A stretch of DNA of 64,000 nt from contig JAJZMI010000050.1 in NCBI GenBank assembly GCA_021798335.1, positions 1,273-65,272 on the forward strand. The letters are read 5' to 3'. A program made the position numbers and the translations under genes. The notes under the pieces are model-generated. The model had not been told where the DNA came from. It saw nothing but the letters and a program-made list of their open reading frames with translations, and did not search any database. The stretch comes from Pseudomonadota bacterium. GTDB taxonomy: Bacteria; Pseudomonadota; Gammaproteobacteria; Steroidobacterales; Steroidobacteraceae. How positions within the stretch are numbered: position 1 is the first letter of the stretch; each line of letters starts with the position of its first letter. Positions 1 through 64,000 of the stretch are shown piece by piece.

Positions 1-1742
1 GCAAGCGCAACCCGCAGCTCTCGCCGAACGAGCACTGGGTCAGCTACGTCACGGACGGCTCGCTCTACTACGCGCCGGTACACGGCGGGGCCATCCGCCG
101 GGTGGCGGCGCGCCGCAGCGGTGTCCTCGACGGCGAGCTCGACTGGGTATACACGGAAGAACTCGGTCTGCGCTCGGCCTATGCGTGGTCGCCCAACAGC
201 CGCTACATCGCGTTCCTGCAGTTCGACGAACGCCCGGTTCGCACTTTCCCCATCGTCAATTATCTGCGCAGTCCACCGCACATCTACGAGCAGAAGTACC
301 CATCGGCCGGCACTGCGAACCCGATCGTACGGCTGGGAGTGCTCGATATCGCCACCGGCAGGATCGTGTGGACGGCGATGGCCGGCACGCCTGACACCTA
401 TCTGGCCCGCTTCGGCTGGCTACCCGGCGGCACGCGCGTCTACGGCGAGGTATTGAATCGTGCCCAAACGCGATTGCAGCTGCTGATCGCGAACCCGGGC
501 ACGGGCCGATCACGGCCCCTGGTGACCCAGACGGACCCCGATTGGGTCGACGTGCACCGAAGTCCCTATTTCCTGCACAACGGCCGGTTCCTCTGGGGCG
601 GGGAGCAGGACGGTTGGTATCATTTGTATCTGTACGGCCATGGTGGCCGATTGATCCGCAAGCTGACCTGCGGAAATTACAATGTTCTGTCGCTGAATGG
701 AGTGGACGAGAAGCGGGACATGCTGTATTTCAGCCATTACAGCCACGGCCCGCTCGACACGGAGCTGTACCGCGTGTCACTGCACGGCGGAACACCGGTT
801 CCGGTCACGAGGCGCCCCGGCACGCATGCGATCGACATGGGCCCAGGGACGCGCGCGTATCTTGACACGTATTCCAACGTCGTCACACCCCCGTCGTTCA
901 CCGTGGTCGATTTGCACAATGCCCGGCGCACCGTCATTCAGCCAGCCGCGCGCTTGCCGTTTCGATTCCAGAAGCCGCGCTTCATACGCATTACGGCCGC
1001 CAATGGACGCACACGACTGTATGCGCGCCTGACTTTGCCGCCGCACTTCGATCCCCACCGGCGATATCCGGTCATCATGTACCAATACGGGGGCCCGGAT
1101 GTGCCGCCGAGCGTGCGGGATGTCTGGCGAGGAGCCTTCTTCCTGATCAGCCAGCGCATGGCGGAGCGGGGCTTCGTGATGTTCACCACTGACAACAGTG
1201 CCGCCACCTACTTCAGTCATCGCGCCCAGACGCAGGTGAAATTTCACCTCGGCAGGCTCGCGTTGGCCGACCAGCTTGCCGCGGTCAAGTGGCTCAAGCG
1301 TCAACCGTGGGTGAGTAGCGGGCGCATCGGCATCTGGGGCTGGAGTTTCGGCGGCTATATGACCGCATACGCGCTGACCCACGCTCCCCATGTATGGCGA
1401 GCCGGCATCGCGGTGGCGCCGGTGACTCGGTGGCAGGACTACGATACGATCTATACGGAGCGATACATGGGCACGCCGCAGCAGAATCCCGCCGGCTACG
1501 CCGCGAGTTCCGTTGTTGCTGCGGCGCGGCGTCTCGCCGACCCGCTCCTGCTCGTGGCCGGCACCGGCGACGACAACGTGCATTGGCAGAATACCCTGCA
1601 GCTCGTGCAAGCGCTGATCCAGGCGAACAGGCCCTATCAGCTGCTGATTTATCCCAATAAGACTCATGGCATCTCGGGTCCGGCCGCCCGGACCGACTTG
1701 TTCAGCGCGATGGAGCGGTTCTGGGAGCGGAACCTGAAATGA
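1..1742 (+). CDS. Dipeptidyl-peptidase IV-like S9B serine peptidase (N-terminus lies outside the window)
   Basis: Track ORF 102..1742. The same frame stays open back to base 3 (KRNPQLSPNEHWVSYVTDGSLYYAP...). The C-terminal hydrolase part has intact S9 triad contexts GWSFGGY (Ser), GTGDDNVH (Asp) and NKTHGI (His). Confidence 0.85.
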   Translation, partial: KRNPQLSPNEHWVSYVTDGSLYYAPVHGGAIRRVAARRSGVLDGELDWVYTEELGLRSAYAWSPNSRYIAFLQFDERPVRTFPIVNYLRSPPHIYEQKYPSAGTANPIVRLGVLDIATGRIVWTAMAGTPDTYLARFGWLPGGTRVYGEVLNRAQTRLQLLIANPGTGRSRPLVTQTDPDWVDVHRSPYFLHNGRFLWGGEQDGWYHLYLYGHGGRLIRKLTCGNYNVLSLNGVDEKRDMLYFSHYSHGPLDTELYRVSLHGGTPVPVTRRPGTHAIDMGPGTRAYLDTYSNVVTPPSFTVVDLHNARRTVIQPAARLPFRFQKPRFIRITAANGRTRLYARLTLPPHFDPHRRYPVIMYQYGGPDVPPSVRDVWRGAFFLISQRMAERGFVMFTTDNSAATYFSHRAQTQVKFHLGRLALADQLAAVKWLKRQPWVSSGRIGIWGWSFGGYMTAYALTHAPHVWRAGIAVAPVTRWQDYDTIYTERYMGTPQQNPAGYAASSVVAAARRLADPLLLVAGTGDDNVHWQNTLQLVQALIQANRPYQLLIYPNKTHGISGPAARTDLFSAMERFWERNLK

Positions 1743-2012
1743 GCCGGCCGCGAAGGCATTGCCCCGCGACGCGCGGCCTGGATTCCGTGATTCGACGTGA
1801 ATGAGGGTGAGCGCGAAGGGTCAACCGACTCGGTCGCCGCAGTGCGGCCCGAGTGCAGGCGCTGCGCTCGGATGCTCGCGCGAACCTTCTGCCTCGGCCG
1901 CGCGCGATCCGGTGTGGCGATGCGCAATCGGGCAAAGACCCCATTAAGGTAACGTTCATGGCTCTTGTGGTCTCATTGACCCATCAGAGAGTATTCGTCC
2001 GCCGGAGGAGCC

Positions 2013-2141
2013 ATGTTCTTCATGCAGATTTTCTTCGCTGGGGTCCTCGGGTTGGCAAGCCTCGGATCGATTGCGTTCGTCCTGATCAATAACCACTTGC
2101 ACGATAGAGATCCGCAAATGGAGTACCCCGAAGGCGAATGA
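2013..2141 (+). CDS. Possible 42-aa small membrane protein
   Basis: ATG at 2013 preceded by GGAGGAG. It translates to MFFMQIFFAGVLGLASLGSIAFVLINNHLHDRDPQMEYPEGE with one hydrophobic helix. It is below the ORF-track size cut-off and I make no homology claim. Confidence 0.25.
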   Translation: MFFMQIFFAGVLGLASLGSIAFVLINNHLHDRDPQMEYPEGE

Positions 2142-2385
2142 GCAACCGCAGCCGCGGGTACGTTTCGCGCATGCGGATCCCGCCGCATGCGCCGGTCCGC
2201 TGAAGGGAGTGCGCCACGGACTGGCCCACTGCCGGATCAACCGCCCGGCACGCACAGCAGAGGGCAGGGATCGATCTGATCCAGGCACTGCACGCCGTCG
2301 AGCCCCATGCGCCGCTCCTCAGCCAGGCGTCGACGCGCACTGATCACCGCACGATGTGCGTGATACGCGAGTCATCTTGACGGCA

Positions 2386-3468
2386 TCAGGCCGTATCACC
2401 GTAGTGGCGATCTGGGGCTCGCGGCTCGTTCAGAAACCGAACAATGGCGACCACGAAGCTCAGCAGAACGGGACCGAGCACCAGCCCCAGTATTCCAAAT
2501 GCGCTCACGCCACCGATGGCGCCGACGAAGATCGCAAGCGTCGACACCTTGGCGCGATGGGCCGTGAGGAGCGGCCGGACGACATTCTCCACGACGGCGA
2601 GGCCGGCGCCCCAGAAGACAAGGAATATGGCCCAGCCCCAATGGGCCTGGACCAGCAGATACACGACCCCCGGCACCAGAACGACCGTCGCCCCAGCGGG
2701 CAATAGCGCGGCGATCATCGCGAGGACACCGAAGACGAGCGGCGAGGGGAGGCCCGCGAGCGCGAATCCCGCCGCCACGATCAGACCCTGGATGACGGCA
2801 GTCATCGTGGAACCATAGACGACCGCTCGAGTAACGTCCCCGAGATACCGCAGCAGAGGCTCGCGCCGATCGGCGGGGAGGGGTATCAGTCCGGCGATCT
2901 GCTGCAAAAACGACTCACCATCGCGCAGCAGGAAGAACAGCACGAACAGCATCATGAAGAAGCTGATTACTGTTCCGAAAAGGCCGAATGCGACGTTCCC
3001 GCCCGCGGAGGCCGCTGACCTCAGCAACGTCGTGGTTGCGCCGGTGAACCACGCATGGACATCGAAGGTCCGGGCCGGGATATTGCGCGACATCCACGCG
3101 ATCGCCGTGCCGGCCAGCGGCAGGTGCCTGAGGCGCACGATCAAGGCCGGGATGCCGATGAACGGGTGGCGCTGCAGGTAATGAAGCAGGTTGACGGCCT
3201 GCTCGGTGAACACCACCGCCAGAAGAGACAATGGCGCCAGCACGACAAAGGGCGTCGCGACCGTGAGAACGCCGGCCGACACCGCCCGCCGAGCCCTCAG
3301 GCCACCGGCCAGACGCTTGTGAAGGGGATGGAGCAGGAACGCCAACACCATCGCCCAGCCCAACGCATCGTCCAAGGGCACCAGTACCCGCAGCAGCAGG
3401 TAGCCGAGGGACACCACGACCACGACCGCAAACAATCGGCGGTAGAATGGCGAATCCGTCATGATCAT
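2386..3468 (-). CDS. AI-2E family (PerM/UPF0118) transporter
   Basis: 360-aa polytopic membrane protein. The N-terminal and C-terminal helix bundles are typical of the AI-2E family (LVPLDDALGWAMVLAFLLHPLHKRL..., ...PLLTAHRAKVSTLAIFVGAIGGVSAFGILGLVLGPVLL). Confidence 0.85.
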   Translation of the reverse strand: MIMTDSPFYRRLFAVVVVVSLGYLLLRVLVPLDDALGWAMVLAFLLHPLHKRLAGGLRARRAVSAGVLTVATPFVVLAPLSLLAVVFTEQAVNLLHYLQRHPFIGIPALIVRLRHLPLAGTAIAWMSRNIPARTFDVHAWFTGATTTLLRSAASAGGNVAFGLFGTVISFFMMLFVLFFLLRDGESFLQQIAGLIPLPADRREPLLRYLGDVTRAVVYGSTMTAVIQGLIVAAGFALAGLPSPLVFGVLAMIAALLPAGATVVLVPGVVYLLVQAHWGWAIFLVFWGAGLAVVENVVRPLLTAHRAKVSTLAIFVGAIGGVSAFGILGLVLGPVLLSFVVAIVRFLNEPRAPDRHYGDTA

Positions 3469-3492
3469 GGTGATCTCCGATTAGCTGGCGAT

Positions 3493-3996
3493 TCAGCTTC
3501 CGCGATTGCGCCGCAAAGGGCAATGATCGAGAATCTGGCACAGGCGTGAATTGAGGTCGTTCTCTGGGCCGGCGGCTTGATGAGGGAGTTTTCGACCATA
3601 TCCCGGATTCCCACAGGGCAACTGGCAGGATAGCGCACAATTTCCGGTGTGAACCATGACATCAGAGGGTTCGCCGTTGTTCGCGACGTGCGCAGGGACA
3701 TTGAAGTCACCGATGAAGAGGCAGACGATATCGGTGGAGGCGCCGAGGGTGCAGTATCCGCCGGCGCGATCCTTGTGGATCTCGATGATGCGATTGACTT
3801 CTGCGGCGACGGCTCTGGTCTGATGGTGCTCCACAAAAGCGAAGATGTTGCCGAAATGCCTCTTCAGGACGCCGGCGCGGGCGCGCATCGAGGGGATGTG
3901 GCTTCGCAGGGCGGAGATCATCCGGATGCGCAGGAACTTCTCTGCGGCCCCCTGGCAGGTGAAGACCCAGAACCGGGTGCATTCGTCCTCGAGCAC
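3493..3996 (-). CDS. Short endonuclease/exonuclease/phosphatase (EEP)-like protein, possibly degenerate
   Basis: 167 aa with EEP-like motifs in order: WVFTCQG, NIFAFVE, LFIGDFNVP, ILDHCPL. It is much shorter than normal EEP enzymes. It lies 25 nt upstream of, and co-directional with, the AI-2E gene. Confidence 0.3.
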   Translation of the reverse strand: MLEDECTRFWVFTCQGAAEKFLRIRMISALRSHIPSMRARAGVLKRHFGNIFAFVEHHQTRAVAAEVNRIIEIHKDRAGGYCTLGASTDIVCLFIGDFNVPAHVANNGEPSDVMVHTGNCALSCQLPCGNPGYGRKLPHQAAGPENDLNSRLCQILDHCPLRRNRGS

Positions 3997-4041
3997 CCAG
4001 GAGCGATGGAGCGATTCGGCAGACAGTCAGGAGTCACGATC

Positions 4042-4632
4042 ATGCGATATCTGGTGCTACTGGGCGTGGCCGGTGCCGTGGCGGCCCTCGCCACGCTATC
4101 ACGGGCCGCCATCCCTGCTCCCCGTCCGCTGGCGCTCTGGCAGAAGGTGCAGGCATTGCGGAAAGCCCACGCGCTGATGCTCGATAGCGCGGCATATCAG
4201 CCGGGCTCGCGTGCGGTGGACGCCTACACCGTCGATCTGGCCAATGCGCTCGCCAACGACGCGATCCGCACAGCCGGCGGCATCACCAAGGTGCGCCGTT
4301 ATCCCGATGGCGCGCTGGTCGTGAAGGAGAACTTCAACGTACGACGGCAACTGACCGGCATCACGGCCATGCTCAAGCTTCGTGATTATGACGCCGCGGA
4401 CCGCAATTGGGTGATGGCGGCCTACACTCCCGCAAGCAAAGCCATCGCCTACGGCAAAGTTCCCGCCTGCATCGCCTGCCACACGCTGGTATCGAAACAG
4501 GACTTCGTGTTCGCACCGCCGCCGAAGCAGCTGCTCTCCGTGGCCATCTGGAAGGCGTTCTTTCCGAAGCAGCCTGTCACACCCGCATATGCGCAACTGC
4601 TGCGCTGGCATCCCGCGAACGTCGTGAAGTAG
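4042..4632 (+). CDS. Secreted monohaem c-type protein, cytochrome P460-family-like
   Basis: ATG at 4042 with AGGAG 8 nt upstream. It has a signal peptide (MRYLVLLGVAGAVAALATLSRAA) and a single CIACH (CXXCH) site near the C-terminus preceded by DRNWVMAAY. The track ORF start at 3649 is an unsupported N-terminal extension. Confidence 0.6.
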   Translation: MRYLVLLGVAGAVAALATLSRAAIPAPRPLALWQKVQALRKAHALMLDSAAYQPGSRAVDAYTVDLANALANDAIRTAGGITKVRRYPDGALVVKENFNVRRQLTGITAMLKLRDYDAADRNWVMAAYTPASKAIAYGKVPACIACHTLVSKQDFVFAPPPKQLLSVAIWKAFFPKQPVTPAYAQLLRWHPANVVK

Positions 4633-4993
4633 GCGAAGCGAACGCCGCGCAGATTGCGCCCTTCCCGATTCGATGAATCGGGAATTGCGTGGCGAGCCGC
4701 CAGAACCATTCGCCGTTCCTGATCCTCTTGGCTGGTGAAGTCCGGCGCTGGTCTGTGCGGGCCGGACGCGAAGTATCGGCTCGACAGGCCGCGAGTTCGG
4801 TGCGCCAGTGCCCTTTTGCGCCCGTCAGGACCACGATGCTTGCCAATGTGTGATTGGCACGGCCGCGGGAGAACAACCGCGGCATGACCCGTGACGGCGC
4901 GCGCGCACTCTTCCGAGCGCAACCTGTACGCTGGCGCACGGATGAACCGCGTGGATTGCGGCAAGCTTCACCGACTCCCCCGAGGCGGTACCC

Positions 4994-5539
4994 ATGAACA
5001 GCCAAACCACCCTGACCGACACCTCGACATTGCGCGACCGTGCCCGAAAACACATAGACGCCGGCGCGGTGACTTCGGGCTATACGGCTGACCGAGCGGA
5101 AGTGGTGCGCCAGCTCAATGCGGCGCTGGCCACGGAACTGGTATGCGTGCTGCGCTATAGACGCCACCACTTCATGGCCAGGGGCCTCGACGCGAAGAGC
5201 ACAGCCGACGAGTTTCTGGTGCATTCGAACGAGGAGCAGATCCATGCGGATCAGTTGGCGACGCGCATCGTTCAGCTCGGCGGCGAGCCGGATTTCGCGC
5301 CTGACAGTCTGAGCGGTCGCAGTCACGCCGAGTATGTTGCTGGAAACTCGCTGCTGGACATGATCCGCGAAGACCTGATCGCCGAGCGCATCGCCATTGA
5401 CAGTTACCGCGAGCTGATTCAATACCTCGCGGAAAAGGACCCCACCACCAGTCACATGTTGCGCTCGATATTGACCAAGGAAGAGGAGCATGCCGAAGAG
5501 CTCTCCGACCTCCTGGTGAGCCGGCCGGAGCGCCCGTGA
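4994..5539 (+). CDS. Ferritin-like / bacterioferritin-family protein
   Basis: 181 aa with a four-helix ferritin-like pattern (LNAALATELVCVLRYRRHHF..., NEEQIHADQLATRIVQLGG, EDLIAERIAIDSYRELI, KEEEHAEEL). Confidence 0.8.
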   Translation: MNSQTTLTDTSTLRDRARKHIDAGAVTSGYTADRAEVVRQLNAALATELVCVLRYRRHHFMARGLDAKSTADEFLVHSNEEQIHADQLATRIVQLGGEPDFAPDSLSGRSHAEYVAGNSLLDMIREDLIAERIAIDSYRELIQYLAEKDPTTSHMLRSILTKEEEHAEELSDLLVSRPERP

Positions 5540-5958
5540 AAAAGTCCGCGCGCGTCGTTTGGACGGGTGTCATCAAGGAAGGCGGCGGCCTGATCACGAC
5601 TGAGTCCGGCGTGCTCCGTGGCGCACCGTACGGCTTCAACTCACGCTTCGAGGGTGGAAAGGGATCGAACCCCGAGGAGCTGATCGCCGCGGCGCACGCG
5701 AGCTGCTTTTCAATGGCGCTTGCCCTGACGCTGGACGAGGCGGGCCTCACGCCCACGCGCATTACGACCGATGCCGAGATCACACTCGAGAAGGGCCCGG
5801 TCGGCTACGACATCACCGGCAGTCACCTGACCGTGGTGGCCGAGGTACCCGGCGCAGACCCGGCGCAGTTCGAGGCTCTCGCCCAGAAGACCAAATCCGG
5901 CTGCCCGGTCTCCAAAGTGCTGCGTGCGCCGATCACGATGACAGCCAGACTCGCATGA
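5536..5958 (+). CDS. osmC: OsmC family peroxiredoxin
   Basis: 140 aa. GSNPEELIAAAHASCFSMAL and GCPVSKVL carry the two conserved OsmC cysteines. A 4-nt overlap with the ferritin-like gene suggests an operon. Confidence 0.9.
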   Translation: MKKSARVVWTGVIKEGGGLITTESGVLRGAPYGFNSRFEGGKGSNPEELIAAAHASCFSMALALTLDEAGLTPTRITTDAEITLEKGPVGYDITGSHLTVVAEVPGADPAQFEALAQKTKSGCPVSKVLRAPITMTARLA

Positions 5959-6463
5959 CCGAGCCCTGCCGCAGGGCATCCGTCCACACAGTGCCTCGTC
6001 ATCCGCGCCGTTGGCCCTCTCTGCACTCCGAACCACCGGGATGACAGGCAGAAAAAGGATGTTCTTGAACAGGACCGGACTGACCATGGGAACACCTTGT
6101 CCTCAAGGATAGGCGACGCCGTTATCATCGGTGCAATGTTCACCCTGTCGGCGGCACGAGGAGGATGCGACTCCGAGCTGCTGCGTGACGCCGAGGATAC
6201 TTTCTGACACCCCTTCGGCTGTGATGCTGCGCGGCATGATCGACAAGTTCCAGGTGATCGCGCACGGCTCGGGAGCGATCGATAAGAGATGCCGTATCGA
6301 GCAGTACTTCGGCCTGAGCCCCGAGGAACTGCGCCGCGCGTTGCCGAGGGATCGTAGCAAGCGCACCTGCATGATCGCCGGCATGCGCGACCTCTCCCGC
6401 ATCGACCGCTACGGCGCCGTGTACCCCGCTCGGGTTCAATAGGGCCGGTCTCGTGAGCCGCCG

Positions 6464-7174
6464 TCAGTTTCGCATCAGCCGATCCGTTTCCTTTTTGACC
6501 ACGGTATAGCATTCACAGCAAAGAGTCTCCAGCCGCGGCCGGTCAAGCACCGTGATTTGCCCACGCTGGTAGTGTATGACGCCGAGCCGCTGCAGCTTTC
6601 CCGCGGCATCCGTGACGCCCTCACGCCGTACACCGAGCATGTTGGCAATCAATTCCTGCGTCATATTCAACTGATTCGACGGTAATCGATCGAGCGACAG
6701 CAATATCCAGCGGCACAGCTGCTGGTGGACCGTGTGATGCCGATTGCACACGACAGTCTGCGCCATCTGAGTGATGAGGGCTTGTGTGTAACGCAGAAGC
6801 AGTCCTTGCAGCGTGTCGTTGCTGTGAAATTCCTCCTTGAGTCGGGGACCCGGCAGGCGATACGCATGTCCTGCGCTCTGCACAAGCGCGCGGTTGGGCG
6901 TCGTCTCTCCACCCATGAACAGCGGAATGCCGACCAGCCCATCATTGCCCACGACGGCAATCTCCGCGGATGAGCCGTCCAGAAGCACATACAGAAGCGA
7001 GATGATGCAATCGACCGGAAAGTACACATGGCGAAGTGCCTCCCCGGACTCGTAGAGCACGGTGCCGAGCGGCAGCTCGATGCGCTCCAGATGCGGCAAC
7101 AGCCTGACCATGGAGCCCGCAGCGAGCGTCCTGAGAAGGTGATTCTCGGTTGGAAACCGCGTTGCACTCATCAA
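6464..7174 (-). CDS. Crp/Fnr family transcriptional regulator
   Basis: 236 aa with a cNMP-binding-like N-domain (LYESGEALRHVYFPVDCIISLLYVL) and a C-terminal HTH (TQELIANMLGVRREGVTDAAGKLQRLGVI). Confidence 0.85.
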   Translation of the reverse strand: MMSATRFPTENHLLRTLAAGSMVRLLPHLERIELPLGTVLYESGEALRHVYFPVDCIISLLYVLLDGSSAEIAVVGNDGLVGIPLFMGGETTPNRALVQSAGHAYRLPGPRLKEEFHSNDTLQGLLLRYTQALITQMAQTVVCNRHHTVHQQLCRWILLSLDRLPSNQLNMTQELIANMLGVRREGVTDAAGKLQRLGVIHYQRGQITVLDRPRLETLCCECYTVVKKETDRLMRN

Positions 7175-7785
7175 GCAGCCGGTGTCGCCTTCATCTGACT
7201 CATCGCAATCACTCCGACCAGGAATCCTCCGCCGTCAGGATCCCGGCACGCCGAAGCATGCACGCAGCGAGGGTCGCCGTCCGGCGCCGACTGCAGGCGA
7301 AGGTCGGCGAATGCAGTGGCGGCGCCCTCGGCAACTCGCGCGAGCATCGCGCGCAGGGACGGCACAGCCTCCGGGGTGAGAAAACCCTCCAACGACTGGC
7401 CGCGCAACGAGTCAGGCTCCGACCCAAGCAGGGTCGCACCCGTCCGGTTCAGTTCGAGAAGCGCCGCGTTGCCGTCCACCACGAAATGACCAACCGGGGC
7501 GTAGTCGTAGAGTTTAATTTGACGGTTAAGCGCGTTCTCGAGCTCAACGCGCGAGCGCCGCAGCTCCTCCTCCTGCAGGTCCACTTCCACCTGGTGGACC
7601 TGTAGCTCATGGAGCAACGCGAGCGCTTTGGAGGCGGTCGTCGGCGAGGAAGCGAACTCGTAAAGCACGCGCAGCGCGGCCAATGGGTCGGCGCATGCCT
7701 GAGCGTCGGGTCCCCTCAAGTGAGCGACTGCGCGCGAACGCAGGGTATCCGTCCGGCTCCGCTTGTGAGCAACTGTCGTCATCAT
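7171..7785 (-). CDS. PAS-domain protein with N-terminal coiled coil
   Basis: It has the LHELQVHQVEVDLQEEELRRSRVELE coiled coil typical of PAS S-box sensors, followed by a PAS-like core (YDYAPVGHFVVDGNAALLELNRTGATLLG). A 4-nt overlap links it to the downstream Crp/Fnr gene. Confidence 0.65.
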   Translation of the reverse strand: MMTTVAHKRSRTDTLRSRAVAHLRGPDAQACADPLAALRVLYEFASSPTTASKALALLHELQVHQVEVDLQEEELRRSRVELENALNRQIKLYDYAPVGHFVVDGNAALLELNRTGATLLGSEPDSLRGQSLEGFLTPEAVPSLRAMLARVAEGAATAFADLRLQSAPDGDPRCVHASACRDPDGGGFLVGVIAMSQMKATPAA

Positions 7786-8525
7786 GTCACCTCGTTGAGC
7801 GTGCGGTACCGGCGCCCTTGCTTGTGGTGACAGTCTACCTTTTTATTCGCAGCGTTTTGAAGAGGTCGAGCCGACATTCACAGTGACTTCGGCGGCGATC
7901 GTGCACGTGCCGCGCCCGTCGCTCTTGGGATGACCGCACCGGACCGCCAGCGATGGGCATTGCATCCGGGACCCGGTGGGCCTCCGGGCGGCCCGATCTC
8001 CGGCTGCAAGGGAGGCAGGTTCGCCGCGTTCCTCTATGAGCTCGCGCGCGCCCGGATGGAGGGGTTCGGGGTCGAAAAAGACTCGAATTCCCAGTCGTCT
8101 GCGCCAGCTCACTCGTCGTATTCCTGGCAGTCGGGTACGGCAGGACTGATTTGCCCTGCTCTGGGGCTCCCGGTGCGGCGGGGAGTGGAACTCGCGCCTG
8201 GCTCCACTCCGCCAGGCGCTCTCGATGCGCACCTCGGTCCGGCACGAGCGGACCAGCGACGGGGCCGAAGGAGTCAGTCGCACCGTCACACTCATCAAGC
8301 GCCATGCCGGCGGAAAGCGCAATCCCGAGCCGTCCCTGACATTTTCTGTCTCCCGGTCGGCGACTTCGATATCCCTGCACCGGCTTCGGGCACTTTACGA
8401 ACACTCCGCTGGCGCACGAGACAGCAACTCACCTCTTATCCCCGAAGGTACGGTTGAAATGGGGGGATCCGACGGAACGTGGCGCCATCTCGAGCGCGAG
8501 CGTCTGGAGGCGCCGATGAGCGCCG

Positions 8526-11096
8526 TTAACGCGGCGCCTCTTGGCGATTGCGCAGTCTGGCCTCCAGCTGTTTGGCTACGGTGATATCGACGAAGGTGAT
8601 CACGGCCCCCTGGATGACGTTGGCTACCGTGCGGTACGGCATGATGCGCACCTTGAACCACCGCGCATCACTGGTCGAGATCTCCTTTTCGCTATACGCG
8701 AGGGTGCGCAACGTTTCTTTGGCGTCGGCGTCGAGTTCGGGATAGTTCAACGTCGTAGTGAGGTCGCTCAGCGGGCGGCCGATGTCCGCCTCCCGTAGAT
8801 TGATGAGGCGCTTGATCTGCTCAGTGAAGCGGCGTACGTTCAAGTCGTTGTCGAGGAACAGCGTGGCGATGTCGGTGCTGTTGAGCAAATTCTGCATGTC
8901 ACTCTGCGCGAGCGCAAGGTCGTCGAGCTTGGATTGAAGTTCGGCGTTGATCGTCTGCAATTCCTCGTTCATCGACTGGGCCTCTTCCTTGGAAGTCGTG
9001 AGTTCCTCGTTTGCGGACTGCAGCTCCTCGTTCGTCGATTGCAGCTCCTCGATGGCCACCTGCCGCTCCTCGTCCGAGGCGCGCATGGTTTCGCGCAAGG
9101 CCTTGAGTTCTTCCTGGCATCGGGTGAGTTCGGCGGCGATCGCAGGATCGACCGCACCCACGTCTTTCCTGCGCCGAGACTTTTTGGCGATCGGAGCGGC
9201 AACCTCCCGAAATACGACCATCACCATGCCGCCAAGTGGGTTGGGCTCGTCGATGGGTTCGACGGTGATGTCGAGCTGGTGGGTGAAATTATCGTCCATG
9301 CGAAGGCCCCGTATCTCGACTACTGTGCGCTCTTTGATGGCCCGCCACAGGGCCGCGGCAAGCGGGGTTCGTATGGCGGGACGGGCCATGACATGAATGT
9401 TCCAGTTGGCCTTGCCGGCCGCCGGCTCGAGATACCGGCCGGTATGCGCGCTGACATAGAGAATGTCGCCAAGTTCGTTCACGAGAACGGCCGGAGGGGA
9501 AAATTTCTGCAACAGAAATTGGTCGGCCAGCGCCTGGACGTTCGCCGGCTGGGACATTTGCGGTGACAAAGGTAACTCCTGCGCGGGCGCGCGCGCCGAA
9601 ACACGGCGACCAGTGGGAAAATCGACGGTGCGGGGCATGGGCGCCGCCTGGCTGCGGCGGTAAAGGCGGGATTTTGACGACACAGTCGGAAATAGATTCT
9701 GTACCGGTCCCACGGTTTCCGATCCGCCCAGCATCAGAATTCCGCCTGGGAGCAGGCTGTAGTGGAACAGCGGCAGGAGGCGCTTTTGCAACGCCGCGTT
9801 GAAGTAAATCAGGACATTGCGACAGAGCAGCAGGTCGAGTCGCGTGAACGGCGGATCCATGATCAGATCGTGCTGGGCGAACAGCACCCGTTCGCGGATT
9901 CGTGGGTCGATGAGGTAGCCGTCACCCTGCGTGCGAAAAAAGCGGTCCAGACGCTCCGCGGAGACATCTGCGGTTATGGAGCCTGGGTAGCGCCCTCGGC
10001 GGGCGGAGGCTATCGCGTCGGCATTGAGATCCGTGGCAAAGATCTGTAACGTCGATGTGCCCGTCAAGGCCAATCGCTCTCGTGCTTCCGTGAAGACCAT
10101 CGCGAGGGAGAATGCCTCCTCGCCGGTGGAGCAGCCCGCGACCCAAGCACGGTACTGCTTGTCGGGGCCTTCGCGCGCGAACAGTTCCGGCAGCGCAACG
10201 GAGCTTAATTCTTCCCAGGCCTCTGGATTGCGGAAGAAACTCGTCACCCCGATCAGCATTTCCTTGAAGAGCAGATCGAGTTCCGTGGGGTTTGCGAGCA
10301 AGAGGGCGGCGTATTCTTCGATGGTCGTGACACGATGGATGGCCATGCGCCGCTCGATGCGGCGCCGCAGCGTGCTTGGCTTATACAGCGTCAGGTCATG
10401 CTTGCTGCGCGCATGCAGCAACTCCAGGACCGAGTCGAAGTCGGCGGTCGCGTCACCGTTGTTCTGCCCGGAAGCGAGTGCATGGGGTTGCGGGGAGATG
10501 ACCTGAAGAATACGCTGCGGCATCTCGGAAGGGAGTGCCACGACATCGGCCACGCCAGCCGTGACTGCGCTCTTCGGCATCGAATCAAACTGTGCCGAAT
10601 GCGGCTCTTGCGCGAGCGTCAAGCCGCCTTGGCTCTTGATCGCCTGCAGACCGAGGGTCCCGTCCGACCCCATGCCTGACAGGACGACCCCGATGGCTCG
10701 GGCTCCCTGATCCCCGGCGAGGGAGCAAAACAGCACGTCGATGGGCAGGCGCATCCCGCGCGGCTCGCCCGGCTTCGCGGGACGCAGGAATCCGCCCTTC
10801 ACGGACAGCTCGGTGTCTGGGGGGATCACGTACACGACATCGCGTTTCACCCGCATGGACGCCGTCACCTCGCGCACGGGCATGGACGTCGCCCGTTGAA
10901 GCAGGTCGGGCAACATCGCTTTGTGCGTCGGATCCATATGCTGCACGACAACATAGGCGACGCCGCTCGGCACCGGCACATGACTTAGGAACTCTTGCAG
11001 TGGCTGCAGGCCACCCGCGGAGGCGCCGAGTCCCACGATGTGCGTCGGGACTCGGTCCTCTTCCGAGGAGTCGCTCGTGGGTGTCAGCGGGGTCAT
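8526..11096 (-). CDS. CheB methylesterase - CheR methyltransferase - PAS fusion protein (no kinase domain)
   Basis: 856 aa. It has a CheB-type N-domain (IVGLGASAGGLQPLQEFL...VVVQHMDP), a CheR SAM-methyltransferase middle part (AWVAGCSTGEEAFSLAM), an EELQSxNEEL repeat coiled coil and a terminal PAS domain. Confidence 0.85.
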   Translation of the reverse strand: MTPLTPTSDSSEEDRVPTHIVGLGASAGGLQPLQEFLSHVPVPSGVAYVVVQHMDPTHKAMLPDLLQRATSMPVREVTASMRVKRDVVYVIPPDTELSVKGGFLRPAKPGEPRGMRLPIDVLFCSLAGDQGARAIGVVLSGMGSDGTLGLQAIKSQGGLTLAQEPHSAQFDSMPKSAVTAGVADVVALPSEMPQRILQVISPQPHALASGQNNGDATADFDSVLELLHARSKHDLTLYKPSTLRRRIERRMAIHRVTTIEEYAALLLANPTELDLLFKEMLIGVTSFFRNPEAWEELSSVALPELFAREGPDKQYRAWVAGCSTGEEAFSLAMVFTEARERLALTGTSTLQIFATDLNADAIASARRGRYPGSITADVSAERLDRFFRTQGDGYLIDPRIRERVLFAQHDLIMDPPFTRLDLLLCRNVLIYFNAALQKRLLPLFHYSLLPGGILMLGGSETVGPVQNLFPTVSSKSRLYRRSQAAPMPRTVDFPTGRRVSARAPAQELPLSPQMSQPANVQALADQFLLQKFSPPAVLVNELGDILYVSAHTGRYLEPAAGKANWNIHVMARPAIRTPLAAALWRAIKERTVVEIRGLRMDDNFTHQLDITVEPIDEPNPLGGMVMVVFREVAAPIAKKSRRRKDVGAVDPAIAAELTRCQEELKALRETMRASDEERQVAIEELQSTNEELQSANEELTTSKEEAQSMNEELQTINAELQSKLDDLALAQSDMQNLLNSTDIATLFLDNDLNVRRFTEQIKRLINLREADIGRPLSDLTTTLNYPELDADAKETLRTLAYSEKEISTSDARWFKVRIMPYRTVANVIQGAVITFVDITVAKQLEARLRNRQEAPR

Positions 11097-12158
11097 GGGT
11101 TTCCTGGAGACATTGTCCGGCGAAACGAGTGTCAGCGCGCCCGAGAATACTGGTCCCCGGAAGGTCTGGGCAAATTCATTCTCGGCCGCACCGCCGAAGA
11201 AGCCGGTCTGTTGGAGCGGTGCGCGGGTGGCTCGAAGCGGGCGGCAGCGGGACGATTTTTAGGCTTGAACGGCCGGGATCGATCCCTGCGGATGAGCGTT
11301 TCGGCTCAGGGAGGCGCACGCCCAGGCGGGTGCAGCTGTTCCGGAGCGTGCCGTATCGAGGATGGGGGGAAAGGCAAGAACTACCCTCTGCGCGATCCGC
11401 CGGCATACGCGAGATAAGGACGGCAGACAGTCCGCGCCGAGGCAAGCGGCCGACCCATGGGCCCGAGCGCCACCACATCGGTACGGCACCGCTAACGCTC
11501 GAGCACTTCGGCTGTCGGCAGCACTGCCGCGCGTGCTGCCGCGAGGCGCTGAAGGCCACGCAGCTGCCGTGCGGGCACGCGCGCCCCGCCGTGGCAATGC
11601 AGGAGTATCTGGAGCGGATGTTCAAGCTCGTGCCGGCGTCAATCTGGATGAGAACCGCGCGACAATCAGGATGAGAAGGCTGCCTCCGATCGATCTGTCC
11701 CGGCGGACCGCCCGGGTGGTTAATGTCTCCCTGCGACAATGCGCTGATCATTCCGTCGCTGCAACCGCACTGCGAATCGTTCCGTGGCATCTCGAGCCGG
11801 TGGATCAGTTCGCCGGCGCACAGACGGCAACAGGGGCCGCAGCCATCCTGCCTGCATTGCTCTTTGACCACGAGCGTCGACTCAGATGCGCCGAGCACCG
11901 TCGTGTACGCGATTCGAGCCAAGAGGTCACGTCGGCGTGGCTTGCCCGCAGCCCTGCGCTGGCGTCGAGAGTATCGTGCGTGATTCGCCGCGCCAATGGG
12001 CGCGAGCCGGCAGGTGCTCTGAGCGAATGCGAGCGCGCGTCCTGGGCTCGGTGGAGCCTTGATAGCCAATCCTGCGCCGGCCGACCGATCCGAGGCCAGA
12101 CCTATGGCACCGGGCGCAGTTCAGCCCGCCTCGCTCAGCCGCCAGCCGCTGAGGACGC

Positions 12159-12464
12159 TTGACCGTACGCGCTACGCGTTGGCAGTGGGTGTCGCGCGCG
12201 GCGCTGGCGAAGGACGGTGCCGAAGCCGTTGGCTCGCTTGCCGAGCTCGTACAGGAGCTCGAGGAAGCGGTTGCCGCGGATGTGCTTTCCACGGCGCTCT
12301 ATGCTCGATTCCGCTCGCGGCAAGAACATACCTTTGGAGAAAAGATGCTCTCCGCGATGCGCTTTGGCTTCGGTGGGCACGTCGAGGGAAGCGAGCCGAC
12401 GGACCCCAAGCCAAAGCCGAGGGCACCGCGGGAGCAGCCGATAACACGGCACGCCGCACGGTAG
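12159..12464 (+). pseudogene. gnd: 3' remnant of a 6-phosphogluconate dehydrogenase (Gnd/YqeC-type) gene
   Basis: Only the last 60-70 codons look Gnd-like ([42 protein letters not shown]). No upstream frame carries the Rossmann or N-terminal part. Confidence 0.55.
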
Positions 12465-12468
12465 CGCG

Positions 12469-13899
12469 ATGATTGACTCCGCGCTCGATTTTGGAGGCAA
12501 CGGCGCGCCGCGGTCCGACGCCTTGGTCCTGTTCGGGGTGACCGGCGATCTTGCGCATAAAATGATCTTTCCGGCGCTCTATGCGCTGACCCAGAAGGGT
12601 GCCCTGAAGATCCCGCTGATCGGCGTGGCCTCCTCGAACTGGAGCCCGGCGCAGCTTCGAGGGAGGGCAACGGACAGCATCAGAGCCGGCGGAAGGATCA
12701 GTGACCGTTCCGCGCTGCATCGTCTGCTCTCGCGGCTGCGCTACGTCGCGGGCGACTACAATGACCCGGAAACGTTCAAGTCGCTCAAAGAAGCCCTTGG
12801 CCATGCCCGACATCCGGCATTTTATCTGGCCATTCCGCCGGCGCTGTTCGCGACCGTCATCAAGGGGCTCGGTGTCGCCGGTTTGGCCGAGGGCGCGCGC
12901 GTCATCGTCGAGAAGCCGTTCGGTCGCGACCTGAGATCCGCGCGCGACCTCCATCGCGTCGCCCGATCGGTGTTTCCGGAGGAGTCGATCTTCCGCATCG
13001 ATCACTTCCTCGCGAAGGAGGCGATCATGAACATTCTGTATTTTCGTTTTGCCAACTCATTTCTTGAGCCGATCTGGAACCGGAACTACGTGGCGAGCGT
13101 GCAGCTCACCCTGGCGGAGGAGATCGGCGTGCAGGGCCGGGGCGCGTTTTACGAGTCCGCAGGCTGTCTGCGCGACGTCATCCAGAATCATCTCTTTCAG
13201 ATTGTCGGGCTGCTCGCGATGGAGCCGCCGACCTATCGGGGGTTTGGCGCCGTGCATCGCGAGACAGCCGATGTCTTTCAGGCCATGCGGCCGCTGAAGC
13301 GCCGCGACCTGGTACGCGGCCAGTACACGGGCTACCGGCGCGAGCCCGGCGTGGCGAAGCGTTCGGATGTCGAGACATTCTGCGCGTTGCGACTCTACAT
13401 TGACTCCTGGCGCTGGCAAGGCGTGCCGTGGTATGTGCGCTCTGGCAAGTGTCTGGCGACGACGGCCACGGAAGTGATCGTGGAGCTGAAACCGCCGCCG
13501 CAACGACTATTCGCTGACTCGACGCCCGCCAACGGCCTGGGCAACTATCTGCGCTTTCGCCTTTCCCCCCGTTCCGCTATTGCGCTGGCGGCTCGCGTCA
13601 AGCGAGCCGGAAAGCGGTTCGTGGGCGATCAGCGCGAGCTCTATCTGTTCGACGAGCAGCCTGGGGAAGAGGCCCCTTACGAGCGACTGCTGGGCGATGC
13701 CATAGCGGGGGACAGCGCGCTCTTCACAAGCGAGGACGCCGTGGAGGCGGCCTGGGCAGTAGTCGAGCCCGTTCTGAAGAATCCTCCCCGGGTCCGCGCC
13801 TACCGACGGGGTAGCTGGGGACCGCGGGAAGCGGAGGCACTGACCGCTGCCGGGGGCGGTTGGCACAACCCTTGGCCCGGTGGGAAGCACGATTACTGA
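12469..13899 (+). CDS. zwf: Glucose-6-phosphate dehydrogenase
   Basis: 476 aa with LVLFGVTGDLAHKMIFPALY (NADP site) and FRIDHFLAKE (the RIDHYLGKE active-site motif). Confidence 0.92.
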   Translation: MIDSALDFGGNGAPRSDALVLFGVTGDLAHKMIFPALYALTQKGALKIPLIGVASSNWSPAQLRGRATDSIRAGGRISDRSALHRLLSRLRYVAGDYNDPETFKSLKEALGHARHPAFYLAIPPALFATVIKGLGVAGLAEGARVIVEKPFGRDLRSARDLHRVARSVFPEESIFRIDHFLAKEAIMNILYFRFANSFLEPIWNRNYVASVQLTLAEEIGVQGRGAFYESAGCLRDVIQNHLFQIVGLLAMEPPTYRGFGAVHRETADVFQAMRPLKRRDLVRGQYTGYRREPGVAKRSDVETFCALRLYIDSWRWQGVPWYVRSGKCLATTATEVIVELKPPPQRLFADSTPANGLGNYLRFRLSPRSAIALAARVKRAGKRFVGDQRELYLFDEQPGEEAPYERLLGDAIAGDSALFTSEDAVEAAWAVVEPVLKNPPRVRAYRRGSWGPREAEALTAAGGGWHNPWPGGKHDY

Positions 13900-13905
13900 G
13901 TCTTA

Positions 13906-14965
13906 CGTAAGTACGTGACGCCCTCAAAACAGCTCTGCCTGTTTCCAGAATGCGGTGACGAGCGTGGTGCGTCGCTGCATCGAACGCAGGTTCCTTCGAG
14001 CGCACTGAGCCGGGTCGGTGAAGTTCGTCGCGCAGTAGTTGGGCATTGCGTGATCCTTGAGGTAACCCCAGATGCATTCGACGGGGTTCATTTCCGGGGC
14101 GTAAGCCGGCAGACGCTCGAGCACGATGCGGCCACGCTGAGCTTCCGCATGGGCGCGCACGAGCTTCGAGCGGTGGGCCTGCAGACCATCCCGGATGATC
14201 AGCAGCTTCTTGCCGATCGTCGCCTGCAGGGCTTTGAGAAACTCGGCGATCTGCGGACTCTTGATCGAGCCGTTGAACAGGCGAAAGTAGAAGTGCCAAT
14301 AGATGATCCCGGCAATTACCGACAGCTGCTTCCAGCTGAAGCGGTACTGCAGTACCGGCGTCTCACCCTTGGGAGCCCACGTTCTCGCGCGACAAGGTCT
14401 CTCGGACAGACCCGATTCGTCGATAAAGACGATTCCTCGGCCTTGTCGCGCAGCGATCGTTTTAGCGCCGGCTACCTCTTGGCTTTCCAGGTGCGAATCG
14501 CCCGCTCGGCCACTGCACGCTCCAGCCCAGCCGTCCGCGCAGCCGCCACACTGAGGAGGGGACCATCGAGACCGAGAACCTCTCCTCGATCAGCCGCGCA
14601 ATCCGGGGCAACGTCCACAGCTCCGTCGCGACCCCGGCGGCCATCGACCCTCCCTTCAGCAATCACACCAGTTCCTCCCGCTGCGATTCGGACAGCCGTT
14701 CCGGGCGCCCGAAGTGTACGGCGCGACGGAGCGCCGGCAGTCCTCCCTGTTGGCGCAGCCGCTCCCCGCGCTTCACCGTCTGGCGAGTTACGCCCACCTG
14801 ACGTGCAACTTCCGCTTGCGGCTGTCCCGCAGCCAACAGCCTCGCCCCGCGCCGTCGGCGTCGCTCTAGTTCCTTACGTTTCTCTACGTGCTTCATCAGT
14901 ACCCCGAATGTAACCATTCCAGGTACTTGGACCGCAGGAAGTCGAAAAAATGTCACCCATTTACG
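13906..14965 (-). mobile_element. Decayed IS630-family insertion sequence (transposase pseudogene)
   Basis: Imperfect terminal IRs CGTAAGTACGTGAC (13906-13919) and GTCACCCATTTACG (14952-14965). The transposase runs from ATG 14896 to stop 13924 but is broken three times: an in-frame TGA at 14663-14665, a frame change near 14530, and a TAG at 14472-14474. A CTAAAAC slippery-type site lies next to the TAG. The DDE C-terminal part reads IVFIDESGLSERP...YAPEMNPVECIWGYLK. Confidence 0.8.
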
Positions 14966-15082
14966 CACCTCTCAATAATAAGCACATATTATGCCAACGG
15001 TCGACGTCGGAGTGGTCTCCGGGATGAGCAGGCTCACGAATGGGAGTTCACACGCGTTGTGCGTTTCAAGAGAGCGCGGCTG

Positions 15083-17188
15083 ATGGAGTTACCACCCGTC
15101 CAGCTGGCCGGGCTCGCCATTCAGGAGGCCCCAGACGTGATGCTCTTCGTCGATGCTGGTTGGATCATCCGGTTTACCAATTGCCAAGTCACGGCCGGTT
15201 TCGGCTATGCGTCCGAGGAGCTGGTTGTCCTCGGCATCGAGCGCCTGGTGCTCGAGCGGGTTCGCCAACGCCGCATGGCCCGCCGCAGTGAATACTTGGC
15301 TCACATGCGTGTACGTGCGATGAGCACCGGTCTTGCAGGCTATGTAGTGCGGCACCACGGTACGGAGTTTCCCGTGGAGATCCAACTTAGCCTGATCAAG
15401 AACGGCACCGAAGCACTCGTCGCCGCGGCTATCCGTGATGCGAGTGATCGGGAACACGTTGCGGCTGACTTGAACGCACCGCTCGAAGACATGCAAAGCC
15501 TTTGCAAGATGAGCATGCAACTCATGAAGGTGACAGACCTATCGACGATTGTCGGCGAAATTCTTGACGCCATCGTTACCTTGCAGGCAGCCGATTTCGG
15601 GGAAATCCAGTTACGCGATCCGGAAACCGGCGCGCTTCAACTCGTGATGCAGCGGGGATTCTCGGCGAGCTTTCTCGATTGCTTCGCGAGCATTGATTCA
15701 GGTAATGAATCGGCATACGGCCGCTCCTTATCATCGGGCGAGCGCGTCGTCATCAAAGACGTGCAACCGGACAGTGAATATCTGCCGTTCCGCGCCATCG
15801 CGGCGCAGGAGGGGTATCGTGCGGTCCAGTTCGCTCGGATTCGCGGGCTCGACGGGGTACCAATAGGAATACTATCAACACATTTCCGTCAACCTCATCG
15901 GCCGTCAGAAAGAGAGCTGCAACTGACGGATCTGTATATGCATCTGGCCGCGACCCTGATCGCACGCGGTAGGGCCGACGAGGCGGCGCGGGCCGCACGC
16001 GATCTCGCCAACCGGGCGAATCAAGCCAAAAGCCGCTTTCTCGCCACTGCGAGCCACGACCTGCGCCAGCCGCTGCAGACAATCGCACTCCTGAACGGTG
16101 TGCTGCGCCGCACGATGCGCGACGAGGAATCGGGCCAGGCACTCTTTCAACAGGAACAGGCGATCGGGGCGATGGCGCGTCTGCTCAATGCCCTTCTGGA
16201 TATCAGTAAACTCGAGTCCGGGGCTGTGAGGCCAGAGCTCGGGGATTTCGCCGTCGCGACCCTGTTTGAGGAGCTGCGGCGTGATTTCGCCGGTATCGCC
16301 GCAGGGAAGGGTTTGTCGTTTGACATCGAGACTTGTCGCTGCTGCGTGCACAGCGATCCATCGCTCATCGAGCAGGTTCTGCGCAACCTCGTCGCTAACG
16401 CGATAAAGTACACTCTGCGCGGACGCGTGACATTAAATTGTCACGTCGTCAGCGACTCGAACATCCGTATCGACGTACTCGACACTGGCATTGGGATTCC
16501 CGAGGAAAAACTCGGCTACATCTACGACGAGTTCTACCAGATCGGCGTTGGATCCAATAGCGCGCGCGATAGCTACGGGCTCGGGCTATCGATCGTCAAG
16601 CGGATCGCAGATCTCCTCGGTCTCAAGCTCGAGGTGCGCTCACAGGTGGGAACGGGCTCGTGCTTCTCGGTCCTCCTTCCTCCTGCGCAGGGCCCGGTGG
16701 CCCTAGCGTCCCCGCGATCGGGAGAATCCGGACCGCTTGCCCAGTCTCCCGAAAGACGCAGGACGCTGAAGCTGCTCCTCGTGGAGGACGACCCGGGCGT
16801 GCAGGATGCCACACGGATGTTGCTGAAAGTGGCAGGCTACGATGTAACAGCCGTCTCCTCGCTCATGGATGCGCTCGCTGCGGCTTGTACCGGCGTAGAC
16901 CTGCTGGTGACCGACTACCATCTGGCCGGCGGGGAGACGGGCACTCAGGTCATCGCGGCACTTCGCAATACGCTCGGAACGTCACTGAAGACCGTGCTCG
17001 TCACCGGAGACACCTCCAGCGTGATCCGCGAGCTTCCCTGCGATCAGAATCTCCGCGTCGCCAGCAAGCCCCTCCACGCCGAGGAACTGTTGAGGCTCCT
17101 ACAATCGTTGATGGTTGCCGATAATCCCCCGGACGTTTCGGAGACCAACTCGGCTGCATTCGAGGCGTCCGCAAGGCCGACGCTGTGA
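15083..17188 (+). CDS. PAS-GAF hybrid sensor histidine kinase / response regulator
   Basis: ATG at 15083. The track start at 14888 would read across the IS630 end. Domains are PAS, GAF (ILDAIVTLQAADFGEIQL...), H-box ATASHDLRQPL, HATPase (DTGIGIP, GLGLSIV) and a C-terminal receiver (LLLVEDDPGV...DLLVTDYHL). Confidence 0.85.
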   Translation: MELPPVQLAGLAIQEAPDVMLFVDAGWIIRFTNCQVTAGFGYASEELVVLGIERLVLERVRQRRMARRSEYLAHMRVRAMSTGLAGYVVRHHGTEFPVEIQLSLIKNGTEALVAAAIRDASDREHVAADLNAPLEDMQSLCKMSMQLMKVTDLSTIVGEILDAIVTLQAADFGEIQLRDPETGALQLVMQRGFSASFLDCFASIDSGNESAYGRSLSSGERVVIKDVQPDSEYLPFRAIAAQEGYRAVQFARIRGLDGVPIGILSTHFRQPHRPSERELQLTDLYMHLAATLIARGRADEAARAARDLANRANQAKSRFLATASHDLRQPLQTIALLNGVLRRTMRDEESGQALFQQEQAIGAMARLLNALLDISKLESGAVRPELGDFAVATLFEELRRDFAGIAAGKGLSFDIETCRCCVHSDPSLIEQVLRNLVANAIKYTLRGRVTLNCHVVSDSNIRIDVLDTGIGIPEEKLGYIYDEFYQIGVGSNSARDSYGLGLSIVKRIADLLGLKLEVRSQVGTGSCFSVLLPPAQGPVALASPRSGESGPLAQSPERRRTLKLLLVEDDPGVQDATRMLLKVAGYDVTAVSSLMDALAAACTGVDLLVTDYHLAGGETGTQVIAALRNTLGTSLKTVLVTGDTSSVIRELPCDQNLRVASKPLHAEELLRLLQSLMVADNPPDVSETNSAAFEASARPTL

Positions 17189-17603
17189 TCTTTCGCGTGC
17201 GCCTCGGGGACACGTGGTTGAGCTACTGCCGGGAAGGTGGCATGGCCGGGACACCCGATGCCGGTTGGGGTTCGTCTGTAAACCCTGGTTCTCGAAGCAC
17301 AGGTCTGTCGCCGGGTCCCTGCTCCCGCGGGAGCAGTCGCCATCTCACTACCTCCGACCAGCTCAAACCACAATCGCTGGATGTTCTGCTGCGTCTCCGT
17401 CGCGACGAAACAATAATCACCGTCGAGGCCGTAGAAGGAGACATCAGCCGAGCCGCAAACCCGATGAAATAAGACAGCGTTCATAAATAACTGCACCATC
17501 TCACTACTGGCCCAATGTTGTGCGGTGACGGCAGCGTAAGACCTTGAGCATGAAGAAGTTTTCGTCATTTTGGCTGGTCTCGATTTGAACGGCGAATGCG
17601 GCA

Positions 17604-18511
17604 ATGTGGCAAGGAGTTCTCATCCGCGCCGAGGTCGCCTTGAAGACCGAGACGCTGATCTTCGCACAATCGATGGCGCGTCTTCGGCTGACAACATTTC
17701 GGCGCTGCGTGGCGCGTTACGAAGGGACTCACAAAGTCAATAGCGTCACCTGTCTCGGGCAGTTTCTGGTCATGATCTTTGTGCAGCTGACTTTTCGCGA
17801 GAGTCTGCGCGACATGAAAGCGTGTTTTTGCGCTCAGCCCGGCAAGCTCTATCACATGGGACTCCGCTCGCAGGTGGCGGGCAAACGCTATGCCAACGAA
17901 CCGCTTGAAGTCTAGGTGTCCAATACAGTCTACGCATTCGACTCCACGACCATCGATCTGTGTCTGACGTTGCTTCCGTGGGCACGGTTCCGTTCGACCA
18001 AGGCGGCGGTGAAACTCCATAGTTTGCTCGACCTGTGCGGGAATAACGCGACTTTCCCGCATATCAGCGACGGCAAGCTCCACGACGCCAACATTCTCGA
18101 TGGGCTCATTCCCGAGGCTGGCGCGTTCTATATCGTCCATCGCGGCTACGTCGATTTCGAACGCTTGTCGCGAGTCGATCAGGCTGGAGCGTCCTTCGTG
18201 GCCGGTGCCAAATGGGATATGCGCTTCAAGCGACTGGTGTGGCCCAAGACTGACCGCGGCACCTGCGGATCAAGGCGTTTTTCGGTACCTCGGAGAATGC
18301 AGTGAAGAGCGAGATCTGGAGCGCCGTGTGCACGTACGTGCTTGTGGCGATCGTACGAAAGAGGCTGAAGCTGGGGGCGTCGATGCATGAGATCCCACAG
18401 AATCTGAGCGTTACCCTGTTCGAGAAAACTCCGCTCGATCAGCTGCTCACGCTCTCCGTGGAGGAACCATACCTACTCGGCGGCGCCAACCAGCCGAGTT
18501 TGCTCAGATAA
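17604..18511 (+). pseudogene. IS4-family-like DDE transposase, frameshifted and internally deleted
   Basis: Three consecutive ORFs in different frames (17604-17915, 17916-18305, 18302-18511) together read like one transposase: FAQSMARL..FRRCVARYEGTHKV..QLTFRESLRDMKACF..KLYHMG; YAFDSTTIDLCL..; SEIWSAVCTYVLVAIVRKRL. Confidence 0.75.
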
Positions 18512-18519
18512 CGTTGTCA

Positions 18520-19251
18520 GTGCCCCGGGAGACCGGCACGGGGTAGGTGGTGCAAGTCCACTGCGATGAAGGTGTATCGATCCGCATCGGCCCCGAGGCA
18601 TGCGCGGGCGCCCGTGAGGGCGTCGGCGAAGCGTTGACAGGGCAGCGTACCGTCCAGCTATTGAACTGCGAAAGGTTGCGTTTTTCGGGTGCTGAGGCCG
18701 ATCTCAAGGCGTGAGGCAAAACGTTGGCGTACGATAACGCGAGCTCGTCGACGGCCCGGCGTAGTCGAAGACCCTTTCACGTACGGAATCTCTTTGGTCG
18801 GGAACCGGGTGATCTGCAGCTCGACCACTCGCAAACCCAATGGGTGGTCCGCATCGGGAAGGCGAGGAGCCGTAACCGATGATGCACGAGTCGGAGAAGT
18901 CAGACCCCGCCATAGTAGCGGCGACGCCGGCGAACAACGTTGGACGATCGGAGGCGGAGCCGGCGGAGCGAAGAGAAGGGGCCAAGGGAACACGGACAAG
19001 ACCCGCACGCGCCGGACACCGAGCCGGAATAGTGTGTTTCCGGGACTTGAACGTGCACGAGAGAGAGCAAGGAAGGAGAACCAGGATCAGTTCACCGCTC
19101 TGCTTCACCGTGTGACCATTGGTCTGCTGAGGGCAGCCTTTTTGCTGGCTCAAGCGGGATGCGGCCCCGGGAGTAGATGGCCTGACGTGGCGGGGGTACG
19201 AGCAGGACCTGGAGGTTCGACTGGTGGATTTGCATGCGCGCGTACATCGCG
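18520..19251 (+). mobile_element. Group II intron remnant: 5' RNA region plus N-terminus of the intron-encoded reverse transcriptase
   Basis: The RT N-terminus is readable across frames: MMHESEKSDPAIVAATPANNVG..., ...KENQDQFTALLHRVTIGLLRAAF..., LKRDAAPGVDGLTWRGYEQDLEVRLVDLHARVHR. About 360 nt of structured-looking GC-rich leader precede it, starting near GTGCC at 18520. Homology stops at about 19251, where IS110 begins. Confidence 0.6.
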
Positions 19252-20508
19252 CGGAGGCTGATATGCAAGACCCAGCTCATCCGGGGACCATCGATGTGTT
19301 CATTGGCGTGGATGTAGGCAAAGGCCATCATGACGCCGTAGCGCTTGATCGCGCAGGAAAGCGACTTTTGGATCGCGCATTGCCCAACGGTGAAGCACAG
19401 CTCAAGATGCTGGTCGAGGAGCTCAGATCCCATGGGACGCTGCTGTTCGTCGTCGATCAGCCGGCCTCGATCGGGACCCGGCCCATCGCTGTCGCACGCG
19501 CCGAAGGCATCGCAGTGGCGTATCTGCCCGGGCTCGCCATGCGCCGCATCGCGGACCTGTACGCGGGCGAAGCCAAAACGGATGCCCGAGATGCCGCGAT
19601 CATTGCTGAGGTGGCTCGATCGATGCCCCACGCACTGCGCACTCTGCGGTTGGCGGACGACGCGCTCGCCGAACTCATGCTGCTGTGCGGTTTCGACGAT
19701 GATCTCGTGGCGCAGATCACCCCGGTGAGCGACCGCCTGCGGGGCCTGCTCACGCAAATCCATCCCGCGCTCAAGCGCATTCTGGGCCCGACCCTCGACC
19801 ATCCTGCCGTGCTCGATCTGCTGCAGAGATACCCGACACCTGCCGCCCTTGCTGCTGTCGACCGCCAGCGCTTGGTCACGCGCCTGAAGAAACATGCTTC
19901 CCGCATGGCCGCGCGGCTTGCCGAGGGCATCTGCCAGGCGCTCAGCGAGCAGCGTGTGGTTGTCCCGGGCACCGAGGCCGTCTAGTGGTGCCCCGCCTGG
20001 TGCAGCAGCTGAGCACCTTGCGCACACAGCGCGAGGAACTCGCCCGTGGGGTCGAGGCCCGGGTGCACGCTCACCCTCTTTGCCCGGTCCTGATGAACCT
20101 GCCGGGGGTCGGCATCGGGACTGCCGCCCGACTCCTGACGGAGGTCGTCTGCCTCCGCTTCCACTCCGAAGCGCACCTGGCCGCTTACGCAGGGCTTTCC
20201 CCGGTGACACGTCGCTCCGGATCCTCGATCCGTGGAGAGCATCCCTCCCGGCGGGGCAACAAGGTATTCAAGCGCGCCCTGTTGCTCTCGGCCTTCGCTG
20301 CGCTGCGCGACCCGCTCTCCCGCGCCTACTACGAGCGCAAGGTCAGTCAGGGCAAGCGGTACAACCAGGCCCTGATTGCTCTCGCTCGGCGCCGCTGTGA
20401 CGTCTTGTTCGCCATGCTGCGTGATCGGACCTTCTACCACCCGCTCACCCCCAAGGCTGCTTGACAGAAACATAGGGGCACCCCCCTCCGCACACGCACG
20501 CTTACCGT
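19252..20508 (+). mobile_element. IS110-family insertion sequence inserted into the group II intron RT gene; transposase frameshifted
   Basis: The transposase N-part (ATG 19263..19985) reads DVFIGVDVGKGHHDAVALD... The C-part (19985..20464) reads ...MNLPGVGIGTAARLLTEV...AYAGLSPVTRRSGSS and is in a different frame. The break lies at VVVPGTEAV*/VVPRLVQQL, so the gene is probably inactive. Confidence 0.8.
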
Positions 20509-20640
20509 GGTCTATGCAACATCGGTGCGGGGTCACTGTGCGGGACGATGGCAGTCTGCGGTTGACTCGCGGCCGTGCATGAGTATGCCGGTGCGCGCAG
20601 TTGTGGCCGCGCTGTGCGCAGGGTGCGGGCCGCACCGATG
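20509..20640 (+). pseudogene. Continuation of the group II intron RT after the IS110 insertion, then truncated
   Basis: Across two frames it reads VYATSVRG / VTVRDDGSLRLT / MPVRAVVAAL. This resembles the conserved Y.A.PVRRV.IPK.DG..R.LGIP..DR..Q.A stretch that follows LHARVHRG in group II RTs. It ends at the ATPase gene stop. Confidence 0.4.
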
Positions 20641-20643
20641 GGT

Positions 20644-23346
20644 TCAGGCGGCCGGATCCGACTGGCGGCGATTGCGCAGCGCTTTCTCTAATTCGACCGC
20701 CGTAAGAACGATCAACGCCGTAGCGATGCAGATGCTGAGTTGCAGCGCGCTCAGCGACGCGGTGCCGAAGATCGGGTGCAGCACGGGGATATACACGACG
20801 AGCAGCTGCAACGCCGCTGCGATCGATACTGCGAACAGCAGCGGCACGTTGCCTAGTAGCCGCAGCGAGAAGATGGAGGTGCGTTCTGAGCGAATGGCGA
20901 GGACGTGCCCGATCTGGGTGAAGCACAGCGTTGTGAATGCGACGGTGCGCCACGCGCTCGAGCCGCTCTGGACCGCCCAAGCCTCGGTCCCCAGCGTCAG
21001 TGCGGCCATGAGCATGCCGAAGATTAGGGCATGCGCGCCGAGACCCCGGGCGAACAAGCTCTCCGCCGGTGCGCGCGGCGGGTGGTTCATGAGATCCGAT
21101 TCCGCGGGCTCTGTCGTGAGCGCAATGCCGGGCAAGCTGTCGGTGACGAGGTTGATCCACAGGATCTGAATCGGCAACAGCGGGACAGGCAGCCCGAGAA
21201 ACGGGGCGAGGAAGACGGTCCAGACTTCGCCGGAGTTCGTCGTGAGGATGTAGCGCACGAACTTGCGCAGGTTGTCGTAAATGCGTCGGCCTTCGCGGAC
21301 CGCGCCGACGATGGTCGCGAAATTGTCATCGAGCAGGACCATGGCGCTCGCTTCGCGCGCAACGTCAGTGCCGGTGATGCCCATGGCGACACCGATATCC
21401 GCCCGCTGCAGCGCGGGTCCGTCGTTGACCCCATCGCCAGTCATCGCAACGATCTGGCCGTCGTTCTGCAGTGCGGTCACGATCCGAACCTTCTGTTCGG
21501 GGGCGACCCGGGCGTACGCGTGGACGTTGCGGACCTGCTCGGCCAGCGCGCTGTCGCCGAGCGCCGCGAGCTGCGTGCCGGTGAGGACCGTGCCGCCTTC
21601 GGCGAGGAGCCCGATGCGCCGTGCGATGGCACGTGCGGTTGCCGGATGATCGCCCGTGATCATGACTGGTACGATACCGGCGGTCCGGCAGGCGGCCACC
21701 GCTTCGGCGACCTCGGCTCTCGGCGGATCGAGCAGACCGACCAACGCCAGGAACTGCAGATGCGATTCGAGTGTCGCCGCATCGGGCTGAGGCTGCTGAT
21801 CCCAGTGGCGGCGCGCAAACGCGAGCACGCGCAGGCCGTGGGCCGCCATGCGGTCGGCTGCCTGTAGGAGCCGCTTACGGTCGATCGGGACGGTCCGGCC
21901 GTCCCGGCTCTCCGTGTCGCACAGCGGGATTAGTGATTCCGCAGCGCCCTTGGTGATTGAAAGGAAGCTGCTGTCGGCGCAGCGGTGGACCGTGCTGGTC
22001 CGTTTACGATGGGCGTCGAAGGCGATCTCGGCCACGCGCGGAGCTTCCCGCGCCGCCGCGTCGCGCCGCCGACCCTGGTGCGACGCGGCGAGTAGCAGGG
22101 CGATCTCGGTGGGATCGCCGCGCGGAGTATCGGTGGAGTCGAAGTCGGCATCATGGCTGATCGCCATCGCCTGCAGCAGTGCATCCCAGCTGGCCCCGGC
22201 GCCGAAGGCCGTGTGCAGTGCGCCGTCGCAATAATACGCATTGACGCGCATCTCGTTCGTGGTGAGCGTGCCGGTTTTGTCGGAACAGATGTACGTGACG
22301 GAACCGAGCGTTTCGACTGCCGGCAGCCGCCGGACGAGGGCCCGGTTGGCCGCCATGCGGCGCGCGCCCAGCGCAAGTGCGATGCTCACCACCGCCGGAA
22401 GCGCCTCGGGAATGGCGGCCACGGCGAGACTGAGCGCCGTGAGCAGCATCGGCATTGCGGGTTCTCCGCGCAGAATGCCGGTGACGAATACCAGCGCGCA
22501 GATGATCGAGACCAGCGCAACCAGCTGCCGTCCCAGCTTTTCCAGGCGCCGCTGCAGCGGCGTGCGCGGTCGCTGGTGCTCGACGAGGAGCGATGCAATG
22601 TGCCCGAACTCGGTGCTCATCCCGCTCGCCACGACCCAGCCGAGCGCGCGCCCCGCAGTGACCGTGGTGCCTTTGAAAGCCATATTCGCTCGCTCCGCGA
22701 GCGGAGTCCCCGCGCCGATCGGGGTGACGATCTTGTCGAGCGGAACGGACTCTCCGGTGAGCGCCGATTCGTTCACGCGCAGCCCGGCCGCTTCGGTCAG
22801 TCGCAGATCCGCCGGAACGATGTCGCCGGCTTCGAGTACGACCGCATCTCCTGGCACGAGATCCGCCGAGGCAACGAGGTGAGGTTTGCCATCGCGCAGC
22901 ACCTTGCTGGTCGGCGCGGCGATCGCCTTCAGTGCCGCCATGGCCCGCTCGGCACGCAGCTCCTGGGAAGCGCCCAGCGCGGCGTTGAGCAACACGACGA
23001 CCAAGATCACGACCACGTCCGAGAGTTCCCCGATGAACCCGGACAGCACCGCGGCCCCGATCAGCACCAAAGTCGTCAGATCCGCGAACTGGGCGTGCAG
23101 CATCATGACCAGCGAACGTCTGCGGGGCTCGATCAGGACATTCGGGCCGCACTGGCGCAGGCGCGCCGCAGCTTCATGACTACTCAGGCCGCGCGCTGAC
23201 GTCGCGAGCGCCGCAGCGACTTCCGCGACGCTCTGAGCGAACCAATGCGGTGCCATGTCGTGCGGCAGTGGATCGATGCAAGGTGTGCCGCGCTCACGGA
23301 GTGTGTCTGCCGTCGGGCGTTGCGACGGGTCGGCGTTGTGGTTCAC
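20644..23346 (-). CDS. Cation-transporting P-type ATPase (P2/Ca-Mg type)
   Basis: 900 aa with the phosphorylation motif CSDKTGTLTTNEM, the hinge MTGDGVNDGPALQRADIGVAMG, TGES, and 10 predicted TM segments. Confidence 0.9.
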   Translation of the reverse strand: MNHNADPSQRPTADTLRERGTPCIDPLPHDMAPHWFAQSVAEVAAALATSARGLSSHEAAARLRQCGPNVLIEPRRRSLVMMLHAQFADLTTLVLIGAAVLSGFIGELSDVVVILVVVLLNAALGASQELRAERAMAALKAIAAPTSKVLRDGKPHLVASADLVPGDAVVLEAGDIVPADLRLTEAAGLRVNESALTGESVPLDKIVTPIGAGTPLAERANMAFKGTTVTAGRALGWVVASGMSTEFGHIASLLVEHQRPRTPLQRRLEKLGRQLVALVSIICALVFVTGILRGEPAMPMLLTALSLAVAAIPEALPAVVSIALALGARRMAANRALVRRLPAVETLGSVTYICSDKTGTLTTNEMRVNAYYCDGALHTAFGAGASWDALLQAMAISHDADFDSTDTPRGDPTEIALLLAASHQGRRRDAAAREAPRVAEIAFDAHRKRTSTVHRCADSSFLSITKGAAESLIPLCDTESRDGRTVPIDRKRLLQAADRMAAHGLRVLAFARRHWDQQPQPDAATLESHLQFLALVGLLDPPRAEVAEAVAACRTAGIVPVMITGDHPATARAIARRIGLLAEGGTVLTGTQLAALGDSALAEQVRNVHAYARVAPEQKVRIVTALQNDGQIVAMTGDGVNDGPALQRADIGVAMGITGTDVAREASAMVLLDDNFATIVGAVREGRRIYDNLRKFVRYILTTNSGEVWTVFLAPFLGLPVPLLPIQILWINLVTDSLPGIALTTEPAESDLMNHPPRAPAESLFARGLGAHALIFGMLMAALTLGTEAWAVQSGSSAWRTVAFTTLCFTQIGHVLAIRSERTSIFSLRLLGNVPLLFAVSIAAALQLLVVYIPVLHPIFGTASLSALQLSICIATALIVLTAVELEKALRNRRQSDPAA

Positions 23347-24289
23347 GGTGCGATGTTCACAATTCGGCGCTCCCCCGTGCTGCGCGATCGCGCGGCGGTG
23401 TGCATACGCCTGGCGCAGCGCTCTTCGTTGGGTGAAGTTCCCTCATTCGATGTCCCTCGCCTTACCTCAGCAGGGAGTCGTTCCACAGGATCCGGTTCAT
23501 ATCGGGCGAGACAGCGTCTCGCGGGTCGTGGCCACCCGTTGGGGGGGCCGACTCGAGGGCAGTTCACGCCACGTTCGGTCGGCGAGGAAAGCGCGGCGGC
23601 CGTCGAAGACACATACCGCGATGGCGCCGGAATGACCGCCGCGGCTCGTGACTTCGCACAGTTTGCCCCGGTCCGAGCGCGTGTACCAGTGGCGCGAGTG
23701 CGGTGCGCCGAGGGATGGGTTCATGGGCTGCGGTCCTCCTCACGGAGTTGCTGCGCATTGCCCGGAGGCCACTGGTTGCCGCCTATTCGCAATTGTGTGG
23801 ATCCCCACGCCGAATGGGTGTAAAGGGAGGCGATTCCGTTGATTCCCCTGGCGAGTTTCCGTCGCACGCGTCGAACTATCCCAGGGACACCAGCCGGCCG
23901 GGATTCAGGGCAGCGATCGGCAGTTTGCCCGCCATGGCGGGGTCCTGCGCCCCCCCGCCTTCAGGCGGCCGAAAAGTCCGCGAAATGGGTCGAAGATGTC
24001 CGGATGTACGCATGAGGATGGCTAGATTCCAGAGGCCTTTGGGGCTGAACAGAGACGGGAGAACGGGTGCGAGACGAGCGGCTGGCTGTCGGCGTGGACT
24101 GTCGGCCGTATGGCCGGCGATCACCGGCTTGAGCCGTATCCCGGAAACCCTCGCCTTCAGGCGAGGGTATGTTCATGCGCCTCGCCGGTCTGGACGAGGT
24201 GCTCGGCGCACTCTTCGGGGAGCTGCCGAAATGAGCCGGGGCGTCACGGTCGCCGCTGTCGGGTCGCTACCTGCGCTTTTGCCCCCGAT

Positions 24290-24373
24290 CAAGCTGCGGC
24301 CCGCCGGTTCATCGAGTTCTTCACCGCCAATATCCGCAACCCCAATACACGACGGGCTTACGTCCGGGCAGCG
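24290..24373 (+). pseudogene. Fragment of a tyrosine recombinase/integrase N-terminal (SAM-like) domain
   Basis: QAAARRFIEFFTANIRNPNTRRAYVRAA is the characteristic start of a family of phage-integrase-type recombinases. No catalytic domain follows it. Confidence 0.4.
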
Positions 24374-24742
24374 TGGTGTGGCTCGGGTCGTTCGGACAGA
24401 TTTCCGGGTGGGATAGGTGGGCGACCCTGCTGAGTTGATTAAACACGGTAACGGTTCTGTCTTCAACTCTTGATTTTGGATTTTACATCTATCGGGTCTC
24501 CTGCGTGCGGCGCCGAAGGCGTCGCGCAGTCTGCCGCCTTCGGCGGCAGAAGTCCGCGCTTGCAAAGAACGCGGGCCTGTCGGTGCCTGCGACGCTCCGA
24601 GAGAGGAAAGTCTGCTTTTTTCGGAGGCGCGAGTAAAAGCGGCCGCATAGGAAGCCCTGAGAGTGGCGATCATGGGGGCGCCCGCTACCTCACCACCTCT
24701 CGGATTTCGATCCCGGCTGCTGCGCGTCGTCATTGCGATCCT

Positions 24743-24901
24743 TCAGGCCACCGCGGGGAGCTCTTCGGTCCGCACGCCGAAGTAGAGCTCATCCGGCGTT
24801 TGGTAGTAGTCGAGAGACTGATGCAGCCGCCTGCGATTGTAGGTATCGAAGTACGCCGCGAGCTGCCGCTGCGCTTCGCGGCCGTCATGATACGCATGCA
24901 G
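24743..24901 (-). pseudogene. IS3-family OrfB (integrase core) C-terminal remnant
   Basis: The minus strand reads LHAYHDGREAQRQLAAYFDTYNRRRLHQSLDYYQTPDELYFGVRTEELPAVA*. This is the typical IS3 transposase tail, and nothing upstream is in frame. Confidence 0.6.
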
Positions 24902-25068
24902 TTAGTCGAGTAGCGCGGGGCATTGCAGCCCCGCGCCCTCCCAGAAACGGACGTGAACCTCGCGATTCATCCGGCTCCTATCGTGTAGCCGAACCCGCCA
25001 GGACCCAATGCGCGAACAGGCGAGGTTGATTCGCGCGAACGCGAGCAAGCCAGGCCCATGCACCCAGG

Positions 25069-25434
25069 TCACTCCTTCACCGCCGTCTTGTCCATCCCAT
25101 CGAGTGTGCGACTGACGGTCGCCACATCGGGCAGGCGCTTCAGCCCCAGCGTGCGCTTCACCATCGGGTCGTCCTGTTAGTAGCGCAGGTCCGAGAGCCA
25201 CCGGTAGCCGATCAGAAGATGCACGATCAGCAGCATCACGATCGAGGCGTGCCCGAAGATGGGGCTGACCGTCAGGTGATCGAAGCACCCGCGCAGCCGG
25301 CTCTTCAGCCCCAGGCGCTCGAACAAGGGTTGGAACACCACGAGACCTGCGAACGAGGTCATCTGCTGGTCCTCGAAACGGATCTCGGGCAGCGCGCGGG
25401 CTTTCCAATGCACGGCAGACTTGCTAACCTTCAT
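25069..25434 (-). pseudogene. IS1380-family transposase N-terminal remnant with an in-frame stop
   Basis: MKVSKSAVHWKARALPEIRFEDQQMTSFAGLVVFQPLFERLGLKSRLRGCF...LLIVHLLIGYRWLSDLRY-TAA-QDDPMVKRTLGLKRLPDVATVSRTLDGMDKTAVKE. The remnant is truncated after about 120 codons. Confidence 0.65.
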
Positions 25435-26004
25435 ACAGACGGTCGCCTCTCTTGTCTTGATCCTACGTGTAGTAACGCAGATCATAACAGAGTTGAGGCC
25501 GTCTTTTCGTTTCAAACAAACAGTTTTCGCGATCTCCAACGCTCACCCAAGGTGAGAGTTGCGGAACCGTTCAACCGGGCGTCTCAGGCTGGAGTTACAG
25601 GTGCCGATGCGTCGGCGAGCGACGTTTTATGCACCTGGCGGGTCTATACAGACAGCCGAACGCTACACCCCTGCTTCCGCTCGCGTTTTGACTACTTTGA
25701 TTCTAACTCTTGCGCAGGCCATCGAGTAAACGCTAGCACGGACGGGTGCTATCGACCCGCTTCTCTTGGCCCCTCCGGCGGGCTCTACCCGTCAAGCATC
25801 CGAACAAAGCCCCCTATCCAATAACCAGCGTTCCAAAACAAGTGCCGCGGCAATTGATCGAGGCTTGCTGATGAGACGCCTCGCTTTAAACCTGGCGACA
25901 TCCGTTTCGGCATGCCTATATGAGGCAATCTTCGTATCGCTGCTCATACCGCAGCAGGTAGCCGCTCGTCGCTCTTTTCTTGCTTCTGGCTGGAGCCATT
26001 GCAC

Positions 26005-27336
26005 TCAAGACTTCCCTTGCCTTTTCCCAACGCCTGTCTTTGCTCTTCTTGTTTTTGTCGCGGCTGCACGCCGACGCGTCAGCTCAATAACAACTGGACG
26101 GATATTCTGAATCTCCCTCACCATCCATTCCGCCACCTTATCGATGTTTCCATCTCCCAACAGCTCACTAACGCCGCGCACCGTAAATAATCCACTATCC
26201 ACGTCATGTTTCCATATTTTCCATGAATTGGGCAGATCCCTCTCAAGTTGTGATAAGTCCTTCGTGTTTTTTTGGACATCTACATTATCCCCTCCGTCGT
26301 ACACCGCGATATACCACAATACCTCGCCCGGTATTGAATGGCCGTGCTTACGCAAGTCAATGGCCCACGGCGACTCTGGCCAACATAGCCCCCATTCGAC
26401 GCACCAGTCCCTAAGATGACCCGAGCTTTTGAAGAAGCAGTAATCACATATCGATCCGGGGAGAGAAAAGCGCTCTTCAGTTTTGTCTACTATTGTCCTT
26501 TTCTCGGTAAGTTTCTTCAGTGCAGGCTTCAACCTACCACGAATTGCGCTAAAGGATGCCGCGATCCTCTCGGCATGTTCGCCGATGACGAATGGCTTGG
26601 CAGCATCCAGATTTTCAATTGTTATCGTTTCGGAGTTCATATTGTCTTCCTCGAGGAATTTTTCAAGTTGATTCGCGAGAAAGTATACGGATTGTGAATT
26701 TGACTTCGAATTCTTCTGACCGAGCTTCTTGAGCCACAAGAAAACCCGGCTCCATCGGCAGACGCTGGTGAACTCAACATGATATTTCTCTTCTTCATTA
26801 GAAATGAAGTCATCTGGGGGTTCAGTGAAATGCGTAAGAAGCACGAGCGCGCCGCGCCATTCTGGCGTTTTGCATTTCTCACTCAGCCACTGTCCATAAC
26901 GCACCAGCTGGTGGCGGTCTTTTATACGAAAACCTTTATCTTCTTCGGACGATGAACTGCGGCTGTGGGATTCACTGTAGCCCGCACGAATTTTCGCTTC
27001 GATGATTAACAGTGGGCCTTTTTCGTCATTGAGCACAATGTCGCATCGACCGGCCCCCTCGAGATTCTGTTGAGCCGACCATGTCAGTCGTGTTTCTGGC
27101 TGCCTTTCACACAGTCTTTTCCACGCGGCAGCCGAACTTTCGTCTAAGAATAGTTCCTCAATCGCATCCTTCATTTCTCTTGGCGTCAGCCTGTTCAGCA
27201 GGTCGGTTAATGCGCTAGTCAGGAAGTCCTCGAGCGGCTCGCGACCACGCTTTTCGCCCTTGGCCGCTGATCTGTCGTTGAAACGCGGACGATAAGGGAA
27301 GAGCGCGGAATAGAGCGACTGTTTTTCTTCTGACAT
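26005..27336 (-). CDS. PD-(D/E)xK nuclease-fold protein with an uncharacterised C-terminal half
   Basis: 443 aa. GRCDIVLNDEKGPLLIIEAKIRAG gives a D...ExK core followed by HQLVRY. GC is clearly lower than in neighbouring genes (hand-counted lines 37-52%). It lies 26 nt downstream of the preceding gene on the same strand. Confidence 0.6.
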   Translation of the reverse strand: MSEEKQSLYSALFPYRPRFNDRSAAKGEKRGREPLEDFLTSALTDLLNRLTPREMKDAIEELFLDESSAAAWKRLCERQPETRLTWSAQQNLEGAGRCDIVLNDEKGPLLIIEAKIRAGYSESHSRSSSSEEDKGFRIKDRHQLVRYGQWLSEKCKTPEWRGALVLLTHFTEPPDDFISNEEEKYHVEFTSVCRWSRVFLWLKKLGQKNSKSNSQSVYFLANQLEKFLEEDNMNSETITIENLDAAKPFVIGEHAERIAASFSAIRGRLKPALKKLTEKRTIVDKTEERFSLPGSICDYCFFKSSGHLRDWCVEWGLCWPESPWAIDLRKHGHSIPGEVLWYIAVYDGGDNVDVQKNTKDLSQLERDLPNSWKIWKHDVDSGLFTVRGVSELLGDGNIDKVAEWMVREIQNIRPVVIELTRRRAAATKTRRAKTGVGKRQGKS

Positions 27337-27362
27337 CTTGTACCCCCAGATCTGTCGAACTG

Positions 27363-28625
27363 TCAGGCTCCAATGAGCCTCCGGTGATCGGACGGTACCC
27401 TATCGCCAAGCAAATTCTTGTGCTTGACCCATTGAAATCCGCAGCTCTTGGAAAGGACGGCGACATCAACGGGACCCTGCACGGACTCCTTCATGTTGAT
27501 CGTGTGCCGGGCGAGGAAGATTTGCAGACTCACGAGTGTTTCCGCGAGCGCTGCCAAGGCCCCGCGGGGGAGCGCGGACACCGCGCGCATGAACGGATCG
27601 CTGCAAAGCATTTCGACTTTGTCGCGCAGCTTTTTGGCGAAATCTCGCGTCAGATCATCTGCGCCCGTGTGATCTTTGCTGCCTGACACGTACTCGCGGA
27701 GCATGTCCGGGACGGCCTGTTCCAGGTCAGGGTGAATGCCCCGGATCAGGGTGTCGATCGCATCCGTCTGGGCAAACGGTATGATCATGGCATCATCTTC
27801 CGGCGTGATGGTGCATTCCTTGAGTTTGTAGGTTCTGAACCGACCGCCGAGCAGGGGTGCGATCTGACATTGTACCAGAGAGGGGAATGGCACGGTTTCG
27901 CCTACGCCGCCAATGACCACGTTCGCTGTCCCGGGCCCGCCCCCGGCAGACGTGAGAAATAGACAAGCCGTCTTGCGTAATGCGGCGCGAACTTCTTCGT
28001 CGAGAAGATCGGCATCCGGGAAGACGTCCGCTTCGACCTGGTCTAATAGTCGGGCGTTGCCGCGTATGAGATCCTCGGCCCAGGCGGTATCGGCGCCCTC
28101 CCACGGGTCATGCTGTTCCCAGAGTGCCTGATCTTCGCGGATGAGACGAAGCAGAGTCTCGCGTGGATTACGGTCGACGAGTGGCGTCGGGGATAGTGGC
28201 CTGGACTTCGACGCCATGTCGTTGCTCGGTTGATCCGCAGCTTCCATCGCCTCGGCCAATGGCTTGGCGTACAGCGACTTCCACAGGCCCGTGATCTGGG
28301 ACTTCAGGGCATCCGCCTGGCGCTCCGGTGAAATAGCGAGAAAGGGTGTGCGCCGGAGATACCCCAGGAAGTCATCTACGCATTGCTGAACCGTGTCGAA
28401 TCTGCGGCCATCGAGCTTTCGGGAATAGTCGGCGATGATGACCTCCCAGGGCACGCCCTCATAGGTGGCCTCACCGAAGGTCATGATCCCCATCGGGGCT
28501 CCATTGCCGAGCTGAAAGAGCTTCTCCGCACTGTTGTAAACCTTGGCGCCATCGTCCAAGGACACCGCGCTGTCGGTCGCAAGGGCGATTCCCCAAAGAT
28601 TCATGACCGCGATTTCACAAGTCAT
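27363..28625 (-). CDS. Hypothetical 420-aa protein with an HslV/proteasome-beta-like (Ntn-hydrolase) signature and a large insertion
   Basis: The N-terminus M-TCEIAVMNLWGIALATDSAVSLDDGAKVYNSAEKLF places Thr1, Asp17 and Lys34 after Met removal. HslV and 20S beta subunits have T1/D17/K33. The C-terminal part has beta-subunit-like strands (ANVVIGGVGE..., GPVDVAVLSKSCGFQWV). About 150 acidic, helical residues are inserted between them. The start overlaps the upstream gene stop (ATGA, 28622-28625). Confidence 0.5.
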   Translation of the reverse strand: MTCEIAVMNLWGIALATDSAVSLDDGAKVYNSAEKLFQLGNGAPMGIMTFGEATYEGVPWEVIIADYSRKLDGRRFDTVQQCVDDFLGYLRRTPFLAISPERQADALKSQITGLWKSLYAKPLAEAMEAADQPSNDMASKSRPLSPTPLVDRNPRETLLRLIREDQALWEQHDPWEGADTAWAEDLIRGNARLLDQVEADVFPDADLLDEEVRAALRKTACLFLTSAGGGPGTANVVIGGVGETVPFPSLVQCQIAPLLGGRFRTYKLKECTITPEDDAMIIPFAQTDAIDTLIRGIHPDLEQAVPDMLREYVSGSKDHTGADDLTRDFAKKLRDKVEMLCSDPFMRAVSALPRGALAALAETLVSLQIFLARHTINMKESVQGPVDVAVLSKSCGFQWVKHKNLLGDRVPSDHRRLIGA

Positions 28626-30115
28626 GGCCGCTTTCCTCCCGATGTCGCTGTTCTGTGATCGGCCGATGACATGGAGAAATGTTCGGCGACCTTGACCATC
28701 GCCAGCGTGTCTCGTTCGCAGTAGGTAAGCAGCGAATGTCGAATGGAGGCGCGTTCCGCATCAGAGAGATTCTCGAACACCAGCCGCGAAAACGCCTGTT
28801 GAGCCATGGAACCGTCCGCGACGTCCAGGTCCGCATAATCGAGCTCCGGCGCAATGGTGGGCAGCACCGCCTTGATGGACCAGGAGCCCAGCATGTCGGG
28901 GTGATAGTAGTGCTCGCGCGCGAGCGGCAGCAGGTCCACCAGCCGATCGATGATCCGGCGGATACGCCCCGCATGGCTGGGGAGTGCTTCTGCCAGCTCG
29001 CTCAGGCGGGTCTGCTCGAAGGATTTGTTCCACACGAGAATGGGGCCCTGAGTGCCGAGGGTGGCCAGCAGCGCATTCGTAAAGGGAGGACGGGGATCGG
29101 CCGCGTCCTCGGCGAGGAATCCCTCGTGCCGCAGGCGACCCTCCGATTCCTGGACATGGCAGGACCATTGGAAGGGAATCTGCTGGTATGGCCGGGTGCC
29201 CGCCCAGATCGGGACGGAGGGGGCCCAGGTCTCGAAGTCCAGGAAATATCGGGGGTACGCCAGAGTACGGATGGTTCTGGCGAGTGCGGGGTCCAGGTAG
29301 GGCTTGCCGTTCACAGTCGCTTGCCAGACCCTGCGGTGCAGAGTGCTGGTCAGCCGCTCGGCGGGGACTTCGCGCAGATCGGTATACCCTTCCGCCTTGA
29401 GCTTCGCCGCAAGCTTGCCACCGCGAGGCAGGATGTCCACCGGATAGCCTTCGCGCTCGGGGATGCAGTGTGCCTGGAAGGGACACGGGAACGGGTCATG
29501 GCACTGACGCCCGGGCGCCACATCGGGCTCTTTGCGCCGCGCGAGGGTCCGCCGTGCGGCTGCGACCCAGCCCGGCACTTCGGGCATGCGCTCGGTCAGC
29601 TCCGTCACCACGTCCTGCTCGATCAGAAGCCCTTGATAGTGACCGTCTCCGGTGTAGATGAAGTCGCGATCGATGTAGGCAATCGCCTGTTCGCGTAGCG
29701 GAAGTCCGGCCCCCTGCAGCACCCAGCTTTGGACCGCGGCGTCCTCGAGGTGATACGCCTTGATCGAAGTGGACGACTTGACCTCTATCATGCGCCAGCC
29801 GCGCGCCACGGGGCGCAGGAGGTCGGTGCGCACCAGCACGCCGTCATGCTCGAAGGTGGCCTCGAACAGCGGGCGACGGGGCTTGACCGTCAGCGCCTGT
29901 GCGGTCTGACGCAGCGCCGAGCGTAGATCCTCGGCATCGATCAACACCCCATCGGCGTGCAGGTGCCGTGCGAGCAGACCGACCGTTGTGCCCGCCTCTG
30001 TGAGCGGTTGGCCCGTGGATTCATCAGCCAGCGCGGGGTTGTACACCTGCAGCCAGAGTCGTCTCGGACACTGGCGGTGGATCAGGATGCGGGACTTGGA
30101 TAGACCGTGGGTCAT
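28622..30115 (-). CDS. DUF2779-type protein: Cas4-like PD-(D/E)xK nuclease with a 4-Cys cluster plus a DEDD-like exonuclease domain
   Basis: ATG at 30115 (MTHGLSKSRILIHRQCPRRLWL). It has a nuclease core (RTDLL...RMIEVKSST), cysteines QC...CHDPFPCPFQAHC, then YFLDFETW...IPFQWSCH...YCERDTLAMV. This is the pattern I recall for the DUF2779 family. The track start at 30325 is an unsupported extension. Confidence 0.75.
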   Translation of the reverse strand: MTHGLSKSRILIHRQCPRRLWLQVYNPALADESTGQPLTEAGTTVGLLARHLHADGVLIDAEDLRSALRQTAQALTVKPRRPLFEATFEHDGVLVRTDLLRPVARGWRMIEVKSSTSIKAYHLEDAAVQSWVLQGAGLPLREQAIAYIDRDFIYTGDGHYQGLLIEQDVVTELTERMPEVPGWVAAARRTLARRKEPDVAPGRQCHDPFPCPFQAHCIPEREGYPVDILPRGGKLAAKLKAEGYTDLREVPAERLTSTLHRRVWQATVNGKPYLDPALARTIRTLAYPRYFLDFETWAPSVPIWAGTRPYQQIPFQWSCHVQESEGRLRHEGFLAEDAADPRPPFTNALLATLGTQGPILVWNKSFEQTRLSELAEALPSHAGRIRRIIDRLVDLLPLAREHYYHPDMLGSWSIKAVLPTIAPELDYADLDVADGSMAQQAFSRLVFENLSDAERASIRHSLLTYCERDTLAMVKVAEHFSMSSADHRTATSGGKRP

Positions 30116-30204
30116 GGGCCTCTCCCGGGACCGTGGGCGCGCGGCCAGATCGGTATAGGGGAACAATGGACGGCTGTTTGCTTCGGGGTGGACAGGAGGT
30201 GCAT

Positions 30205-31242
30205 TTAGGCTCTCCGGGCTCGTCGGTAGCGCGCGGCAGCTCGGGTCAGCGTGGCTTTCAACCGCTTCCGCAGCGTCCCGGGGGCAACCACCTCCGCGCC
30301 ATCCCCGAACGCACGCAGCCACCATTCCAGTTGCTGCGTATCCTGGACGGTGGCGGTGACGAGAACCTCTTCGTCGTTGAGATCCTTGATGACCTGGTCG
30401 CCGCTCAGAGGGGTTTCCTCGAGATGCGTCCTGACGCCTCGATGAAAAATCACCTTGAGCACTATGGTCCTGCCAGTGGCTTCTCCACTTGGATACTGGA
30501 ATGCACCGCCGCGAATGTATTCATCGAGATCGAATCCCTCGGGGCGCGTTGCCACCTTCTCCAGCAGCTTCGCGTGCCGCATGCGCTGCAGCGGCACATG
30601 GCGCGGATCCCCGTAGTTCCAGTACGTGCACACGAGGTAAAGCAGGTTTCCGCGCGCCACCAGGCCCAAGGGGTTGAACTCCTGCTCCTTCCATTCCTTC
30701 CCTCCGGCGCTACGGCTCAGGTAGTGGGCGGTGAATCGTTTGCCCATGAGCAATGCGTCGTACACCACCCGCGTAGCGGCCACGTCGATCTTCGGGGCCA
30801 ACAGGGGCATCTCGCGCGGTACGACGCGCACGCAGTCGATCCAGCGGCCGAGGCCCGCGGCGTCTGCGCTCTTCAACGTCTCCTCGGCCCGTTGGAAATA
30901 CCGCCTCAGCTCATCGCTCAGGGTCGGCGGCAGGAACTGCGGGGTGAATCGCTGTAGGAGGTTCAGCATCAACGCGGTCCTCTGATCCATCGCGGGCAGA
31001 TCGAGGATCTCCGCGCCCCGCTCCCAGGACCAGCCCCGGGCAATTCCGCGCCTCTCCCCATCCGAATGAATGGGAAAACCCCCACGGCCGGACAAGGTCT
31101 CGAGATCCCGCTGGATCTGCCGGCGGCTGATTCGGTAGCCCTTCGCATTGAGCGTACGGTGCAGGCTCTTCACATCGCTCTTGGCTGGGTGTCGGGGAAT
31201 TGCCCGCAGGAGCTGCAGGTGACGAAGGATCGCATCAGCCAT
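30205..31242 (-). CDS. WYL-domain transcriptional regulator (HTH-WYL-WCX, BrxR/CapW-like)
   Basis: ATG at 31242 (MADAILRHLQLLRAIPRHP... is a winged HTH). The WYL-type core reads FNPLGLVARGNLLYLVCTYWNYGDPRHVPLQRMRHAKL. A C-terminal extension follows (VTATVQDTQQLEWWLRAFGDGAEVVAP). Confidence 0.8.
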   Translation of the reverse strand: MADAILRHLQLLRAIPRHPAKSDVKSLHRTLNAKGYRISRRQIQRDLETLSGRGGFPIHSDGERRGIARGWSWERGAEILDLPAMDQRTALMLNLLQRFTPQFLPPTLSDELRRYFQRAEETLKSADAAGLGRWIDCVRVVPREMPLLAPKIDVAATRVVYDALLMGKRFTAHYLSRSAGGKEWKEQEFNPLGLVARGNLLYLVCTYWNYGDPRHVPLQRMRHAKLLEKVATRPEGFDLDEYIRGGAFQYPSGEATGRTIVLKVIFHRGVRTHLEETPLSGDQVIKDLNDEEVLVTATVQDTQQLEWWLRAFGDGAEVVAPGTLRKRLKATLTRAAARYRRARRA

Positions 31243-31296
31243 GGGCCCCTCGATGGATCGGATTTTTTCTTCATTGTAGCAGCGTACCTCGGGGGT

Positions 31297-31313
31297 GCGA
31301 CACGAGATGTCGC
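31297..31313. promoter_or_regulatory. Inverted repeat GCGACA-N5-TGTCGC in the divergent intergenic region; candidate WYL-regulator operator
   Basis: A perfect 6-N5-6 inverted repeat seen at 31297-31313, between the WYL gene (start 31242) and the divergent gene (start 31432). The functional assignment is inference only. Confidence 0.25.
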
Positions 31314-31431
31314 GCCCGAACGGTACCGTGTCCTTATGACGCAAGAGAACGCGGGCGCTCACCGAGAAGGGCGCTTCGAGGTGGCGCGAAACACTTCGAT
31401 CCCTTCAAGAACACTTGCTTCGGAGGTCGGT

Positions 31432-31764
31432 ATGAAACGAATTATCCCGTGGATGATTCGTCAGGGAGACGTCTTGATGATTGCGGTTGATGCGATTCCG
31501 AATGACGCGGTCGAACAGCCGCGCGATGAATCTGATCGCGTCGTGCTCGCGTACGGCGAAGCCACCGGTCACGGCCATGCGCTTCACGAGCCTGGGGTGG
31601 CGATGCTGCGTGCCGCGAACCAGGAGGTGTTCTTGCGAGTCCTGGAACCGTCAACTCTCGTGCACGAGGAACATGACCGCATTGCCATTCCGCCGGGGCT
31701 CTACCGGGTGGTGCGACAGAGGGAATGGTCCGACGCGGATGAACCGACCCGGGTGGCCGACTGA
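31432..31764 (+). CDS. Hypothetical 110-aa protein
   Basis: ATG at 31432 with GGAGGT 4 nt upstream. It reads MKRIIPWMIRQGDVLMIAVDAIP...VLAYGEATGHGHAL...LVHEEHDRIAIPPGLYRVVRQREW. I recall the pattern (QGDV...GE.TGH.H...HEEH...G.Y.V..QRE) from small phage or prophage proteins of unknown function. Confidence 0.6.
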   Translation: MKRIIPWMIRQGDVLMIAVDAIPNDAVEQPRDESDRVVLAYGEATGHGHALHEPGVAMLRAANQEVFLRVLEPSTLVHEEHDRIAIPPGLYRVVRQREWSDADEPTRVAD

Positions 31765-31765
31765 A

Positions 31766-33136
31766 ATGCGTGAGATCAATGAGTTGACGCCGGACCAGGA
31801 GGTCCAGCTAAAACGGGAAGCCGATCACTGGTTGGCCAACGGCAGGTCCGTCGAACCGTTGGATCGCAAAAGGGCCGCCGACGCGATTTGCGCGCTGTAC
31901 GCGGCCGTAAGGCGTCCCACACCGGCTGTGCTGTTCTTCTCTTCTCCCGCCAGGTGCATCTTGGCGCTGCGCGCGATGATCAAGCTCGGGACCGAGCGAC
32001 GTTTGCTGTGTGACTCGAGTCTGGAATTGCAATTGCAAGAGCAGCTGAGAGCACAACCGATTCCGAAAGGATGGTTGCAGCGCCAGAGGCAGGCCGCCGC
32101 GTCGATCGGGCTGCGGATCGAGTCGCAGCGGCGGTTAGGAACCTGGGCGCAGATCTGGGATGAATCCAGCACTCACTTCGGGTCACGAATCGATTCCCGG
32201 ATTGGTCCCTCGCTTTGGGTGCAGCTTGACTGCGCGCTGCGCTCGATGCTGTGGGAGCAGTTACGGTCCAGACTCTGGCGGTCAGTGCACAGAAAGCTCA
32301 ACGAGCAATTCCGGGAACCCGTAAGACAAGTACTTGAAACAGACTCCATGTCGCGGTCCATCCGATATGGGGAGGACCCACGCGACCTGAGACAAAGACT
32401 GCTCGACGTCAGGTATCAGGAATCTCACCTGGATCAGATTAAACTCGAGATCGGCATGCCCGGAGTTGAGGGTGTGCCGCGCGGCCTGAAGGCGGATATC
32501 TGGGAGCACTGCATGGGCGCCTGGTGGTGCGCTTCCGCGGTGTTCTATGACTTTTGCGCTCGCATCGGTATTTCGTACGCCCCCGAGCAAACGCGGATTC
32601 TTCGACTGTGGCTTGACCAGTGCCGCTATAGTCACTGGTGGTTCGAGTGCGATGGCATTGTGTTCGTGTCCCATCGCCCAACGGTACTGAAACTGGATTC
32701 TGGGGGCAGGTTGCACAACGAGCGCGGCGCCGCCCTCGAGTATGGGGACGGATTCCGGCTGTGTGCGATTCATGGCGTACAGGTCGAAGAGGATGATGTT
32801 CTGCATCCAGAGCGTATTACGGTCCGCCGAGTCGAGCAGGAGCGCAATGTCGAGTTGCGACGCGCCCTGACGTCGTTCTACGGACAGGCGCGGTACCTGA
32901 AAGACTCCGGAGCCACCCTCGTGCACCAAGATGAACGAGGGAAACTCTGGCGAAAGAAGCGGGAGGGAGATACCGATCTCGTCATGGTAGAGGTGACAAA
33001 TTCGACCCCGGAACCCAACGGGAACGCCCGGCCATACCTGCTGCGGGTCCCGCCCGACATGAAGACGGCCGCGGAGGCGGTCGCATGGACATTCAGCATG
33101 CGGTCGGACCAATACAACCCGGATATCGAGACGTAA
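31766..33136 (+). CDS. Hypothetical 456-aa Trp/Cys-rich protein (resembles the family I recall as DUF6745; unverified)
   Basis: ATG at 31766, one nucleotide after the TGA of the upstream gene. Conserved-looking blocks are GAWWCASAVFYDF, WWFECDGIVFVSHRP, LHNERGAALEYGDGF, VEQERNVELRRAL, VTNSTPEPNGNARPYLLRVPPDMKTAAEAVAWTF. The track start at 31481 overlaps the upstream gene. Confidence 0.6.
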   Translation: MREINELTPDQEVQLKREADHWLANGRSVEPLDRKRAADAICALYAAVRRPTPAVLFFSSPARCILALRAMIKLGTERRLLCDSSLELQLQEQLRAQPIPKGWLQRQRQAAASIGLRIESQRRLGTWAQIWDESSTHFGSRIDSRIGPSLWVQLDCALRSMLWEQLRSRLWRSVHRKLNEQFREPVRQVLETDSMSRSIRYGEDPRDLRQRLLDVRYQESHLDQIKLEIGMPGVEGVPRGLKADIWEHCMGAWWCASAVFYDFCARIGISYAPEQTRILRLWLDQCRYSHWWFECDGIVFVSHRPTVLKLDSGGRLHNERGAALEYGDGFRLCAIHGVQVEEDDVLHPERITVRRVEQERNVELRRALTSFYGQARYLKDSGATLVHQDERGKLWRKKREGDTDLVMVEVTNSTPEPNGNARPYLLRVPPDMKTAAEAVAWTFSMRSDQYNPDIET

Positions 33137-33214
33137 TTGAAGTCGTTTCCCCAGGACACACATCGCCCGCGAGAGATCGCCACCGGACAGACGGTCATTC
33201 CAAAGTCGTTGCTT
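33133..33214. repeat. Two Tn7-end-type (TnsB-site-like) motifs in left-end orientation
   Basis: GTAATTGAAGTCGTTTCCCC (33133-33152) matches the reverse complement of the terminal site of the glmS-proximal right end (GTAATTAAAGTCGTATCCTC) at 17 of 20 positions. A second copy is TCATTCCAAAGTCGTTGCTT (33195-33214). No TGT terminus precedes them. Confidence 0.45.
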
Positions 33215-33420
33215 AGTTTTCCGCCCACCGTCCGTTCCCGGCGGAGGCGCCATCCGCACCTGGCAATGAGTCGCTTCATGAATAGGCAGCGGGTGACTTC
33301 TACTTGACCGTAGCAGTTCAGGAAGGATCGGGATGCCCCGCAGATAGGCTCACTCGCGCTGCAGTTGCCACTGCACTGCGGGCGCGTATTTCTTATTATT
33401 GCTGTTCTCCAGACAATCAC

Positions 33421-33438
33421 TATACTTAGACGGGTATA
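33421..33438. promoter_or_regulatory. TATAC-N8-GTATA inverted repeat upstream of the hipB-like gene (HipB-operator-like)
   Basis: Perfect 5-N8-5 inverted repeat at 33421-33438, plus the palindrome ATATCG-C-CGATAT at 33464-33476. E. coli HipB operators have the architecture TATCC-N8-GGATA. Confidence 0.3.
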
Positions 33439-33533
33439 GCATGCGGCCCCGCTGGTTGGAGCTATATCGCCGATATTCCCTATTCGCCTAAAGCTTATTC
33501 TTGTTCTAGGCGGCTTAAGACCGAAAGTACGCC

Positions 33534-33878
33534 ATGCGCCGTCCGGAATCCAAATTCGCATCGCCTCAGGCACATTCGACTGCCGCTCGCCTCGGCAGCG
33601 CAATCCGCGCTGCTCGTCTAGCCCGCAAGGCTACCCAGCAAGAGCTGGCGGAACGCGCTCGCATGAGCGTTTTCACTTGGCAAAAAATCGAAAAGGGCGA
33701 TACCTCGGTTGCCATGGGTACCTGGCTTTCCGCCCTGGAGCAAACCGGGCTCCTCGGACATCTCGAACAGTTGGGTGAGCCCGAGCATGACAGGCTTGGC
33801 CAAGCGTTGCGCCAACAGCAATTGCGTGTGCGAGGCCGCCGCGGCAATGCCCAGTCCTCGATTGACTACGACTTCTGA
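33534..33878 (+). CDS. hipB: XRE-family HTH antitoxin (HipB-like)
   Basis: 114 aa. LGSAIRAARLARKATQQELAERARMSVFTWQKIEKG is a Cro/C1-type HTH. It lies immediately upstream of hipA. Confidence 0.8.
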   Translation: MRRPESKFASPQAHSTAARLGSAIRAARLARKATQQELAERARMSVFTWQKIEKGDTSVAMGTWLSALEQTGLLGHLEQLGEPEHDRLGQALRQQQLRVRGRRGNAQSSIDYDF

Positions 33879-33887
33879 GGAACGCTC

Positions 33888-35171
33888 ATGTCCTGGGATG
33901 GAATCGTCTTCATCCACCTGCCTGATCAGAGCGAGGCGGTTCCGGCGGGAAGAATCTCGCTGCTGGAGGAGGGGCTCCAGTCCATAGGTAGCACCTTCGG
34001 TTACGGTGCCCGATATCTGAAGCGGCCCAACGCGATACCCGTCGACCCTGTAAGTCTACCGCTGTCGAGCTTATCCGGCGAGGAGCAGCTTTATGAGCCG
34101 CCCGCCGGCCTCGCTCTGTTCGGTGCGATTCGTGATGCCACCCCCGATTTATGGGGTCGGCGTGTCATCGAAGCGAAGTTGAAGGTGCCGCCCAACTCTG
34201 TTCCGGAATCGACTTATCTCCTCAACGCCGGCACCCATCGCTTCGGTGCTCTGGATTTCCGAGAGAGCATCCGCTCCGCGAGCGCCGCGGGCTTGCTGCC
34301 ACCGCTTAACGACCTTCAGTACCTGTTGGAAGCCGCGGATCGCGTGCAACAAGGTCTGCCGATACCGACCCGACTGGAAATGCTCTTTCAGGTAGCCAGC
34401 CTGGGTGGGGCGCGGCCGAAAGCACTTGTGTCACATGATGGCAGGCAATTTCTCGCGAAATTCCCGGCCAAGAACGACCCATTCGACATCCCGGCCGTCG
34501 AGCGCGCCTGCCTGGAACTTGCGCGCGCGTCTGGACTGAATGTGCCGCAGACCGATCTGGTACGACTCGCAGACGGTCGGAATGTAATGCTGATCGAGCG
34601 ATTCGACCGGGCCGTTCTGCCAGATGGCAGCTTCTCCCGGAAGCACTGCGTAAGTGCTCTGACCCTGCTTGGCAAACACGAGCAGGAGTCCCCGGCCTCC
34701 AGTTACTCCGAGATCGCCCAGGTGATTTCCGATCGTGGAGTGTCCGGACACGTGCAAGAGGACCGTGCGGAGCTGTATGCGAGAGTTGCGTTCAATATCC
34801 TCATTTCGAATGACGACGACCACCTGCGAAATCACGCATTCATATGGCACCCGCCGGGCAAGGCTTGGCGACTGAGTCCGCTGTACGACGTGGTTCCCCG
34901 CCCGCAAGTATTCCACGAGCGACGATTGCATCTGTCGGTCGGCCCCCAAGGCAGGAACGCCACGCTCACAAACCTGTTCGAGGCACGCGGAAGTTTCGGC
35001 TTGCTGAAACCCGACGCAATCGCAATCATCGAGAGGGTCTCTGCGGCGGCGCGAGAATGGCGCACACACTTGGAATCGGCGGGTGTGAGCCCTGCGCAAT
35101 GCGACCTCGTTCAAAGTGCATTCCGTAGACCACAAGATATCGGTCTCGACGAGATAACGAAGACGCGGTAG
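33888..35171 (+). CDS. hipA: Type II toxin HipA-family Ser/Thr kinase
   Basis: 427 aa with HipA N-domain motifs (DATPDLWGRRVIE), LGGARPKALV, and the kinase core ILISNDDDHLRNHAFIW. Confidence 0.9.
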   Translation: MSWDGIVFIHLPDQSEAVPAGRISLLEEGLQSIGSTFGYGARYLKRPNAIPVDPVSLPLSSLSGEEQLYEPPAGLALFGAIRDATPDLWGRRVIEAKLKVPPNSVPESTYLLNAGTHRFGALDFRESIRSASAAGLLPPLNDLQYLLEAADRVQQGLPIPTRLEMLFQVASLGGARPKALVSHDGRQFLAKFPAKNDPFDIPAVERACLELARASGLNVPQTDLVRLADGRNVMLIERFDRAVLPDGSFSRKHCVSALTLLGKHEQESPASSYSEIAQVISDRGVSGHVQEDRAELYARVAFNILISNDDDHLRNHAFIWHPPGKAWRLSPLYDVVPRPQVFHERRLHLSVGPQGRNATLTNLFEARGSFGLLKPDAIAIIERVSAAAREWRTHLESAGVSPAQCDLVQSAFRRPQDIGLDEITKTR

Positions 35172-35590
35172 CAAGCCTCGTACCGGGCGCATGGCTCAGA
35201 TCAGTGCTTGCCACGCCGGGAACTCAGGGCATTGACCGGGCCGAGGCGGCACGTCGCATGACTGAAGCCTTCGGCGCCGAATTGGATCGGTCTGCGTCTT
35301 CATCAGCGGGAGACTTCCAGCCAGGTTCTAACTGGAGTAACCAATCGGGCTAGCACGCATTCTGGCTGAATGGGACTCTGAGCCTGAGCTGAAGGTTTCC
35401 TGAGGGTGTCGGATTCTTCGGCAATCTTGTCGTAGTCGACACATACGATGAGACGGGAGTTCACAGCGCCACCGGTCTCATCAGCAAATGGGTAGCAGTC
35501 GCGCCACCGCGCGTTCTTTGAATTCGTTGCCGTATCAAGCCACTGTCGTTTCTCAATGCCCCCAAGGTTACCGAGGTATTGAGGCGACAA

Positions 35591-35902
35591 CTACGGTCCC
35601 CCGGAGGGGGGGCCCACCAAATGGGGCTCGGCGGCCCGCCTCGCCTGCTGCTGCAGCCAGCCCTGCATGGCGCTGGTGTCGAGGCACTGCTGCTGCGGAA
35701 TGTACGGGAGATGCGACTGACGGATGCAGAACTCAGTCTTGCCGTGACGGATTCTTGGGGAGTATCCGGCGCTCTCAGCTCTGAGTAACAAGCTGCGCGG
35801 GACGCCAAAATGCGCTGCTTCGGCAGTTAGCGTCTCGGTATTTGCGCATGCCCCCAACAGCACCGACAGAGTGATCAGGATCGACAAATTCACGGCTTTC
35901 AT
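35591..35902 (-). CDS. Small lipoprotein
   Basis: ATG at 35902. MKAVNLSILITLSVLLGAC carries a lipobox (LLGAC). 103 aa. Confidence 0.6.
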   Translation of the reverse strand: MKAVNLSILITLSVLLGACANTETLTAEAAHFGVPRSLLLRAESAGYSPRIRHGKTEFCIRQSHLPYIPQQQCLDTSAMQGWLQQQARRAAEPHLVGPPSGGP

Positions 35903-36181
35903 GACGTCGATTCCTTCCGAACTGTTCCATTCAAATGAGAATGAATTCCCCATCGCGCGGCCGAGTCGCCCCGATCAGTCCGTAGTGCCTGACGCGTGTC
36001 AGACTTTCCTAGCCCGTCAACCGGGGGCGCGGGAGCCGGACGCCGGTCTGGAAGCCCACCGCAGGCTATCACCCCCGGGAGCAGCGGTGCAAATTATTCG
36101 CTTCTTGTACACACGTTGCAGATTCCGGGGAGGCCGCGCGCGTGCAGAATTTTCCCTCCCCCGGGCGTTCACCTCGGAGGT

Positions 36182-36302
36182 AAGGAGTTTAATCCCCAGA
36201 AGAGGACTTTAATGTCCAGGTAACGGCTCCGATTCGAGCACGCAGTCGCATCCCCGGGAAGCGACTTTGATTCTGGGGTAACGACTTTGATTCGGCCCCA
36301 CA
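36182..36302. repeat. Internal Tn7-like right end: array of TnsB-site-like repeats ending in ...CCACA
   Basis: Direct repeats GGAGTTTAATCC, GGACTTTAATGTCC, ACGGCTCCGATTCG, GCGACTTTGATTCT and ACGACTTTGATTCGG, followed by the terminus CCCCACA at 36296-36302. The motif and orientation match the glmS-proximal end at 39145-39213. Confidence 0.6.
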
Positions 36303-36346
36303 AATGTCCGTATCTAAAGCTGGTAACGGCCATTAAAGTCATGTAG

Positions 36347-36405
36347 AGCTGTCTAAGAGAGTAGACTCCGGGTGAAACCCCCGGAGTCTACTCTCTTAGA
36401 CAGCT
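36347..36405. repeat. Perfect 26-bp inverted repeat with a 7-nt loop
   Basis: AGCTGTCTAAGAGAGTAGACTCCGGG (36347-36372), TGAAACC, CCCGGAGTCTACTCTCTTAGACAGCT (36380-36405). The right arm is the first readable part of the IS701-like remnant. Confidence 0.95.
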
Positions 36406-36875
36406 GGCTGTGGGATAAGCACAGCCCCACTGCTCACTGTTGGCATTTGATTGTGAGACGGGAGTTGAATTCTCCGGGTACCCTCAAATTCAGCTTGAGC
36501 AACGCTTCGGCCAAGACGAGCATGACCAAGTTGGCGCAGATGCAAGCACAACGCTTCTGGATCGAGCGCGCCTTCCAGGACGCCAAGAGCCATATCGGAA
36601 TGGCGCAATATCAAGCAAGACAATGGCCCTCCTGGCATCGTCACATGGCCCTGGTGATGATGGCGATGCTATTCATGTTGCAGGCGCGACTCAAACACAT
36701 CGATACCCACCCGTTGCTCAGCTGCTACGACATCCAGATCTTGCTCGCCACCACGTTGCCGGACCGACGTAGCAGCCAGGAAGAAGTGATGAGGCAGCTG
36801 CGAACTCGACACGAAAAACGCCAGGCCCTAATCGAAGCGGCGAACCGCAGATCAAAACGCAACTCATTGATATGA
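36372..36875 (+). pseudogene. IS701-family-like transposase, C-terminal remnant only
   Basis: QRFWIERAFQDAKSHIGMAQYQARQWPSWHRHMALVMMAMLFML is the typical C-terminal DDE block of IS701/IS4-type transposases. The N-terminal two thirds are missing. Confidence 0.65.
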
Positions 36876-36876
36876 C

Positions 36877-36954
36877 TGTGATTCAAAGTGACGGAGTAGA
36901 ATTAGTAACCGACAGGTCATAGCCGAAACGCGACGAACTCAGATTCAAAAGAGG
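36877..36954. repeat. Possible Tn7-like left-end fragment (TGTG + three degenerate sites)
   Basis: TGTGATTCAAAGTGACGGA (36877-36895), TAGAATTAGTAACCGAC (36897-36913) and CAGATTCAAAAGAGG (36940-36954) are the complement-orientation version of the CGACTTTGATTC motif. Spacing to the TGT differs from the right ends. Confidence 0.35.
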
Positions 36955-36959
36955 CACCC

Positions 36960-37418
36960 TCAGTCCGCCTCGGGTTCATTGAGCCGCCACGGGACCGATG
37001 AAGCGGCAAACGCGAGCTGCACCAATGGTAGGCCCTTGAGTTCGCAAAGGCTCGGTGCTGACTTTTGGCATAGGTGAACGGTAAAGCCCGTCCCAAGTTC
37101 CACAGGCGGAAAATCTCCGGATTCATCCAACGTCCCGATGAAGTGGAACCAGCCGCCATAGTGGTGTTTTCCCGGAGAGAGCCGGCCGTTATGATAGACC
37201 TCACCGTCTTTCGCCGGATCAATACCAAGCGTCGTCAGTAGAGACAAGAAGGTCGATGGGAAGACTTCAGTTCGTGCAGCGACAAAATTTCTGCATCCAT
37301 TGCAGGTGCATCGGCTGGAATAGCCAAGACCTGCGCGCGTATAGACCTCCGCAGTGGCCGCGCGGTCGCACGTGTATCGCCACTTTCCGAGAGAAGCCAT
37401 CGATTTCCGCTCGCACAA
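36960..37418 (-). CDS. Hypothetical 152-aa Cys-containing protein
   Basis: The composition is protein-like: WRYTCDRAATAEVY...CTCNGCRNFVAARTEVFPSTFLSLLTTLGIDPAKDGEVYH...HHYGGWFHFIGTL. I can assign no function. Confidence 0.5.
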   Translation of the reverse strand: MCERKSMASLGKWRYTCDRAATAEVYTRAGLGYSSRCTCNGCRNFVAARTEVFPSTFLSLLTTLGIDPAKDGEVYHNGRLSPGKHHYGGWFHFIGTLDESGDFPPVELGTGFTVHLCQKSAPSLCELKGLPLVQLAFAASSVPWRLNEPEAD

Positions 37419-37814
37419 TCTGCCTGCTGGACCAAGCTTCCACGAATGGCCGCTATCCGGTCAACCATTTCGCTGTGCGAGTGACGGCAATTGGCCGCTA
37501 TGCAGATTTATGCATAGTGGCCGAGAGGCGCTGGCCAGCGATAGCGTAGTCGTGATCCTGGCGTTTAAGGGCGAAATATGCGATTTGGAAATATTTTTCA
37601 ATATTTCGGCCAGCCTGATTGGCTAGGCGCTTTTTTTTGGACCAATTGGTCCTGGATACCGGTTCCTCGGTTCTCACGTTGTGCGCCGCGGGCACGCGCA
37701 AAGCCTGTTCCCCGGCCTGTTCTGCTAGCGGAAAGCGCTCCGTCGCGAAGGACAGAGGCGATTCGGGCTGCGCGCAGAACTGTTGCCGCCGTAGGGAGGC
37801 AACAGAGGGTCTGT

Positions 37815-38900
37815 CTAGTGTAGTGCTTCATTCTGTTTGGAACTTAAGCGGCTATTTGCACGAATGACCTTTTGCAAGATATCGCGAGCGCTCTTGGTCC
37901 AAATGAATGGCTTGGGATTGGTATTGTGATGCGCGATGTAGTCATCGATGGCGGCGACCAATTCGGGCACGCTCGTGAACACACCGCGGCGCAGCCGTTC
38001 CACCGTGATGTCCCGAAAGAACCGCTCAACCATGTTCAACCACGAGGCCGAGGTCGGCGTGAAGTGCATGTGGATACGCGGTCGTTTCGCAAGCCACCGC
38101 TGCACGGCCGGATGCTTGTGGGTAGCGTAATTGTCGGCGATCAAATGCAATTCCTTGTCCGCCGGCGTTTCACGCTCGATCTGGCGCAGGAACTTCAGCC
38201 ACTCGATGTGGCGATGCCGCTGCTGACATTGGGCAATCACCTGTCCGTCGAGGACGTTGAGCGCCGCGAACAACGTGGTCGTCCCGTTGCGCTTGTAATC
38301 GTGCGTCATCGTCGCCGCGCGTCCCTTCTTCATCGGCAACCCAGGTTGCGTGCGATCCAGCGCCTGTACTTGACTCTTCTCATCACAGCACAAGACCAAC
38401 GCGTGATCCGGCGGGGACATGTACAGGCCGACGATGTCCTCGAGCTTCTCTACAAACTGCGGATCACGCGAGACCTTGAAGCCTCGCACCCGATGCGGCT
38501 TCAGCCCGTGCTGGCGCCACACCCGCAGCACCGTGGTGTCGCTGACGCCCACCTGCGCCGCCATCGAGCGCGTGCTCCATTGCGTGGCGTTGGCAGGCAA
38601 AGTCTGCGTCGTCAGTCGCACGATCTGCGCCGCGTCAACCTTCACCGGTCGCCCGCCGCGCGGCAAATCCTGCTCAATCGCCGCCAAGCCGCCCTCGATA
38701 TAGCGATTGCGCCAGCGTCCGACTTGAACACGACCAACGCCCACCTGGGCGGCAATCGTATGGTTGTCCAACCCGTCCGCCGCACCCAGTACGATCTGCG
38801 CGCGGCGCGCCAATCGAACACTGACCGTCTTGGATCGAGCCAGCTGCAGCAACTTCGCTCGCTCCTCGTTCAACAACACAATCTCCGCCGCTTTGCGCAT
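37815..38900 (-). CDS. IS630-family DDE transposase
   Basis: 361 aa with N-terminal HTH domains and a DDE core ([14 protein letters not shown]...[13 protein letters not shown]...[13 protein letters not shown]). Confidence 0.9.
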
Positions 38901-38981
38901 CGCTCGTTCCCCATTGATCGCCTCAATGGTAAGACAGGAATTGCGCTGATCGGCTCCGTTAATTATGAAGCACTACACTAG
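37815..38981 (-). mobile_element. Intact IS630-family insertion sequence
   Basis: Perfect 17-bp terminal inverted repeats CTAGTGTAGTGCTTCAT (37815-37831) and ATGAAGCACTACACTAG (38965-38981), each containing a TA (the IS630/Tc1 target). A single uninterrupted 361-aa transposase ORF lies inside. Confidence 0.9.
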
Positions 38982-39144
38982 CTGTATGTGGGCAGTACCG
39001 TTAGCGGGTAACAAATAGACCGCCCCGTGAGCACTCGGCCTCCTCAGCTGGCTTGCCCGATTCTTAGCCAGTCTGGAGCACAAAGGAGCACTTCATGGGA
39101 TTATTGGCTACGCCGGAGCAGCTCCGAGATATTAGGTCACCCGG

Positions 39145-39213
39145 ACAGGAAACGACTCTATTCCACAGGAACCAACTTTATTCCCGAGGATACGACTTTA
39201 ATTACATGCCACA
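39145..39213. repeat. Tn7-like right end abutting attTn7 (glmS 3' end)
   Basis: Three contiguous 20-21-bp direct repeats: ACAGGAAACGACTCTATTCC (39145-39164), ACAGGAACCAACTTTATTCC (39165-39184) and CGAGGATACGACTTTAATTAC (39185-39205). The terminal octamer is ATGCCACA (39206-39213), which reads TGTGGCAT from outside. Exactly 25 nt (39214-39238) separate the terminus from the glmS stop codon. Confidence 0.7.
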
Positions 39214-39238
39214 TTAATGTCCGTTTCTAAAAGCCCGC

Positions 39239-41071
39239 TCACTCCACCGTCACGCTCTTGGCGAGATTGCGCGGCTGATCGACGTCCGTGCCCTTCATGA
39301 TGGCGACGTGATAGGCGAGCAGCTGCAGGGGTATGGTGTACACGATGGGCGATTGGAAATAGCTCACGTGTCTGGGCATCTCGATGACGGTAACACCGTC
39401 GCTCGGCTGCAACCCCGATTCCGGATCGGCGAAGACGATGAGCTCGCCGCCGCGCGCCCGCACCTCCATCAGATTCGACTTCAGCTTTTCCAACAGGTCG
39501 TTGTTGGGTGCCACGGCAACCACGGGCATATCCGCGTCCACGAGCGCGAGCGGACCGTGCTTGAGCTCGCCGGCCGGATAGCTCTCGGCATGAATGTAGG
39601 AGATCTCCTTGAGCTTCAGTGCCCCTTCCATCGCGATGGGATACAGGCCACCGCGACCGAGGAACAAGGTGTGGTGCTTGTCGGCGAAGCGCTCGGCGAG
39701 TTTGTGGATGACGGGATCGAGCGTGAGCGCCTTCTCGACGAGCGCAGGCAGTTCCACCAGCCGCGTGACCAGACCCCGCTCGCGCTCGGCGTCGGCGCCC
39801 TGATGGCGGGCGAGGGCGATGGTCAGCATGGCGAGCGCGGTCAGCTGGGTCGTGAATGCCTTGGTCGAGGCGACGCCGATCTCGGGGCCGGCGCGCGTCA
39901 GCATCACCAGCTCCGACTCGCGCACCAGGGAGCTTTCCGGAGCGTTGCAGATGGCAAGCTGGGATAGATAACCCGATTGCCGGGCAAGGCGCAGCGCCGC
40001 CAGCGTATCGGCCGTCTCGCCGGACTGCGAGATCGTGACGAACAGCGAGTCGGGCGGCACCAGCGGATTGCGGTAGCGGTATTCGCTGGCGATGTCGACT
40101 GCACACGGAAGGCGGCAGATCTGCTCGATGAAATAGCGCACCACGGAAGCGGCATGATAGCTGGTGCCGCACGCGACGATGTGCACGCACCGCACACGCT
40201 TGAAGACCTCGGTGGCGGCCGGGCCGAACGCGGCCTCCAGCAGGCGGCCGTGGGCGACGCGCTCGGCGAGTGTGTCCGCGATGGCGCGCGGCTGCTCGTG
40301 GATTTCCTTGAGCATGAAATGGCGGTATGGACCCTTTTCCGCCGGATCGGCGCTGAGGTCACTTTCCCGAACCGGCCGCTCCGCAGCGCCGCCCTTGCGG
40401 TCGACGATGCGCACGCTGGTGCGCCGGATCTCGGCGACATCCCCCTCCTCGAGAAACATGAAGCGCCGCGTCACGGGCAACAGCGCTGCAACGTCGGAGG
40501 CGACGAAATTCTCCTCGACACCGAGGCCGATGACCACGGGGCACCCCTGGCGCGCCACGACCAGTCGCTGCGGGTCGTGGTCACTGATCACGGCGAGCGC
40601 ATAGGCACCTTGCAGCTCGGCGACGGTGGCTCGCACTGCTTCGAACAGATCCCGCAGGGTGTTCAAATGAAGATGAATGCGGTGCGCCACCACTTCGGTA
40701 TCGGTCTCCGAAGTGAACCGATAGCCGCGCTTCTCCAGATCGGCCCGGAGTGCTTCGTGGTTTTCGATGATGCCGTTGTGCACGACGGCTAATCCGTCCT
40801 GCGAGACGTGAGGATGCGCATTGCGCTCGCTGGGCACGCCATGTGTCGCCCAGCGCGTATGCGCAATCCCGGTGCCGCCGCCGATAGGCGTCGCGGCCAA
40901 GGCTTGCTCGAGCATTTTGACCTTGCCGACGGTACGCATGCGGGCCAACCTGCCCGAATGAATGACCGCCAGACCCGCGGAGTCGTAACCCCGATACTCG
41001 AGCCGCCGCAACCCTTCAATCAGCACCGGGACGATATTGCGCTCGGCGATTGCTCCGACGATTCCGCACAT
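39239..41071 (-). CDS. glmS: Glutamine--fructose-6-phosphate aminotransferase
   Basis: 610 aa. It starts [12 protein letters not shown] (N-terminal Cys nucleophile), has two SIS domains, and ends ...[15 protein letters not shown]. Confidence 0.97.
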
Positions 41072-41393
41072 GGCCTAGATCCTGCCGTCTCGAAAGTCCG
41101 TGAGTTTGCCTGAACTTCGCCGCGACCGTCCTGCCCCAGGAGCCGCCGGCTCTGTCGTCCGGGCACGACCGTTCGGAACAGTCCCGCCGCTCCCGCAGAG
41201 CCGCAGGCATGCACGCTCGCAAGCCGCGAATAGATCCCCGGTGCCTCGCGCACAATGGATCGTCGGGGCCAGGAGACCTTGTGTTAATTGAATTTTCGCA
41301 ACCATTCCCCGCATGATCACAGCATTTTCTGCTAGAGGACCCCATCGGTCAATGCGGATGGACCGGCTCAAATCCATCCCATAGTCTGCCTCT

Positions 41394-42284
41394 GTGAGCA
41401 CGGTATCCCGCCGACACCCTCCAAGCTACACGGACTTGCGGACGATGGCCCGCGCGAGCATCGCCGGCGCGATCAAGGTGCTCGATACGCGCCGTTTGAC
41501 GGACAAGGAGGTGCACTCGGCGCGCAAGAACCTCAAGCGGGCGCGCGCGATGCTGCGCTTGCTGCGCCCCTCGATCGGAAAACGCGCATATCACCGCGAG
41601 AACGGATCGCTGCGCGACTGTGCACGAGGTCTGAGCATGCTGCGCGACGGCAGGGCGCTGCTCGACACCGCGACACTGCTTCGGGCCCGCGTCCGATCGG
41701 CCGATGAGCGCTCCGCCGTGAGGCGCCTGGCGGCGCTCTTGGAGCACGACCACATGCTGGCGCGGCGCGCGCTGACCCGAGACCGGACCGCCATCGACGC
41801 CATGCGCGAGACATTGCGGTCGAGCTACCGCCGAACCGCGCACTGGCGGCCGCGTCCTGGCACGGATCGGCCCGGCCGGGGCGTGAGGCGGGTCTACAGC
41901 CGCGGGTGCGCCGCCCAGAAACGCGCGCAGGCGCATCGAACCGCCGCGAATCTCCATGAGCTGCGCAAGCAAACCAAGTATCTGTACCACCAGCTCGAAG
42001 CACTCGAACCGCTGCAGCCGGGCCGGATCACCAGACTCGCAGAGCGGATGCGCCAATTGGCAGATTTGCTCGGAGACGAGCACAACCTGAATGTGCTGCG
42101 GGCGCGGGTTGCGCACAGCCCCCTCGAGCGTCGCGACCGCATCCGCCTGCGGCGGATCATCGACCACGCGCGCGCGAAGTTGGACCGTGCGGCGCTGGCC
42201 CGGGCACACCGCATGTACCGGCAACCGCCGGCCGTGTTCGCCGCCCTTCTCGATCGCCGTGCGCCGCCGGTGCGGGACACGTAG
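41394..42284 (+). CDS. CHAD-domain protein
   Basis: 296 aa, helical and Arg/His-rich, with repeated H..RK..KR.R / LHELRKQTKYLYHQLE patterns typical of CHAD domains. Confidence 0.7.
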   Translation: MSTVSRRHPPSYTDLRTMARASIAGAIKVLDTRRLTDKEVHSARKNLKRARAMLRLLRPSIGKRAYHRENGSLRDCARGLSMLRDGRALLDTATLLRARVRSADERSAVRRLAALLEHDHMLARRALTRDRTAIDAMRETLRSSYRRTAHWRPRPGTDRPGRGVRRVYSRGCAAQKRAQAHRTAANLHELRKQTKYLYHQLEALEPLQPGRITRLAERMRQLADLLGDEHNLNVLRARVAHSPLERRDRIRLRRIIDHARAKLDRAALARAHRMYRQPPAVFAALLDRRAPPVRDT

Positions 42285-42324
42285 GGCCGCCCGGCGGAAC
42301 CGCGGACCCGGCCGTGAAAGCCCC

Positions 42325-43719
42325 CTACTTGGGCTTCTTCACCGGCCGCTGCCAGTCCTCAAGGGTACTCTGACGGGCCCGCGCGATGGTGAGCCTGCCT
42401 GCGGGGACTTCATGGACGACGGTCGAGCCCGCGGCAATCGTGGCGCCCTCGCCCACCGTGATCGGCGCCACCAGCACGCTGTTCGATCCCGTGTGGGCAT
42501 CGTCATGGATGATCGTGCGATGCTTGTTCGCGCCGTCATAGTTGGCGACGATCGTGCCGGCGCCGATGTTGACACGGGCGCCGACTTTCGCATCCCCGAC
42601 GTAGGACAGGTGATTGGCCTTCGAATCCGTACCGAGGGTCGAGTTCTTGACCTCCACGAAGTTGCCGATGTGCACGCCCGGGCCGAGCGCGGTGGTCGGT
42701 CGCACGCGGGAAAACGGCCCGATGCGGGCGGCGGCGCCGATCACCGCACCGTCCAGCACGCAGAACGGAAACAGCTCGGTGTCATCGCCCACTTCGCTGT
42801 CGCGTATGACGCAGCCGGAACCGATGCGGACCCGGTTGCCGAGCTTCACCCTGCCTTCGAATACCACGTTGACGTCGACGAAGACGTCCTGACCATGCGT
42901 GACCGAGCCGCGCACGTCGATGCGAGCCGGATCGACCACCGTCACACCAGCCGTCATGAGCGTCTGCGCCGCCCGGCGCCGGCAGACTGCCTCGAGCTGC
43001 GCAAGCTGCGTCTTGTCATTGACACCCAGGGCATCGATGGAATCGGCGAGGGACACCGCGGTGACCGTGGCGCCCTGCGCCACCGCCAGCCCGATCACGT
43101 CGGTGAGGTAGTACTCGCCCTGCGCGTTGTCGTTGCGCAACTGCGCGAGCCAGTCCTTGAGCCGGCGCGCCGGCGCTGCCAACACCCCGGTGTTGCATTC
43201 CCGGACGGCGAGCTGCTCGGGCGTCGCATCCTTCTGCTCGACGTTGCGCACGACTCGACCGGACGCATCGCGCACGATCCGGCCGTAGCCGGCCGGATCC
43301 TCGGGCACCATCGTGAGCACGGCCAGCTCGCCGGCGGCGCCTATTCGGACCAGGCGCGCGAGCGGCTCTGCGCCGAGCAGGGGCACGTCGCCGTACAGCA
43401 CCAACACAGTATCGCCGTCCGGGACGTGCGGCACCGCCTGCTGCACGGCATGGCCGGTGCCGAGTTGCCGCTCCTGCGGGACCCATTGCACGCTTTCGCC
43501 GGGAAATGCGGCCCGTACCTGCTCGCCGGCATGGCCGTACACGACCAGGATGCGCTGCGGCGAGAGGCGGTGAGCCGTATCGAGGACGTGCGCGAGCAGC
43601 GGCCGCCCGGTCAGCGGCTGCAGCACCTTCGGCAGCCCGGAGTTCATCCGCCTGCCCTCGCCCGCGGCGAGAATCACCACCGAAAGCCCCGTCGAGTGCG
43701 TGGACGCTGCAGTGCTCAT
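42325..43719 (-). CDS. glmU: Bifunctional UDP-N-acetylglucosamine diphosphorylase / glucosamine-1-phosphate N-acetyltransferase
   Basis: 464 aa. LSVVILAAGEGRRMNSGLPKVLQPL forms the nucleotidyltransferase domain, followed by a C-terminal left-handed beta-helix of hexapeptide repeats. Confidence 0.95.
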   Translation of the reverse strand: MSTAASTHSTGLSVVILAAGEGRRMNSGLPKVLQPLTGRPLLAHVLDTAHRLSPQRILVVYGHAGEQVRAAFPGESVQWVPQERQLGTGHAVQQAVPHVPDGDTVLVLYGDVPLLGAEPLARLVRIGAAGELAVLTMVPEDPAGYGRIVRDASGRVVRNVEQKDATPEQLAVRECNTGVLAAPARRLKDWLAQLRNDNAQGEYYLTDVIGLAVAQGATVTAVSLADSIDALGVNDKTQLAQLEAVCRRRAAQTLMTAGVTVVDPARIDVRGSVTHGQDVFVDVNVVFEGRVKLGNRVRIGSGCVIRDSEVGDDTELFPFCVLDGAVIGAAARIGPFSRVRPTTALGPGVHIGNFVEVKNSTLGTDSKANHLSYVGDAKVGARVNIGAGTIVANYDGANKHRTIIHDDAHTGSNSVLVAPITVGEGATIAAGSTVVHEVPAGRLTIARARQSTLEDWQRPVKKPK

Positions 43720-43757
43720 ACGGACCCTTATGGTGCGGGCCAGGCGCCGGCGCGCAT

Positions 43758-44186
43758 CTAGCTCCGGATTTTTCGCAGCCGCGCGATGACTTTCAATTGC
43801 GCCGCCGCGCGGGCGAGTTCGGCCAGCGCCTCGGCCTGAGTGATCAGGCCGCTGCGGTCCTTCAGCGCCTCCTCGGCGCGCTGCTTGGCGGCAAGCGCCG
43901 CGGCCTCGTCGATGTCTTTGGCGCGCAGCGCCGTGTCGGCCAGAACCGTCACATGATGCGGCTGTACCTCGATCGCCCCGCCGCCGACGAAGAAGAACTG
44001 CTCCTGGCCATCCGGTGTCTGAATCCTGACCTCGCCCGGCTTGAGCATCGAGAGCAGCGGCGCGTGGCGCGGCGCCACGCCGATGTCACCCTGGGAGGCC
44101 GGCGCGAACACCATGGTGGCCGCCCCCGAGAAGACTTCGCCCTCGGCACTGACGATGTCGACCTGAATGGTGCTCGGTTGGGTCAT
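43758..44186 (-). CDS. atpC: F1 ATP synthase epsilon subunit
   Basis: ATG at 44186 (MTQPSTIQVDIVSAEGEVFSG...), 142 aa. The longer track ORF (to 44645) runs through the atpD 3' end in another frame. Confidence 0.9.
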   Translation of the reverse strand: MTQPSTIQVDIVSAEGEVFSGAATMVFAPASQGDIGVAPRHAPLLSMLKPGEVRIQTPDGQEQFFFVGGGAIEVQPHHVTVLADTALRAKDIDEAAALAAKQRAEEALKDRSGLITQAEALAELARAAAQLKVIARLRKIRS

Positions 44187-44196
44187 GACGCACCTC

Positions 44197-46511
<2,315 letters not shown>

Positions 46512-46521
46512 CAGGCGACCC

Positions 46522-48063
<1,542 letters not shown>

Positions 48064-48086
48064 AACAGTGTTCCCCGGGAAAATGC

Positions 48087-48617
48087 TTACGCGGTCAACG
48101 CACGGGCGACGCGCTCGAGCCTGCTGCGCAACGAGCCATCGATGACCAGATCGCCGGCGCGCACGCTGGCGCCGCCGATCAATGCCGGATCATGCGTGCA
48201 ACGCAGACGCACGGTACGCCCCAGCCGCCGCTCGAGCGCCGCGGCGAGCATACCCTGCTGGGTCTCACTCAGCGCGCAGGCAGAGGTCACCTCCACATCG
48301 ACAGTCCCCTCGGCCCGAGCCTTGAGGTCCTCGAAGCGCGCGGAGACTTCCGCCAGACAGCCGAGCCGGTGATTTTCGGCGAGTATGCGGATGAAGTTGC
48401 GTGTGGCCGGCTCCAGGCTCGGGCCGGCGACGGCCGCCACCAGCTCGGCAAGCTGCTCGCTCGGGATGCGCGGATCGTGCAGCAAGGCCTCGACCCGTGG
48501 ATCGGCGACCGCGCGCGCGGCGCGGCGCAAGGCTTCGGACCACGGCGCAAGCTGGCCGCGCGCCGCCTCGAAGGCGGCCTTGGCATAGGGTCTGGCGATG
48601 GTGCTCTTGTCCGGCAT
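48087..48617 (-). CDS. atpH: F1 ATP synthase delta subunit
   Basis: 176 aa. It has the OSCP-type start ([13 protein letters not shown]) and the expected position in the operon. Confidence 0.9.
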
Positions 48618-48629
48618 CGTCTGGCTCGC

Positions 48630-49100
48630 TCAGATCTGTGCGGCGAATTCTTCGAGCAGCGCCGCGTGAGCGTGGGGATCGATCTCGCGCTCGAGGAGCT
48701 TCGCGGCGGCCGCCACGGCGATCGCGCCGACCTGCCGGCGCAGCTGCTCGCGGGCGCGGGCGGCATCCAGCTCGATCTGCTGCTGCGCGGCGACGAGCAG
48801 GCGCTGGCCCTCCTGCGTCGCGGCAACGCGGGCGTGCTCGACGATCTCGTTGGCGCTGTGCTGGGCCTGATCGAGGATGACGCCGGCACGCTCGCGCGCC
48901 TCGCGCAGGATCGCCTCGGCTCCCGCGCGGGCCTGCCTCAGTTCCTCCTCGCCCTTGTCGGCCGCAGCCAAACCTTGCGCAATCCGCCGCTCACGCTCCT
49001 GCATCGGGCCGAGGATCATCGGCCACACGAATTTCATCGTAAACCAGACGAGCGCGGCGAACGCCAGCATCTGGACGAGGAGCGTCAGATTTATATGCAC
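48630..49100 (-). CDS. atpF: F0 ATP synthase subunit b
   Basis: 156 aa with a single N-terminal TM helix and a long charged helix. Confidence 0.9.
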
Positions 49101-49146
49101 GGTCGCCTCCTTCCGAGAAGCGCTTTAGCGGGGGCCCGCAGGCGGC

Positions 49147-49419
<273 letters not shown>

Positions 49420-49465
49420 TCAAATCTCCTCGGACAGGAATGCATTTTGGATCGAGACGAGCCGG

Positions 49466-50934
<1,469 letters not shown>

Positions 50935-50997
50935 ATCGGTGAAATTCGTGTGAAATCAATCCGCGGCGCGCCCGGAGCGGCATTCCCCGCGGTCCGT

Positions 50998-51909
50998 TCA
51001 ACGAATGTGGGCGAGAATGCCGTCCAATTCATCGAGACTATTGTAGGAAATCACCAGCGAGCCCTGGCCGCCCGTGGCCTGGCGAATGGCCACCCGGGCC
51101 CCGAGCTTCTCGGTGAGCTGCTGCTCCAGGTGGCGCACGTCGGGATCCGCCGCGGGCGGTGCGCTGCGCGCTTCGCCCGGTGGGTTCAGCATGCGGCGCA
51201 CCAGGACCTCTGTCTGGCGCACCGACAGACCCTTGGCCACGACCTCGGCGGCCGCCCGCTGCTGTGCCGCGCGCTCGGGCAGCGCGAGCAGCGCCCGGGC
51301 GTGCCCCATCTCGATCCGGCGCCGCTCGATCAGCTCGCAGACTTCCGCGGAGAGCTCCAGCAGCCGCAGCAGATTGCTCACCCCGGCGCGCGAGCGGCCC
51401 ACCGCGGCGGCGGCCTGCGCGTGCGTGAGCCGGAATTCGCTGATCAGTCGCTGCAGCGCCCGCGCCTCCTCCAGGGGGTTGAGGTTCTCGCGCTGAATGT
51501 TCTCGATCAGCGCCACGGCAATCGCCGCGTCGTCGGGAATGTGCCGCACGATCGCCGGGATGTCCGCGAGACCGGCCAGCTGCGCGGCACGCCAGCGGCG
51601 CTCGCCCGCGATGATCTCGTAGCGCGCCCCCCCGGCGCCTGCCACCGGCAGGGGCCTCACGACGATCGGCTGCACCACGCCCTGGGCCTTGATCGAGCCG
51701 GCCAGCTCTTCCAGGGACTCCGGATGCAGGTCCGTGCGCGGCTGATATTTGCCGCGCTGCAGCGCATCGAGCGGCAGCCGCCTCAGCTCGTCCCCTTCGG
51801 GGGCGGGGCGCTCGGCAGAAGGCGTTTGGGCGTCGGACTGCGGCGCACGGGCGCTCGAGCCCAGCAGGTCCGCCAGACCGCGGCCCAAGGTCGGTTTCTT
51901 CTGGGTCAT
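50998..51909 (-). CDS. parB: Chromosome partitioning protein ParB
   Basis: 303 aa. It starts [12 protein letters not shown], has the ParB box [10 protein letters not shown]...[13 protein letters not shown], and an HTH. Confidence 0.93.
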
Positions 51910-52751
51910 GAGGCTTCGTCCGTGCCATCGGCCGCTGCCGCCGGCAGCGGATCCGGCTCAGGCATCCCGGCCGGGTCGAGGCGGACTTCATCGCGGCGAA
52001 TCATTTCCCCGGCGAGCGCGAGGTACGCGAGCGCCCCCCGGGAATCCTTGTCGTGAAGGAGGACGGGCCGGCCGAAGGAGGGCGCCTCGGCCAGACGGAT
52101 ATTGCGGGGTATCACCGTACGAAACACCTTCTCACCGAAGTGCATCAGCAGCTGGGCGCTGACCTCGTTGGCCAGATTGTTGCGCGGATCGAACATGGTG
52201 CGCAGGATGCCCTCGATCTCGAGCGATGGATTTGCCGTGCCGCGCAGCTGCTCAATGGTCCCGAGCAGGGCCGAGAGTCCCTCCAGGGCGTAGTACTCGC
52301 ATTGCATGGGAATGAGCACGCTGTCGGCCGCGACCAGAGCATTGACCGTGAGCATGTTGAGCGCCGGCGGACAATCGACGAGGATCACATCATATGCGTC
52401 ACGCACCGGCGCCAGAGCCCGCCGCAGGCGGCTCTCGCGACCCGCGGGCAGCGCGAGCAAGCGCACTTCCGCGGCGGTAAGGTCCTGATTGGCGGGCAAG
52501 AGCGCATAGCCGCCCTGCTCGACCACATGCAGCGAGGCGCCGAGCTCGGCTTCCCCGAGCAGGACCTCGCAGGTGCTGCGCTCGAGCTGCGATTTGTCGA
52601 CCCCGCTGCCCATGGTGGCATTGCCCTGGGGATCGACGTCCAGCAATAGCACCCGCCGCCGGGTGGCGGCCAGCGAGGCGGCCAGGTTCACCGCCGTGGT
52701 GGTCTTGCCGACACCGCCTTTCTGATTGGCGATCGCGATGACGCGCTTCAT
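51906..52751 (-). CDS. parA: Chromosome partitioning ATPase ParA/Soj
   Basis: ATG at 52751 ([28 protein letters not shown]) with a deviant Walker A. It has an acidic, Pro-rich C-terminal tail. Confidence 0.93.
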
Positions 52752-52806
52752 GGGGACGACAGTGTACTTCACCGCCGTCCCGGGACCCTCGGGGTACGGC
52801 GGATAT

Positions 52807-53859
52807 TCAGCCGCGAGGCCCGGCCCGCAACCGCTCGCGCGCCATCCGATCGGCCACGACGCTGCTCGGCAGTCCCTCGCGGCTCGCACGCTCGAAAATC
52901 ACGGTGAGCCGCCCGGGAATCTTCTCGATGTCGGCGCGGACTTCGGCCTCGGAGGCACCGCCCCGGTACTCGTGTGCCACACTGATGATGCCGCCGGCAT
53001 TGATGACATAGTCCGGGGCATACAGGATGCCGGCCTTCATCAGCGCGTACCCGTCGGCCTCGCGCGCCAGCTGATTATTTGCCGCACCCGCCACGACCCG
53101 CACCCGCAGCCGCGGGATGGACTCTTCATTGAGCACGGCGCCGAGCGCGCACGGTGCCAGGACGTCCGCCGCCTCGGCCGCGATGGCGCCAGGCGCCACT
53201 ACGACGGCACCCAGCTCGTCTCGTACCTGCTCGGCCAGCGCCGCACGGGCATCGGCCACTTTCAGACGAGCGCCCGCCGCGGCGAGCAGCCGGCACAAGG
53301 GGTGTCCGACACCACCCAGGCCCTGGACCGCGACGGTCAGCCCATCAAGCTCACACCCGAGCTGGAAGCGAACGGCGGCCTGAATGCCGAGGAAGACGCC
53401 CAGGGCGGTCTTCGGTCCGGGGTCGCCGCCCGCTTCACCGGCCGCGCGCTTCAGGCCGCTCACGAACGACGTCTGGCGAGCAACCTGCTCCATATCGCCC
53501 GTGGTCGTGCCCACGTCCTCGGCCGTGATGTATCGGCCGCCGAGTGAATCGACCAGCCGCCCAAACGCGGCAAACAGCTCCGGCGACTTGTCCCGGCGCG
53601 AATCGCCGAGAATCACGGCCTTGCCCCCGCCCAAGCCGAGCTCGGCCATCGCATTCTTGTAGCTCATGCCGCGCGAGAGGCGCAGCGCGTCCGTGAGCGC
53701 CTCGTCGGCCGATCCATAGGTCCACATCCGGCAACCGCCCGCCGCCGGTCCGAGCACCGTGGAATGAATTGCAACCACCGCGCGCAATCCGGTCGCGGCA
53801 TCATGGCCGAACACCACCTGCTCGTGGCCGTCGAAGTCCGGCAGGGTGAATAGATCCAT
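52807..53859 (-). CDS. Leucine/phenylalanine/valine dehydrogenase family (Glu/Leu/Phe/Val DH)
   Basis: ATG at 53859 ([17 protein letters not shown]...). It has [10 protein letters not shown], the catalytic region [18 protein letters not shown], and a Rossmann GLGGVG. Confidence 0.85.
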
Positions 53860-54003
53860 GATTTCGGCTCCAAGATGACCAGGCGCGCGCCAGAGCGCCG
53901 CCACCATACGCCCGGGCGATGCACGGTGCGTCACAAAGCTTGCTCAGAGATCGACTCAGGTGAATGATTCATTGCATGATTACCTCGAGCGACGAGATGA
54001 TTT

Positions 54004-54486
54004 ATGCAAGCTGACCTGGACCGTGGCGATGTCCGCATCCTCGACCTCGTCCAGGAGCACGGGAATCTATCGGCGGCCGAAGTCGCCGAACGTCTGGGGA
54101 TGACGCCCTCGACATGCTGGCGCCGCATGAGCCGCCTGGAACAGACCGGTGTGATCCGCAAGCGTGTCGCGCTGCTCGATCGCGAGAAGGTCGGCCTGAA
54201 CGTGCTGGTCTTCTCGCAGGTCAAGCTTGCCGGTCACGGGCGCGACGCATTGCTGAAGTTCGAGCAAGCGGTGCGCCGGCATCCGGAGATCCTCGAGTGC
54301 TACACCCTGATGGGCGAAACCGATTTCCTGCTGCGCATCGCCTGCCGCGACATCAAGGCGTACGAGGCCTTCTTTCTCGATCACCTCTCGCGCTTTCCGG
54401 GCGTGCAGTCGGTGCACTCGCTCATCGCGCTGTCGGTCATCAAGGAAACGACCCTGCTACCGCTCGGCGCCGCCGCCAATCGCTAG
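54004..54486 (+). CDS. Lrp/AsnC family transcriptional regulator
   Basis: 160 aa with an HTH (ILDLVQEHGNLSAAEVAERLGMTPSTCWRRMSRLEQTGVI) and an AsnC-type ligand domain. Confidence 0.9.
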   Translation: MQADLDRGDVRILDLVQEHGNLSAAEVAERLGMTPSTCWRRMSRLEQTGVIRKRVALLDREKVGLNVLVFSQVKLAGHGRDALLKFEQAVRRHPEILECYTLMGETDFLLRIACRDIKAYEAFFLDHLSRFPGVQSVHSLIALSVIKETTLLPLGAAANR

Positions 54487-55145
54487 CGCTGGGCGCTGAG
54501 CACGATCAGGCAGCGGTCCTCGGCGAGACCTGGCACGCTCAGCGGCAGGGATTCGACCCGCCACAGCGGCGGCAGGGCATCGATTTCCGCCTTCGGCCAC
54601 TTGCCTTTCAAAGCCAGGATATGGGTTCGCGGGCCGCACAGCGGTGCGACGGCTGTCACCAGCGACGGCAGCGCGGCGAACGCACGCGCCAGAACGGTAT
54701 CGAACGGGGCCTCCGGCCGCACGGTCTCGACGCGTCCCTGCAGCGTGTCGACGTTCATCAGCCCCAGCAGGTGCGCCGCATGGGAGACGAAGCGGATCTT
54801 CTTCCCGCTCGAATCGATCAGCGTGAAGCGCCGGTCCGGATTGGCCAGCGCGAGCGGCAGGCCCGGGAAGCCCGCGCCGGTGCCGACGTCCGCGATGCGC
54901 ACACCCTGTAGATGGCGATGCACGGCGAGGCTGTCGAGCAGGTGGTGCGTTACCATGTCGGCCCGGTCCGTGATGGCCGTCAGGTTGAAGCGGCGATTCC
55001 AGCGCGCCAACTCCTCGAGCAGGCGCAGCAGCCGCGCGGCGTCGTGCTCCGTCAGGGCCACGCCCAATGCGGCGGCGGCGTGGATCAGCGCGGCCGGGTT
55101 GCCGGGGGCGTCGGCCGCAGCGTGCGTCGGATGCGAGGAACTCAT
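54483..55145 (-). CDS. rsmG: 16S rRNA (guanine527-N7)-methyltransferase
   Basis: ATG at 55145. It has WNRRFNLTAI...HLLDSL and the SAM motif IADVGTGAGFPGLPLA. Confidence 0.9.
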   Translation of the reverse strand: MSSSHPTHAAADAPGNPAALIHAAAALGVALTEHDAARLLRLLEELARWNRRFNLTAITDRADMVTHHLLDSLAVHRHLQGVRIADVGTGAGFPGLPLALANPDRRFTLIDSSGKKIRFVSHAAHLLGLMNVDTLQGRVETVRPEAPFDTVLARAFAALPSLVTAVAPLCGPRTHILALKGKWPKAEIDALPPLWRVESLPLSVPGLAEDRCLIVLSAQR

Positions 55146-55225
55146 GGATCGAATGGTCTCGGACCGCGCTGATTGTGGCAGAGCCGCCCGCCGCGGGGTG
55201 AAAAATTCGCCATGAGGACGCTGAG

Positions 55226-55885
55226 GTGAGGCTGCTGCTGGTGGAAGACGACGCCATGATCGGCGAGGCAATCCGCGCCGGACTGCGGCGCGACGGCTTT
55301 GCGGTCGATTGGGTGCACGACGGGGAAACCGCCGAGCAGGTGCTCGCAGGCGAATCCTTCGACCTGCTGCTGCTGGACCTGGGCCTGCCGCGCAAGAGCG
55401 GCCTTGCGCTCTTGCGCGGCCTGCGCGAGCGCGGCAACGGCATGCCGGTGATCATCCTCACGGCGCGGGATGCGGTCAGCGATCGGGTGCAGGGGCTGGA
55501 TGCCGGTGCCGACGACTATCTGGTCAAGCCCTTCGATCTGGACGAGTTGGCCGCGCGCATCCGTGCGCTGCTGCGCCGCAAATCCGGACATGCGGCGCCC
55601 GCGATCGAGCATCTGGGCGTGATCCTCAATCCCGCCACGCACAGCGTGCGGCGCGGCGGCGAGGAGATCGCCCTCTCACCGAAGGAGTTCGCGCTGCTGC
55701 ATCTGCTGATGGAGCGTCCCGGCACCCTCCACTCGCGTACCCGGATCGAGGAGCGGCTCTATGGCTGGGGCGAGGAAATCGACAGCAACGCCGTGGAGGT
55801 GCACGTGCACGGGCTGCGCCGCAAGCTCGGCGCCGATTTCATTCGCACGGTGCGCGGCGTCGGCTACCGGGTGCGGCCGGCATGA
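55226..55885 (+). CDS. OmpR-family response regulator
   Basis: 219 aa with a receiver (MRLLLVEDD...DLLLLDLGLP) and a winged-helix output domain. Confidence 0.92.
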   Translation: MRLLLVEDDAMIGEAIRAGLRRDGFAVDWVHDGETAEQVLAGESFDLLLLDLGLPRKSGLALLRGLRERGNGMPVIILTARDAVSDRVQGLDAGADDYLVKPFDLDELAARIRALLRRKSGHAAPAIEHLGVILNPATHSVRRGGEEIALSPKEFALLHLLMERPGTLHSRTRIEERLYGWGEEIDSNAVEVHVHGLRRKLGADFIRTVRGVGYRVRPA

Positions 55886-57216
55886 CGATCCGCTCGCTGC
55901 GGGCACGCCTGCTCGCGTGGCTCCTCGGCGGCATCGCCGTGGTCGGCCTGTGCGGCGGCGTGGTCGTGTACCGCAATGCGCTGAAGCAGGCCGATGGCTT
56001 TTTCGACTATCACCTGAAGCAGACGGCCGTGGTGCTGCGCGATCTGCCGGTCGAGTACCTCTGGCCAATGCCGTCGTCGATTCCCTCGCGCGCCCGGGCC
56101 TACGGCTTCGTGATCCGGGTCTGGACGATCTACGGCCAACTGATCTATCGAACGCCGGTACAGACCGCGCTGCCCAACCTGACCGCGTTGGGCTTCTCGA
56201 CGGTCAAGACGCCGCAGGGCAGCTGGCGTGTCTACGGCGTTGCCTCCTCGACGCGGGTGATCCAGGTGGCGCAGCCGATGCGCGTACGTCAGCAACAGGC
56301 GATCGAGCTGGCGATGAAAGCTCTGGTGCCGTTCGCGCTGGCCGTACCGATCCTCGGCCTGCTGGTGTGGTTCGCCGTCGGCCACACGCTCGAGCCGCTG
56401 CAACGGCTCGCCGCATCGGTCAAAGCCCGCCGCCTGGACGCGCTGGAGGCCCTGCCGCTTGCGGGCCTGCCCGATGAGGTCCAGCCCTTGGTCGGGGCGC
56501 TGAACGATCTGCTCGGGCGCTTGACCGGCGCGCTCGAGCGTGAGCGGGCATTCATCGCCGACGCGGCCCACGAGCTGCGCACACCGCTCACCGCGCTGCA
56601 TCTGCAGCTGGGCGCCCTGGAACGCGCCGGGACCGACGAGGAACGGGCCGAGGCAACGCAAAGGCTCTCCGCCGGCGTGCAACGCTCGATCCGGCTGGTC
56701 GAGCAACTGCTCTCGCTCGAGCGGCAGGCGCCGCGCACGGAGGCGGCGCGCGGCCGCATTGCGCTCGATGAGCTCGCGCGCGAGGTTGTGGCGGAGCTGG
56801 TTCCGCTCGCCGACGCGCGCGGGATCGACCTCGGCATGGCGGAGGCGCAGCGGGCGCTCATACAAGGGGAATCCGACTCGATCGCGACGCTGGTGCGCAA
56901 TCTAGTCGACAATGCCGTGCGTTACACGCCCGGAGGTGGCCGGGTCGATGTGTCGGTGATCGCCCCCGGCGCGGCCGGCCAGCCGGTGAAATTGAGGGTC
57001 GCCGACAATGGGCCGGGCATCGCGCCCGAGGAGCGGGCCCGGGTGTTCGACCGTTTCTACCGCCATCCCGGCACTCAGGTGCCCGGCAGCGGCCTGGGAC
57101 TCGCCATCGTGAAGGCCATCGCGGACGCCCATGGCGCCGACATCGAGCTCGGCGCAGGGGAAGGCGGCCGCGGCCTGGCGGTAACCGTCTCGTTTCCGGC
57201 GATCTCACCGAGCTGA
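55882..57216 (+). CDS. Sensor histidine kinase, partner of the OmpR-family regulator
   Basis: ATG at 55882 overlaps the regulator stop (ATGA). It has two TM segments, a HAMP domain, the H-box AAHELRTPLTAL and a HATPase domain (DNGPGI, GSGLGLAIV). Confidence 0.9.
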   Translation: MTIRSLRARLLAWLLGGIAVVGLCGGVVVYRNALKQADGFFDYHLKQTAVVLRDLPVEYLWPMPSSIPSRARAYGFVIRVWTIYGQLIYRTPVQTALPNLTALGFSTVKTPQGSWRVYGVASSTRVIQVAQPMRVRQQQAIELAMKALVPFALAVPILGLLVWFAVGHTLEPLQRLAASVKARRLDALEALPLAGLPDEVQPLVGALNDLLGRLTGALERERAFIADAAHELRTPLTALHLQLGALERAGTDEERAEATQRLSAGVQRSIRLVEQLLSLERQAPRTEAARGRIALDELAREVVAELVPLADARGIDLGMAEAQRALIQGESDSIATLVRNLVDNAVRYTPGGGRVDVSVIAPGAAGQPVKLRVADNGPGIAPEERARVFDRFYRHPGTQVPGSGLGLAIVKAIADAHGADIELGAGEGGRGLAVTVSFPAISPS

Positions 57217-57245
57217 CGTGCGTACGCGGCGGCTCGGACCGCGCC

Positions 57246-59198
57246 TCATTTCGCGCGCTTGGACTTCAGCGCCAGCAGGAACTGCGCGATGGCGGCGCGA
57301 TAGGCCCGCCGGTCGGTCCTCGGCGTGAAATCGCTGCTGGCGTTGGTCGCGGTCAGCAACTCGACTCGATCGCCGTAGAAGCGCAACAGGTAGGCCAGCT
57401 GCCGGGCATCGGCCGCGCGCGCGCCACCGCGTGCGAGCCCCTGCACGATCAGTACCGGCTGCAGGATGCGCCGCACGTTGCCGATCGGAGAGATCCGACG
57501 CAGATACTCGGCGGTCTCGGGGTCCTGCGGATTGCCAAACCGCGCCGCGCGGAACTGACGCTGGAATTTGGGACCGTGCGCGGCGTAATCGGCGAGGTTG
57601 GCAATGCCATCGATGTCGATCGCCCCGAGCAGATGCCGATCGAACAGCGCCAGCGCGTTCACCGCCAGCCAACCGCCATATCCGCGACCCATCACCACGA
57701 TCCGGCGCGCATCGAACCCCGGCTGCAAGCCAATCCAGACCATCAGCGTACCGATGTCGCGGAGCGCATCCGGGCGCTGCGTTCCGGCGGCCAGGGCGCG
57801 GAAGTCCCGCCCGTAGCCCGCAGAGCCGCGCACGTTCGGCGCGATCACCGCATAGCCGAGATCGTTGGTCACGAACTGCAGAAACGGCCGCCAGCGGGGC
57901 CGGAACTGGCCGGCGGCGCCGGCGTGCAGCACGATCAGCACCGGTGCGGGCCCCGGGCCGGGTGGCAGATAGACGTACGCGGACAGCATCCGCCAATGGC
58001 CATCGACCCGGTCCCAGGTCGGGTAGTGGATGAGCCGGCCCGTGGCCGGCGCGGCGGTGGCAAGTGTGCCCGCAGTCCCGCGCGTCCAGCGCCGAACCAG
58101 GCCGTTCCGCAGGTCATATACGTACGCTTCCGGCGGCTGCCAGCCGGACTGGAAGGTCAAACCCAGTCGGTGTCCGGAATCGAATTGCAGGTTGCCGATG
58201 ACCCCGTCGTGCAGCCACGGCACCGCGACATCGAGCCGCAGCTGCCGATTGAGGATGTGCAGGGCGCTGTGCCCGTCGTCATCGAGCGCGTAGGCGATGT
58301 AGTGGCCGTTGGGGCTGGCCGCGAACTGCTCGACGCTCCAGGGGGCTCGGGCCGAGAGCGCCCGCACGCGGCCCGACGCCTCGTCCAGCTGCAACAGCCG
58401 CTCGTACTGCCCGCCCTGGTCCGAAATGTAGTCAATCGCGGCTCCGCCGGGGGCGAAGCGGGCGCCGCGGACACGGGCCGCCGGGATGGGCAACCGGCGC
58501 AGCGCGCCGTCGGCAATACGCCCGAGATAGAGCGACTCGTCATCGGGTCCCGTATCGTCCTGCAAGAGCACGTGCCGCCCAGTGCGCGACCAGTCGAGCA
58601 GCCGCCAACGGCCGGCCAGCCCGCCGACCACCAGCCGGGGAAACCCGGTCCCCGCGGCCGCCGTGACGTAGACCGCCTCCTGGTCGCCATCCGGGGTGGC
58701 CGCGAGAAAGGCAATGCGCCGGCCGTGAGCCGACCAGACAGGCAGACCGATCACCGGCTGGCCGGAGGCCAGCGCATGGGTCGTATGCGGGCCAAGCACA
58801 TACCACACGGTACCCCGCGTCGATCGCTGCGCGTACAGCACTCTGTTGCCCACGCGCGGGGCGAGCGCCCACGGGACCCGGCCGCCCGGCGCGGCCAGTG
58901 TGATCGGCTTGCGCCCTGGGGAGGTGAGCTGCCGCAGCAAATGCCGGCCGCGCTCGTGCACGTCGATCAGCATTCCGCCGCCCGGCAGCCAGCCGAGGAA
59001 GCGCGAGCCACGCCAGCGCTCGGCACGGGCCAGACGGCGCATGATTTGCGGCTCGGGGGACGGCATATCGCTGAAATGCAGCGCGCCGCCGTGGCGATCC
59101 AGGACGCGCGCGGGGCGCGCCCCCGCGCACGGCACGAGACAAACAGCGAGTAATGCCGTGGCGGCGAGCGCCCGGCCAGCCATCGTCGGGAAAGACAT
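57246..59198 (-). CDS. S9 (prolyl oligopeptidase) family homologue with substitutions at all three expected catalytic positions
   Basis: 650 aa with a signal peptide, a beta-propeller part and a C-terminal hydrolase fold. The nucleophile elbow reads GRGYGG (Ser to Gly). The expected HG..D block reads QGLARGGA. The expected His block reads NASSDF. Confidence 0.7.
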   Translation of the reverse strand: MSFPTMAGRALAATALLAVCLVPCAGARPARVLDRHGGALHFSDMPSPEPQIMRRLARAERWRGSRFLGWLPGGGMLIDVHERGRHLLRQLTSPGRKPITLAAPGGRVPWALAPRVGNRVLYAQRSTRGTVWYVLGPHTTHALASGQPVIGLPVWSAHGRRIAFLAATPDGDQEAVYVTAAAGTGFPRLVVGGLAGRWRLLDWSRTGRHVLLQDDTGPDDESLYLGRIADGALRRLPIPAARVRGARFAPGGAAIDYISDQGGQYERLLQLDEASGRVRALSARAPWSVEQFAASPNGHYIAYALDDDGHSALHILNRQLRLDVAVPWLHDGVIGNLQFDSGHRLGLTFQSGWQPPEAYVYDLRNGLVRRWTRGTAGTLATAAPATGRLIHYPTWDRVDGHWRMLSAYVYLPPGPGPAPVLIVLHAGAAGQFRPRWRPFLQFVTNDLGYAVIAPNVRGSAGYGRDFRALAAGTQRPDALRDIGTLMVWIGLQPGFDARRIVVMGRGYGGWLAVNALALFDRHLLGAIDIDGIANLADYAAHGPKFQRQFRAARFGNPQDPETAEYLRRISPIGNVRRILQPVLIVQGLARGGARAADARQLAYLLRFYGDRVELLTATNASSDFTPRTDRRAYRAAIAQFLLALKSKRAK

Positions 59199-59233
59199 GT
59201 GCCTATGCTAACTCAACCGGCTACCATCGCCGC

Positions 59234-60205
59234 ATGAACGATGAAGCAACGGCGCAGCCGACCCCGAGGCTCTGGCGCCATCCCGACGGCATCACGGCGA
59301 TCGATGCCGAATATCTGTATCCCGGCCACGCCGCCGCGCACCTCGTGCAGCAGGGCTCTCGGGCGGCGTTCGTCGATGTCGGCACCAACGATTCGGTGCC
59401 GTATCTTCTGGCGGGACTGCGCGCGCTCGGTGTGGCGCCCCAGGCGGTCGAGTTCGTCCTGCTCACCCACGTCCACCTGGATCACGCGGGGGGCGCCGGG
59501 CGGCTCATGCGCGCGCTGCCGAATGCGGTGTGCGTCGTGCATCCACGCGGCGCGCAGCACATGATCGACCCGGCCAAGCTCACCGCCGGCGCGCGCGCCG
59601 TGTACGGCGCGGAGCGCTTCGAGCGCCTGTATGGGCATATCGAGCCCATTGCCGCCGAGCGGGTCCGGATCACCCAGGACGGCGAGTGCCTGAACCTGGC
59701 GGGGCGGAGATTCGAGATCCTGCACACCCCCGGCCATGCGCTGCACCATCAAGCCTTCCTCGATCCGGCGCATCGCTGTGCGTTCACGGGCGACACCTTC
59801 GGCATCTCGTACCGTGAGCTCGACAGCGCGGCCGGCGCTTTCATCCTGCCCACCACCACCCCGACGCAGTTCGATCCGGACCAGCTGTGCGCCTCCATCG
59901 ACCGGTTGCTCGAGCGCAAGCCTGAAGCCATGTACTTGATGCATTACAGCCGGGTCGTCGACGTAGCGCGGCTCGGCGCATCGTTGCAACGCCAGATCCG
60001 GGAATTCGAGCGCATCGCGCGCGCGGCGGCCACGTCCCCGGATCGCGCGGGCGCCATCCGGGAGGCCATGTGGAAGGTCTGGCACGAGCTGGCCGTGAGT
60101 CATGGCTGTCCAGTTGGGGTGGCGCGCCTGCGCGAGCTGCTCGGGGGGGATCTCGAACTGAACACCCAGGGACTGGTCCATTGGCTGGACACCCGCGCAA
60201 GATGA
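59234..60205 (+). CDS. MBL-fold metallo-hydrolase
   Basis: ATG at 59234. It carries LLTHVHLDHAGG (the HxHxDH motif). Confidence 0.85.
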   Translation: MNDEATAQPTPRLWRHPDGITAIDAEYLYPGHAAAHLVQQGSRAAFVDVGTNDSVPYLLAGLRALGVAPQAVEFVLLTHVHLDHAGGAGRLMRALPNAVCVVHPRGAQHMIDPAKLTAGARAVYGAERFERLYGHIEPIAAERVRITQDGECLNLAGRRFEILHTPGHALHHQAFLDPAHRCAFTGDTFGISYRELDSAAGAFILPTTTPTQFDPDQLCASIDRLLERKPEAMYLMHYSRVVDVARLGASLQRQIREFERIARAAATSPDRAGAIREAMWKVWHELAVSHGCPVGVARLRELLGGDLELNTQGLVHWLDTRAR

Positions 60206-60330
60206 GCGGATAAGGACCCCGGTGATCCCTGACAGGCACGGCGCGGCCTTAAGGATCACTTAAGATTGCCCGTTTATGCTGTGACGGTCGCGTATGGCGT
60301 TTCCCGACAACCGGTTTTGCAGAGGCTGAT

Positions 60331-61806
60331 ATGACCATGAGGAAAGTGCTTCGTAATCCAGTGATCGCCTTGGCGCTCGGCGTGCTGATCGGGGCCGCCC
60401 CGCTCGCCGCGATGTACAGCGTGCGCGCCGCGAGCGCCCAGAATACCCCGCCAGAGGCGCTTACTTCCTCCATGCCGGACAACGGCGTCGCGGTGGAGCT
60501 GCCGGACTTCTCCACGCTCGTCAAGAAATATTCCCGGGCGGTGGTGAGCATCAAGGTCGTGGAGAAAACGCCGAATTCGGGCGCGCAGCAGGGCGAGGGC
60601 AATCCGTTCGGACCGAACAGCCCGTTCGCGCCGTTCTTCCGCAACCTCCCGTACGAGCACCCGCAACCGGTCGAAGGCCTGGGCTCCGGGTTCATCATCC
60701 GCCCCGACGGCCTCATTCTCACCAATGCCCACGTGGTTGCCGGCGCGAGCAAGATCACCGTGGAGCTGCACAATCGGCGCGAATATCCGGGCAAGGTCGT
60801 CGGCATGGACAAGATCACGGACATCGCGGTCGTCAAGATCCCGGTCAACAACCTGCCGACGGTCAAGCTGGGCAACTCCAACGACCTGCAGGTCGGCCAG
60901 TGGGTGCTGGCGATCGGCATGCCGTTCGGATTCGATTACACCGCCACCGCCGGCATCGTCAGCGCCAAGGGTCGCGTCCTGCCGAACTCCAACAAGTTCG
61001 ACTACGTGCCGTTCATCCAGACCGACGTACCGATCAATCCCGGCAACTCGGGCGGTCCGTTGTTCAACATGCAGGGTCAGGTGGTCGGCATCAACTCGGA
61101 GATCTACAGCCGCTCGGGCGGATACATGGGCCTGTCGTTCTCGATCCCGATCAACCTGGCAATGCACGTTGCCGATCAGCTGATCGCCACCGGACACGTC
61201 AGCCGCGGCGAACTCGGCATCCTCATCCAACCGGTCAATCAGGTGACCGCCAATGCCTTCGGATTGCCGCGGCCCGAAGGCGCGCTCGTAACGCACGTCA
61301 ATCCCGGCAGCCCGGCGCAGGCGGCCGGCCTGAAGAGCGGCGACGTGATCCTCGCGCTGGACGGGCACAAGATCCGGCGCATGACCGACCTGCCGGTGCG
61401 CGTGGCCAGCCTGACGCCCGGCACCGTGGTGCACCTGACTGTCTGGCGCAATCACGCCGAGCATCAGATCACCGCCAAGCTCGGCGCGATGGGCGCAAAC
61501 GGCGCGCTGACGGCAAAGAATTCCTCGGGTCAGCCCGGCGGACGCCTGGGCCTGGTGGTTCGGCCGCTGACGCGCAATGAGCAGCAGCAGAACGACGTGC
61601 GCGGCGGCCTGGAGGTCGAAGGGGTCAGCGGCCCGGCGCTCGACGCCGGCATCCAGCCCGGCGACATCGTCCTGTCCGCCAACGGTCAGCGCGTCTCGAC
61701 ACCGCAGCAGCTGAACATGATCGTGAACCATGCCAAGGACGGCGACGTCGCGTTGCTGGTCAAGAACGGCAACGTCACGACGTTCGTTCCGGTTCAAGCG
61801 CAGTAA
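60331..61806 (+). CDS. DegP/DegQ (HtrA) family periplasmic serine endoprotease with two PDZ domains
   Basis: 491 aa with a signal peptide and a His-Asp-Ser triad in the contexts TNAHVV, DIAVVK and GNSGGPL. Two PDZ-like C-terminal domains follow. Confidence 0.92.
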   Translation: MTMRKVLRNPVIALALGVLIGAAPLAAMYSVRAASAQNTPPEALTSSMPDNGVAVELPDFSTLVKKYSRAVVSIKVVEKTPNSGAQQGEGNPFGPNSPFAPFFRNLPYEHPQPVEGLGSGFIIRPDGLILTNAHVVAGASKITVELHNRREYPGKVVGMDKITDIAVVKIPVNNLPTVKLGNSNDLQVGQWVLAIGMPFGFDYTATAGIVSAKGRVLPNSNKFDYVPFIQTDVPINPGNSGGPLFNMQGQVVGINSEIYSRSGGYMGLSFSIPINLAMHVADQLIATGHVSRGELGILIQPVNQVTANAFGLPRPEGALVTHVNPGSPAQAAGLKSGDVILALDGHKIRRMTDLPVRVASLTPGTVVHLTVWRNHAEHQITAKLGAMGANGALTAKNSSGQPGGRLGLVVRPLTRNEQQQNDVRGGLEVEGVSGPALDAGIQPGDIVLSANGQRVSTPQQLNMIVNHAKDGDVALLVKNGNVTTFVPVQAQ

Positions 61807-61824
61807 TCACGCCACCGTGGTCTT

Positions 61825-61854
61825 CGGGGCTCGTCGCGACAGCGACGAGCCCCG
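61825..61854. terminator. GC-rich hairpin between convergent genes (terminator-like)
   Basis: CGGGGCTCGTCGC-GACA-GCGACGAGCCCCG gives a 13-bp stem with a 4-nt loop, 19 nt after the degQ-like stop. No clear U-tract is present. Confidence 0.5.
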
Positions 61855-61930
61855 AGGGTTCGTCAGCTGACACGCCCGTCCCTGGGGCCATCGTAGGGGA
61901 GCGGCGGGTTTCCCGGACGATGATCCCCGC

Positions 61931-62329
61931 TCAAGGGGGCGGAACGAAATGCACGCCGGCGATCCTGTGTGCGGCATCGAACGTCACCGCGATCCCGAGT
62001 GCCCGGCGCTTGAAGTCGGTCTTGACGATGACGGTGATAAATCGGCTCTGAACGACGGTCTTGCTGCCGCTGGTGCCCTGAAACGGGCCGACCTTGCGGA
62101 TGAGCCTCCGCCAGATCACACCGAGCTTTGCCGGCGGCGCGGCCTGCTTCATCCGATGCGTGAAGTCCGCCTCCGCGGCCTGCATATCTCCTTTGGCCAC
62201 AGTCCGCACGAACGCTACGGCCTTGGGCACCAGGCTCCCTCCCTGGGTCGCCGCCGGAGCGGCAGTGCAGATCAGGAGCGCAAGGGCGAGACCGGCCACG
62301 ACCGGGATTCTTCTACTGTCGGGTGTCAT
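61931..62329 (-). CDS. Small secreted protein (DUF3887-like, unverified)
   Basis: 132 aa with a signal peptide, a GDMQAAEADFTHRM... block and ...ITVIVKTDFKRRALGIAVTFD. Confidence 0.55.
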   Translation of the reverse strand: MTPDSRRIPVVAGLALALLICTAAPAATQGGSLVPKAVAFVRTVAKGDMQAAEADFTHRMKQAAPPAKLGVIWRRLIRKVGPFQGTSGSKTVVQSRFITVIVKTDFKRRALGIAVTFDAAHRIAGVHFVPPP

Positions 62330-62370
62330 GATGTGACTCTCTGCTGCGAGGTCGTTCGATGAAAATTTTG

Positions 62371-62395
62371 GTCGGGTCGGGTCGGGTCGGGTCGC
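62371..62395. repeat. Pentanucleotide tandem repeat (GTCGG)x4 + GTCGC
   Basis: The sequence reads directly GTCGGGTCGGGTCGGGTCGGGTCGC, in the intergenic region between two minus-strand genes. Confidence 0.9.
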
Positions 62396-62427
62396 GGCCT
62401 GCGCCGCGCCCCAGGCTCACCCGCCGG

Positions 62428-63096
62428 TTATTTCTTGACCTCCCACTTGAACAAGGGACGCGGAACGGTATGCAGCCCAGGCCGCAAGCGGCTGAAGTAG
62501 GCGGCAATGATGCGGATGTCGGTCGCGCTCAGCGAGGCAGCCATCGCATTCATGATGGGGTTCTTGCGATAGCCGGTCTGGTACTCGTGCAGGGCCCGGA
62601 TCAGGTAGCTTTCGTGTTGGCCCGCCAGCGTCGGGTACATCGGCGAGACCCCGATGCCGTTGCTGCCGTGACAAGAGGCGCAGACCGCGGCCTGCGGCGG
62701 CACACGGGCAGCCGGAACAGGCCCGGCCTTCACCGGCTTGCCGGCGAGGTATGCGGCCACGTCGCGCATCTGCCGGGGATCGAGCGAGAGCGCCTGCAGA
62801 TGCATCGTCGGATAGGCGCGTGCGCCGCTGCGATATTCCTTCAGCGCATCGTACAGATATTGGGCCGACTGGCCGCGCAGCCGAGGTACATTGTAATCGG
62901 GATAGGCGTTGCGATATCCCTTGATCCCATGACAGCCAAGACAGGTGTAACCGATAATCCTGCCTTCACGGACGTTACCGAGCGGCGGCTGAGTAGCCGT
63001 GGCCGACGCGGCGAGAACTCCGCATGAGAGCGCGACGACCGCCGCAGCGAGACGCACGCCCGAACGCACAGGTAGACGCAGCCAAAGTTCCGACAT
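62428..63096 (-). CDS. Dihaem cytochrome c4-like protein
   Basis: ATG at 63096 (MSELWLRL...) with a signal peptide and two CXXCH sites (CLGCH, CASCH). The track ORF start at 63579 is an unsupported extension. Confidence 0.85.
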   Translation of the reverse strand: MSELWLRLPVRSGVRLAAAVVALSCGVLAASATATQPPLGNVREGRIIGYTCLGCHGIKGYRNAYPDYNVPRLRGQSAQYLYDALKEYRSGARAYPTMHLQALSLDPRQMRDVAAYLAGKPVKAGPVPAARVPPQAAVCASCHGSNGIGVSPMYPTLAGQHESYLIRALHEYQTGYRKNPIMNAMAASLSATDIRIIAAYFSRLRPGLHTVPRPLFKWEVKK

Positions 63097-63195
63097 CGCG
63101 ACCTCCGGCCAAGTGCGCAAACTAGTCTCCAATCTTATCGGACCGGCCGGCTCGGACGCCAGCAGAGCGAGGTTCCGGCCGACCCGAGCCGCGCC

Positions 63196-63633
63196 ATGAT
63201 CGGACTCATTCAGCGTGTGACGTGCGCGCACGTGAGCGCCGAGGGACGCCCGCTCGGGGCAATCGGGCCGGGTATGCTGGCCTTGATCGGGGTAAAGCGG
63301 GCAGACGAGCGCCGCGACGCCGACCGGCTTCTCGAGCGGCTGCTGGGCTATCGCATCTTCGCCGACGAGAACCGGCGGATGAACCGCTCGCTGGCCGAGA
63401 CCGGCGGGGGGCTGCTGCTGGTACCGCAGTTCACGCTGGCCGCCGATACCGCCCGCGGCAGCCGGGCGGGGTTCAGCACGGCGGCCCCACCGGAGCAGGC
63501 GAAAATGCTGTTCGAGTATTTGCTGGAGCGTGCCCGGGCGCGGCATGCCCCCGTAGCCACCGGCGAGTTCGGCGCGCACATGCAGATAATGCTGGTCAAT
63601 GACGGGCCGGTCACGTTCTGGCTCGACACCTGA
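63196..63633 (+). CDS. dtd: D-aminoacyl-tRNA deacylase
   Basis: 145 aa. MIGLIQRVTCAHV...LLLVPQFTLAADT..G.RAGFS...VNDGPVTFWLD. Confidence 0.93.
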   Translation: MIGLIQRVTCAHVSAEGRPLGAIGPGMLALIGVKRADERRDADRLLERLLGYRIFADENRRMNRSLAETGGGLLLVPQFTLAADTARGSRAGFSTAAPPEQAKMLFEYLLERARARHAPVATGEFGAHMQIMLVNDGPVTFWLDT

Positions 63634-63759
63634 GCCGGTGGAAACATCCGGGTTTTCCCTTACCCAGCGGGGCCAAACTTTCTCGGCCCGCCGGGCCCAA
63701 TTGGCCTATCATCGGCACTTGGTGTTCTTCCATGTTCGAGTAAACGGAGTCCAGAGCTT

Positions 63760-64000
63760 ATGGATTTCGATTTCAAGACCCTGCTGGTGATCCTGGTCGT
63801 AGTCCTCATCATCTTCGGTGGCAAGAAATTGCGCAGCATCGGCGATGACCTTGGACATGCTGTGCGGGGCTTCAAGAAAGCGATGAATGAGGGCGAAAAG
63901 GACGAGACCGACGCCGCAGCCGGATCCCGGCAGATTCGCTCTGAAGGTACCGACGCCGAGTTTTCCGAGACGAAGACGAGCAGCCAGGCCTCCAAGACCG
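63760..64000 (+). CDS. tatA: Twin-arginine translocase TatA/E (3' end beyond the window)
   Basis: ATG at 63760 with GGAG upstream. It reads MDFDFKTLLVILVVVLIIFGGKKLRSIGDDLGHAVRGFKKAMNEGE... There is no stop before the window end, so it is absent from the ORF track. Confidence 0.85.
   Translation, partial: MDFDFKTLLVILVVVLIIFGGKKLRSIGDDLGHAVRGFKKAMNEGEKDETDAAAGSRQIRSEGTDAEFSETKTSSQASKT

What the first reader, a model, noticed from the sequence alone, without database searches (positions are those of the whole stretch)
26005..31242. WYL-regulated four-gene cassette (two nuclease-fold proteins plus a proteasome-like protein): candidate undescribed defence system
Four co-directional minus-strand genes are tightly packed:
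- WYL regulator (30205-31242), followed by an 89-nt gap.
- DUF2779-type Cas4-like nuclease plus exonuclease (28622-30115), followed by a 4-nt ATGA overlap.
- 420-aa Ntn/proteasome-like protein (27363-28625), followed by a 26-nt gap.
- PD-(D/E)xK protein (26005-27336).

WYL regulators of the BrxR/CapW type are known to head phage-defence operons. The cassette also sits in an attTn7 island among IS debris and next to hipBA, which is the usual setting for defence cargo. I do not recognise this gene combination as any named system (RM, BREX, DISARM, CBASS, Thoeris, Gabija, Septu, Zorya, Lamassu, Druantia, Wadjet, retrons).
Basis: partly seen in the sequence, partly recalled or inferred. Interest (0 to 1): 0.85.

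Follow-up and report, generated by a model that had tools for sequence, protein, structure and literature searches.

The report
WYL-controlled nuclease operon with proteasome-like gene
The four genes are real and correctly read, but they are a mosaic: a widespread regulator-plus-nuclease pair that has picked up a second nuclease and a member of a large, unstudied family of proteasome-like enzymes otherwise carried by phages and their satellites, so a role in phage defence is plausible but untested.

Summary
All four minus-strand genes exist at the stated coordinates, and each domain call holds.
- **Regulator:** wHTH-WYL-WCX type.
- **DUF2779:** a Cas4-like nuclease fused to a DEDD exonuclease, with all catalytic residues kept.
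- **X (420 aa):** the model has a proteasome-beta fold, with Thr2, Asp18 and Lys35 conserved.
- **D:** a PD-(D/E)xK protein with invariant D99, E113, K115 and a QxxxY motif.

It is not a fixed four-gene system.
- **Recurring unit:** s110 and DUF6745, read divergently from WYL-DUF2779-D. Three independent loci have X and two lack it.
- **DUF2779-WYL pair:** adjacent in 27 of 80 metagenomic loci, with changing defence-type cargo.
- **X family:** about 6,700 cluster representatives and no Pfam model (phrog_5990). It normally forms a two-gene module with a ~55-aa partner in prophage accessory-gene ("moron") slots, satellites, bacteria and archaea.
- **D:** a distant relative of PADLOC candidate PDC-S26.

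The regulator resembles DriD more than BrxR/CapW. Its conserved operator, GTGCGAC-N7-GTCGCAC, overlaps the -35 position.

The best reading is an operon induced by single-stranded DNA or DNA damage, carried in a mobile island and probably defensive. No named system matches. No function has been tested.

The parts
30205..31242 (-). wHTH-WYL-WCX transcription factor, DriD-like
   Evidence: Pfam WYL 1.2e-9, WCX 7.4e-15, HTH_11 0.039. The best PDB matches are DriD entries 7u02, 7tzv, 9pfq and 8tp8, E about 1e-9. It is 66-82% identical in L004, L012, L013 and L182.
31295..31315 (-). Palindromic operator GCGCGAC-ATCTCGT-GTCGCAC. It overlaps the -35 position of the WYL operon promoter.
   Evidence: The arms are conserved and the spacer varies across window, L004, L012 and L013. 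Also found as an inverted repeat. It has the same CGAC-N7-GTCG core and spacing as the DriD box ATACGAC-N7-GTCGTAT (PMC13004042).
31273..31278 (-). -10 element TACAAT, 16 nt downstream of the operator and about 30 nt upstream of the WYL ATG
   Evidence: Invariant in the four-locus alignment. The sequence was read directly. The generic sigma-70 scan did not call it because there is no -35 consensus.
28622..30115 (-). DUF2779 protein: Cas4-like PD-(D/E)xK nuclease with a four-cysteine cluster, fused to a DEDD-type 3'-5' exonuclease
   Evidence: PF11074 1.4e-44 and RNase_H_2 0.0056. PADLOC Cas4 1.2e-6. Invariant C16, C205, C211, C217, D98, E111, K113, DFET and YCxxD. The family is described but uncharacterised (PMC13621843, PMC3985635).
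27363..28625 (-). X: N-terminal-threonine hydrolase with a proteasome-beta fold and two large helical insertions (phrog_5990 family)
   Evidence: Model pLDDT 84.7. Foldseek matches 20S beta subunits and Anbu, probability 1.0. N9, A16, D18, A20, K35, G240, G242 and D387 are invariant; T2, E4 and S19 nearly so. phrog_5990 3e-59. 6,688 cluster representatives.
26005..27336 (-). D: PD-(D/E)xK nuclease with a QxxxY motif and a C-terminal alpha/beta domain. A distant relative of PADLOC candidate PDC-S26 (PDDEXK_4). Compositionally foreign.
   Evidence: Invariant D99, E113, K115, Q143 and Y147. PDC-S26 3.8e-5 and PDDEXK_4 0.011. hhalign E 1.2e-4 to a bona fide PDC-S26 protein. Weak Foldseek matches to McrC and NucS. 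GC 49.7% against 64.7% for DUF2779.
31432..31764 (+). 110-aa protein (s110), transcribed divergently from WYL
   Evidence: phrog_27831 1.5e-12. It is 74-80% identical and in the same position in L004, L012, L013 and L182.
31766..33136 (+). DUF6745 protein (456 aa), immediately after s110
   Evidence: PF20530 1.5e-55. Conserved in the same position in L004, L012, L013 and L182. No PADLOC or PDB hit.

Best explanation
The locus is a mosaic cargo operon of a mobile island, switched on by single-stranded DNA (DNA damage or invading/replicating foreign DNA). It most likely acts against phages or plasmids.

**Core.** A DriD-like wHTH-WYL-WCX regulator binds a conserved palindrome at the -35 position of its own promoter. 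Next to it is DUF2779, a dual nuclease (Cas4-like 5'-3' plus DEDD 3'-5').

**Inferred core mechanism.** ssDNA bound in the WYL domain raises transcription. DUF2779 then resects DNA ends, which destroys linear invader DNA and may produce more ssDNA signal.

**Add-on effectors.** Two genes have been added downstream in this lineage. D is a PD-(D/E)xK nuclease of the PDC-S26 type. X is a threonine N-terminal hydrolase with a proteasome fold, taken from a separate two-gene phage/satellite module and here lacking its usual ~55-aa partner. X is inferred to be a protease that either damages the infected cell or the invader, or controls D.

**What is shown:** gene content, folds, catalytic residues, the operator, and the co-occurrence patterns.

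**What is inferred:** the inducer, the direction of regulation, the substrates, and the defence role.
For: **Operon structure**
- ATGA overlap, ribosome-binding site and short gaps.

**Regulator and operator**
- The palindrome has conserved arms and a variable spacer, and sits 16 nt from a conserved TACAAT.
- The core and spacing equal the DriD box, and it sits where DriD sites sit (PMC13004042).
- DriD entries are the best PDB hits.
- WYL regulators of this family bind ssDNA (PMC11662680; PMC13004042).

**Nucleases**
- Both DUF2779 active sites are intact.
- The D catalytic motif is invariant.

**X**
- The fold and the Thr/Asp/Lys set are supported.

**Conservation of the unit**
- With X: window, L004, L012.
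- Without X: L013, L182 (full unit) and L184 (DUF2779-D at a contig end).
- X followed by D recurs alone in L015.

**DUF2779-WYL pair**
- Adjacent in 27 of 80 loci and within about 4 kb in 36 of 80.
- Among 95 neighbours of 28 such pairs: IetA-like AAA+ in 12, PDC-S26 in 3, GmrSD-like in 3, plus PDC-M27C, ZacC and DrmD.

**X in mobile elements**
- In prophage moron slots and at satellite ends.
- 229 hits in IMG/VR.
Against: - There are no functional data for any component.
- DriD and PafBC control DNA-damage responses rather than immunity. DUF2779 is quasi-essential in a minimal Mycoplasma (PMC13621843), so a repair role is possible.
- The components have largely independent distributions, so they may not cooperate.
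- The nearest large neighbours of X across 144 proteins are mostly ordinary metabolic genes with only scattered defence hits.
- The fold match for D is weak.
- Whether the regulator activates or represses cannot be read from sequence.
Confidence: 0.5

Rival explanations
1. A DNA-damage response or repair module carried by mobile elements. The DriD-like regulator senses ssDNA from damage and induces repair or processing nucleases (DUF2779, D), with no role in immunity.
For: - The nearest solved relatives are DriD, and the operator is DriD-like.
- The DriD regulon includes nucleases and repair genes (bapE, recJ, dnaG; PMC13004042).
- The DEDD half of DUF2779 resembles the mitomycin-repair exonuclease MrfB, and the gene is quasi-essential in JCVI-syn3.0 (PMC13621843).
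Against: - The location is mobile and variable.
- Neighbours of DUF2779-WYL pairs are enriched in defence candidates.
- D is related to PDC-S26.
- X comes from a phage/satellite moron family.
- The D allele is foreign in composition and only 41-46% identical between otherwise ~80% identical cassettes. This fits conflict genes better than repair genes.
Confidence: 0.2
2. Separate, independently acting units that merely lie together in a compact island: the WYL-DUF2779 pair, X, and D (a PDC-S26-like single-gene candidate).
For: - Each component occurs without the others. X is alone or with its small partner in more than 160 loci.
- D is solo in L014 and L186.
- DUF2779-WYL occurs with quite different cargo.
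- PDC-S26 carries PADLOC's 'S' label (read here as single-gene; my reading of the naming, not checked).
Against: - DUF2779 and X are translationally coupled by an ATGA overlap, as are DUF2779 and D in L184.
- No promoter-like site lies inside the cassette.
- D is linked to DUF2779 or X in 8 of 10 distinct loci.
- X here lacks the partner it has elsewhere.
Confidence: 0.22
3. X with D (or X with its small partner) is an addiction or toxin-antitoxin-like pair that stabilises the mobile element, rather than an immune system.
For: - The canonical two-gene architecture has a tiny, fast-evolving partner.
- The neighbourhood includes hipBA and MazE-like genes.
- The module occurs on plasmids.
Against: - Its position in prophage moron slots and at satellite ends is typical of exclusion and defence genes.
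- No toxin-like domain is recognised.
- Many toxin-antitoxin modules also act in defence, so this rival overlaps the main reading.
Confidence: 0.08

Closest known systems
DriD (Caulobacter) and the wHTH-WYL-WCX regulators CapW and BrxR
   Same: WYL and WCX domains. Homology to DriD over residues 178-335. A palindromic site with a CGAC-N7-GTCG core overlapping the -35 position of a promoter that lacks a -35 consensus. The family senses ssDNA (PMC11662680, PMC13004042). As with CapW and BrxR, the gene sits at the head of a mobile, defence-type operon.
   Different: DriD is a chromosomal activator of a DNA-damage regulon. CapW and BrxR are repressors. Here the direction of control is unknown. No BrxR or CapW structure matched at E<0.01. 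The regulated genes are different.
PADLOC phage-defence candidates PDC-S26 (PDDEXK_4 nuclease) and PDC-M27
   Same: D shares the PD-(D/E)xK core with PDC-S26 (3.8e-5; hhalign 1.2e-4). True PDC-S26 genes lie next to DUF2779 or DUF2779-WYL in L101 and in 3 of 28 pairs. PDC-M27A/B follow DUF2779-WYL in L099.
   Different: D is below the thresholds and forms its own small family of 16 clusters. The PDC entries are untested candidates and do not include DUF2779, WYL or X.
Bacterial proteasome homologues: HslV, Anbu, BPH and the 20S beta subunit
   Same: The fold. Thr directly after the initiator Met, as in HslV. The equivalents of Asp17 and Lys33 are invariant.
   Different: About twice the size, with two helical insertions. 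No Pfam Proteasome match. The profile match to HslV covers only the first 25 residues. Usually no adjacent ATPase, with an AAA+ gene only in L006 (AAA_28 in L002). Carried by phages, satellites and islands, with a ~55-aa partner.
Cas4/AddB-type nucleases and DEDDh exonucleases (MrfB)
   Same: DUF2779 keeps the four cysteines, the D/ExK motif and the DEDD motifs (PMC13621843).
   Different: The two domains are fused in one protein. The gene is not linked to CRISPR. Its function is unknown. Its frequent pairing with WYL was not found in the papers searched here.

Membership tests
wHTH-WYL-WCX transcription factors (DriD/CapW/BrxR) | WYL domain followed by a WCX dimerisation domain | tested here: met
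   Pfam WYL 38.4 bits (cut-off 21.8) and WCX 55.5 bits (cut-off 23.9). PDB DriD hits at 1e-9.
wHTH-WYL-WCX transcription factors (DriD/CapW/BrxR) | N-terminal winged helix-turn-helix | tested here: inconclusive
   HTH_11 E 0.039, 14.3 bits, below the cut-off of 25. NCBI names the protein an HTH regulator (YafY).
wHTH-WYL-WCX transcription factors (DriD/CapW/BrxR) | Palindromic binding site in the promoter of its own operon | tested here: met
   GTGCGAC-N7-GTCGCAC is conserved in four loci, with a variable spacer, and overlaps the -35 position. Binding itself was not tested.
wHTH-WYL-WCX transcription factors (DriD/CapW/BrxR) | ssDNA binding by the WYL domain that changes DNA binding | not testable with these tools
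   Known for DriD and CapW (PMC13004042, PMC11662680). Here it is an inference.
DUF2779 (PF11074) | Pfam model above threshold, with a Cas4-like and a DEDD half that keep their catalytic residues | tested here: met
   151.8 bits against a cut-off of 23.3. Invariant four Cys, D98, E111, K113, DFET and YCxxD.
Proteasome-type Ntn hydrolases (HslV/Anbu/20S beta) | alpha-beta-beta-alpha proteasome-beta fold | tested here: met
   Foldseek probability 1.0 to 8u7u_K, 1ryp_K and Anbu 5nyw. TM 0.46-0.55 on the target.
Proteasome-type Ntn hydrolases (HslV/Anbu/20S beta) | N-terminal Thr nucleophile with Asp17 and Lys33 partners | tested here: met
   D18 and K35 are invariant and T2 is nearly invariant. 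Family members align from residue 1. The register with HslV T2 and D18 comes from a weak hhalign match. The geometry was not checked because no coordinates were available.
Proteasome-type Ntn hydrolases (HslV/Anbu/20S beta) | Sequence membership in a known proteasome family model | tested here: not met
   No Pfam or NCBIfam hit at E<=0.1. The only PDB sequence matches are chance-level hits to unrelated proteins, E>=0.69.
Proteasome-type Ntn hydrolases (HslV/Anbu/20S beta) | Ring assembly and peptidase activity | not testable with these tools
   Only a monomer model could be made.
PD-(D/E)xK nucleases / PADLOC PDC-S26 (PDDEXK_4) | D...(D/E)xK catalytic motif | tested here: met
   D99, E113 and K115 are invariant in 15 sequences, together with Q143xxxY147.
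PD-(D/E)xK nucleases / PADLOC PDC-S26 (PDDEXK_4) | Score above the family model threshold | tested here: not met
   PDDEXK_4 16.1 bits against a cut-off of 22.3. PDC-S26 3.8e-5 over residues 43-119 only. hhalign probability 55%.
PD-(D/E)xK nucleases / PADLOC PDC-S26 (PDDEXK_4) | Restriction-endonuclease-like fold | tested here: inconclusive
   Model pLDDT 74.6. Best Foldseek hits are McrC at E 6e-3 and NucS at E 0.6.
Any named multi-gene defence system in PADLOC-DB v2.0 | Component proteins match the system's models | tested here: not met
   Only generic WYL, weak Cas4 and weak PDC-S26 hits. X, s110 and DUF6745 have none. DefenseFinder and newer databases were not available.
Tn7-like element at attTn7 | tnsABC(D) genes next to the 3' end of glmS | tested here: not met
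   glmS is present. The ORFs scanned on the glmS-downstream side (and the one upstream ORF tested) show IS630, hipBA, a P-type ATPase and chemotaxis or kinase genes, and no Tns families. Small ORFs at 35.2-37.8 kb were not all scanned.

The most novel reading that the evidence does not exclude
X defines a new, widespread family of proteasome-like N-terminal-threonine hydrolases. There are about 6,700 cluster representatives across bacteria, archaea, temperate phages and phage satellites. With a ~55-aa partner it forms a two-gene mobile immunity or exclusion module. In this window it has been recruited into a WYL/DUF2779/nuclease operon as a protease effector or regulator. If so, DUF2779-WYL would be a general 'ssDNA signal generator plus sensor' front end for varied defence cargo.
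Probability: 0.33. Interest if true: 0.85.

Novelty: new variant of a known kind. Interest (0 to 1): 0.62.

Why it matters
WYL-headed defence operons are already known, so the cassette itself is a variation on that theme. Three points go further.
1. A large proteasome-fold family with an intact Thr/Asp/Lys centre has no Pfam model, and I found no literature on it. It lives in prophage moron slots and at satellite ends with a conserved small partner. That would add a threonine-protease type of effector to prokaryotic conflict systems, and a new branch to the short list of prokaryotic proteasome homologues.
2. The DUF2779-WYL pairing (27 of 80 loci) gives the first contextual lead on the function of DUF2779. 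A nuclease coupled to an ssDNA-sensing regulator suggests a self-amplifying sensor.
3. The operator matches the DriD box. This links a chromosomal DNA-damage regulator type to mobile-island cargo and gives a direct binding assay.

Tried and rejected
- **D N-terminus as a fused small partner of X.** The profile of the partner finds nothing in the D family. Rejected.
- **Tn7 element.** No tns genes found. Only 'downstream of glmS' stands.
- **Sequence-level links to solved structures.** X gave only chance-level hits to unrelated proteins. D gave nothing meaningful. DUF6745 and DUF2779 gave none.
Only the first 25 residues aligned, at probability 2%. I used it only for register.
- **A conserved large partner of X.** The census of 144 nearest neighbours showed no family in more than 3 loci. 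BLAST clustering found only the small downstream ORF.
- **BrxR/CapW as nearest relatives of the regulator.** Not found at E<0.01; DriD was found instead.
- **D or the whole cassette on phages or plasmids.** D has no hit in PLSDB or IMG/VR.
- **Literature searches.** No relevant paper turned up for proteasome-like or Ntn hydrolases in defence, or for DUF6745. PDC-S26 appears only in a list.
- **Generic scans.** The sigma-70 scan found no promoter and no excess of terminators in the cassette.
- **First neighbour census.** It failed on a residue limit and was repeated.

Full report
**Observation.** The four minus-strand ORFs are present at the stated coordinates.
- DUF2779 and X overlap by ATGA, with a GGAGGA site upstream.
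- X and D are 26 nt apart. WYL and DUF2779 are 89 nt apart.
Homologues begin at the same residues, and the conserved promoter and operator lie within the longer GTG-started WYL ORF.
- Exact-sequence look-up places the contig in a Steroidobacteraceae MAG. NCBI calls the proteins 'hypothetical', 'DUF2779 domain-containing', 'helix-turn-helix transcriptional regulator' and 'DUF6745 domain-containing'.

**The proteins.**
- *WYL regulator.* It has Pfam WYL and WCX domains and a weak HTH.
- *DUF2779.* It matches PF11074 at 1.4e-44. The N-terminal half is Cas4-like (PADLOC Cas4 1.2e-6) and the C-terminal half is RNase-H/DEDD-like. In an alignment of nine homologues the four cysteines, D98/E111/K113, DFET and YCxxD are invariant. 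This agrees with published sequence analyses, which also say the family is uncharacterised (PMC3985635, PMC13621843).
- *X.* It has no Pfam, NCBIfam, PADLOC or PDB sequence match. A 33-sequence alignment shows N9, A16, D18, A20, K35, G240, G242 and D387 invariant and M1, T2, E4 and S19 nearly so. An AlphaFold model (pLDDT 84.7, pTM 0.82) matches 20S beta subunits and Anbu with Foldseek probability 1.0. By sequence X belongs to no known proteasome family.
- *D.* It has invariant D99, E113, K115, Q143 and Y147. It gives sub-threshold hits to PDDEXK_4 and to PADLOC candidate PDC-S26, and hhalign E 1.2e-4 to a genuine PDC-S26 protein. The fold search gives only weak support, with McrC and NucS as best hits.

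**Is it a conserved four-gene unit?** Only in close relatives.
- L004/L005 and L012 (X 74-78% identical) carry WYL-DUF2779-X-D.
- L013 and L182/L183 carry WYL-DUF2779-D with no X.
- L184 has DUF2779 overlapping D by 4 nt, again without X.
- L015 has an isolated X followed by a D-like gene, between ordinary genes.
- L111 has D upstream of DUF2779. L014 and L186 have D alone.
- All five loci that show the far side of WYL also carry a divergent 110-aa gene (phrog_27831) followed by DUF6745. That pair belongs to the conserved unit and lies outside the reported coordinates.
- D is the odd one out. It is 41-46% identical between cassettes whose other genes are 72-84% identical. Its GC is 49.7% (GC3 53%) against 64.7% (GC3 77%) for DUF2779. 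That points to an allele swap or fast evolution.

**The DUF2779-WYL pair.**
- In 80 metagenomic loci encoding DUF2779 relatives, a WYL gene is directly adjacent and co-directional in 27, and within about 4 kb in 36. X occurs in none and D in one. Many of these contigs are short, so the counts are lower bounds.
- On plasmids the pair is preceded by a ~700-aa IetA-like double AAA+ protein. In Rhodoferax it is followed by PADLOC candidates PDC-M27A/B.
- Among 95 neighbours of 28 pairs, 12 are IetA-like, 3 are PDC-S26 (best 8.5e-82) and 3 are GmrSD-like, with PDC-M27C, ZacC and DrmD also present.
- The pair therefore behaves as a conserved front end with changing, defence-flavoured cargo.

**The X family.**
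- The word-indexed search suggested a rare family of 40 proteins. The exhaustive profile search found 6,688 cluster representatives, 3,922 of them at E<=1e-30, and those listed align almost always from residue 1.
- A scan of GTDB species genomes gave at least 552 relatives across many bacterial and archaeal phyla. IMG/VR gave 229.
- X is phrog_5990.
- In annotated phages it sits between Dam/Q and the holin of a lambdoid Providencia phage, next to the lysis genes of a Stenotrophomonas phage, and at the very end of Streptococcus prophages and satellites.
- Neighbours are otherwise not conserved, except for a small co-directional ORF immediately downstream. It is present in 59 of 91 loci.
- A profile built from 13 of these small ORFs finds 43 hits among 8,797 small ORFs, and all 43 are in that position. 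In viral loci 77 of 83 have such an ORF, although only 5 match that profile.
- The subclade containing the window's X (above about 32% identity) lacks this partner. There, X lies beside WYL regulators (L004, L006, L008, L012) or beside D (L015).

**Regulation.**
- The WYL/s110 intergenic region contains GTGCGAC-N7-GTCGCAC (window 31295-31315, one mismatch). The arms are conserved and the spacer varies across four loci. It lies 16 nt upstream of an invariant TACAAT, so it occupies the -35 position.
- The best PDB matches of the regulator are DriD entries.
- DriD binds ATACGAC-N7-GTCGTAT at the -35 position of promoters that lack a -35 element, and it is activated by ssDNA (PMC13004042).
- CapW, a repressor of the same family, also senses ssDNA (PMC11662680).
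- Induction by ssDNA is therefore the most likely control. Whether it works by activation or by relief of repression cannot be told from sequence.

**Interpretation.**
- The best-supported reading is a mosaic operon in a mobile island, inducible by ssDNA or DNA damage. The core is DriD-like WYL plus DUF2779. The add-on effectors are D (a nuclease) and X (a threonine hydrolase).
- A defensive role is favoured by the mobile and defence-type contexts, the link to PDC-S26, the phage and satellite origin of X, and the foreign, fast-changing D allele. It is untested.
- The main rivals are a DNA-damage repair module and a set of independent neighbours.
- I found no named system that matches, within PADLOC-DB v2 and the searchable literature. 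DefenseFinder could not be run.

**Verdict.**
- Observation: confirmed.
- Interpretation: partly supported.
- The cassette is a new variant of the known 'WYL-headed defence-island operon'.
- The more interesting lead is the X family itself, followed by the DUF2779-WYL pairing.

Noticed in passing
L096 4001-5475 (Providencia phage PSTRCR_117lys); L095 4001-5380 (Streptococcus satellite Javan103); L015-L094; L187-L266: The canonical form of X is a two-gene module. X is followed directly by a ~55-aa, highly charged protein with consensus KKKKEKVFRSMEEFEKEYFPKSFEEKKLKESEDPETLGEKLAKESLEKIRKQLR. All 43 profile hits among 8,797 small ORFs lie in that position. The window's X lacks this partner.
   Followed up: yes
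L099 2848-10837 (Rhodoferax plasmid); L098 2733-7467 (Diaphorobacter plasmid): An IetA-like double AAA+ protein, DUF2779 and WYL are followed by PADLOC candidates PDC-M27A (2e-182), PDC-M27B (1e-242) and a DEAD/DEAH helicase. The DUF2779-WYL pair may be an unrecognised part or regulator of PDC-M27-type loci.
   Followed up: partly
L006 3071-8279 and L007: An X homologue (37% identical) lies in an operon with a DUF5925-AAA ATPase and ADP-ribosylglycohydrolase genes. The operon is divergent from a WYL regulator and sits inside a Trb-type conjugative element. This proteasome-like plus AAA+ pairing recalls HslUV.
   Followed up: no
window 31432-33136 (+): A 110-aa protein (phrog_27831) and a DUF6745 protein are transcribed divergently from WYL. 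The pair is conserved in all five cassette loci that show that side. It has no PADLOC or PDB match and its function is unknown.
   Followed up: partly
window 26005-27336: The D gene has 49.7% GC (GC3 53%) in a 64% GC contig. It is only 41-46% identical to the D of cassettes whose other genes are 72-84% identical. This suggests a swapped or fast-evolving allele.
   Followed up: partly
window 33534-35171 (+): A hipB-like HTH gene (114 aa) and hipA (HipA_C 5.5e-48) lie directly beside the unit. A HipA gene also lies near DUF2779 on a Croceicoccus plasmid (L100).
   Followed up: no
window 37815-38900 (-), 25177-25539 (-), 39239-41071 (-): An IS630-type transposase (DDE_3) lies just downstream of glmS, and a DDE_Tnp_1_4 fragment lies at the other end of the island. 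No Tn7 tns genes were seen.
   Followed up: partly
window 8526-11096 (-): A large CheB methylesterase, CheR methyltransferase and PAS fusion protein (856 aa). A GAF-histidine kinase-receiver hybrid lies at 14888-17188.
   Followed up: no
L015 10001-12708 (Deltaproteobacteria MAG): An isolated X followed by a D-like pair (38% and 29% identical to the window proteins) is inserted between a short-chain dehydrogenase and DUF1326/copper-chaperone genes. This is independent support for an X-D link.
   Followed up: partly

What the first reader, a model, noticed from the sequence alone, without database searches (positions are those of the whole stretch)
27363..28625. 420-aa protein with a Thr1/Asp17/Lys34 spacing like HslV/20S beta subunits, split by a ~150-residue insertion
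After removal of the initiator Met the protein starts T-CEIAVMNLWGIALATD(17)SAVSLDDGAKVYNSAEK(34)LF. E. coli HslV starts TTIVSVRRNGHVVIAGD(17)GQATLGNTVMKGNVKK(33)V, and proteasome beta subunits use T1/D17/K33.

The C-terminal third again resembles beta-subunit strands (ANVVIGGVGETVPFPSLVQ..., GPVDVAVLSKSCGFQWVKHK). The region where GSG usually sits reads FAQTD. Roughly residues 75-225 form an acidic, helical insertion with no counterpart in HslV.

To my knowledge, a self-compartmentalising-protease fold placed between two nucleases and translationally coupled to one of them has not been described.
Basis: inference. Interest (0 to 1): 0.8.

Follow-up and report, generated by a model that had tools for sequence, protein, structure and literature searches.

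The report
Proteasome-like hydrolase in defence-type operon
The gene encodes a genuine proteasome-related threonine hydrolase with two helical insertions, of a type catalogued by sequence analysis in 2021 but never studied. It travels on prophages, satellites and defence islands, usually with a tiny partner gene that had gone unnoticed.

Summary
Thr2, Asp18 and Lys35 are essentially invariant in 318 homologues. An AlphaFold model (pLDDT 85) matches only 20S β subunits and Anbu. An insertion-free profile hits only proteasome β subunits in the PDB, aligning T1/E17/K33 with T2/D18/K35.

The fold is not new. The architecture and distribution fit the "PMI" proteasome homologues of Fuchs, Alva & Lupas (2021), most likely PMI-4. 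Those authors reported no function and no informative gene context.

The "between two nucleases" setting is true here: DUF2779 upstream with an ATGA overlap, and a PD-(D/E)XK protein downstream. It is confined to one lineage, and a sister island has the same WYL–DUF2779–nuclease genes without this gene.

New observations:
- About 90% of lineages carry a conserved 46–80 aa gene just downstream, against 14% for control genes.
- The family sits in prophage moron and immunity positions, satellite ends, plasmids and defence islands.
- The window's copy belongs to a subclade of 11 that lacks the small partner; 8 of the 11 are linked to a WYL regulator.

Best reading: a substrate-specific Thr peptidase of a mobile, defence-type module. 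Function is inferred, not shown.

The parts
27363..28625 (-). 420-aa proteasome-type Ntn (Thr1) hydrolase, PMI-like; the gene of the finding
   Evidence: ORF. AF2 model pLDDT 84.8, pTM 0.82. Foldseek top 50 are all 20S beta subunits or Anbu. Core profile hits only proteasome beta in the PDB.
28620..28622 (-). Thr2 codon: predicted nucleophile, exposed after removal of the initiator Met (no propeptide)
   Evidence: T in 304/307 ungapped homologues; 'MT' start in 295/318. Aligned to Thr1 of T. acidophilum beta. Met removal itself is inferred.
28572..28574 (-). Asp18 codon (equivalent of Asp/Glu17)
   Evidence: 316/316. Aligned to Glu17 of 1pma_B.
28521..28523 (-). Lys35 codon (equivalent of Lys33)
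   Evidence: 316/317. Aligned to Lys33 of 1pma_B.
27936..28343 (-). Insertion 1 (residues ~95-230): five helices after core helix H2, at the 'pore loop' site; net charge -9
   Evidence: DSSP of the model: H100-131, H154-169, H180-189, H191-201, H210-225. Composition. Poorly conserved in A1.
27570..27731 (-). Insertion 2 (residues ~299-352): two helices between H3 and H4
   Evidence: DSSP H299-314, H322-350.
28622..28625 (-). ATGA start/stop overlap with the upstream DUF2779 gene; GGGAGGA 8 nt upstream
   Evidence: Sequence. The same 4-nt overlap occurs in L005 and L189.
28622..30115 (-). DUF2779 protein (Cas4-like PD-(D/E)XK N-terminal half plus RNase H-like exonuclease domain). Probable true start at Met71 of the 567-aa ORF.
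   Evidence: Pfam PF11074 1.9e-44; PADLOC Cas4 1.7e-6. Orthologues in L005/L189 are 497 aa. Domain reading from PMC3985635 and PMC13621843.
30205..31242 (-). HTH-WYL-WCX transcription regulator, first gene of the cluster (probable start at Met41 of the ORF)
   Evidence: Pfam WYL 1.4e-9, WCX 9e-15; PADLOC WYL 1e-27. 345-aa orthologues in L005/L189.
26005..27336 (-). 443-aa probable PD-(D/E)XK nuclease with an unassigned C-terminal domain; low-GC cassette (49.7%)
   Evidence: Invariant E36, D99, E113, K115. Weak PDDEXK_4, HSDR_N, NucS and PDC-S26 hits. Foldseek best hit McrC, 6e-3. GC.
31481..33136 (+). DUF6745 protein, divergent neighbour conserved with the island in L005, L189 and L190
   Evidence: Pfam PF20530 1.5e-55. 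Synteny.

Best explanation
The gene encodes a catalytically competent proteasome-beta-type Ntn hydrolase.

Enzyme (shown at sequence and model level):
- Thr2 becomes the N-terminal nucleophile once the initiator Met is removed. There is no propeptide.
- Asp18 and Lys35 complete the proteasome triad.
- It belongs to the insertion-bearing 'PMI' proteasome homologues, most likely PMI-4.

Oligomeric state (inferred): a ~135-residue helical insertion follows H2 and a ~55-residue insertion lies between H3 and H4. In 20S/HslV these sites line the pore and make ring-ring contacts. I therefore expect a lid-gated, substrate-specific peptidase (or transpeptidase), as in connectase, rather than an unfoldase-fed barrel.

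Gene context (shown): the family is a horizontally mobile accessory gene. It sits in prophage moron and immunity positions, at satellite-phage ends, on plasmids, in ICE cargo and next to restriction, BREX and DISARM genes. In about 90% of lineages it forms a two-gene cassette with a 46-80 aa downstream protein.

The window's copy (shown): it belongs to a subclade that lacks that partner and is embedded in operons with WYL regulators. Here the order is WYL regulator, then DUF2779 nuclease, then hydrolase (ATGA-coupled), then a PD-(D/E)XK nuclease.

Proposed mechanism (inferred):
1. The WYL regulator responds to single-stranded DNA or DNA damage produced by phage or mobile-element attack and derepresses the operon.
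2. The Thr peptidase cleaves one specific protein: an invader protein, or a cognate inhibitor, regulator or effector.
3. The nucleases attack DNA.

The link between the hydrolase and the two nucleases is probably modular (co-regulated neighbours) rather than an obligate complex.
For: Fold and active site:
- AF2 model pLDDT 84.8.
- All top-50 Foldseek PDB hits are 20S beta subunits or Anbu: prob ~1, E 2e-4 to 4.5e-3, TM (target-normalised) 0.32-0.56.
- The BFVD top hit is a phage 'proteasome beta type-2 subunit', 2.4e-6.
- The insertion-free profile A2 gives 6 PDB hits, all proteasome beta. T. acidophilum beta scores 2.2e-4, with T1/E17/K33 aligned to T2/D18/K35 and SASGGMIDVAVITRKDGYV aligned to ETVGGPVDVAVISKGDGFV.
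- The triad is essentially invariant in 318 sequences.

PMI fit: insertion sites after H1/H2 and between H3/H4, no propeptide, and a bacteria + Euryarchaeota + phage distribution (PMC8665760).

Family size: 6707 clusters at 50% identity.

Small partner:
- 98/110 non-redundant loci against 52/376 control genes.
- The partners are homologous to one another.
- They are annotated in two phage records.

Mobile and defence context:
- 13 phage records, most of them Streptococcus satellite phages or prophages. In most, the gene lies within about 200 bp of the record's end.
- Between Q/Dam and the holin in a Providencia lambdoid phage, and in an ETEC prophage.
- Directly downstream of a cI-like repressor in an E. 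coli prophage.
- Plasmids.
- Flanking BrxHI, DrmD/DrmMI, PglX, type IIG R-M, HmaAB, dCTPase, PD-T4-6 and GmrSD.
- No other conserved neighbour and no AAA+ partner.

Subclade: monophyletic group of 11 without the small ORF. 8 of the 11 have a WYL-WCX regulator within 3 genes.

WYL regulators sense ssDNA and control defence systems (PMC9122601, PMC11662680).
Against: - No experiment exists for any member. Peptidase activity, Met removal, oligomeric state and substrate are all untested.
- The supporting residues of 20S active sites (Ser129 in GSG, Asp166, Ser169) are not conserved as such: FAQ(x)(D/E) replaces GSG and Val aligns with Ser169. Chemistry could therefore differ.
- Gly47 (oxyanion hole) is Gly in only 236/318.
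- PADLOC has no model for it.
- Defence association is by neighbourhood only, without a genome-wide background.
- The window's copy lacks the family's conserved partner, so inferences from the main clade may not transfer.
- L190 shows that the WYL-DUF2779-nuclease island exists without this gene. The 443-aa nuclease family also occurs alone.
- PMI-4 membership was not checked against the published representative (HDY66466.1), which the tools could not fetch.
Confidence: 0.6

Rival explanations
1. One reading: a self-compartmentalising (ring or barrel) protease that works physically together with the two flanking nucleases as one machine. The translational coupling to DUF2779 would reflect a stoichiometric complex.
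For: - Proteasome fold and intact triad.
- ATGA overlap with DUF2779 is conserved in the window, L005 and L189.
- DUF2779 and WYL recur about 2 kb from a 32%-identical homologue in L175.
- A homologue of the 443-aa nuclease also follows the hydrolase in L011.
Against: - Insertions sit at the pore-loop and H3/H4 ring-ring sites (PMC8665760).
- DUF2779 is adjacent in only one lineage out of 170 loci.
- L190 has WYL-DUF2779-nuclease without the hydrolase.
- The nuclease family occurs alone.
- GC content differs stepwise across the operon (64.7 / 59.6 / 49.7%), indicating a mosaic.
Confidence: 0.1
2. Regulatory or addiction protease. The hydrolase's substrate is its own neighbour: the small downstream protein in the main clade, and the WYL regulator (or the nuclease) in this subclade. 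It would then act like a toxin-antitoxin pair or an ImmA/ImmR-type anti-repressor switch rather than attacking invader proteins.
For: - Strict gene pairing with a fast-evolving small protein carrying a conserved motif ((F/Y)(R/H)S..E(F/Y)E..(F/Y)FP, followed by an amphipathic helix).
- In L171, L177 and L178 a WYL gene occupies the slot directly downstream of the hydrolase.
- The hydrolase is adjacent to prophage repressors in several loci (HTH_3 in 5 and Peptidase_S24 in 2 of 108 upstream neighbours).
- From general knowledge: the WYL regulators PafBC are encoded in the mycobacterial Pup-proteasome locus.
Against: - No cleavage data exist.
- The small proteins show no DNA-binding domain.
- The gene order (large enzyme first) is atypical for classical type II TA.
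- This rival is compatible with, and may be a sub-case of, the best explanation.
Confidence: 0.2
3. Not a protease. As in connectase, the Thr1 site catalyses sequence-specific ligation or transpeptidation, or it hydrolyses a non-peptide amide as other Ntn hydrolases do.
For: - The helical insertions may act as an active-site lid, as in connectase (PMC8665760).
- The GSG/Ser129 and Ser169 positions are replaced.
- No unfoldase partner is conserved.
Against: - Connectase's signature insertion lies between S3 and S4, which is not the case here (PMC8665760).
- Connectase lacks H1/H2, whereas this protein has them.
- The closest sequence and structure matches are bona fide proteolytic beta subunits and Anbu.
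Confidence: 0.1
4. Host stress or DNA-repair function rather than defence. A WYL-controlled DNA-damage operon in which nucleases process damaged DNA and the protease removes DNA-protein crosslinks or damaged proteins.
For: - WYL regulators such as PafBC, DriD and SiwR control DNA-damage responses (PMC10853764, PMC10693628).
- Two nucleases share the operon.
Against: - Patchy, mobile distribution: 22 of 5426 E. coli genomes, all in prophage-type contexts examined.
- Presence in satellite phages and plasmids.
- The island is flanked by a transposase remnant, HipBA and an IS, and lies downstream of glmS.
- Low and heterogeneous GC.
Confidence: 0.1

Closest known systems
PMI-4 (and PMI-3), 'proteasome homologs with multiple insertions', Fuchs, Alva & Lupas 2021 (PMC8665760)
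   Same: - Proteasome-beta core with the Thr1/Asp17/Lys33 equivalents and no propeptide.
- A long insertion after H1/H2 plus an insertion between H3 and H4.
- Wide, patchy distribution: Proteobacteria, Firmicutes, Actinobacteria, Bacteroidetes, PVC, other bacteria, Euryarchaeota and phages.
- No AAA+ partner.
   Different: - Membership is inferred from architecture and distribution only. The published representative (HDY66466.1) could not be retrieved for comparison.
- The paper reports no informative genomic context. Here a conserved small downstream gene and a WYL-linked subclade are seen.
20S proteasome beta subunit (e.g. Thermoplasma acidophilum, 1pma_B)
   Same: - Fold.
- Thr1, Glu/Asp17 and Lys33 align.
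- The C-terminal GG.(V/I)DVAVI.K.DG strand motif aligns.
   Different: - About 190 extra residues in two helical insertions.
- No propeptide.
- GSG (Ser129) is replaced by FAQ, and the Ser169 position is Val.
- No alpha subunit and no unfoldase.
- Ring assembly is unknown and doubtful.
Anbu (ancestral beta subunit; 5nyg, 5nyw, 5lox)
   Same: - Bacterial, stand-alone proteasome homologue without a propeptide or a dedicated AAA+ partner.
- Among the top structural matches.
   Different: - Anbu is about 235 aa without these insertions.
- It forms helical or dodecameric assemblies.
- It lies in a conserved operon with ATP-grasp and transglutaminase-like genes, not in mobile cassettes.
HslV (ClpQ)
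   Different: - HslV is about 175 aa, forms a double hexamer, and is always paired with the HslU AAA+ unfoldase.
- It is a housekeeping gene.
- No HslV chain appears among the listed top PDB structural hits. A phage HslV ranks only 16th in BFVD (E 0.44).
Connectase (archaeal DUF2121 proteasome homologue)
   Same: A precedent for a monomeric, lid-bearing, sequence-specific proteasome homologue that acts on one defined partner protein.
   Different: - Connectase's insertion lies between S3 and S4 and it lacks H1/H2.
- It is restricted to methanogens.
- It is a ligase for MtrA.
BrxR/CapW-type WYL-regulated defence operons
   Same: - An HTH-WYL-WCX regulator as the first gene of a cluster of nuclease-type genes.
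- Island context.
- Regulators of this family co-localise with diverse defence systems (PMC9122601, PMC11662680).
   Different: The regulated genes (DUF2779, a PMI-type hydrolase, a PDC-S26-like nuclease) do not correspond to any named system in PADLOC 2.0.

Membership tests
Proteasome-type Ntn hydrolases (MEROPS T1 fold) | Alpha-beta-beta-alpha sandwich with S1-S10 strands and H1-H4 helices in proteasome order | tested here: met
   AF2 model pLDDT 84.8. Foldseek PDB top 50 are all 20S beta or Anbu, prob ~1. BFVD top hit is a phage proteasome beta.
Proteasome-type Ntn hydrolases (MEROPS T1 fold) | N-terminal Thr (or Ser) nucleophile at the first position of the mature chain | tested here: met
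   Thr2 directly after Met in 295/318 sequences; T 304, S 3. Aligns to Thr1 of 1pma_B. Actual Met removal is not testable here.
Proteasome-type Ntn hydrolases (MEROPS T1 fold) | Asp/Glu17 and Lys33 | tested here: met
   D18 316/316 and K35 316/317. Aligned to E17/K33.
Proteasome-type Ntn hydrolases (MEROPS T1 fold) | Gly47 oxyanion-hole position | tested here: inconclusive
   Position 51 is Gly in 236/318 and N/S/D in most of the rest. The contact is by backbone, so the side chain may not matter.
Canonical 20S beta / HslV active site | Gly128-Ser129-Gly130 before H3, and Asp166/Ser169 before S9 | tested here: not met
   FAQ(x)(D/E) occupies the GSG site (F284/A285/Q286 at or above 95%). 'E-T/S-V-G-G-P' aligns with 'SASGG', putting Val at the Ser169 position.
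Canonical 20S beta / HslV | Assembly into closed hexameric or heptameric double rings | not testable with these tools
   No multimer prediction was available. The insertions lie at the pore-loop and H3/H4 interface sites (argument from PMC8665760).
HslV | Adjacent or co-occurring HslU (AAA+) partner; about 175 aa | tested here: not met
   No conserved AAA+ neighbour in 116 non-redundant loci. Length is 400-445 aa.
PMI-3/PMI-4 (Fuchs et al. 2021) | Long insertion after H1/H2 | tested here: met
   Five helices, residues ~95-230. Definition from PMC8665760.
PMI-3/PMI-4 (Fuchs et al. 2021) | Insertion between H3 and H4; none between S3 and S4 | tested here: met
   H299-314 and H322-350 lie between H288-295 and H354-374. 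The S3-S4 region is short.
PMI-4 (Fuchs et al. 2021) | Broad distribution including Firmicutes, Actinobacteria, Bacteroidetes, PVC, Euryarchaeota and phages; the most populous PMI group | tested here: met
   At least 556 GTDB species hits across these phyla and at least 223 IMG/VR contigs. 6707 clusters. Table 1 of PMC8665760.
PMI-4 (Fuchs et al. 2021) | Sequence clustering with the published representative HDY66466.1 / KEGG OC.661505-661513 | not testable with these tools
   The accession could not be fetched, and no sequence is given in the paper text or the held supplement.
Known anti-phage defence systems (PADLOC-DB 2.0) | Match of the protein to a defence-system HMM | tested here: not met
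   0 families at E<=1 for the 420-aa protein. The neighbours hit only Cas4, WYL and PDC-S26, weakly or generically.

The most novel reading that the evidence does not exclude
The PMI-type Thr hydrolase plus its small downstream protein form a new class of anti-phage (exclusion or abortive-infection) system carried by prophages, satellites and islands. It would be the first such system built on a proteasome-fold protease. In the window's subclade the small partner has been replaced by wiring to an ssDNA-sensing WYL regulator and nuclease effectors. The regulator or a nuclease may itself be the protease's substrate.
Probability: 0.3. Interest if true: 0.85.

Novelty: new member of a known kind. 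Interest (0 to 1): 0.55.

Why it matters
Proteasome homologues outside 20S, HslV, Anbu, BPH and connectase have no known function. This family is very large: about 6,700 clusters at 50% identity, found in bacteria, archaea and phages. It is annotated everywhere as 'hypothetical protein'.

Three new contextual facts turn it into a testable system:
- an almost obligatory small partner gene, often unannotated;
- lysogen-expressed or moron positions in prophages and satellites, with defence-island neighbours;
- a subclade tied to WYL regulators.

If it proves to be an immunity or exclusion module, it would add a Thr-protease mechanism to bacterial defence. It would also give the first physiological role for an insertion-bearing proteasome homologue. 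If not, it remains an ordinary member of a catalogued family.

Tried and rejected
- Pfam, NCBIfam and PADLOC scans of the 420-aa protein gave no hit at E<=1.
- A single-sequence search of the PDB gave only noise (CBL-B, E 0.7).
- The full-length profile against the PDB gave Cullin-3 hits (E ~6e-4) in the helical insertion. I judge these spurious helical or compositional matches: they vanish when the insertions are removed, leaving only proteasome beta.
- I looked for the family's small partner in the window and in subclade loci with an HMM built from 78 partner sequences. Nothing scored better than E = 3.6.
- I suspected that the N-terminus of the 443-aa protein (SLYSALFPYRPR...EDFLT) was a fused small partner. 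I rejected this: no HMM support, and the segment carries the invariant Glu36 of the PD-(D/E)XK core.
- The promoter/terminator scan of 25.5-31.8 kb was uninformative: 0 promoters, terminators at chance level.
- There are no tRNA genes in the window.
- Literature searches for a proteasome homologue in phage defence, and for family accessions, found nothing beyond Fuchs et al. 2021.
- I could not retrieve HDY66466.1 to verify PMI-4 membership.
- Foldseek of the 443-aa model gave only weak nuclease hits (McrC 6e-3, NucS 0.6).
Full report
**1. The observation.**
- The ORF at 27363..28625 lies on the minus strand, is 420 aa and begins MTCEIAVMN....
- Its ATG overlaps the TGA of the upstream ORF (ATGA at 28625-28622). 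A GGGAGGA motif lies 8 nt upstream.
- A search of 5.8 billion proteins found 40 homologues, all unnamed.
- In the first alignment D18 and K35 were invariant and M1/T2 nearly so.
- In a larger set of 318 unique sequences Thr2 is T in 304 of 307 ungapped rows (S in 3), Asp18 is 316/316 and Lys35 is 316/317. 295 sequences start 'MT'.
- The pattern is therefore a family signature, not chance.

**2. The fold.**
- Pfam, NCBIfam and PADLOC give nothing for the protein. A single-sequence search of the PDB gives noise.
- An AlphaFold2 model built on the alignment is confident (pLDDT 84.8, pTM 0.82).
- In Foldseek against the PDB all top 50 matches are 20S proteasome beta-type subunits or Anbu: probability ~1, E 2e-4 to 4.5e-3, target-normalised TM 0.32-0.56. 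Against viral models the best hit is a phage 'proteasome beta type-2 subunit' (2.4e-6).
- The full-length profile also gave Cullin-3 hits in the helical insertion.
- After I cut out the insertions, the profile matched only six PDB sequences, all proteasome beta subunits. The best was Thermoplasma acidophilum beta at E = 2.2e-4. It aligned in two collinear pieces: Thr1/Glu17/Lys33 onto Thr2/Asp18/Lys35, and SASGGMIDVAVITRKDGYV onto ETVGGPVDVAVISKGDGFV.
- The secondary-structure order of the model is S1-S5 (4-51), H1 (60-71), H2 (79-92), insertion 1 with five helices (~95-230), four strands (234-283), H3 (288-295), insertion 2 with two helices (~299-352), H4 (354-374) and two strands (386-401).
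- The GSG site reads FAQ(x)(D/E), with F/A/Q at or above 95% conservation. The Ser169 position is Val. The triad is canonical but the second-shell residues are not.

**3. What is known.**
- Fuchs, Alva & Lupas (Bioinformatics 2021, PMC8665760) described 22 new proteasome-homologue families, including PHI and PMI-1 to PMI-6.
- PMI-3 and PMI-4 have a long insertion after H1/H2 and another between H3 and H4. None of the new families has a propeptide.
- PMI-4 is the most populous (501 nr90 sequences). It is found in Proteobacteria, Firmicutes, Actinobacteria, Bacteroidetes, PVC, Cyanobacteria, other bacteria, Euryarchaeota and phages.
- That matches what I see. There are at least 556 hits in GTDB species representatives, from Methylocystis, Paenibacillus, Clostridium and Flavobacteriia to Planctomycetota, Methanosarcinales, ANME and DPANN. 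There are at least 223 hits in IMG/VR and 6707 clusters at 50% identity in a 1.84-billion-protein library.
- I could not fetch the published representative to prove membership. I therefore file the protein as PMI-type, most likely PMI-4.
- The authors state that they found no genomic context or co-occurrence suggestive of function. They argue that insertions at these two sites should interfere with ring and double-ring assembly.
- I found no later functional paper. NCBI and UniRef call members 'hypothetical'.

**4. Family-wide context (new).**
- In 170 loci nearly every homologue is followed by an ATG-initiated ORF of 46-80 aa that starts between -31 and +25 nt of its stop.
- In a set made non-redundant at 70% identity the figure is 98 of 110 loci. 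For other long ORFs of the same loci it is 52 of 376 (13.8%).
- The small proteins are related to one another: 78 of 110 unique sequences link up. They have a basic N-terminus, a (F/Y)(R/H)S..E(F/Y)E..(F/Y)FP motif and a C-terminal amphipathic helix.
- The small ORF is annotated in two phage records but is missing from RefSeq E. coli annotation. That may be why the pairing was overlooked.
- No other neighbour is conserved and there is no AAA+ partner.
- The cassette sits in mobile, accessory positions:
  - Thirteen GenBank phage records match, most of them Streptococcus satellite phages or prophages. In most, the gene lies within about 200 bp of the record's end.
  - It lies between Q/Dam and the holin in a lambdoid Providencia phage, and in an ETEC prophage, where it is on the opposite strand.
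  - It lies directly downstream of, and co-oriented with, a cI-like repressor in another E. coli prophage, a rexAB-like position.
  - It follows the tail and lysis genes of a prophage.
  - It occurs on rhizobial and enterococcal plasmids.
  - Only 22 of 5426 complete E. coli genomes have it.
- Among 120 flanking ORFs of 37 non-viral loci there are strong matches to BrxHI, DrmD/DrmMI, PglX, type IIG and type II R-M, HmaA/B, dCTPase, PD-T4-6, GmrSD and integrases.
- This is the signature of a defence or competition cassette. It is neighbourhood evidence without a formal background.

**5. The window's lineage.**
- A neighbour-joining tree places the window protein in a monophyletic group of 11: window, L005, L189, L171, L011, L012, L173, L175, L177, L178 and L182.
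- None of them has the canonical small ORF.
- Eight of the 11 have an HTH-WYL-WCX regulator within three genes:
  - WYL-DUF2779-hydrolase-nuclease in the window, L005 and L189.
  - Hydrolase followed directly by WYL in L171, L177 and L178. In L178 an SMC-like ATPase lies upstream and an Mrr nuclease opposite.
  - A divergent WYL with an AAA and ADP-ribosylglycohydrolase operon in L173.
  - DUF2779-WYL about 2 kb upstream in L175.
- WYL regulators of this type bind ssDNA and control defence systems or DNA-damage regulons (PMC9122601, PMC11662680, PMC10853764, PMC10693628).
- DUF2779 is a Cas4-like nuclease fused to an RNase H-like exonuclease (PMC3985635, PMC13621843).
- The 443-aa protein has invariant E36/D99/E113/K115, weak PD-(D/E)XK and PDC-S26 HMM hits, and only weak fold matches to McrC and NucS.
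- 'Between two nucleases' is therefore correct here, but the arrangement is modular:
  - DUF2779 is adjacent only in this lineage.
  - L190 carries DUF6745 | WYL-DUF2779-nuclease with the hydrolase cleanly absent.
  - The nuclease family also occurs alone, and with the hydrolase but without DUF2779 in L011.
  - GC falls stepwise across the operon: 63.6, 64.7, 59.6 and 49.7%.
- The island (about 25-39 kb) is bounded by a transposase remnant on one side and by HipBA, an IS and glmS on the other.

**6. Mechanism.**
- Shown: the fold, the conserved triad, the insertion sites, the gene pairing, the mobile and defence context, and the WYL linkage.
- Inferred:
  - Met removal exposes Thr1.
  - The insertions gate the site and disfavour a closed barrel, so the enzyme is a specific peptidase or transpeptidase.
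  - The small partner, or in this subclade the WYL protein or an effector, is its inhibitor, substrate or specificity factor.
  - The operon is derepressed by ssDNA during attack.
- Confidence: ~0.95 for the fold and family, ~0.8 for PMI-3/4, ~0.45 for a defence or exclusion role, and ~0.15 for an obligate complex with the nucleases.

**7. Verdict.**
- The claim of novelty fails for the fold: it is a member of a family catalogued in 2021.
- The nuclease coupling is lineage-specific.
- The remaining interest lies in the unknown function of a huge family and in the new contextual leads.

Noticed in passing
L001-L170 (e.g. L188:5299-5475, L187:5213-5380, L193:7264-7413): A conserved 46-80 aa ORF immediately follows the hydrolase gene in about 90% of lineages. 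It forms its own fast-evolving family. It is unannotated in RefSeq E. coli (ETEC-2265) but annotated as 'hypothetical' in two phage records.
   Followed up: yes
window 26005-27336 versus 27363-31242: Stepwise GC drop along the operon: WYL 63.6%, DUF2779 64.7%, hydrolase 59.6%, 443-aa nuclease 49.7%. The flanks are 64-70%. This indicates a mosaic of separately acquired cassettes.
   Followed up: partly
window 33534-35171 (+): A HipB-like HTH (HTH_31) plus HipA (HipA_C 5.5e-48) toxin-antitoxin pair lies next to the island.
   Followed up: partly
window ~24900-25540, 37815-38900 and 39239-41071: The island is bracketed by a DDE transposase fragment on one side. On the other side are an intact DDE_3 IS transposase and then glmS (SIS + GATase), whose 3' end faces the island. 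That is the classic attTn7-type hotspot. No Tn7 genes were looked for.
   Followed up: partly
L190 (ENA ERZ27237515 k141_553355): A sister island carries GmrSD, then DUF6745 | WYL-DUF2779-413-aa nuclease, with the hydrolase gene absent. Only 51 nt separate DUF2779 from the nuclease.
   Followed up: yes
L178:3066-10593: A subclade member sits in the order SMC-like ATPase (1150 aa), a 121-aa ORF, the hydrolase, then WYL-WCX. An Mrr_cat restriction nuclease lies on the opposite strand. This looks like another undescribed defence-type operon.
   Followed up: partly
L173:4186-8279: Another subclade member is flanked by an AAA (DUF5925) ATPase and by ADP-ribosylglycohydrolase genes. These lie divergent from a WYL regulator on a conjugative-element fragment carrying TrbC and DUF2274.
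   Followed up: no
L194:5786-7189 (E. coli Res13, WP_231531568.1): The RefSeq gene model is probably 33 codons too long. The conserved MTAEIVVIN start is internal, so the annotated protein would hide the N-terminal Thr.
   Followed up: partly
window 28622-30325 and 30205-31362: The longest ORFs of the DUF2779 and WYL genes overlap by 121 nt. Orthologue lengths (497 and 345 aa) point to internal starts at 30115 and 31242.
   Followed up: yes
window protein residues 82-158 (about 28152-28382): The family profile gives E ~6e-4 matches to the Cullin-3 N-terminal helical repeats within insertion 1. These are probably spurious, but the insertion's fold was not examined separately.
   Followed up: partly
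subclade N-termini (window, L005, L171, L173, L175, L177, L178, L182, L189): In the nine subclade N-termini examined, residue 3 is Cys (MTCE...). The main family has Ala (A 256, C 19 of 318). The significance of a Cys next to the nucleophile is unknown.
   Followed up: no

What the first reader, a model, noticed from the sequence alone, without database searches (positions are those of the whole stretch)
36182..36320. Second, internal Tn7-like right end followed by a near-copy of the attTn7 flank
A second array of the same motif (…GCGACTTTGATTCT GGGGTAACGACTTTGATTCGG CCCCACA) ends at 36302 in the same orientation as the glmS-proximal end.

The 18 nt after it, AATGTCCGTATCTAAAGC (36303-36320), match the true glmS flank AATGTCCGTTTCTAAAAGC (39216-39234) except for one substitution and one indel. 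A simple second insertion at the same att position would leave only a 5-bp duplication.

Retention of about 18 bp of flank points to one of three things: serial occupancy with rearrangement, recombination between elements, or import of an end plus flank from another genome.
Basis: seen in the sequence. Interest (0 to 1): 0.6.

Follow-up and report, generated by a model that had tools for sequence, protein, structure and literature searches.

The report
Layered Tn7-like transposon stubs beside glmS
The repeated 18 bases are the normal 5-base insertion footprint plus the cut-off tip of a second kind of Tn7-like transposon, so this is a four-layer stack of dead transposons at the classic Tn7 landing site, not a copied piece of chromosome.

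Summary
A Tn7-like right-end array ends at 36302. The next 18 nt match the sequence beside glmS (39216-39234), far above chance, and occur nowhere else in the genome.

The interpretation needs correcting. Only AAAGC (36316-36320 and 39230-39234) is chromosomal. It is an ordinary 5-bp target duplication.

The other 13-16 nt (TAGATACGGACATT inside, TAGAAACGGACATTAA beside glmS) are the first bases of a second family of Tn7-like ends, here called "Z-type". Whole Z-type ends start 8-10 nt after the glmS stop in three relatives. A Z-type left end starts exactly at 36321.

The "T-type" ends (TGT termini: the inner array and the glmS-proximal one) land 22-25 nt after the stop, as Tn7 does in E. coli. 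When a Z element is resident they therefore cut its terminal transposase-binding site and leave a 14-17-nt stub. One relative (G017) still holds both halves of such a split end.

The simplest history is Z1, then T (inner), then Z2, then T (outer). Later deletions and IS insertions followed. No transposition genes remain in this MAG.

Stacked Tn7-like remnants are a known kind of island, and this scan noted such stacks at other genes. The two insertion registers and the TGG/TAG termini are modestly new.

The parts
33134..33214 (+). Probable left end of the inner T-type element. Two left-orientation sites: TAATTGAAGTCGTTTCC at 33134 and a second near 33198. The terminal ~9 nt is not TGT-like and is overlapped by the stop of the DUF6745 gene.
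33888..35171 (+). hipA-like kinase gene, cargo of the inner T-type element
   Evidence: HipA_C, 5.5e-48
36179..36302 (-). Right end of the inner T-type element (R_I). Five ~20-bp spaced sites. Terminus read inward: TGTGGGGCCGAATCAAAGTCGTTACC.
36303..36316 (-). Stub of the first Z-type right end (Z1): TAGATACGGACATT, positions 1-14 of the Z terminus, cut by insertion of R_I
   Evidence: 12/14 identical to G188 L and G107 R; 3-5/14 to the window's and G017's T-type termini
36316..36320 (.). AAAGC: distal copy of the 5-bp target duplication of the second Z-type element (Z2).
   Evidence: identical 5-mer at 39230-39234
36321..36345 (+). Left end of Z2: TGGTAACGGCCATTAAAGTCATGTA. Only the terminal site survives.
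   Evidence: 24/28 identical to G089 L end, 23/28 to G188 L end, 14/28 to R_O
36347..36405 (.). Perfect 26-bp fold-back palindrome. One arm equals the last ~30 nt of a group II intron plus ~10 nt of its 3' exon. It marks the rearrangement that removed the rest of Z2 and the outer element's left end.
   Evidence: RF00029, 55.5 bits, on the G092 copy
36405..36907 (+). 3' remnant of an IS701-like element. Homology to full copies runs to 36907, so TGTG at 36877 is IS sequence, not a Tn7-like end.
37815..38981 (-). IS630-family insertion sequence with 17-bp perfect terminal inverted repeats and an intact DDE_3 transposase
39148..39213 (-). Right end of the outer T-type element (R_O). Terminus read inward: TGTGGCATGTAATTAAAGTCGTATCC. 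The same terminus occurs in MAG DX2.bin59 (L066); G072:C91 has a near-identical end.
39214..39229 (-). Stub of the Z2 right end: TAGAAACGGACATTAA, positions 1-16 of the Z terminus, cut by insertion of R_O
   Evidence: 15/16 identical to G188 L and G107 R
39230..39234 (.). AAAGC: glmS-proximal copy of the Z2 target duplication
39235..39238 (.). CCGC: the only other native bases between the transposon layers and the glmS stop
39239..41071 (-). glmS. Its 3' end is the presumed recognition site for the target selectors.
   Evidence: SIS and GATase domains

Best explanation
Two families of Tn7-like elements home to glmS in this genus but insert in different registers.

- Z-type elements have termini TGG/TAG-AAACGGACA(A/T)TAAAGTC and insert 8-10 nt after the stop codon.
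- T-type elements have TGT termini and AATTAAAGTCGTTACC sites. They insert 22-25 nt after the stop, as Tn7 does.

A T-type element arriving at a site that already holds a Z element therefore lands 14-17 nt inside the Z right end. It splits the terminal transposase-binding site and leaves a short stub beside glmS.

Read outward from glmS, the window shows: stop, GCGG, [GCTTT], Z2 stub (16 nt), R_O ... Z2 left end, [GCTT(T)], Z1 stub (14 nt), R_I ... . The bracketed pentamer is the ordinary 5-bp duplication made by Z2.

The only order that fits is Z1, then the inner T element, then Z2, then the outer T element.

Later events removed the outer element's left end, the rest of both Z right ends, and all transposition genes. 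The traces of those events are an IS701-like remnant, a fold-back palindrome and an IS630 copy.

Shown: the sequence identities, the registers, the duplication, and the split end in a relative.

Inferred: the order of events, that distinct TnsD/TniQ selectors set the registers, and the deletions.
For: 1. Z-type ends are real transposon ends. G188 holds a complete 4.5-kb mini-element. Its right end starts 8 nt after the glmS stop and has five sites. Its left end, TGGAAACGGACATTAAAGTC, has three sites, and TTAC repeats flank the element. Unsplit right ends occur in G107 at +8 and in L288 at about +10. A left end occurs in G089.

2. The window's outer 'flank' is 15/16 identical to these termini and the inner one 12/14. 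The end at 36321 is 24/28 and 23/28 identical to the Z left ends but only 11-17/28 to T-type ends. The Z-terminus pattern has 2 matches in the window against 0.07 expected.

3. In nine stub-bearing att sites, the 8-9 nt next to the stop are unrelated while the following 14-17 nt are conserved. That is expected for a mobile terminus, not for flank.

4. G017 keeps both halves. The stub lies beside glmS, a 9.5-kb T-type element follows, and immediately after its left terminus comes AATGAAGTCTTGATTTCGACAAATGG...GACCAATAGTCC. That sequence is positions 12 onward of the G107 Z right end.

5. T-type ends sit 23-25 nt after the stop even where no Z stub is present (L063, G058, G047, G016). Tn7 in E. 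coli sits at 25 nt.

6. AAAGC flanks Z2 on both sides.

7. Canonical T|T tandem junctions have 4-6 nt spacers.
Against: - No autonomous Z- or T-type element with tnsABC and tniQ was found. None is in the MAG. None lies next to T/Z ends in relatives. None lies at eight TniQ loci of the genus. The selectors and their registers are therefore inferred.
- Z right termini read TAG and left termini TGG, not the canonical TGT, so activity of these ends is unproven.
- The inner duplication copy is one T short.
- The predicted leftovers are missing from the window and the MAG: the outer element's left end and the remainders of the Z1 and Z2 right ends. Deletions must be assumed.
- In G017 the presumptive 5-bp duplication at the split is imperfect (GATTG against AATGA).
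Confidence: 0.72

Rival explanations
1. The structural reading (Z stubs, T ends) is the same, but the layers did not all accumulate in this lineage. An already layered block, running from the glmS 3' end through the stub to a T element, was imported from another strain by homologous recombination anchored in glmS. Alternatively, unequal exchange between the related T-type ends built the array.
For: The two stubs differ at one position. Nearly the same R_O-type end sits in Z stubs in G072:C91 and, with an identical terminus, in a distant MAG (L066), so these modules travel. G058 and G016 carry internal copies of the glmS 3' end (58 and ~34 nt), which shows that other integration or recombination events happen at this site in the genus.
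Against: The Z2 left end abuts AAAGC exactly, and the same pentamer abuts the Z2 stub. That is what in-situ transposition predicts and what recombination does not require. No glmS fragment lies inside the window's array.
Confidence: 0.12
2. One reading: the 18 nt are a retained or imported copy of genuine chromosomal attTn7 flank, produced by rearrangement, inter-element recombination or import of an end plus flank.
For: The 18-mer lies directly between an end and the next element, and it resembles the sequence beside glmS.
Against: The same sequence is the terminus of left ends that lie kilobases from glmS (G188, G089, window 36321). It continues into full multi-site right ends in G107, G188 and L288. 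About 25 relatives with other or empty flanks lack it. The truly adjacent 8-9 nt are not conserved.
Confidence: 0.06
3. A single aberrant transposition of the 2.9-kb segment 36321-39213, with its two ends joined about 19-21 bp apart, gave an unusually long target duplication that has since diverged.
For: Imperfect direct repeats flank a segment that has a left-type and a right-type end.
Against: The two ends belong to different families. The repeat would need at least 3 later changes in 21 nt, including AA against TG at its edge. The repeated sequence is itself a transposon terminus. No Tn7-like element is known to make such duplications (established knowledge of Tn7 and Mu 5-bp staggers).
Confidence: 0.02
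4. Assembly artefact: the MAG contig joins two strains' versions of the locus.
For: The genome is a MAG, 80% complete, with 235 contigs. Reads could not be examined.
Against: The shared stretches are 9 nt or less of exact identity, far below assembler k-mers. The junction sequence is unique in the genome. The architecture obeys transposition rules (exact termini, 5-bp repeat), which a chimera would not produce.
Confidence: 0.03

Closest known systems
Tn7 at attTn7 downstream of glmS in E. coli (TnsABC+TnsD pathway)
   Same: The right end faces glmS. The T-type end lies 25 nt after the stop, exactly as Tn7 does in E. coli FDAARGOS_536. The ends are arrays of ~20-bp repeats with an AAAGTC core. 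The Z terminus is 15/20 identical to the Tn7 right terminus TGTGGGCGGACAATAAAGTC, by my count from the termini. The target duplication is 5 bp.
   Different: No tnsA, tnsB, tnsC or tnsD genes are present. The elements are small cargo-only or decayed units. Z-type ends insert at +8 to +10 and start with TGG/TAG instead of TGT.
Genomic islands built from several Tn7-like insertions at one attachment site. Examples: inactive glmS insertions and Tn6022/AbaR diversification in Acinetobacter baumannii (PMC11014353), and attTn7 islands described by Parks and Peters (cited from memory).
   Same: Repeated use of one att site, most copies inactive (PMC11014353 reports 54/203 genomes with glmS insertions, fewer than half predicted functional), with IS-mediated scrambling.
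   Different: Here two families with different insertion registers alternate, so that one family truncates the other's terminal binding site. I did not find that described in the papers read.
Canonical tandem Tn7-like junctions (right end, about 5 bp, left end)
   Same: The Z2 left end, AAAGC, Z1 right terminus is exactly this kind of junction. So are the T|T junctions in L065-L068.
   Different: In the window the older right end had already been cut down to 14 nt by an intervening T-type insertion. That makes the junction look like 18 nt of 'flank'.

Membership tests
Tn7-like transposon ends (T-type: R_I and R_O) | Terminal 5'-TGT...ACA-3' followed at fixed spacing by several directly repeated ~20-bp transposase-binding sites | tested here: met
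   TGTGGGGCC... and TGTGGCATG..., with AAAGTC ending at position 20 and 3-5 sites at ~20-bp period
Tn7-like transposon ends (T-type: R_I and R_O) | Right end facing glmS at a fixed distance (about 23-25 bp) from the stop codon | tested here: met
   25 nt for R_O. 23 nt reconstructed for R_I. 22-25 nt in 11 other att sites. Tn7 control is 25 nt.
Tn7-like transposon ends (T-type: R_I and R_O) | Encodes or is accompanied by TnsA/TnsB/TnsC and a TniQ/TnsD selector | tested here: not met
   No TnsA_N, TniQ or Mu-transpos_C hit in the MAG and none among window ORFs. These are non-autonomous or decayed. A Mu-transposase-type gene lies near a similar end in Aquabacterium L067.
Tn7-like transposon ends (T-type: R_I and R_O) | 5-bp target-site duplication | tested here: inconclusive
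   The left end of O is deleted and the left terminus of I is overwritten. Related T|T junctions show 4-6 nt.
Tn7-like transposon ends (Z-type: 36321-36345 and the two stubs) | Inverted terminal repeats with multiple internal sites, bounding a discrete element with a short duplication | tested here: met
   The G188 4.5-kb element has a left end with 3 sites, a right end with 5 sites, and TTAC flanking repeats. The window's Z2 is flanked by AAAGC on both sides.
Tn7-like transposon ends (Z-type: 36321-36345 and the two stubs) | Canonical TGT/ACA termini | tested here: not met
   Left ends start TGG (window, G089, G188). Right ends start TAG (11 cases) or TGG (G188). TG/CA is kept only in the TGG form.
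Tn7-like transposon ends (Z-type: 36321-36345 and the two stubs) | Site- and orientation-specific insertion next to glmS | tested here: met
   The right terminus lies 8-10 nt after the stop in G107, G188, L288 and all nine stub-bearing sites.
   It is absent from about 25 other glmS flanks of the genus. It is present as the terminus of left ends far from glmS.

The most novel reading that the evidence does not exclude
The register difference may be functional. By inserting 14-17 nt inside a resident Z-type right end, T-type elements cut off the rival's cleavage site and terminal binding site. This would immobilise the rival and push its remaining sites away from attTn7. That could in turn remove Z-type target immunity and reopen the site to a new Z element, which would explain the strict Z, T, Z, T alternation. 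In short, it would be interference competition between transposon lineages for one landing site, together with a Tn7-like lineage that works with TGG/TAG rather than TGT termini.
Probability: 0.15. Interest if true: 0.6.

Novelty: new variant of a known kind. Interest (0 to 1): 0.35.

Why it matters
It gives a rule for reading the debris at attTn7. Conserved sequence between glmS and a Tn7-like end may be the beheaded tip of an older element from a different family, not chromosomal flank. Mistaking it for flank would misplace insertion points and att-site definitions.

Eight of the twelve glmS-adjacent T-type ends examined in this group sit in such stubs, so the pattern is common here. If the two families really use different insertion offsets and lack cross-immunity, these ends offer a natural system for studying competition between site-specific transposons. 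They would also show how far the end sequence of a Tn7-like element can depart from TGT.

Tried and rejected
1. My first models assumed the 18 nt were real flank: one-ended transposition plus homologous recombination, homology-facilitated illegitimate recombination, an adjacent deletion from a second glmS copy, or a long aberrant duplication. I dropped them once G107, G188 and G089 showed that the sequence is a transposon terminus.

2. Homology to full IS701-like copies in G092 and G017 runs through it to 36907.

3. I considered that the motif might be a conserved chromosomal flank of a subclade. That is rejected because the adjacent 8-9 nt are not conserved and the motif occurs at left ends away from glmS.

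4. Searches for autonomous partners found none:
- TnsA_N in the genus.
- TniQ in the genus, plus eight fetched regions, with no T or Z sites.
- ORFs beside T/Z ends in G017, G024, G089 and L288.
- TniQ in five genomes holding T-type ends.

5. The genome-contig scan for the Z terminus returned 120 hits. Almost all were coding noise such as ATP synthase, and only G089's own record was real.

6. Two metagenome scans, one for the predicted ancestral junction and one for the Z right end, found nothing.

7. A 13-mer search with one mismatch across the genus was no better than its control.

9. Rfam hits on the palindrome are sub-threshold miRNA hairpin artefacts.

Full report
**Observation**

The window is part of a 2.49-Mb MAG (80% complete, 235 contigs). 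Record titles of relatives place it among Gammaproteobacteria, and one member of the genus is labelled Steroidobacteraceae. glmS is at 39239-41071 on the minus strand.

- An array of ~20-bp repeats with an AAAGTC core ends in CCCCACA at 36302. It has the same orientation as the array that ends at 39213 beside glmS.
- 36303-36320 (AATGTCCGTATCTAAAGC) matches 39216-39234 (AATGTCCGTTTCTAAAAGC) with one substitution and one indel.

The match is far above chance:
- The degenerate 18-mer has 2 matches against 0.00 expected.
- The local alignment scores 44 against a shuffle maximum of 29, with 0 of 1000 shuffles reaching it.
- The sequence occurs nowhere else in the MAG.

**What a normal tandem junction looks like**

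A pattern search of the genome collection for "right end, spacer, left end" found four clean junctions of related elements (L065-L068). Their spacers are 4-6 nt (GCTGG, ACAAAT, ATACC, TTAT).

**Surroundings**

No transposition genes occur in the window or anywhere in the MAG.

Left of 36302 lie hipA (33888-35171) and left-orientation sites at 33134 and about 33198.

Between 36321 and 39213 lie:
- a 25-nt left end;
- a perfect 26-bp palindrome (36347-36405);
- the 3' part of an IS701-like element (36405-36907);
- a 152-aa ORF;
- an intact IS630 (37815-38981, with 17-bp perfect inverted repeats);
- the glmS-proximal right end.

Homology to full IS701-like copies runs to 36907.

**The turning point**

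I first treated the 18-mer as flank, because a TAGAAA.GGACA motif lies between the glmS stop and the TGT terminus in every relative with such an end (G072 twice, G066, G017, G024), while about 25 other relatives have unrelated flanks.

In G107, however, the same motif continues as TAGAAACGGACAATAAAGTCATGATTTCGACAAATAGTC..., a full array of sites that starts 8 nt after the stop.

A search of the genus for AACGGNCANTAAAGTC then found the same sequence as the terminus of left ends far from glmS: G089 (TGGAAACGGCCAATAAAGTCATGTAACG) and G188 (TGGAAACGGACATTAAAGTCGTG).

G188 carries a complete 4.5-kb element:
- its right end starts 8 nt after the glmS stop and has five sites;
- its left end has three sites;
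- TTAC repeats flank it.

A further unsplit right end, at about +10, is in MAG L288. I call these Z-type ends and the TGT-ended ones T-type.

**Identities**

| Window sequence | Against Z-type termini | Against T-type termini |
|---|---|---|
| Outer "flank" TAGAAACGGACATTAA | 15/16 (G188 left, G107 right) | 5-10/16 |
| Inner TAGATACGGACATT | 12/14 | 3-8/14 |
| End at 36321, TGGTAACGGCCATTAAAGTCATGTAGAG | 24/28 (G089), 23/28 (G188) | 14/28 (R_O) |

The Z-terminus pattern has 2 matches in the window, exactly these places, against 0.07 expected.

The Z terminus is also 15/20 identical to the Tn7 right terminus. I verified that terminus in 114 E. coli genomes, where it lies 25 nt after glmS and is followed by tnsA, tnsB and tnsC.

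**Registers**

Z-type termini lie 8-10 nt after the stop in every case. Those 8-9 nt are unrelated between genomes, whereas the next 14-17 nt are conserved.

T-type termini lie 22-25 nt after the stop whether a Z stub is present or not. Sites without a stub are L063, G058, G047 and G016.

A T-type element entering a site that holds a Z element must therefore cut the Z right end 14-17 nt from its tip.

G017 shows this directly:
- the stub lies beside glmS;
- a 9.5-kb T-type element carrying hipA follows;
- immediately after its left terminus (...CATGCCCACA) comes AATGAAGTCTTGATTTCGACAAATGGTGTTTCC...GACCAATAGTCCTTCC. This is positions 12 onward of the G107 Z right end.

MAG DX2.bin59 (L066) has the same R_O terminus as the window. 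There it sits in a 16-nt Z stub 8 nt after the stop, with an intact T-type left end and a normal 6-nt spacer to an older T-type end.

**Reading the window**

Outward from glmS the order is:
1. TGA stop
2. GCGG
3. GCTTT
4. Z2 stub, TAGAAACGGACATTAA
5. R_O
6. cargo and IS debris
7. Z2 left end
8. GCTT(T)
9. Z1 stub, TAGATACGGACATT
10. R_I
11. hipBA region

The pentamer (AAAGC on the plus strand, 36316-36320 and 39230-39234) abuts both ends of Z2. It is the ordinary 5-bp duplication.

The 18-mer is that pentamer plus a 13-14-nt stub. The substitution is a difference between two independent Z termini.

R_I could only have entered Z1 at 23 nt from the stop while Z1 was next to glmS. The order is therefore Z1, inner T, Z2, outer T.

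The following are absent from the window and the MAG:
- the outer element's left end;
- the remainders of both Z right ends;
- the inner element's left terminus.

I infer deletions. The fold-back palindrome and the truncated IS are their visible traces.

**Limits**

- No autonomous Z- or T-type element was found, so the selectors and their offsets are inferred from positions alone.
- Z ends begin with TGG or TAG, not TGT.
- Import of layered blocks by recombination is possible. G058 and G016 carry internal glmS 3' fragments, which shows other events at this site.
- Read mapping was unavailable.

**Comparison and novelty**

Stacks of inactive Tn7-like elements at one att site are known. PMC11014353 reports glmS insertions in 54 of 203 A. 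baumannii genomes, fewer than half predicted functional, and it discusses target immunity. This scan has also noted stacks beside nrdJ and rpsR.

In the papers read I did not find two glmS-homing families with different registers, one of which repeatedly beheads the other, nor TGG/TAG termini.

The finding is therefore an ordinary process with a modestly new twist.

Noticed in passing
L038 (G058:C13) about 7.0 kb downstream of glmS; L041 (G016:C53) about 5.1 kb downstream: Internal partial copies of the glmS 3' end lie inside the glmS-linked islands. G058 has 58 nt including the stop, 97% identical to the window's glmS end. G016 has about 34 nt. Neither is bounded by Tn7-like ends, so another integration route, an integrase or illegitimate recombination, also uses this site.
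   Followed up: partly
window 36347-36405; L062 (G092:C49) 1501-1586: One arm of the perfect 26-bp palindrome is 98% identical to the last ~30 nt of a group II intron (RF00029, 55.5 bits, in G092) plus about 10 nt of its 3' exon. The window holds only this tip, as an exact fold-back abutting the truncated IS701-like element.
   Followed up: partly
window 36877-36907: TGTGATTCAAAGTGACGGAGTAGAATTAGTA, proposed earlier as a Tn7-like left end, is conserved terminal sequence of the IS701-like element in G092:C50 and G017:C78.
   Followed up: yes
window 33125-33152: The first left-end site of the hipBA element starts inside the stop codon region of the DUF6745 gene (ORF ends 33136). The expected TGT terminus is replaced by coding sequence, so the left boundary of the inner element has been overwritten.
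   Followed up: partly
L129 (G089:C43) 851-8300: G089 has another mixed stack. A Z-type left end is followed 7.3 kb later by a T-type right end, then TTAT, then a T-type left end. No transposition genes lie in 18 kb. Cargo includes an M20 peptidase, a Sel1-repeat protein and DDE_Tnp_1 IS copies.
   Followed up: partly
window 3536-3710: Weak left-orientation end-like sites (GAATTGAGGTCGTTCTC at 3548; TGCGCAGGGACATTGAAGTC at 3689) lie next to the AI-2E transporter gene. In G017 that gene borders the glmS island. This may be the far edge of the ~36-kb island.
   Followed up: no
window 37815-38981: An intact IS630-family element has 17-bp perfect inverted repeats (CTAGTGTAGTGCTTCAT) and a 361-aa DDE_3 transposase. 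It is probably the only element in the stack that is still mobile.
   Followed up: partly
L035 (G017) 3920-5140 and window 33888-35171: Both T-type elements, in G017 and the inner one here, carry a hipA toxin-kinase gene near the right end. This suggests a shared cargo module.
   Followed up: no

What the first reader, a model, noticed from the sequence alone, without database searches (positions are those of the whole stretch)
39145..39238. Tn7-like right end sits exactly 25 bp downstream of the glmS stop codon
Three head-to-tail 20-21-bp repeats are ACAGGAAACGACTCTATTCC, ACAGGAACCAACTTTATTCC and CGAGGATACGACTTTAATTAC. They are followed by ATGCCACA, which reads TGTGGCAT... from outside. Tn7 ends begin TGTGGGCGGACAATAAAGTC...

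A 25-nt spacer then leads to the glmS TGA. Tn7 and its relatives are known to insert about 25 bp downstream of glmS with the right end proximal to glmS, and the right end carries closely packed TnsB sites. This defines the right boundary of the accessory island. No tnsA/B/C/D-like ORF exists anywhere in the window, so whatever is bounded here is non-autonomous or decayed.
Basis: partly seen in the sequence, partly recalled or inferred. Interest (0 to 1): 0.7.

Follow-up and report, generated by a model that had tools for sequence, protein, structure and literature searches.

The report
Transposase-less Tn7-like end beside glmS
The repeats just downstream of glmS are the right end of a Tn7-type transposon sitting at the classic Tn7 landing site, but it has no transposase genes; it is the outermost of at least two small, decayed "hitch-hiker" elements stacked there and marks the edge of a roughly 36-kb accessory island.

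Summary
Reading away from the glmS stop codon (39241-39239, minus strand) there is a 25-nt spacer, the tip TGTGGCAT, then three contiguous 20/21-bp repeats (39145-39205). This matches Tn7 at E. coli attTn7: 25-nt spacer, TGTGG tip, AAAGT at positions 15-19.

- Close relatives (97% identical core DNA) lose homology with the window exactly at this tip.
- One related species is polymorphic: some strains have an empty site, others a 245-bp ORF-less insert. The insert starts with the same 25 nt, ends in an inverted TGTGACCA tip and has a perfect 5-bp duplication (AATTT).
- Two relatives carry complete 3-kb elements with both ends and no tns genes. They are stacked head-to-tail with a second right end.

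The window shows the same stacking. A second right-end array lies at 36302-36176. It is followed by hipBA and a three-site left end (33125-33285).

No TnsA-E relative was found in the window or in 126 related loci, so the autonomous partner is unknown. The window copy is probably immobile: IS630 and IS701 insertions, a degenerate partner end, and no clean duplication.

This is an ordinary kind of element from an uncharacterised family.

The parts
39239..41071 (-). glmS (610 aa). Its 3' end is the presumed TnsD/TniQ recognition region.
   Evidence: Pfam GATase_6/7 plus SIS domains. An identical protein lies on an ENA metagenome contig.
39214..39238 (-). 25-nt spacer between the glmS stop and the transposon tip (attTn7-like insertion point).
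   Evidence: E. coli Tn7 has the same 25 nt. Eight related loci have 23-25 nt.
39206..39213 (-). Terminal 8 bp of right end R1 (TGTGGCAT read inward).
   Evidence: The same tip occurs in L070, L102, L104 and L117.
39145..39205 (-). Three contiguous 20/21-bp transposase-binding-type repeats of R1.
   Evidence: weight-matrix scores 25-29 bits. AAAGT sits at positions 15-19 from the tip, as in Tn7R.
38983..39144 (-). Subterminal segment of R1, loosely conserved with relatives (59-64% over the subterminal segment; 75-79% by BLAST over the whole ~200-bp end).
37816..38980 (-). IS630-family insertion sequence inside element 1. It has a 361-aa transposase, terminal inverted repeats GTGTAGTGCTTCAT and TA flanks.
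   Evidence: Pfam DDE_3. NCBIfam transpos_IS630 at 272.8 bits, above the cutoff of 100. Ends read.
36347..36875 (+). Perfect 26-nt palindrome (36347-36405) plus a C-terminal fragment of an IS701-family transposase (36372-36875).
   Evidence: inverted repeat I10. NCBIfam transpos_IS701 E=1.3e-23, matching only profile positions 272-361.
36321..36345 (+). Probable degenerate left end of element 1 (TGGTAACGGCCATTAAAGTCATG). AAAGT is in the correct register but the tip is TGG, not TGT.
   Evidence: This is an inference.
36303..36320 (-). Second copy of the att spacer (GCTTTAGATACGGACATT against GCTTTTAGAAACGGACATT at glmS).
   Evidence: Unexplained by simple transposition.
36176..36302 (-). Second right-end array R2: tip TGTGGGGCC plus five 20-bp sites.
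   Evidence: Weight-matrix scores 28.0, 25.9, 15.3, 13.0 and 20.2 bits. Sequence.
33534..35171 (+). hipB-hipA toxin-antitoxin pair, the cargo of element 2.
   Evidence: Pfam HipA_C. NCBIfam couple_hipB.
33125..33285 (+). Left-end-type array of element 2: three sites in inverted orientation, 63-65 bp apart. The TGT tip has been lost, and the stop codon of the neighbouring ORF lies inside the first site.
   Evidence: (23.4 bits). The same 65-bp spacing occurs in the left ends of L104 and L110.
3548..3567 (+). Weak left-type site next to the point where backbone synteny with L104 resumes (window 3493 or below). Tentative outer limit of the island.
   Evidence: Weight-matrix score 13.3 bits. L104 alignment.

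Best explanation
Positions 39145-39213 are the right end of a Tn7-family transposon inserted at the canonical glmS attachment site.

How such an end works is established knowledge for Tn7. A TnsB-type transposase binds the contiguous about 20-bp repeats. The element is cut at the TGT...ACA tips. A TnsD/TniQ protein bound to the 3' end of glmS, acting through TnsC, directs insertion about 25 bp past the stop codon, with the right end next to glmS and a 5-bp duplication.

This element carries no transposition genes, so it depends on proteins supplied in trans by an autonomous relative that I did not find.

In the window the end belongs to the outermost of at least two small elements stacked at the site.
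- Element 1 spans about 36321-39213. It is broken by IS630 and an IS701 fragment, and its left tip is degenerate.
- Element 2 spans about 33125-36302. Its cargo is hipBA and its left tip is lost.

Both are probably immobile now. Together they form the glmS-proximal part of an accessory island about 36 kb long.

What is shown: the anatomy, the position, the homology break at the tip, and mobility with a 5-bp duplication for the same end type in a relative. What is inferred: TnsB/TnsD dependence, mobilisation in trans, and the present immobility of the window copy.
For: Anatomy and position.
- The anatomy is as described and exceeds chance.
- The spacer (25 nt), the tip (TGTGG) and the register of the first site (AAAGT at 15-19) equal Tn7R in an annotated E. 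coli attTn7::Tn7. Ungapped identity is 18 of the first 30 nt.

Homology breaks at the tip.
- L126 and L127 are 97% identical to the window over 11.8 kb of atp-glmS and stop aligning at window 39216. L102, L103 and L104 stop at 39227-39235.

Empty against occupied site, within one GlmS-identical species.
- Empty: TGA GGTGCCGGTAGAAAGAGACAATTT GCCAAT.
- Occupied: ...ACAATTT | TGTGGCATGTAATTAAAGTCGTATC...CATGGTCACA | AATTT GCCAAT.
- The insert is 245 bp, has no ORF and is flanked by a perfect 5-bp duplication.

Complete elements without tns genes in relatives.
- L070 11858-15049: right tip TGTGGCAT, left tip TGTGGGCC, flanks ATTTT/ATTTG. A second right end follows immediately.
- L104 11859-14977, followed by an R1-type end.
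- L110: 6.3 kb with a three-site left end.

Constraint on the tip.
- The terminal 29 nt are identical in the window, L070, L102 and L104. The adjacent 160 bp is only 59-64% identical, even though the core DNA of L102 is 92-96% identical to the window.

Stacking in the window.
- A second right array and a spaced three-site left array lie in the window itself.

Absence of tns genes.
- No tns genes were found.
Against: - No autonomous element with tnsABC and tnsD/tniQ and matching ends was found. The searches covered the window, 126 fetched loci, plasmids and viral contigs. Assignment to the Tn7 family therefore rests on cis features and position alone.
- The window copy lacks a verifiable duplication. 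TTAAT lies beside R1, but AAAGC lies beside the candidate left end.
- An 18-nt second copy of the att spacer sits between element 1 and R2. A simple insertion does not produce this.
- Duplications in L070 (4 of 5), L104 and L110 are imperfect.
- In every one of about 10 distinct arrangements the glmS-proximal end has no tnsA beside it. This is unlike Tn7.
Confidence: 0.85

Rival explanations
1. Inert fossil. R1 is only the leftover right end of a once-autonomous Tn7-like element that inserted in an ancestor of this clade. Its tns genes were later deleted. It never moved as a transposase-less unit.
For: R1-type ends sit at the same place in many relatives, in various states of decay. L106-L109 keep one site. 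L112 has a mutated core. L110 has lost the middle site. The window copy has IS insertions, a degenerate partner end and no duplication.
Against: The interior next to the end is only 59-64% identical between genomes whose core DNA is 92-96% identical, so the copies are not simple orthologues. The terminal 29 nt are invariant. The same end type bounds a 245-bp element that is polymorphic within one species and has a perfect duplication, so transposase-less copies do move.
Confidence: 0.3
2. Not a transposon end. The repeats are binding sites for some other protein downstream of glmS, such as arm-type sites of an integrase-borne island, iterons or a regulatory array.
For: No transposase was found. 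The repeats are direct and closely packed, as arm-type sites can be.
Against: Inverted TGT tips occur at both ends of the complete copies. There is a 5-bp duplication with a matching empty site, and no integrase in the 245-bp or 3-kb elements. The layout is asymmetric as in Tn7: contiguous sites at the right end and sites 65 bp apart at the left end. The offset from the glmS stop is exactly the Tn7 offset. Rfam finds no RNA family at the end.
Confidence: 0.03
3. The junction was made by recombination. The glmS-spacer-R1 segment arrived by homologous or illegitimate recombination from another lineage, or the contig is an assembly chimera joined at a repeat. It was not a transposition event in this genome.
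For: A second copy of the att spacer lies next to R2. Between the window and L070, third-codon identity is 0.59-0.71 on the glmS/atp side but 0.94 for the CheB-CheR gene on the island side. A short-read contig of the same organism ends inside the IS630.
Against: This would explain how the end came to lie here, not what it is. The end is still a Tn7-type terminus at the canonical offset. The short-read contig L001 independently confirms the glmS-spacer-R1-IS630 junction.
Confidence: 0.25

Closest known systems
Tn7 inserted at attTn7 downstream of glmS in E. coli (locus L099, NZ_CP033762)
   Same: 25-nt spacer after the glmS stop. Right end proximal to glmS. TGTGG tip. First binding site in the same register (AAAGT at 15-19). 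Contiguous sites at about 20-bp spacing in the right end. A 5-bp duplication, seen in the relative L117.
   Different: Tn7 carries tnsABCDE directly inside the right end; here there are none. The site consensus differs (AATAAAGTCGTTTCCT against ACAATAAAGTCTTAAACT). Ungapped identity is 18 of the first 30 nt and 32 of the first 70.
Laboratory mini-Tn7 and mini-Tn6022 elements (ends only, proteins supplied in trans; described in PMC11014353 and bioRxiv 10.1101/2025.07.27.667033)
   Same: Two ends flank cargo, with no transposition genes, and insert at the att site. The natural 245-bp (L117) and 3-kb (L070, L104) elements have this design.
   Different: These are natural copies, and their helper has not been identified. 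The window copy is degraded.
Genomic islands built by active and inactive Tn7-like elements at the glmS and comM sites of Acinetobacter baumannii (PMC11014353); defence-rich cargo of Tn7-like transposons (PMC8649781)
   Same: Several elements and remnants accumulate at one att site. IS elements are nested inside. Cargo includes toxin-antitoxin and defence-like genes.
   Different: Those surveys start from TnsB genes. Here no element in about 45 glmS loci of the clade carries tns genes within 10 kb. The stacked neighbours have somewhat different tips and site variants.
MITEs (non-autonomous derivatives of insertion sequences)
   Same: The 245-bp ORF-less element in L117-L122 has inverted tips and a target duplication, and it is polymorphic in a population.
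   Different: It is site-specific (glmS only in the data seen). It has asymmetric multi-site ends instead of simple inverted repeats. Its copy number is unknown.

Membership tests
Tn7-like transposon (TnsB transposase, TnsC, TnsD/TniQ targeting) | Inverted 5'-TGT...ACA-3' tips (about 8-bp terminal repeats). | tested here: met
   The R1 tip is TGTGGCAT. Complete copies in relatives have TGT tips at both ends: L070 TGTGGCAT/TGTGGGCC, L104 TGTGCGCC/TGTAGGCA, L110 TGTCGGAT/TGTGGGCA, L117 TGTGGCAT/TGTGACCA. The window's candidate partner end reads TGG.
Tn7-like transposon (TnsB transposase, TnsC, TnsD/TniQ targeting) | Several about 20-22-bp transposase-binding repeats, arranged asymmetrically: contiguous in the right end and spaced in the left end. 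| tested here: met
   R1 has three contiguous sites and R2 has five. Left ends have three sites 63-65 bp apart in the window (33139, 33202, 33267), L104 and L110.
Tn7-like transposon (TnsB transposase, TnsC, TnsD/TniQ targeting) | Insertion at a fixed offset (about 25 bp) downstream of glmS, with the right end proximal. | tested here: met
   The spacer is 25 nt in the window and 25 nt in E. coli Tn7. It is 23-25 nt in L070, L103, L104, L106, L110 and L117 and about 24-27 nt in L093 and L097 by reading.
Tn7-like transposon (TnsB transposase, TnsC, TnsD/TniQ targeting) | 5-bp target-site duplication. | tested here: inconclusive
   In the window the flanks do not match: TTAAT against AAAGC. In a relative the duplication AATTT is perfect and has a matching empty site. 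L070 matches at 4 of 5 positions.
Tn7-like transposon (TnsB transposase, TnsC, TnsD/TniQ targeting) | tnsB, tnsC and tnsD/tniQ (usually also tnsA) genes encoded inside the element. | tested here: not met
   tblastn and phmmer with Tn7 TnsA-E gave no hit in the window or in 126 loci. Pfam and NCBIfam on the island ORFs gave none. The window copy can therefore be filed only as a non-autonomous or decayed derivative.
Tn7-like transposon (TnsB transposase, TnsC, TnsD/TniQ targeting) | The ends are bound and cut by a TnsB-family transposase. | not testable with these tools
   This needs a binding or transposition assay, and the cognate protein is unidentified.
Non-autonomous (mini or MITE-like) derivative of a transposon | Both ends present, no transposase, and evidence of movement. 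| tested here: inconclusive
   Met in relatives: the 245-bp insert in L117-L122 against the empty site in L116, L123 and L125, plus the 3-kb elements in L070 and L104. For the window copy the left end is degenerate and movement cannot be shown.

The most novel reading that the evidence does not exclude
Steroidobacteraceae host a family of naturally occurring Tn7-type elements without transposase genes. They range from a 245-bp ORF-less miniature to 3-6-kb units whose cargo includes toxin-antitoxin pairs (hipBA in the window; an Xre-HTH/RES pair in L104; a PIN-like DUF5615 protein in L070). An unseen master element moves them in trans. They pile up head-to-tail at the glmS site. Neighbours in a stack carry different tip and site variants (window, L070, L104), which suggests that target immunity is variant-specific and is evaded by heterologous ends.
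Probability: 0.45. Interest if true: 0.6.

Novelty: new member of a known kind. Interest (0 to 1): 0.4.

Why it matters
The end fixes the glmS-side boundary of the accessory island to the base pair. It also explains why the island looks as it does: successive site-specific insertions followed by IS-mediated decay.

Beyond this window, the related loci give a clean natural example of Tn7-type ends moving without their own genes. Surveys that start from TnsB genes miss this class by design. The example includes an empty/occupied pair and several end variants, which would let someone identify the helper transposase, define its binding site and test whether target immunity is end-specific.

Tried and rejected
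- **Partner left end.** I looked in the window for a copy matching R1 (26-mer with up to 3 mismatches) and ran a whole-window repeat search. Only the right end matched. A plus-strand motif hit at 14423 is a chance match inside a coding region.
- **Plasmids.** blastn (distant mode) of the 231-bp R1 region against 72,556 plasmids gave no match. This is partly a sensitivity limit for 20-bp repeats.
- **Viral contigs.** Two pattern scans returned nothing.
- **Metagenome pattern scan.** It gave 17 hits. Three are glmS-adjacent ends (L083, L093, L097) and there are two other end families (L084/85/88/95 and L092/98). Others are unrelated repeat arrays or coding sequence (L082, L086, L087, L089-L091, L094, L096). 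None has tns genes on the short contigs.
- **Tn7 proteins.** tblastn and phmmer with Tn7 TnsA-E against all fetched DNA found nothing.
- **Hunt for an autonomous element.** I examined the 10 kb downstream of glmS in 80 species representatives and in about 45 contigs of close relatives. No tns genes appeared.
- **Rfam.** Only spurious miRNA-hairpin matches to the 26-nt palindrome.
- **Literature.** The held library has no description of natural miniature Tn7-like elements. Parks & Peters 2007 could not be opened.
- **An inference I withdrew.** I first read the 46-nt identity with L070 as proof of a recent insertion. R1-type ends proved widespread in the clade, so the argument now rests on the contrast between the invariant tip and the diverged interior.

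Full report
**Observation.** That TCA is the TGA stop of a 610-aa minus-strand ORF with glutamine-amidotransferase and SIS domains, i.e. glmS. Read outward from glmS the order is TGA, GCGGGCTTTTAGAAACGGACATTAA, TGTGGCAT, GTAATTAAAGTCGTATCCTCG, GGAATAAAGTTGGTTCCTGT, GGAATAGAGTCGTTTCCTGT. Pattern searches with mismatches find the array only here, against zero matches expected in shuffles. A weight matrix built from 19 related sites scores the three repeats 25-29 bits; shuffled windows give 0.3 hits at 14 bits or more.

**Comparison with real Tn7.** I fetched an annotated E. coli chromosome carrying Tn7 at attTn7 (L099). There glmS ends at 14975 and Tn7R begins at 15001, so the spacer is also 25 nt. 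TnsA, the transposase, the AAA ATPase, TnsD and TnsE follow. Aligned without gaps from the tip, Tn7R and the window end share TGTGG and place AAAGT at positions 15-19. Identity is 18 of the first 30 nt. The second and third sites follow at 20-nt steps, against 20-22 nt in Tn7R.

**Organism and island boundary.** GlmS relatives place the window in the Steroidobacteraceae, a family of Gammaproteobacteria. The upstream order parB-atpIBEFHAGDC-glmU-CHAD-glmS is conserved. Contigs whose atp-glmS DNA is 97% identical to the window (L126, L127) stop aligning at window 39216, inside the last bases of the spacer, and continue with unrelated sequence. L102, L103 and L104 (87-96% identical core DNA) stop at 39227-39235. 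More distant family members carry unrelated DNA after glmS. In L104 an AI-2E transporter gene lies 7.2 kb after glmS. Its counterpart in the window is at 2386-3468, and homology resumes at window 3493. About 3.5-39.2 kb of the window is therefore accessory relative to that genome. A weak left-type site at 3548-3567 lies next to that junction. I treat this outer limit as tentative.

**Proof that this end type is a mobile terminus.** One species, whose GlmS is 87% identical to the window's, is polymorphic.
- L116, L123 and L125 read TGA GGTGCCGGTAGAAAGAGACAATTT GCCAATATGAGC.
- L117-L122 read ...GAGACAATTT, then a 245-bp insert, then AATTT GCCAAT.
- The insert begins TGTGGCATGTAATTAAAGTCGTATC and ends CATGGTCACA.

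The insert has no ORF. Its first 25 nt equal the window's R1, it has three right-end sites and its tip is inverted at the far end. It is flanked by a perfect 5-bp duplication, 24 nt after the stop codon.

**Complete elements without tns genes, and stacking.**
- In L070 (GlmS 86% identical) the same right end starts 24 nt after the stop. At 15049 there is an inverted left tip (TGTGGGCCCTAATTAAAGTCGTTTCC) with flanks ATTTT/ATTTG. Six nucleotides later a second right end begins, with four contiguous sites. The 3.2 kb between the ends encodes a PNPOx-like protein, two TetR regulators and a PIN-like protein, and no tns genes.
- L104 has a 3.1-kb element (25-nt spacer, tip TGTGCGCC). Its cargo includes an Xre-HTH/RES pair. 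It ends in three left sites 65 bp apart and is followed after 4 nt by an R1-type end.
- L110 has a 6.3-kb element with an R1-type right end and a three-site left end.
- Right ends have contiguous sites and left ends have sites about 65 bp apart, the same asymmetry as in Tn7.

**The window shows the same stacking.** The weight matrix finds a second right-end array on the minus strand, with tip TGTGGGGCC at 36302 and five sites down to 36176. Further in lie hipB-hipA (33534-35171) and three inverted sites at 33134-33153, about 33200 and about 33265, 63-65 bp apart. This is a left-end architecture. Its TGT tip has been replaced, and the stop codon of the neighbouring DUF6745 ORF lies within the first site.

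Between R1 and R2 lie:
- an intact IS630-family element at 37816-38980;
- an IS701-family transposase fragment with a perfect 26-nt palindrome;
- a candidate degenerate left end at 36321 (TGGTAACGGCCATTAAAGTC), with AAAGT in the correct register.

**What does not fit.** Immediately outside R2 there is a second copy of the att spacer: GCTTTAGATACGGACATT against GCTTTTAGAAACGGACATT at glmS. A 5-bp duplication cannot create this. It indicates that R2 once lay directly after glmS. The glmS-spacer-R1 segment was probably joined later by recombination or a more complex event. In line with a mosaic history, third-codon identity between the window and L070 is 0.59-0.71 for glmS, glmU and the atp genes but 0.94 for the CheB-CheR gene at 8526-11096. 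The duplications in L070, L104 and L110 are imperfect.

**Constraint on the tip.** The first 29 nt are identical in the window, L070, L102 and L104. The next 40 nt are 88-90% identical and the following 160 nt only 59-64% identical (figures for L102 and L104; L070 diverges after the second repeat), although L102's core DNA is 92-96% identical to the window. Other relatives show decay: one site in L106-L109 and a mutated core in L112. The pattern fits a cis-acting end that is, or recently was, under selection for recognition, with independent copies rather than one inherited fossil.

**No transposition genes.** tblastn and phmmer with Tn7 TnsA-E found nothing in the window or in 126 fetched loci. 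Pfam and NCBIfam on about 50 island ORFs found only the IS630 and IS701 transposases. None of about 10 distinct glmS-proximal arrangements in this clade has tnsA beside the right end. Plasmid and viral collections gave no match to the end. The helper element is therefore unidentified. Assignment to the Tn7 family rests on cis anatomy, the duplication length and the target position.

**Mechanism and verdict.** The best-supported reading is a Tn7-type right end belonging to a transposase-less element that depends on trans-acting TnsB/TnsC/TnsD-like proteins. In this window it is decayed and it marks the glmS edge of an island built by repeated insertion. The literature describes target immunity, laboratory mini-elements moved in trans, and islands of active and inactive Tn7-like elements at glmS (PMC11014353, PMC8649781, bioRxiv 10.1101/2025.07.27.667033). 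I found no description of natural miniature Tn7-type elements in the held library, but absence there is not proof of novelty. I rate the window feature as a new member of a known kind with moderate interest. The more novel reading is a mobile family of transposase-less elements whose heterologous ends allow stacking. That reading is plausible but untested.

Noticed in passing
window 7465-11627 against L070 17650-21828, and window 42328-50787 against L070 382-8921: Divergence is very unequal on the two sides of the island. The CheB-CheR-PAS gene region is 94% identical at nucleotide level (third-codon identity 0.94). The atp-glmU-glmS region is 81% identical (third-codon identity 0.59-0.71). 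One side has been exchanged between lineages, or one of the assemblies is a mosaic.
   Followed up: partly
window 36303-36320: A second copy of the glmS-downstream spacer lies directly outside the inner right end R2, 2.9 kb away from glmS. Simple transposition with a 5-bp duplication does not explain it. L083 similarly carries a roughly 90-nt glmS 3' fragment fused directly to an R1-type end.
   Followed up: partly
window 36347-36405: A perfect 26-nt inverted repeat with a 7-nt loop lies next to an IS701-family transposase fragment (36372-36875). It may be two IS ends joined head to head. Rfam gives only spurious miRNA-hairpin matches.
   Followed up: partly
window 26005-31362: A minus-strand gene cluster looks like a candidate defence module. 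It comprises a WYL/WCX regulator (30205-31362), a DUF2779 protein with a weak Cas4-like match (28622-30325), and two ORFs of 420 and 443 aa with no Pfam family. The last ORF lies in a GC trough (0.49 against about 0.64).
   Followed up: partly
window 31481-33136: A 551-aa DUF6745 protein has its stop codon inside the terminal site of the element-2 left end. A rearrangement apparently removed the transposon tip.
   Followed up: no
L084, L085 and L088 (metagenome contigs): One element, 97-98% identical between contigs, has the tip TGTAGACGAAAAATAAAGTTGTTTCCT with two or three tandem copies of the site (carboxylesterase cargo). It sits next to a lactonase gene in two contigs and next to an ECF sigma factor gene in another. 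The wider end family therefore also uses targets other than glmS.
   Followed up: no
L102 11840-13706: In a relative with 98% identical GlmS, a 1.87-kb AT-rich insert encodes a 564-aa protein with no Pfam hit on record. It sits between glmS (6 nt after the stop) and an R1-type end, and it has no Tn7-type sites of its own.
   Followed up: no
stacked ends in the window (R1/R2), L070 (11858/15056) and L104 (11859/14982): Neighbouring elements in each stack carry different tip and site variants: TGTGGCAT-GTAATTAAAGTCGTATCC against TGTGCGRCC-GAAWTAAAGTC..TTACCC. This would fit target immunity that acts only between like ends. There are only three cases.
   Followed up: no
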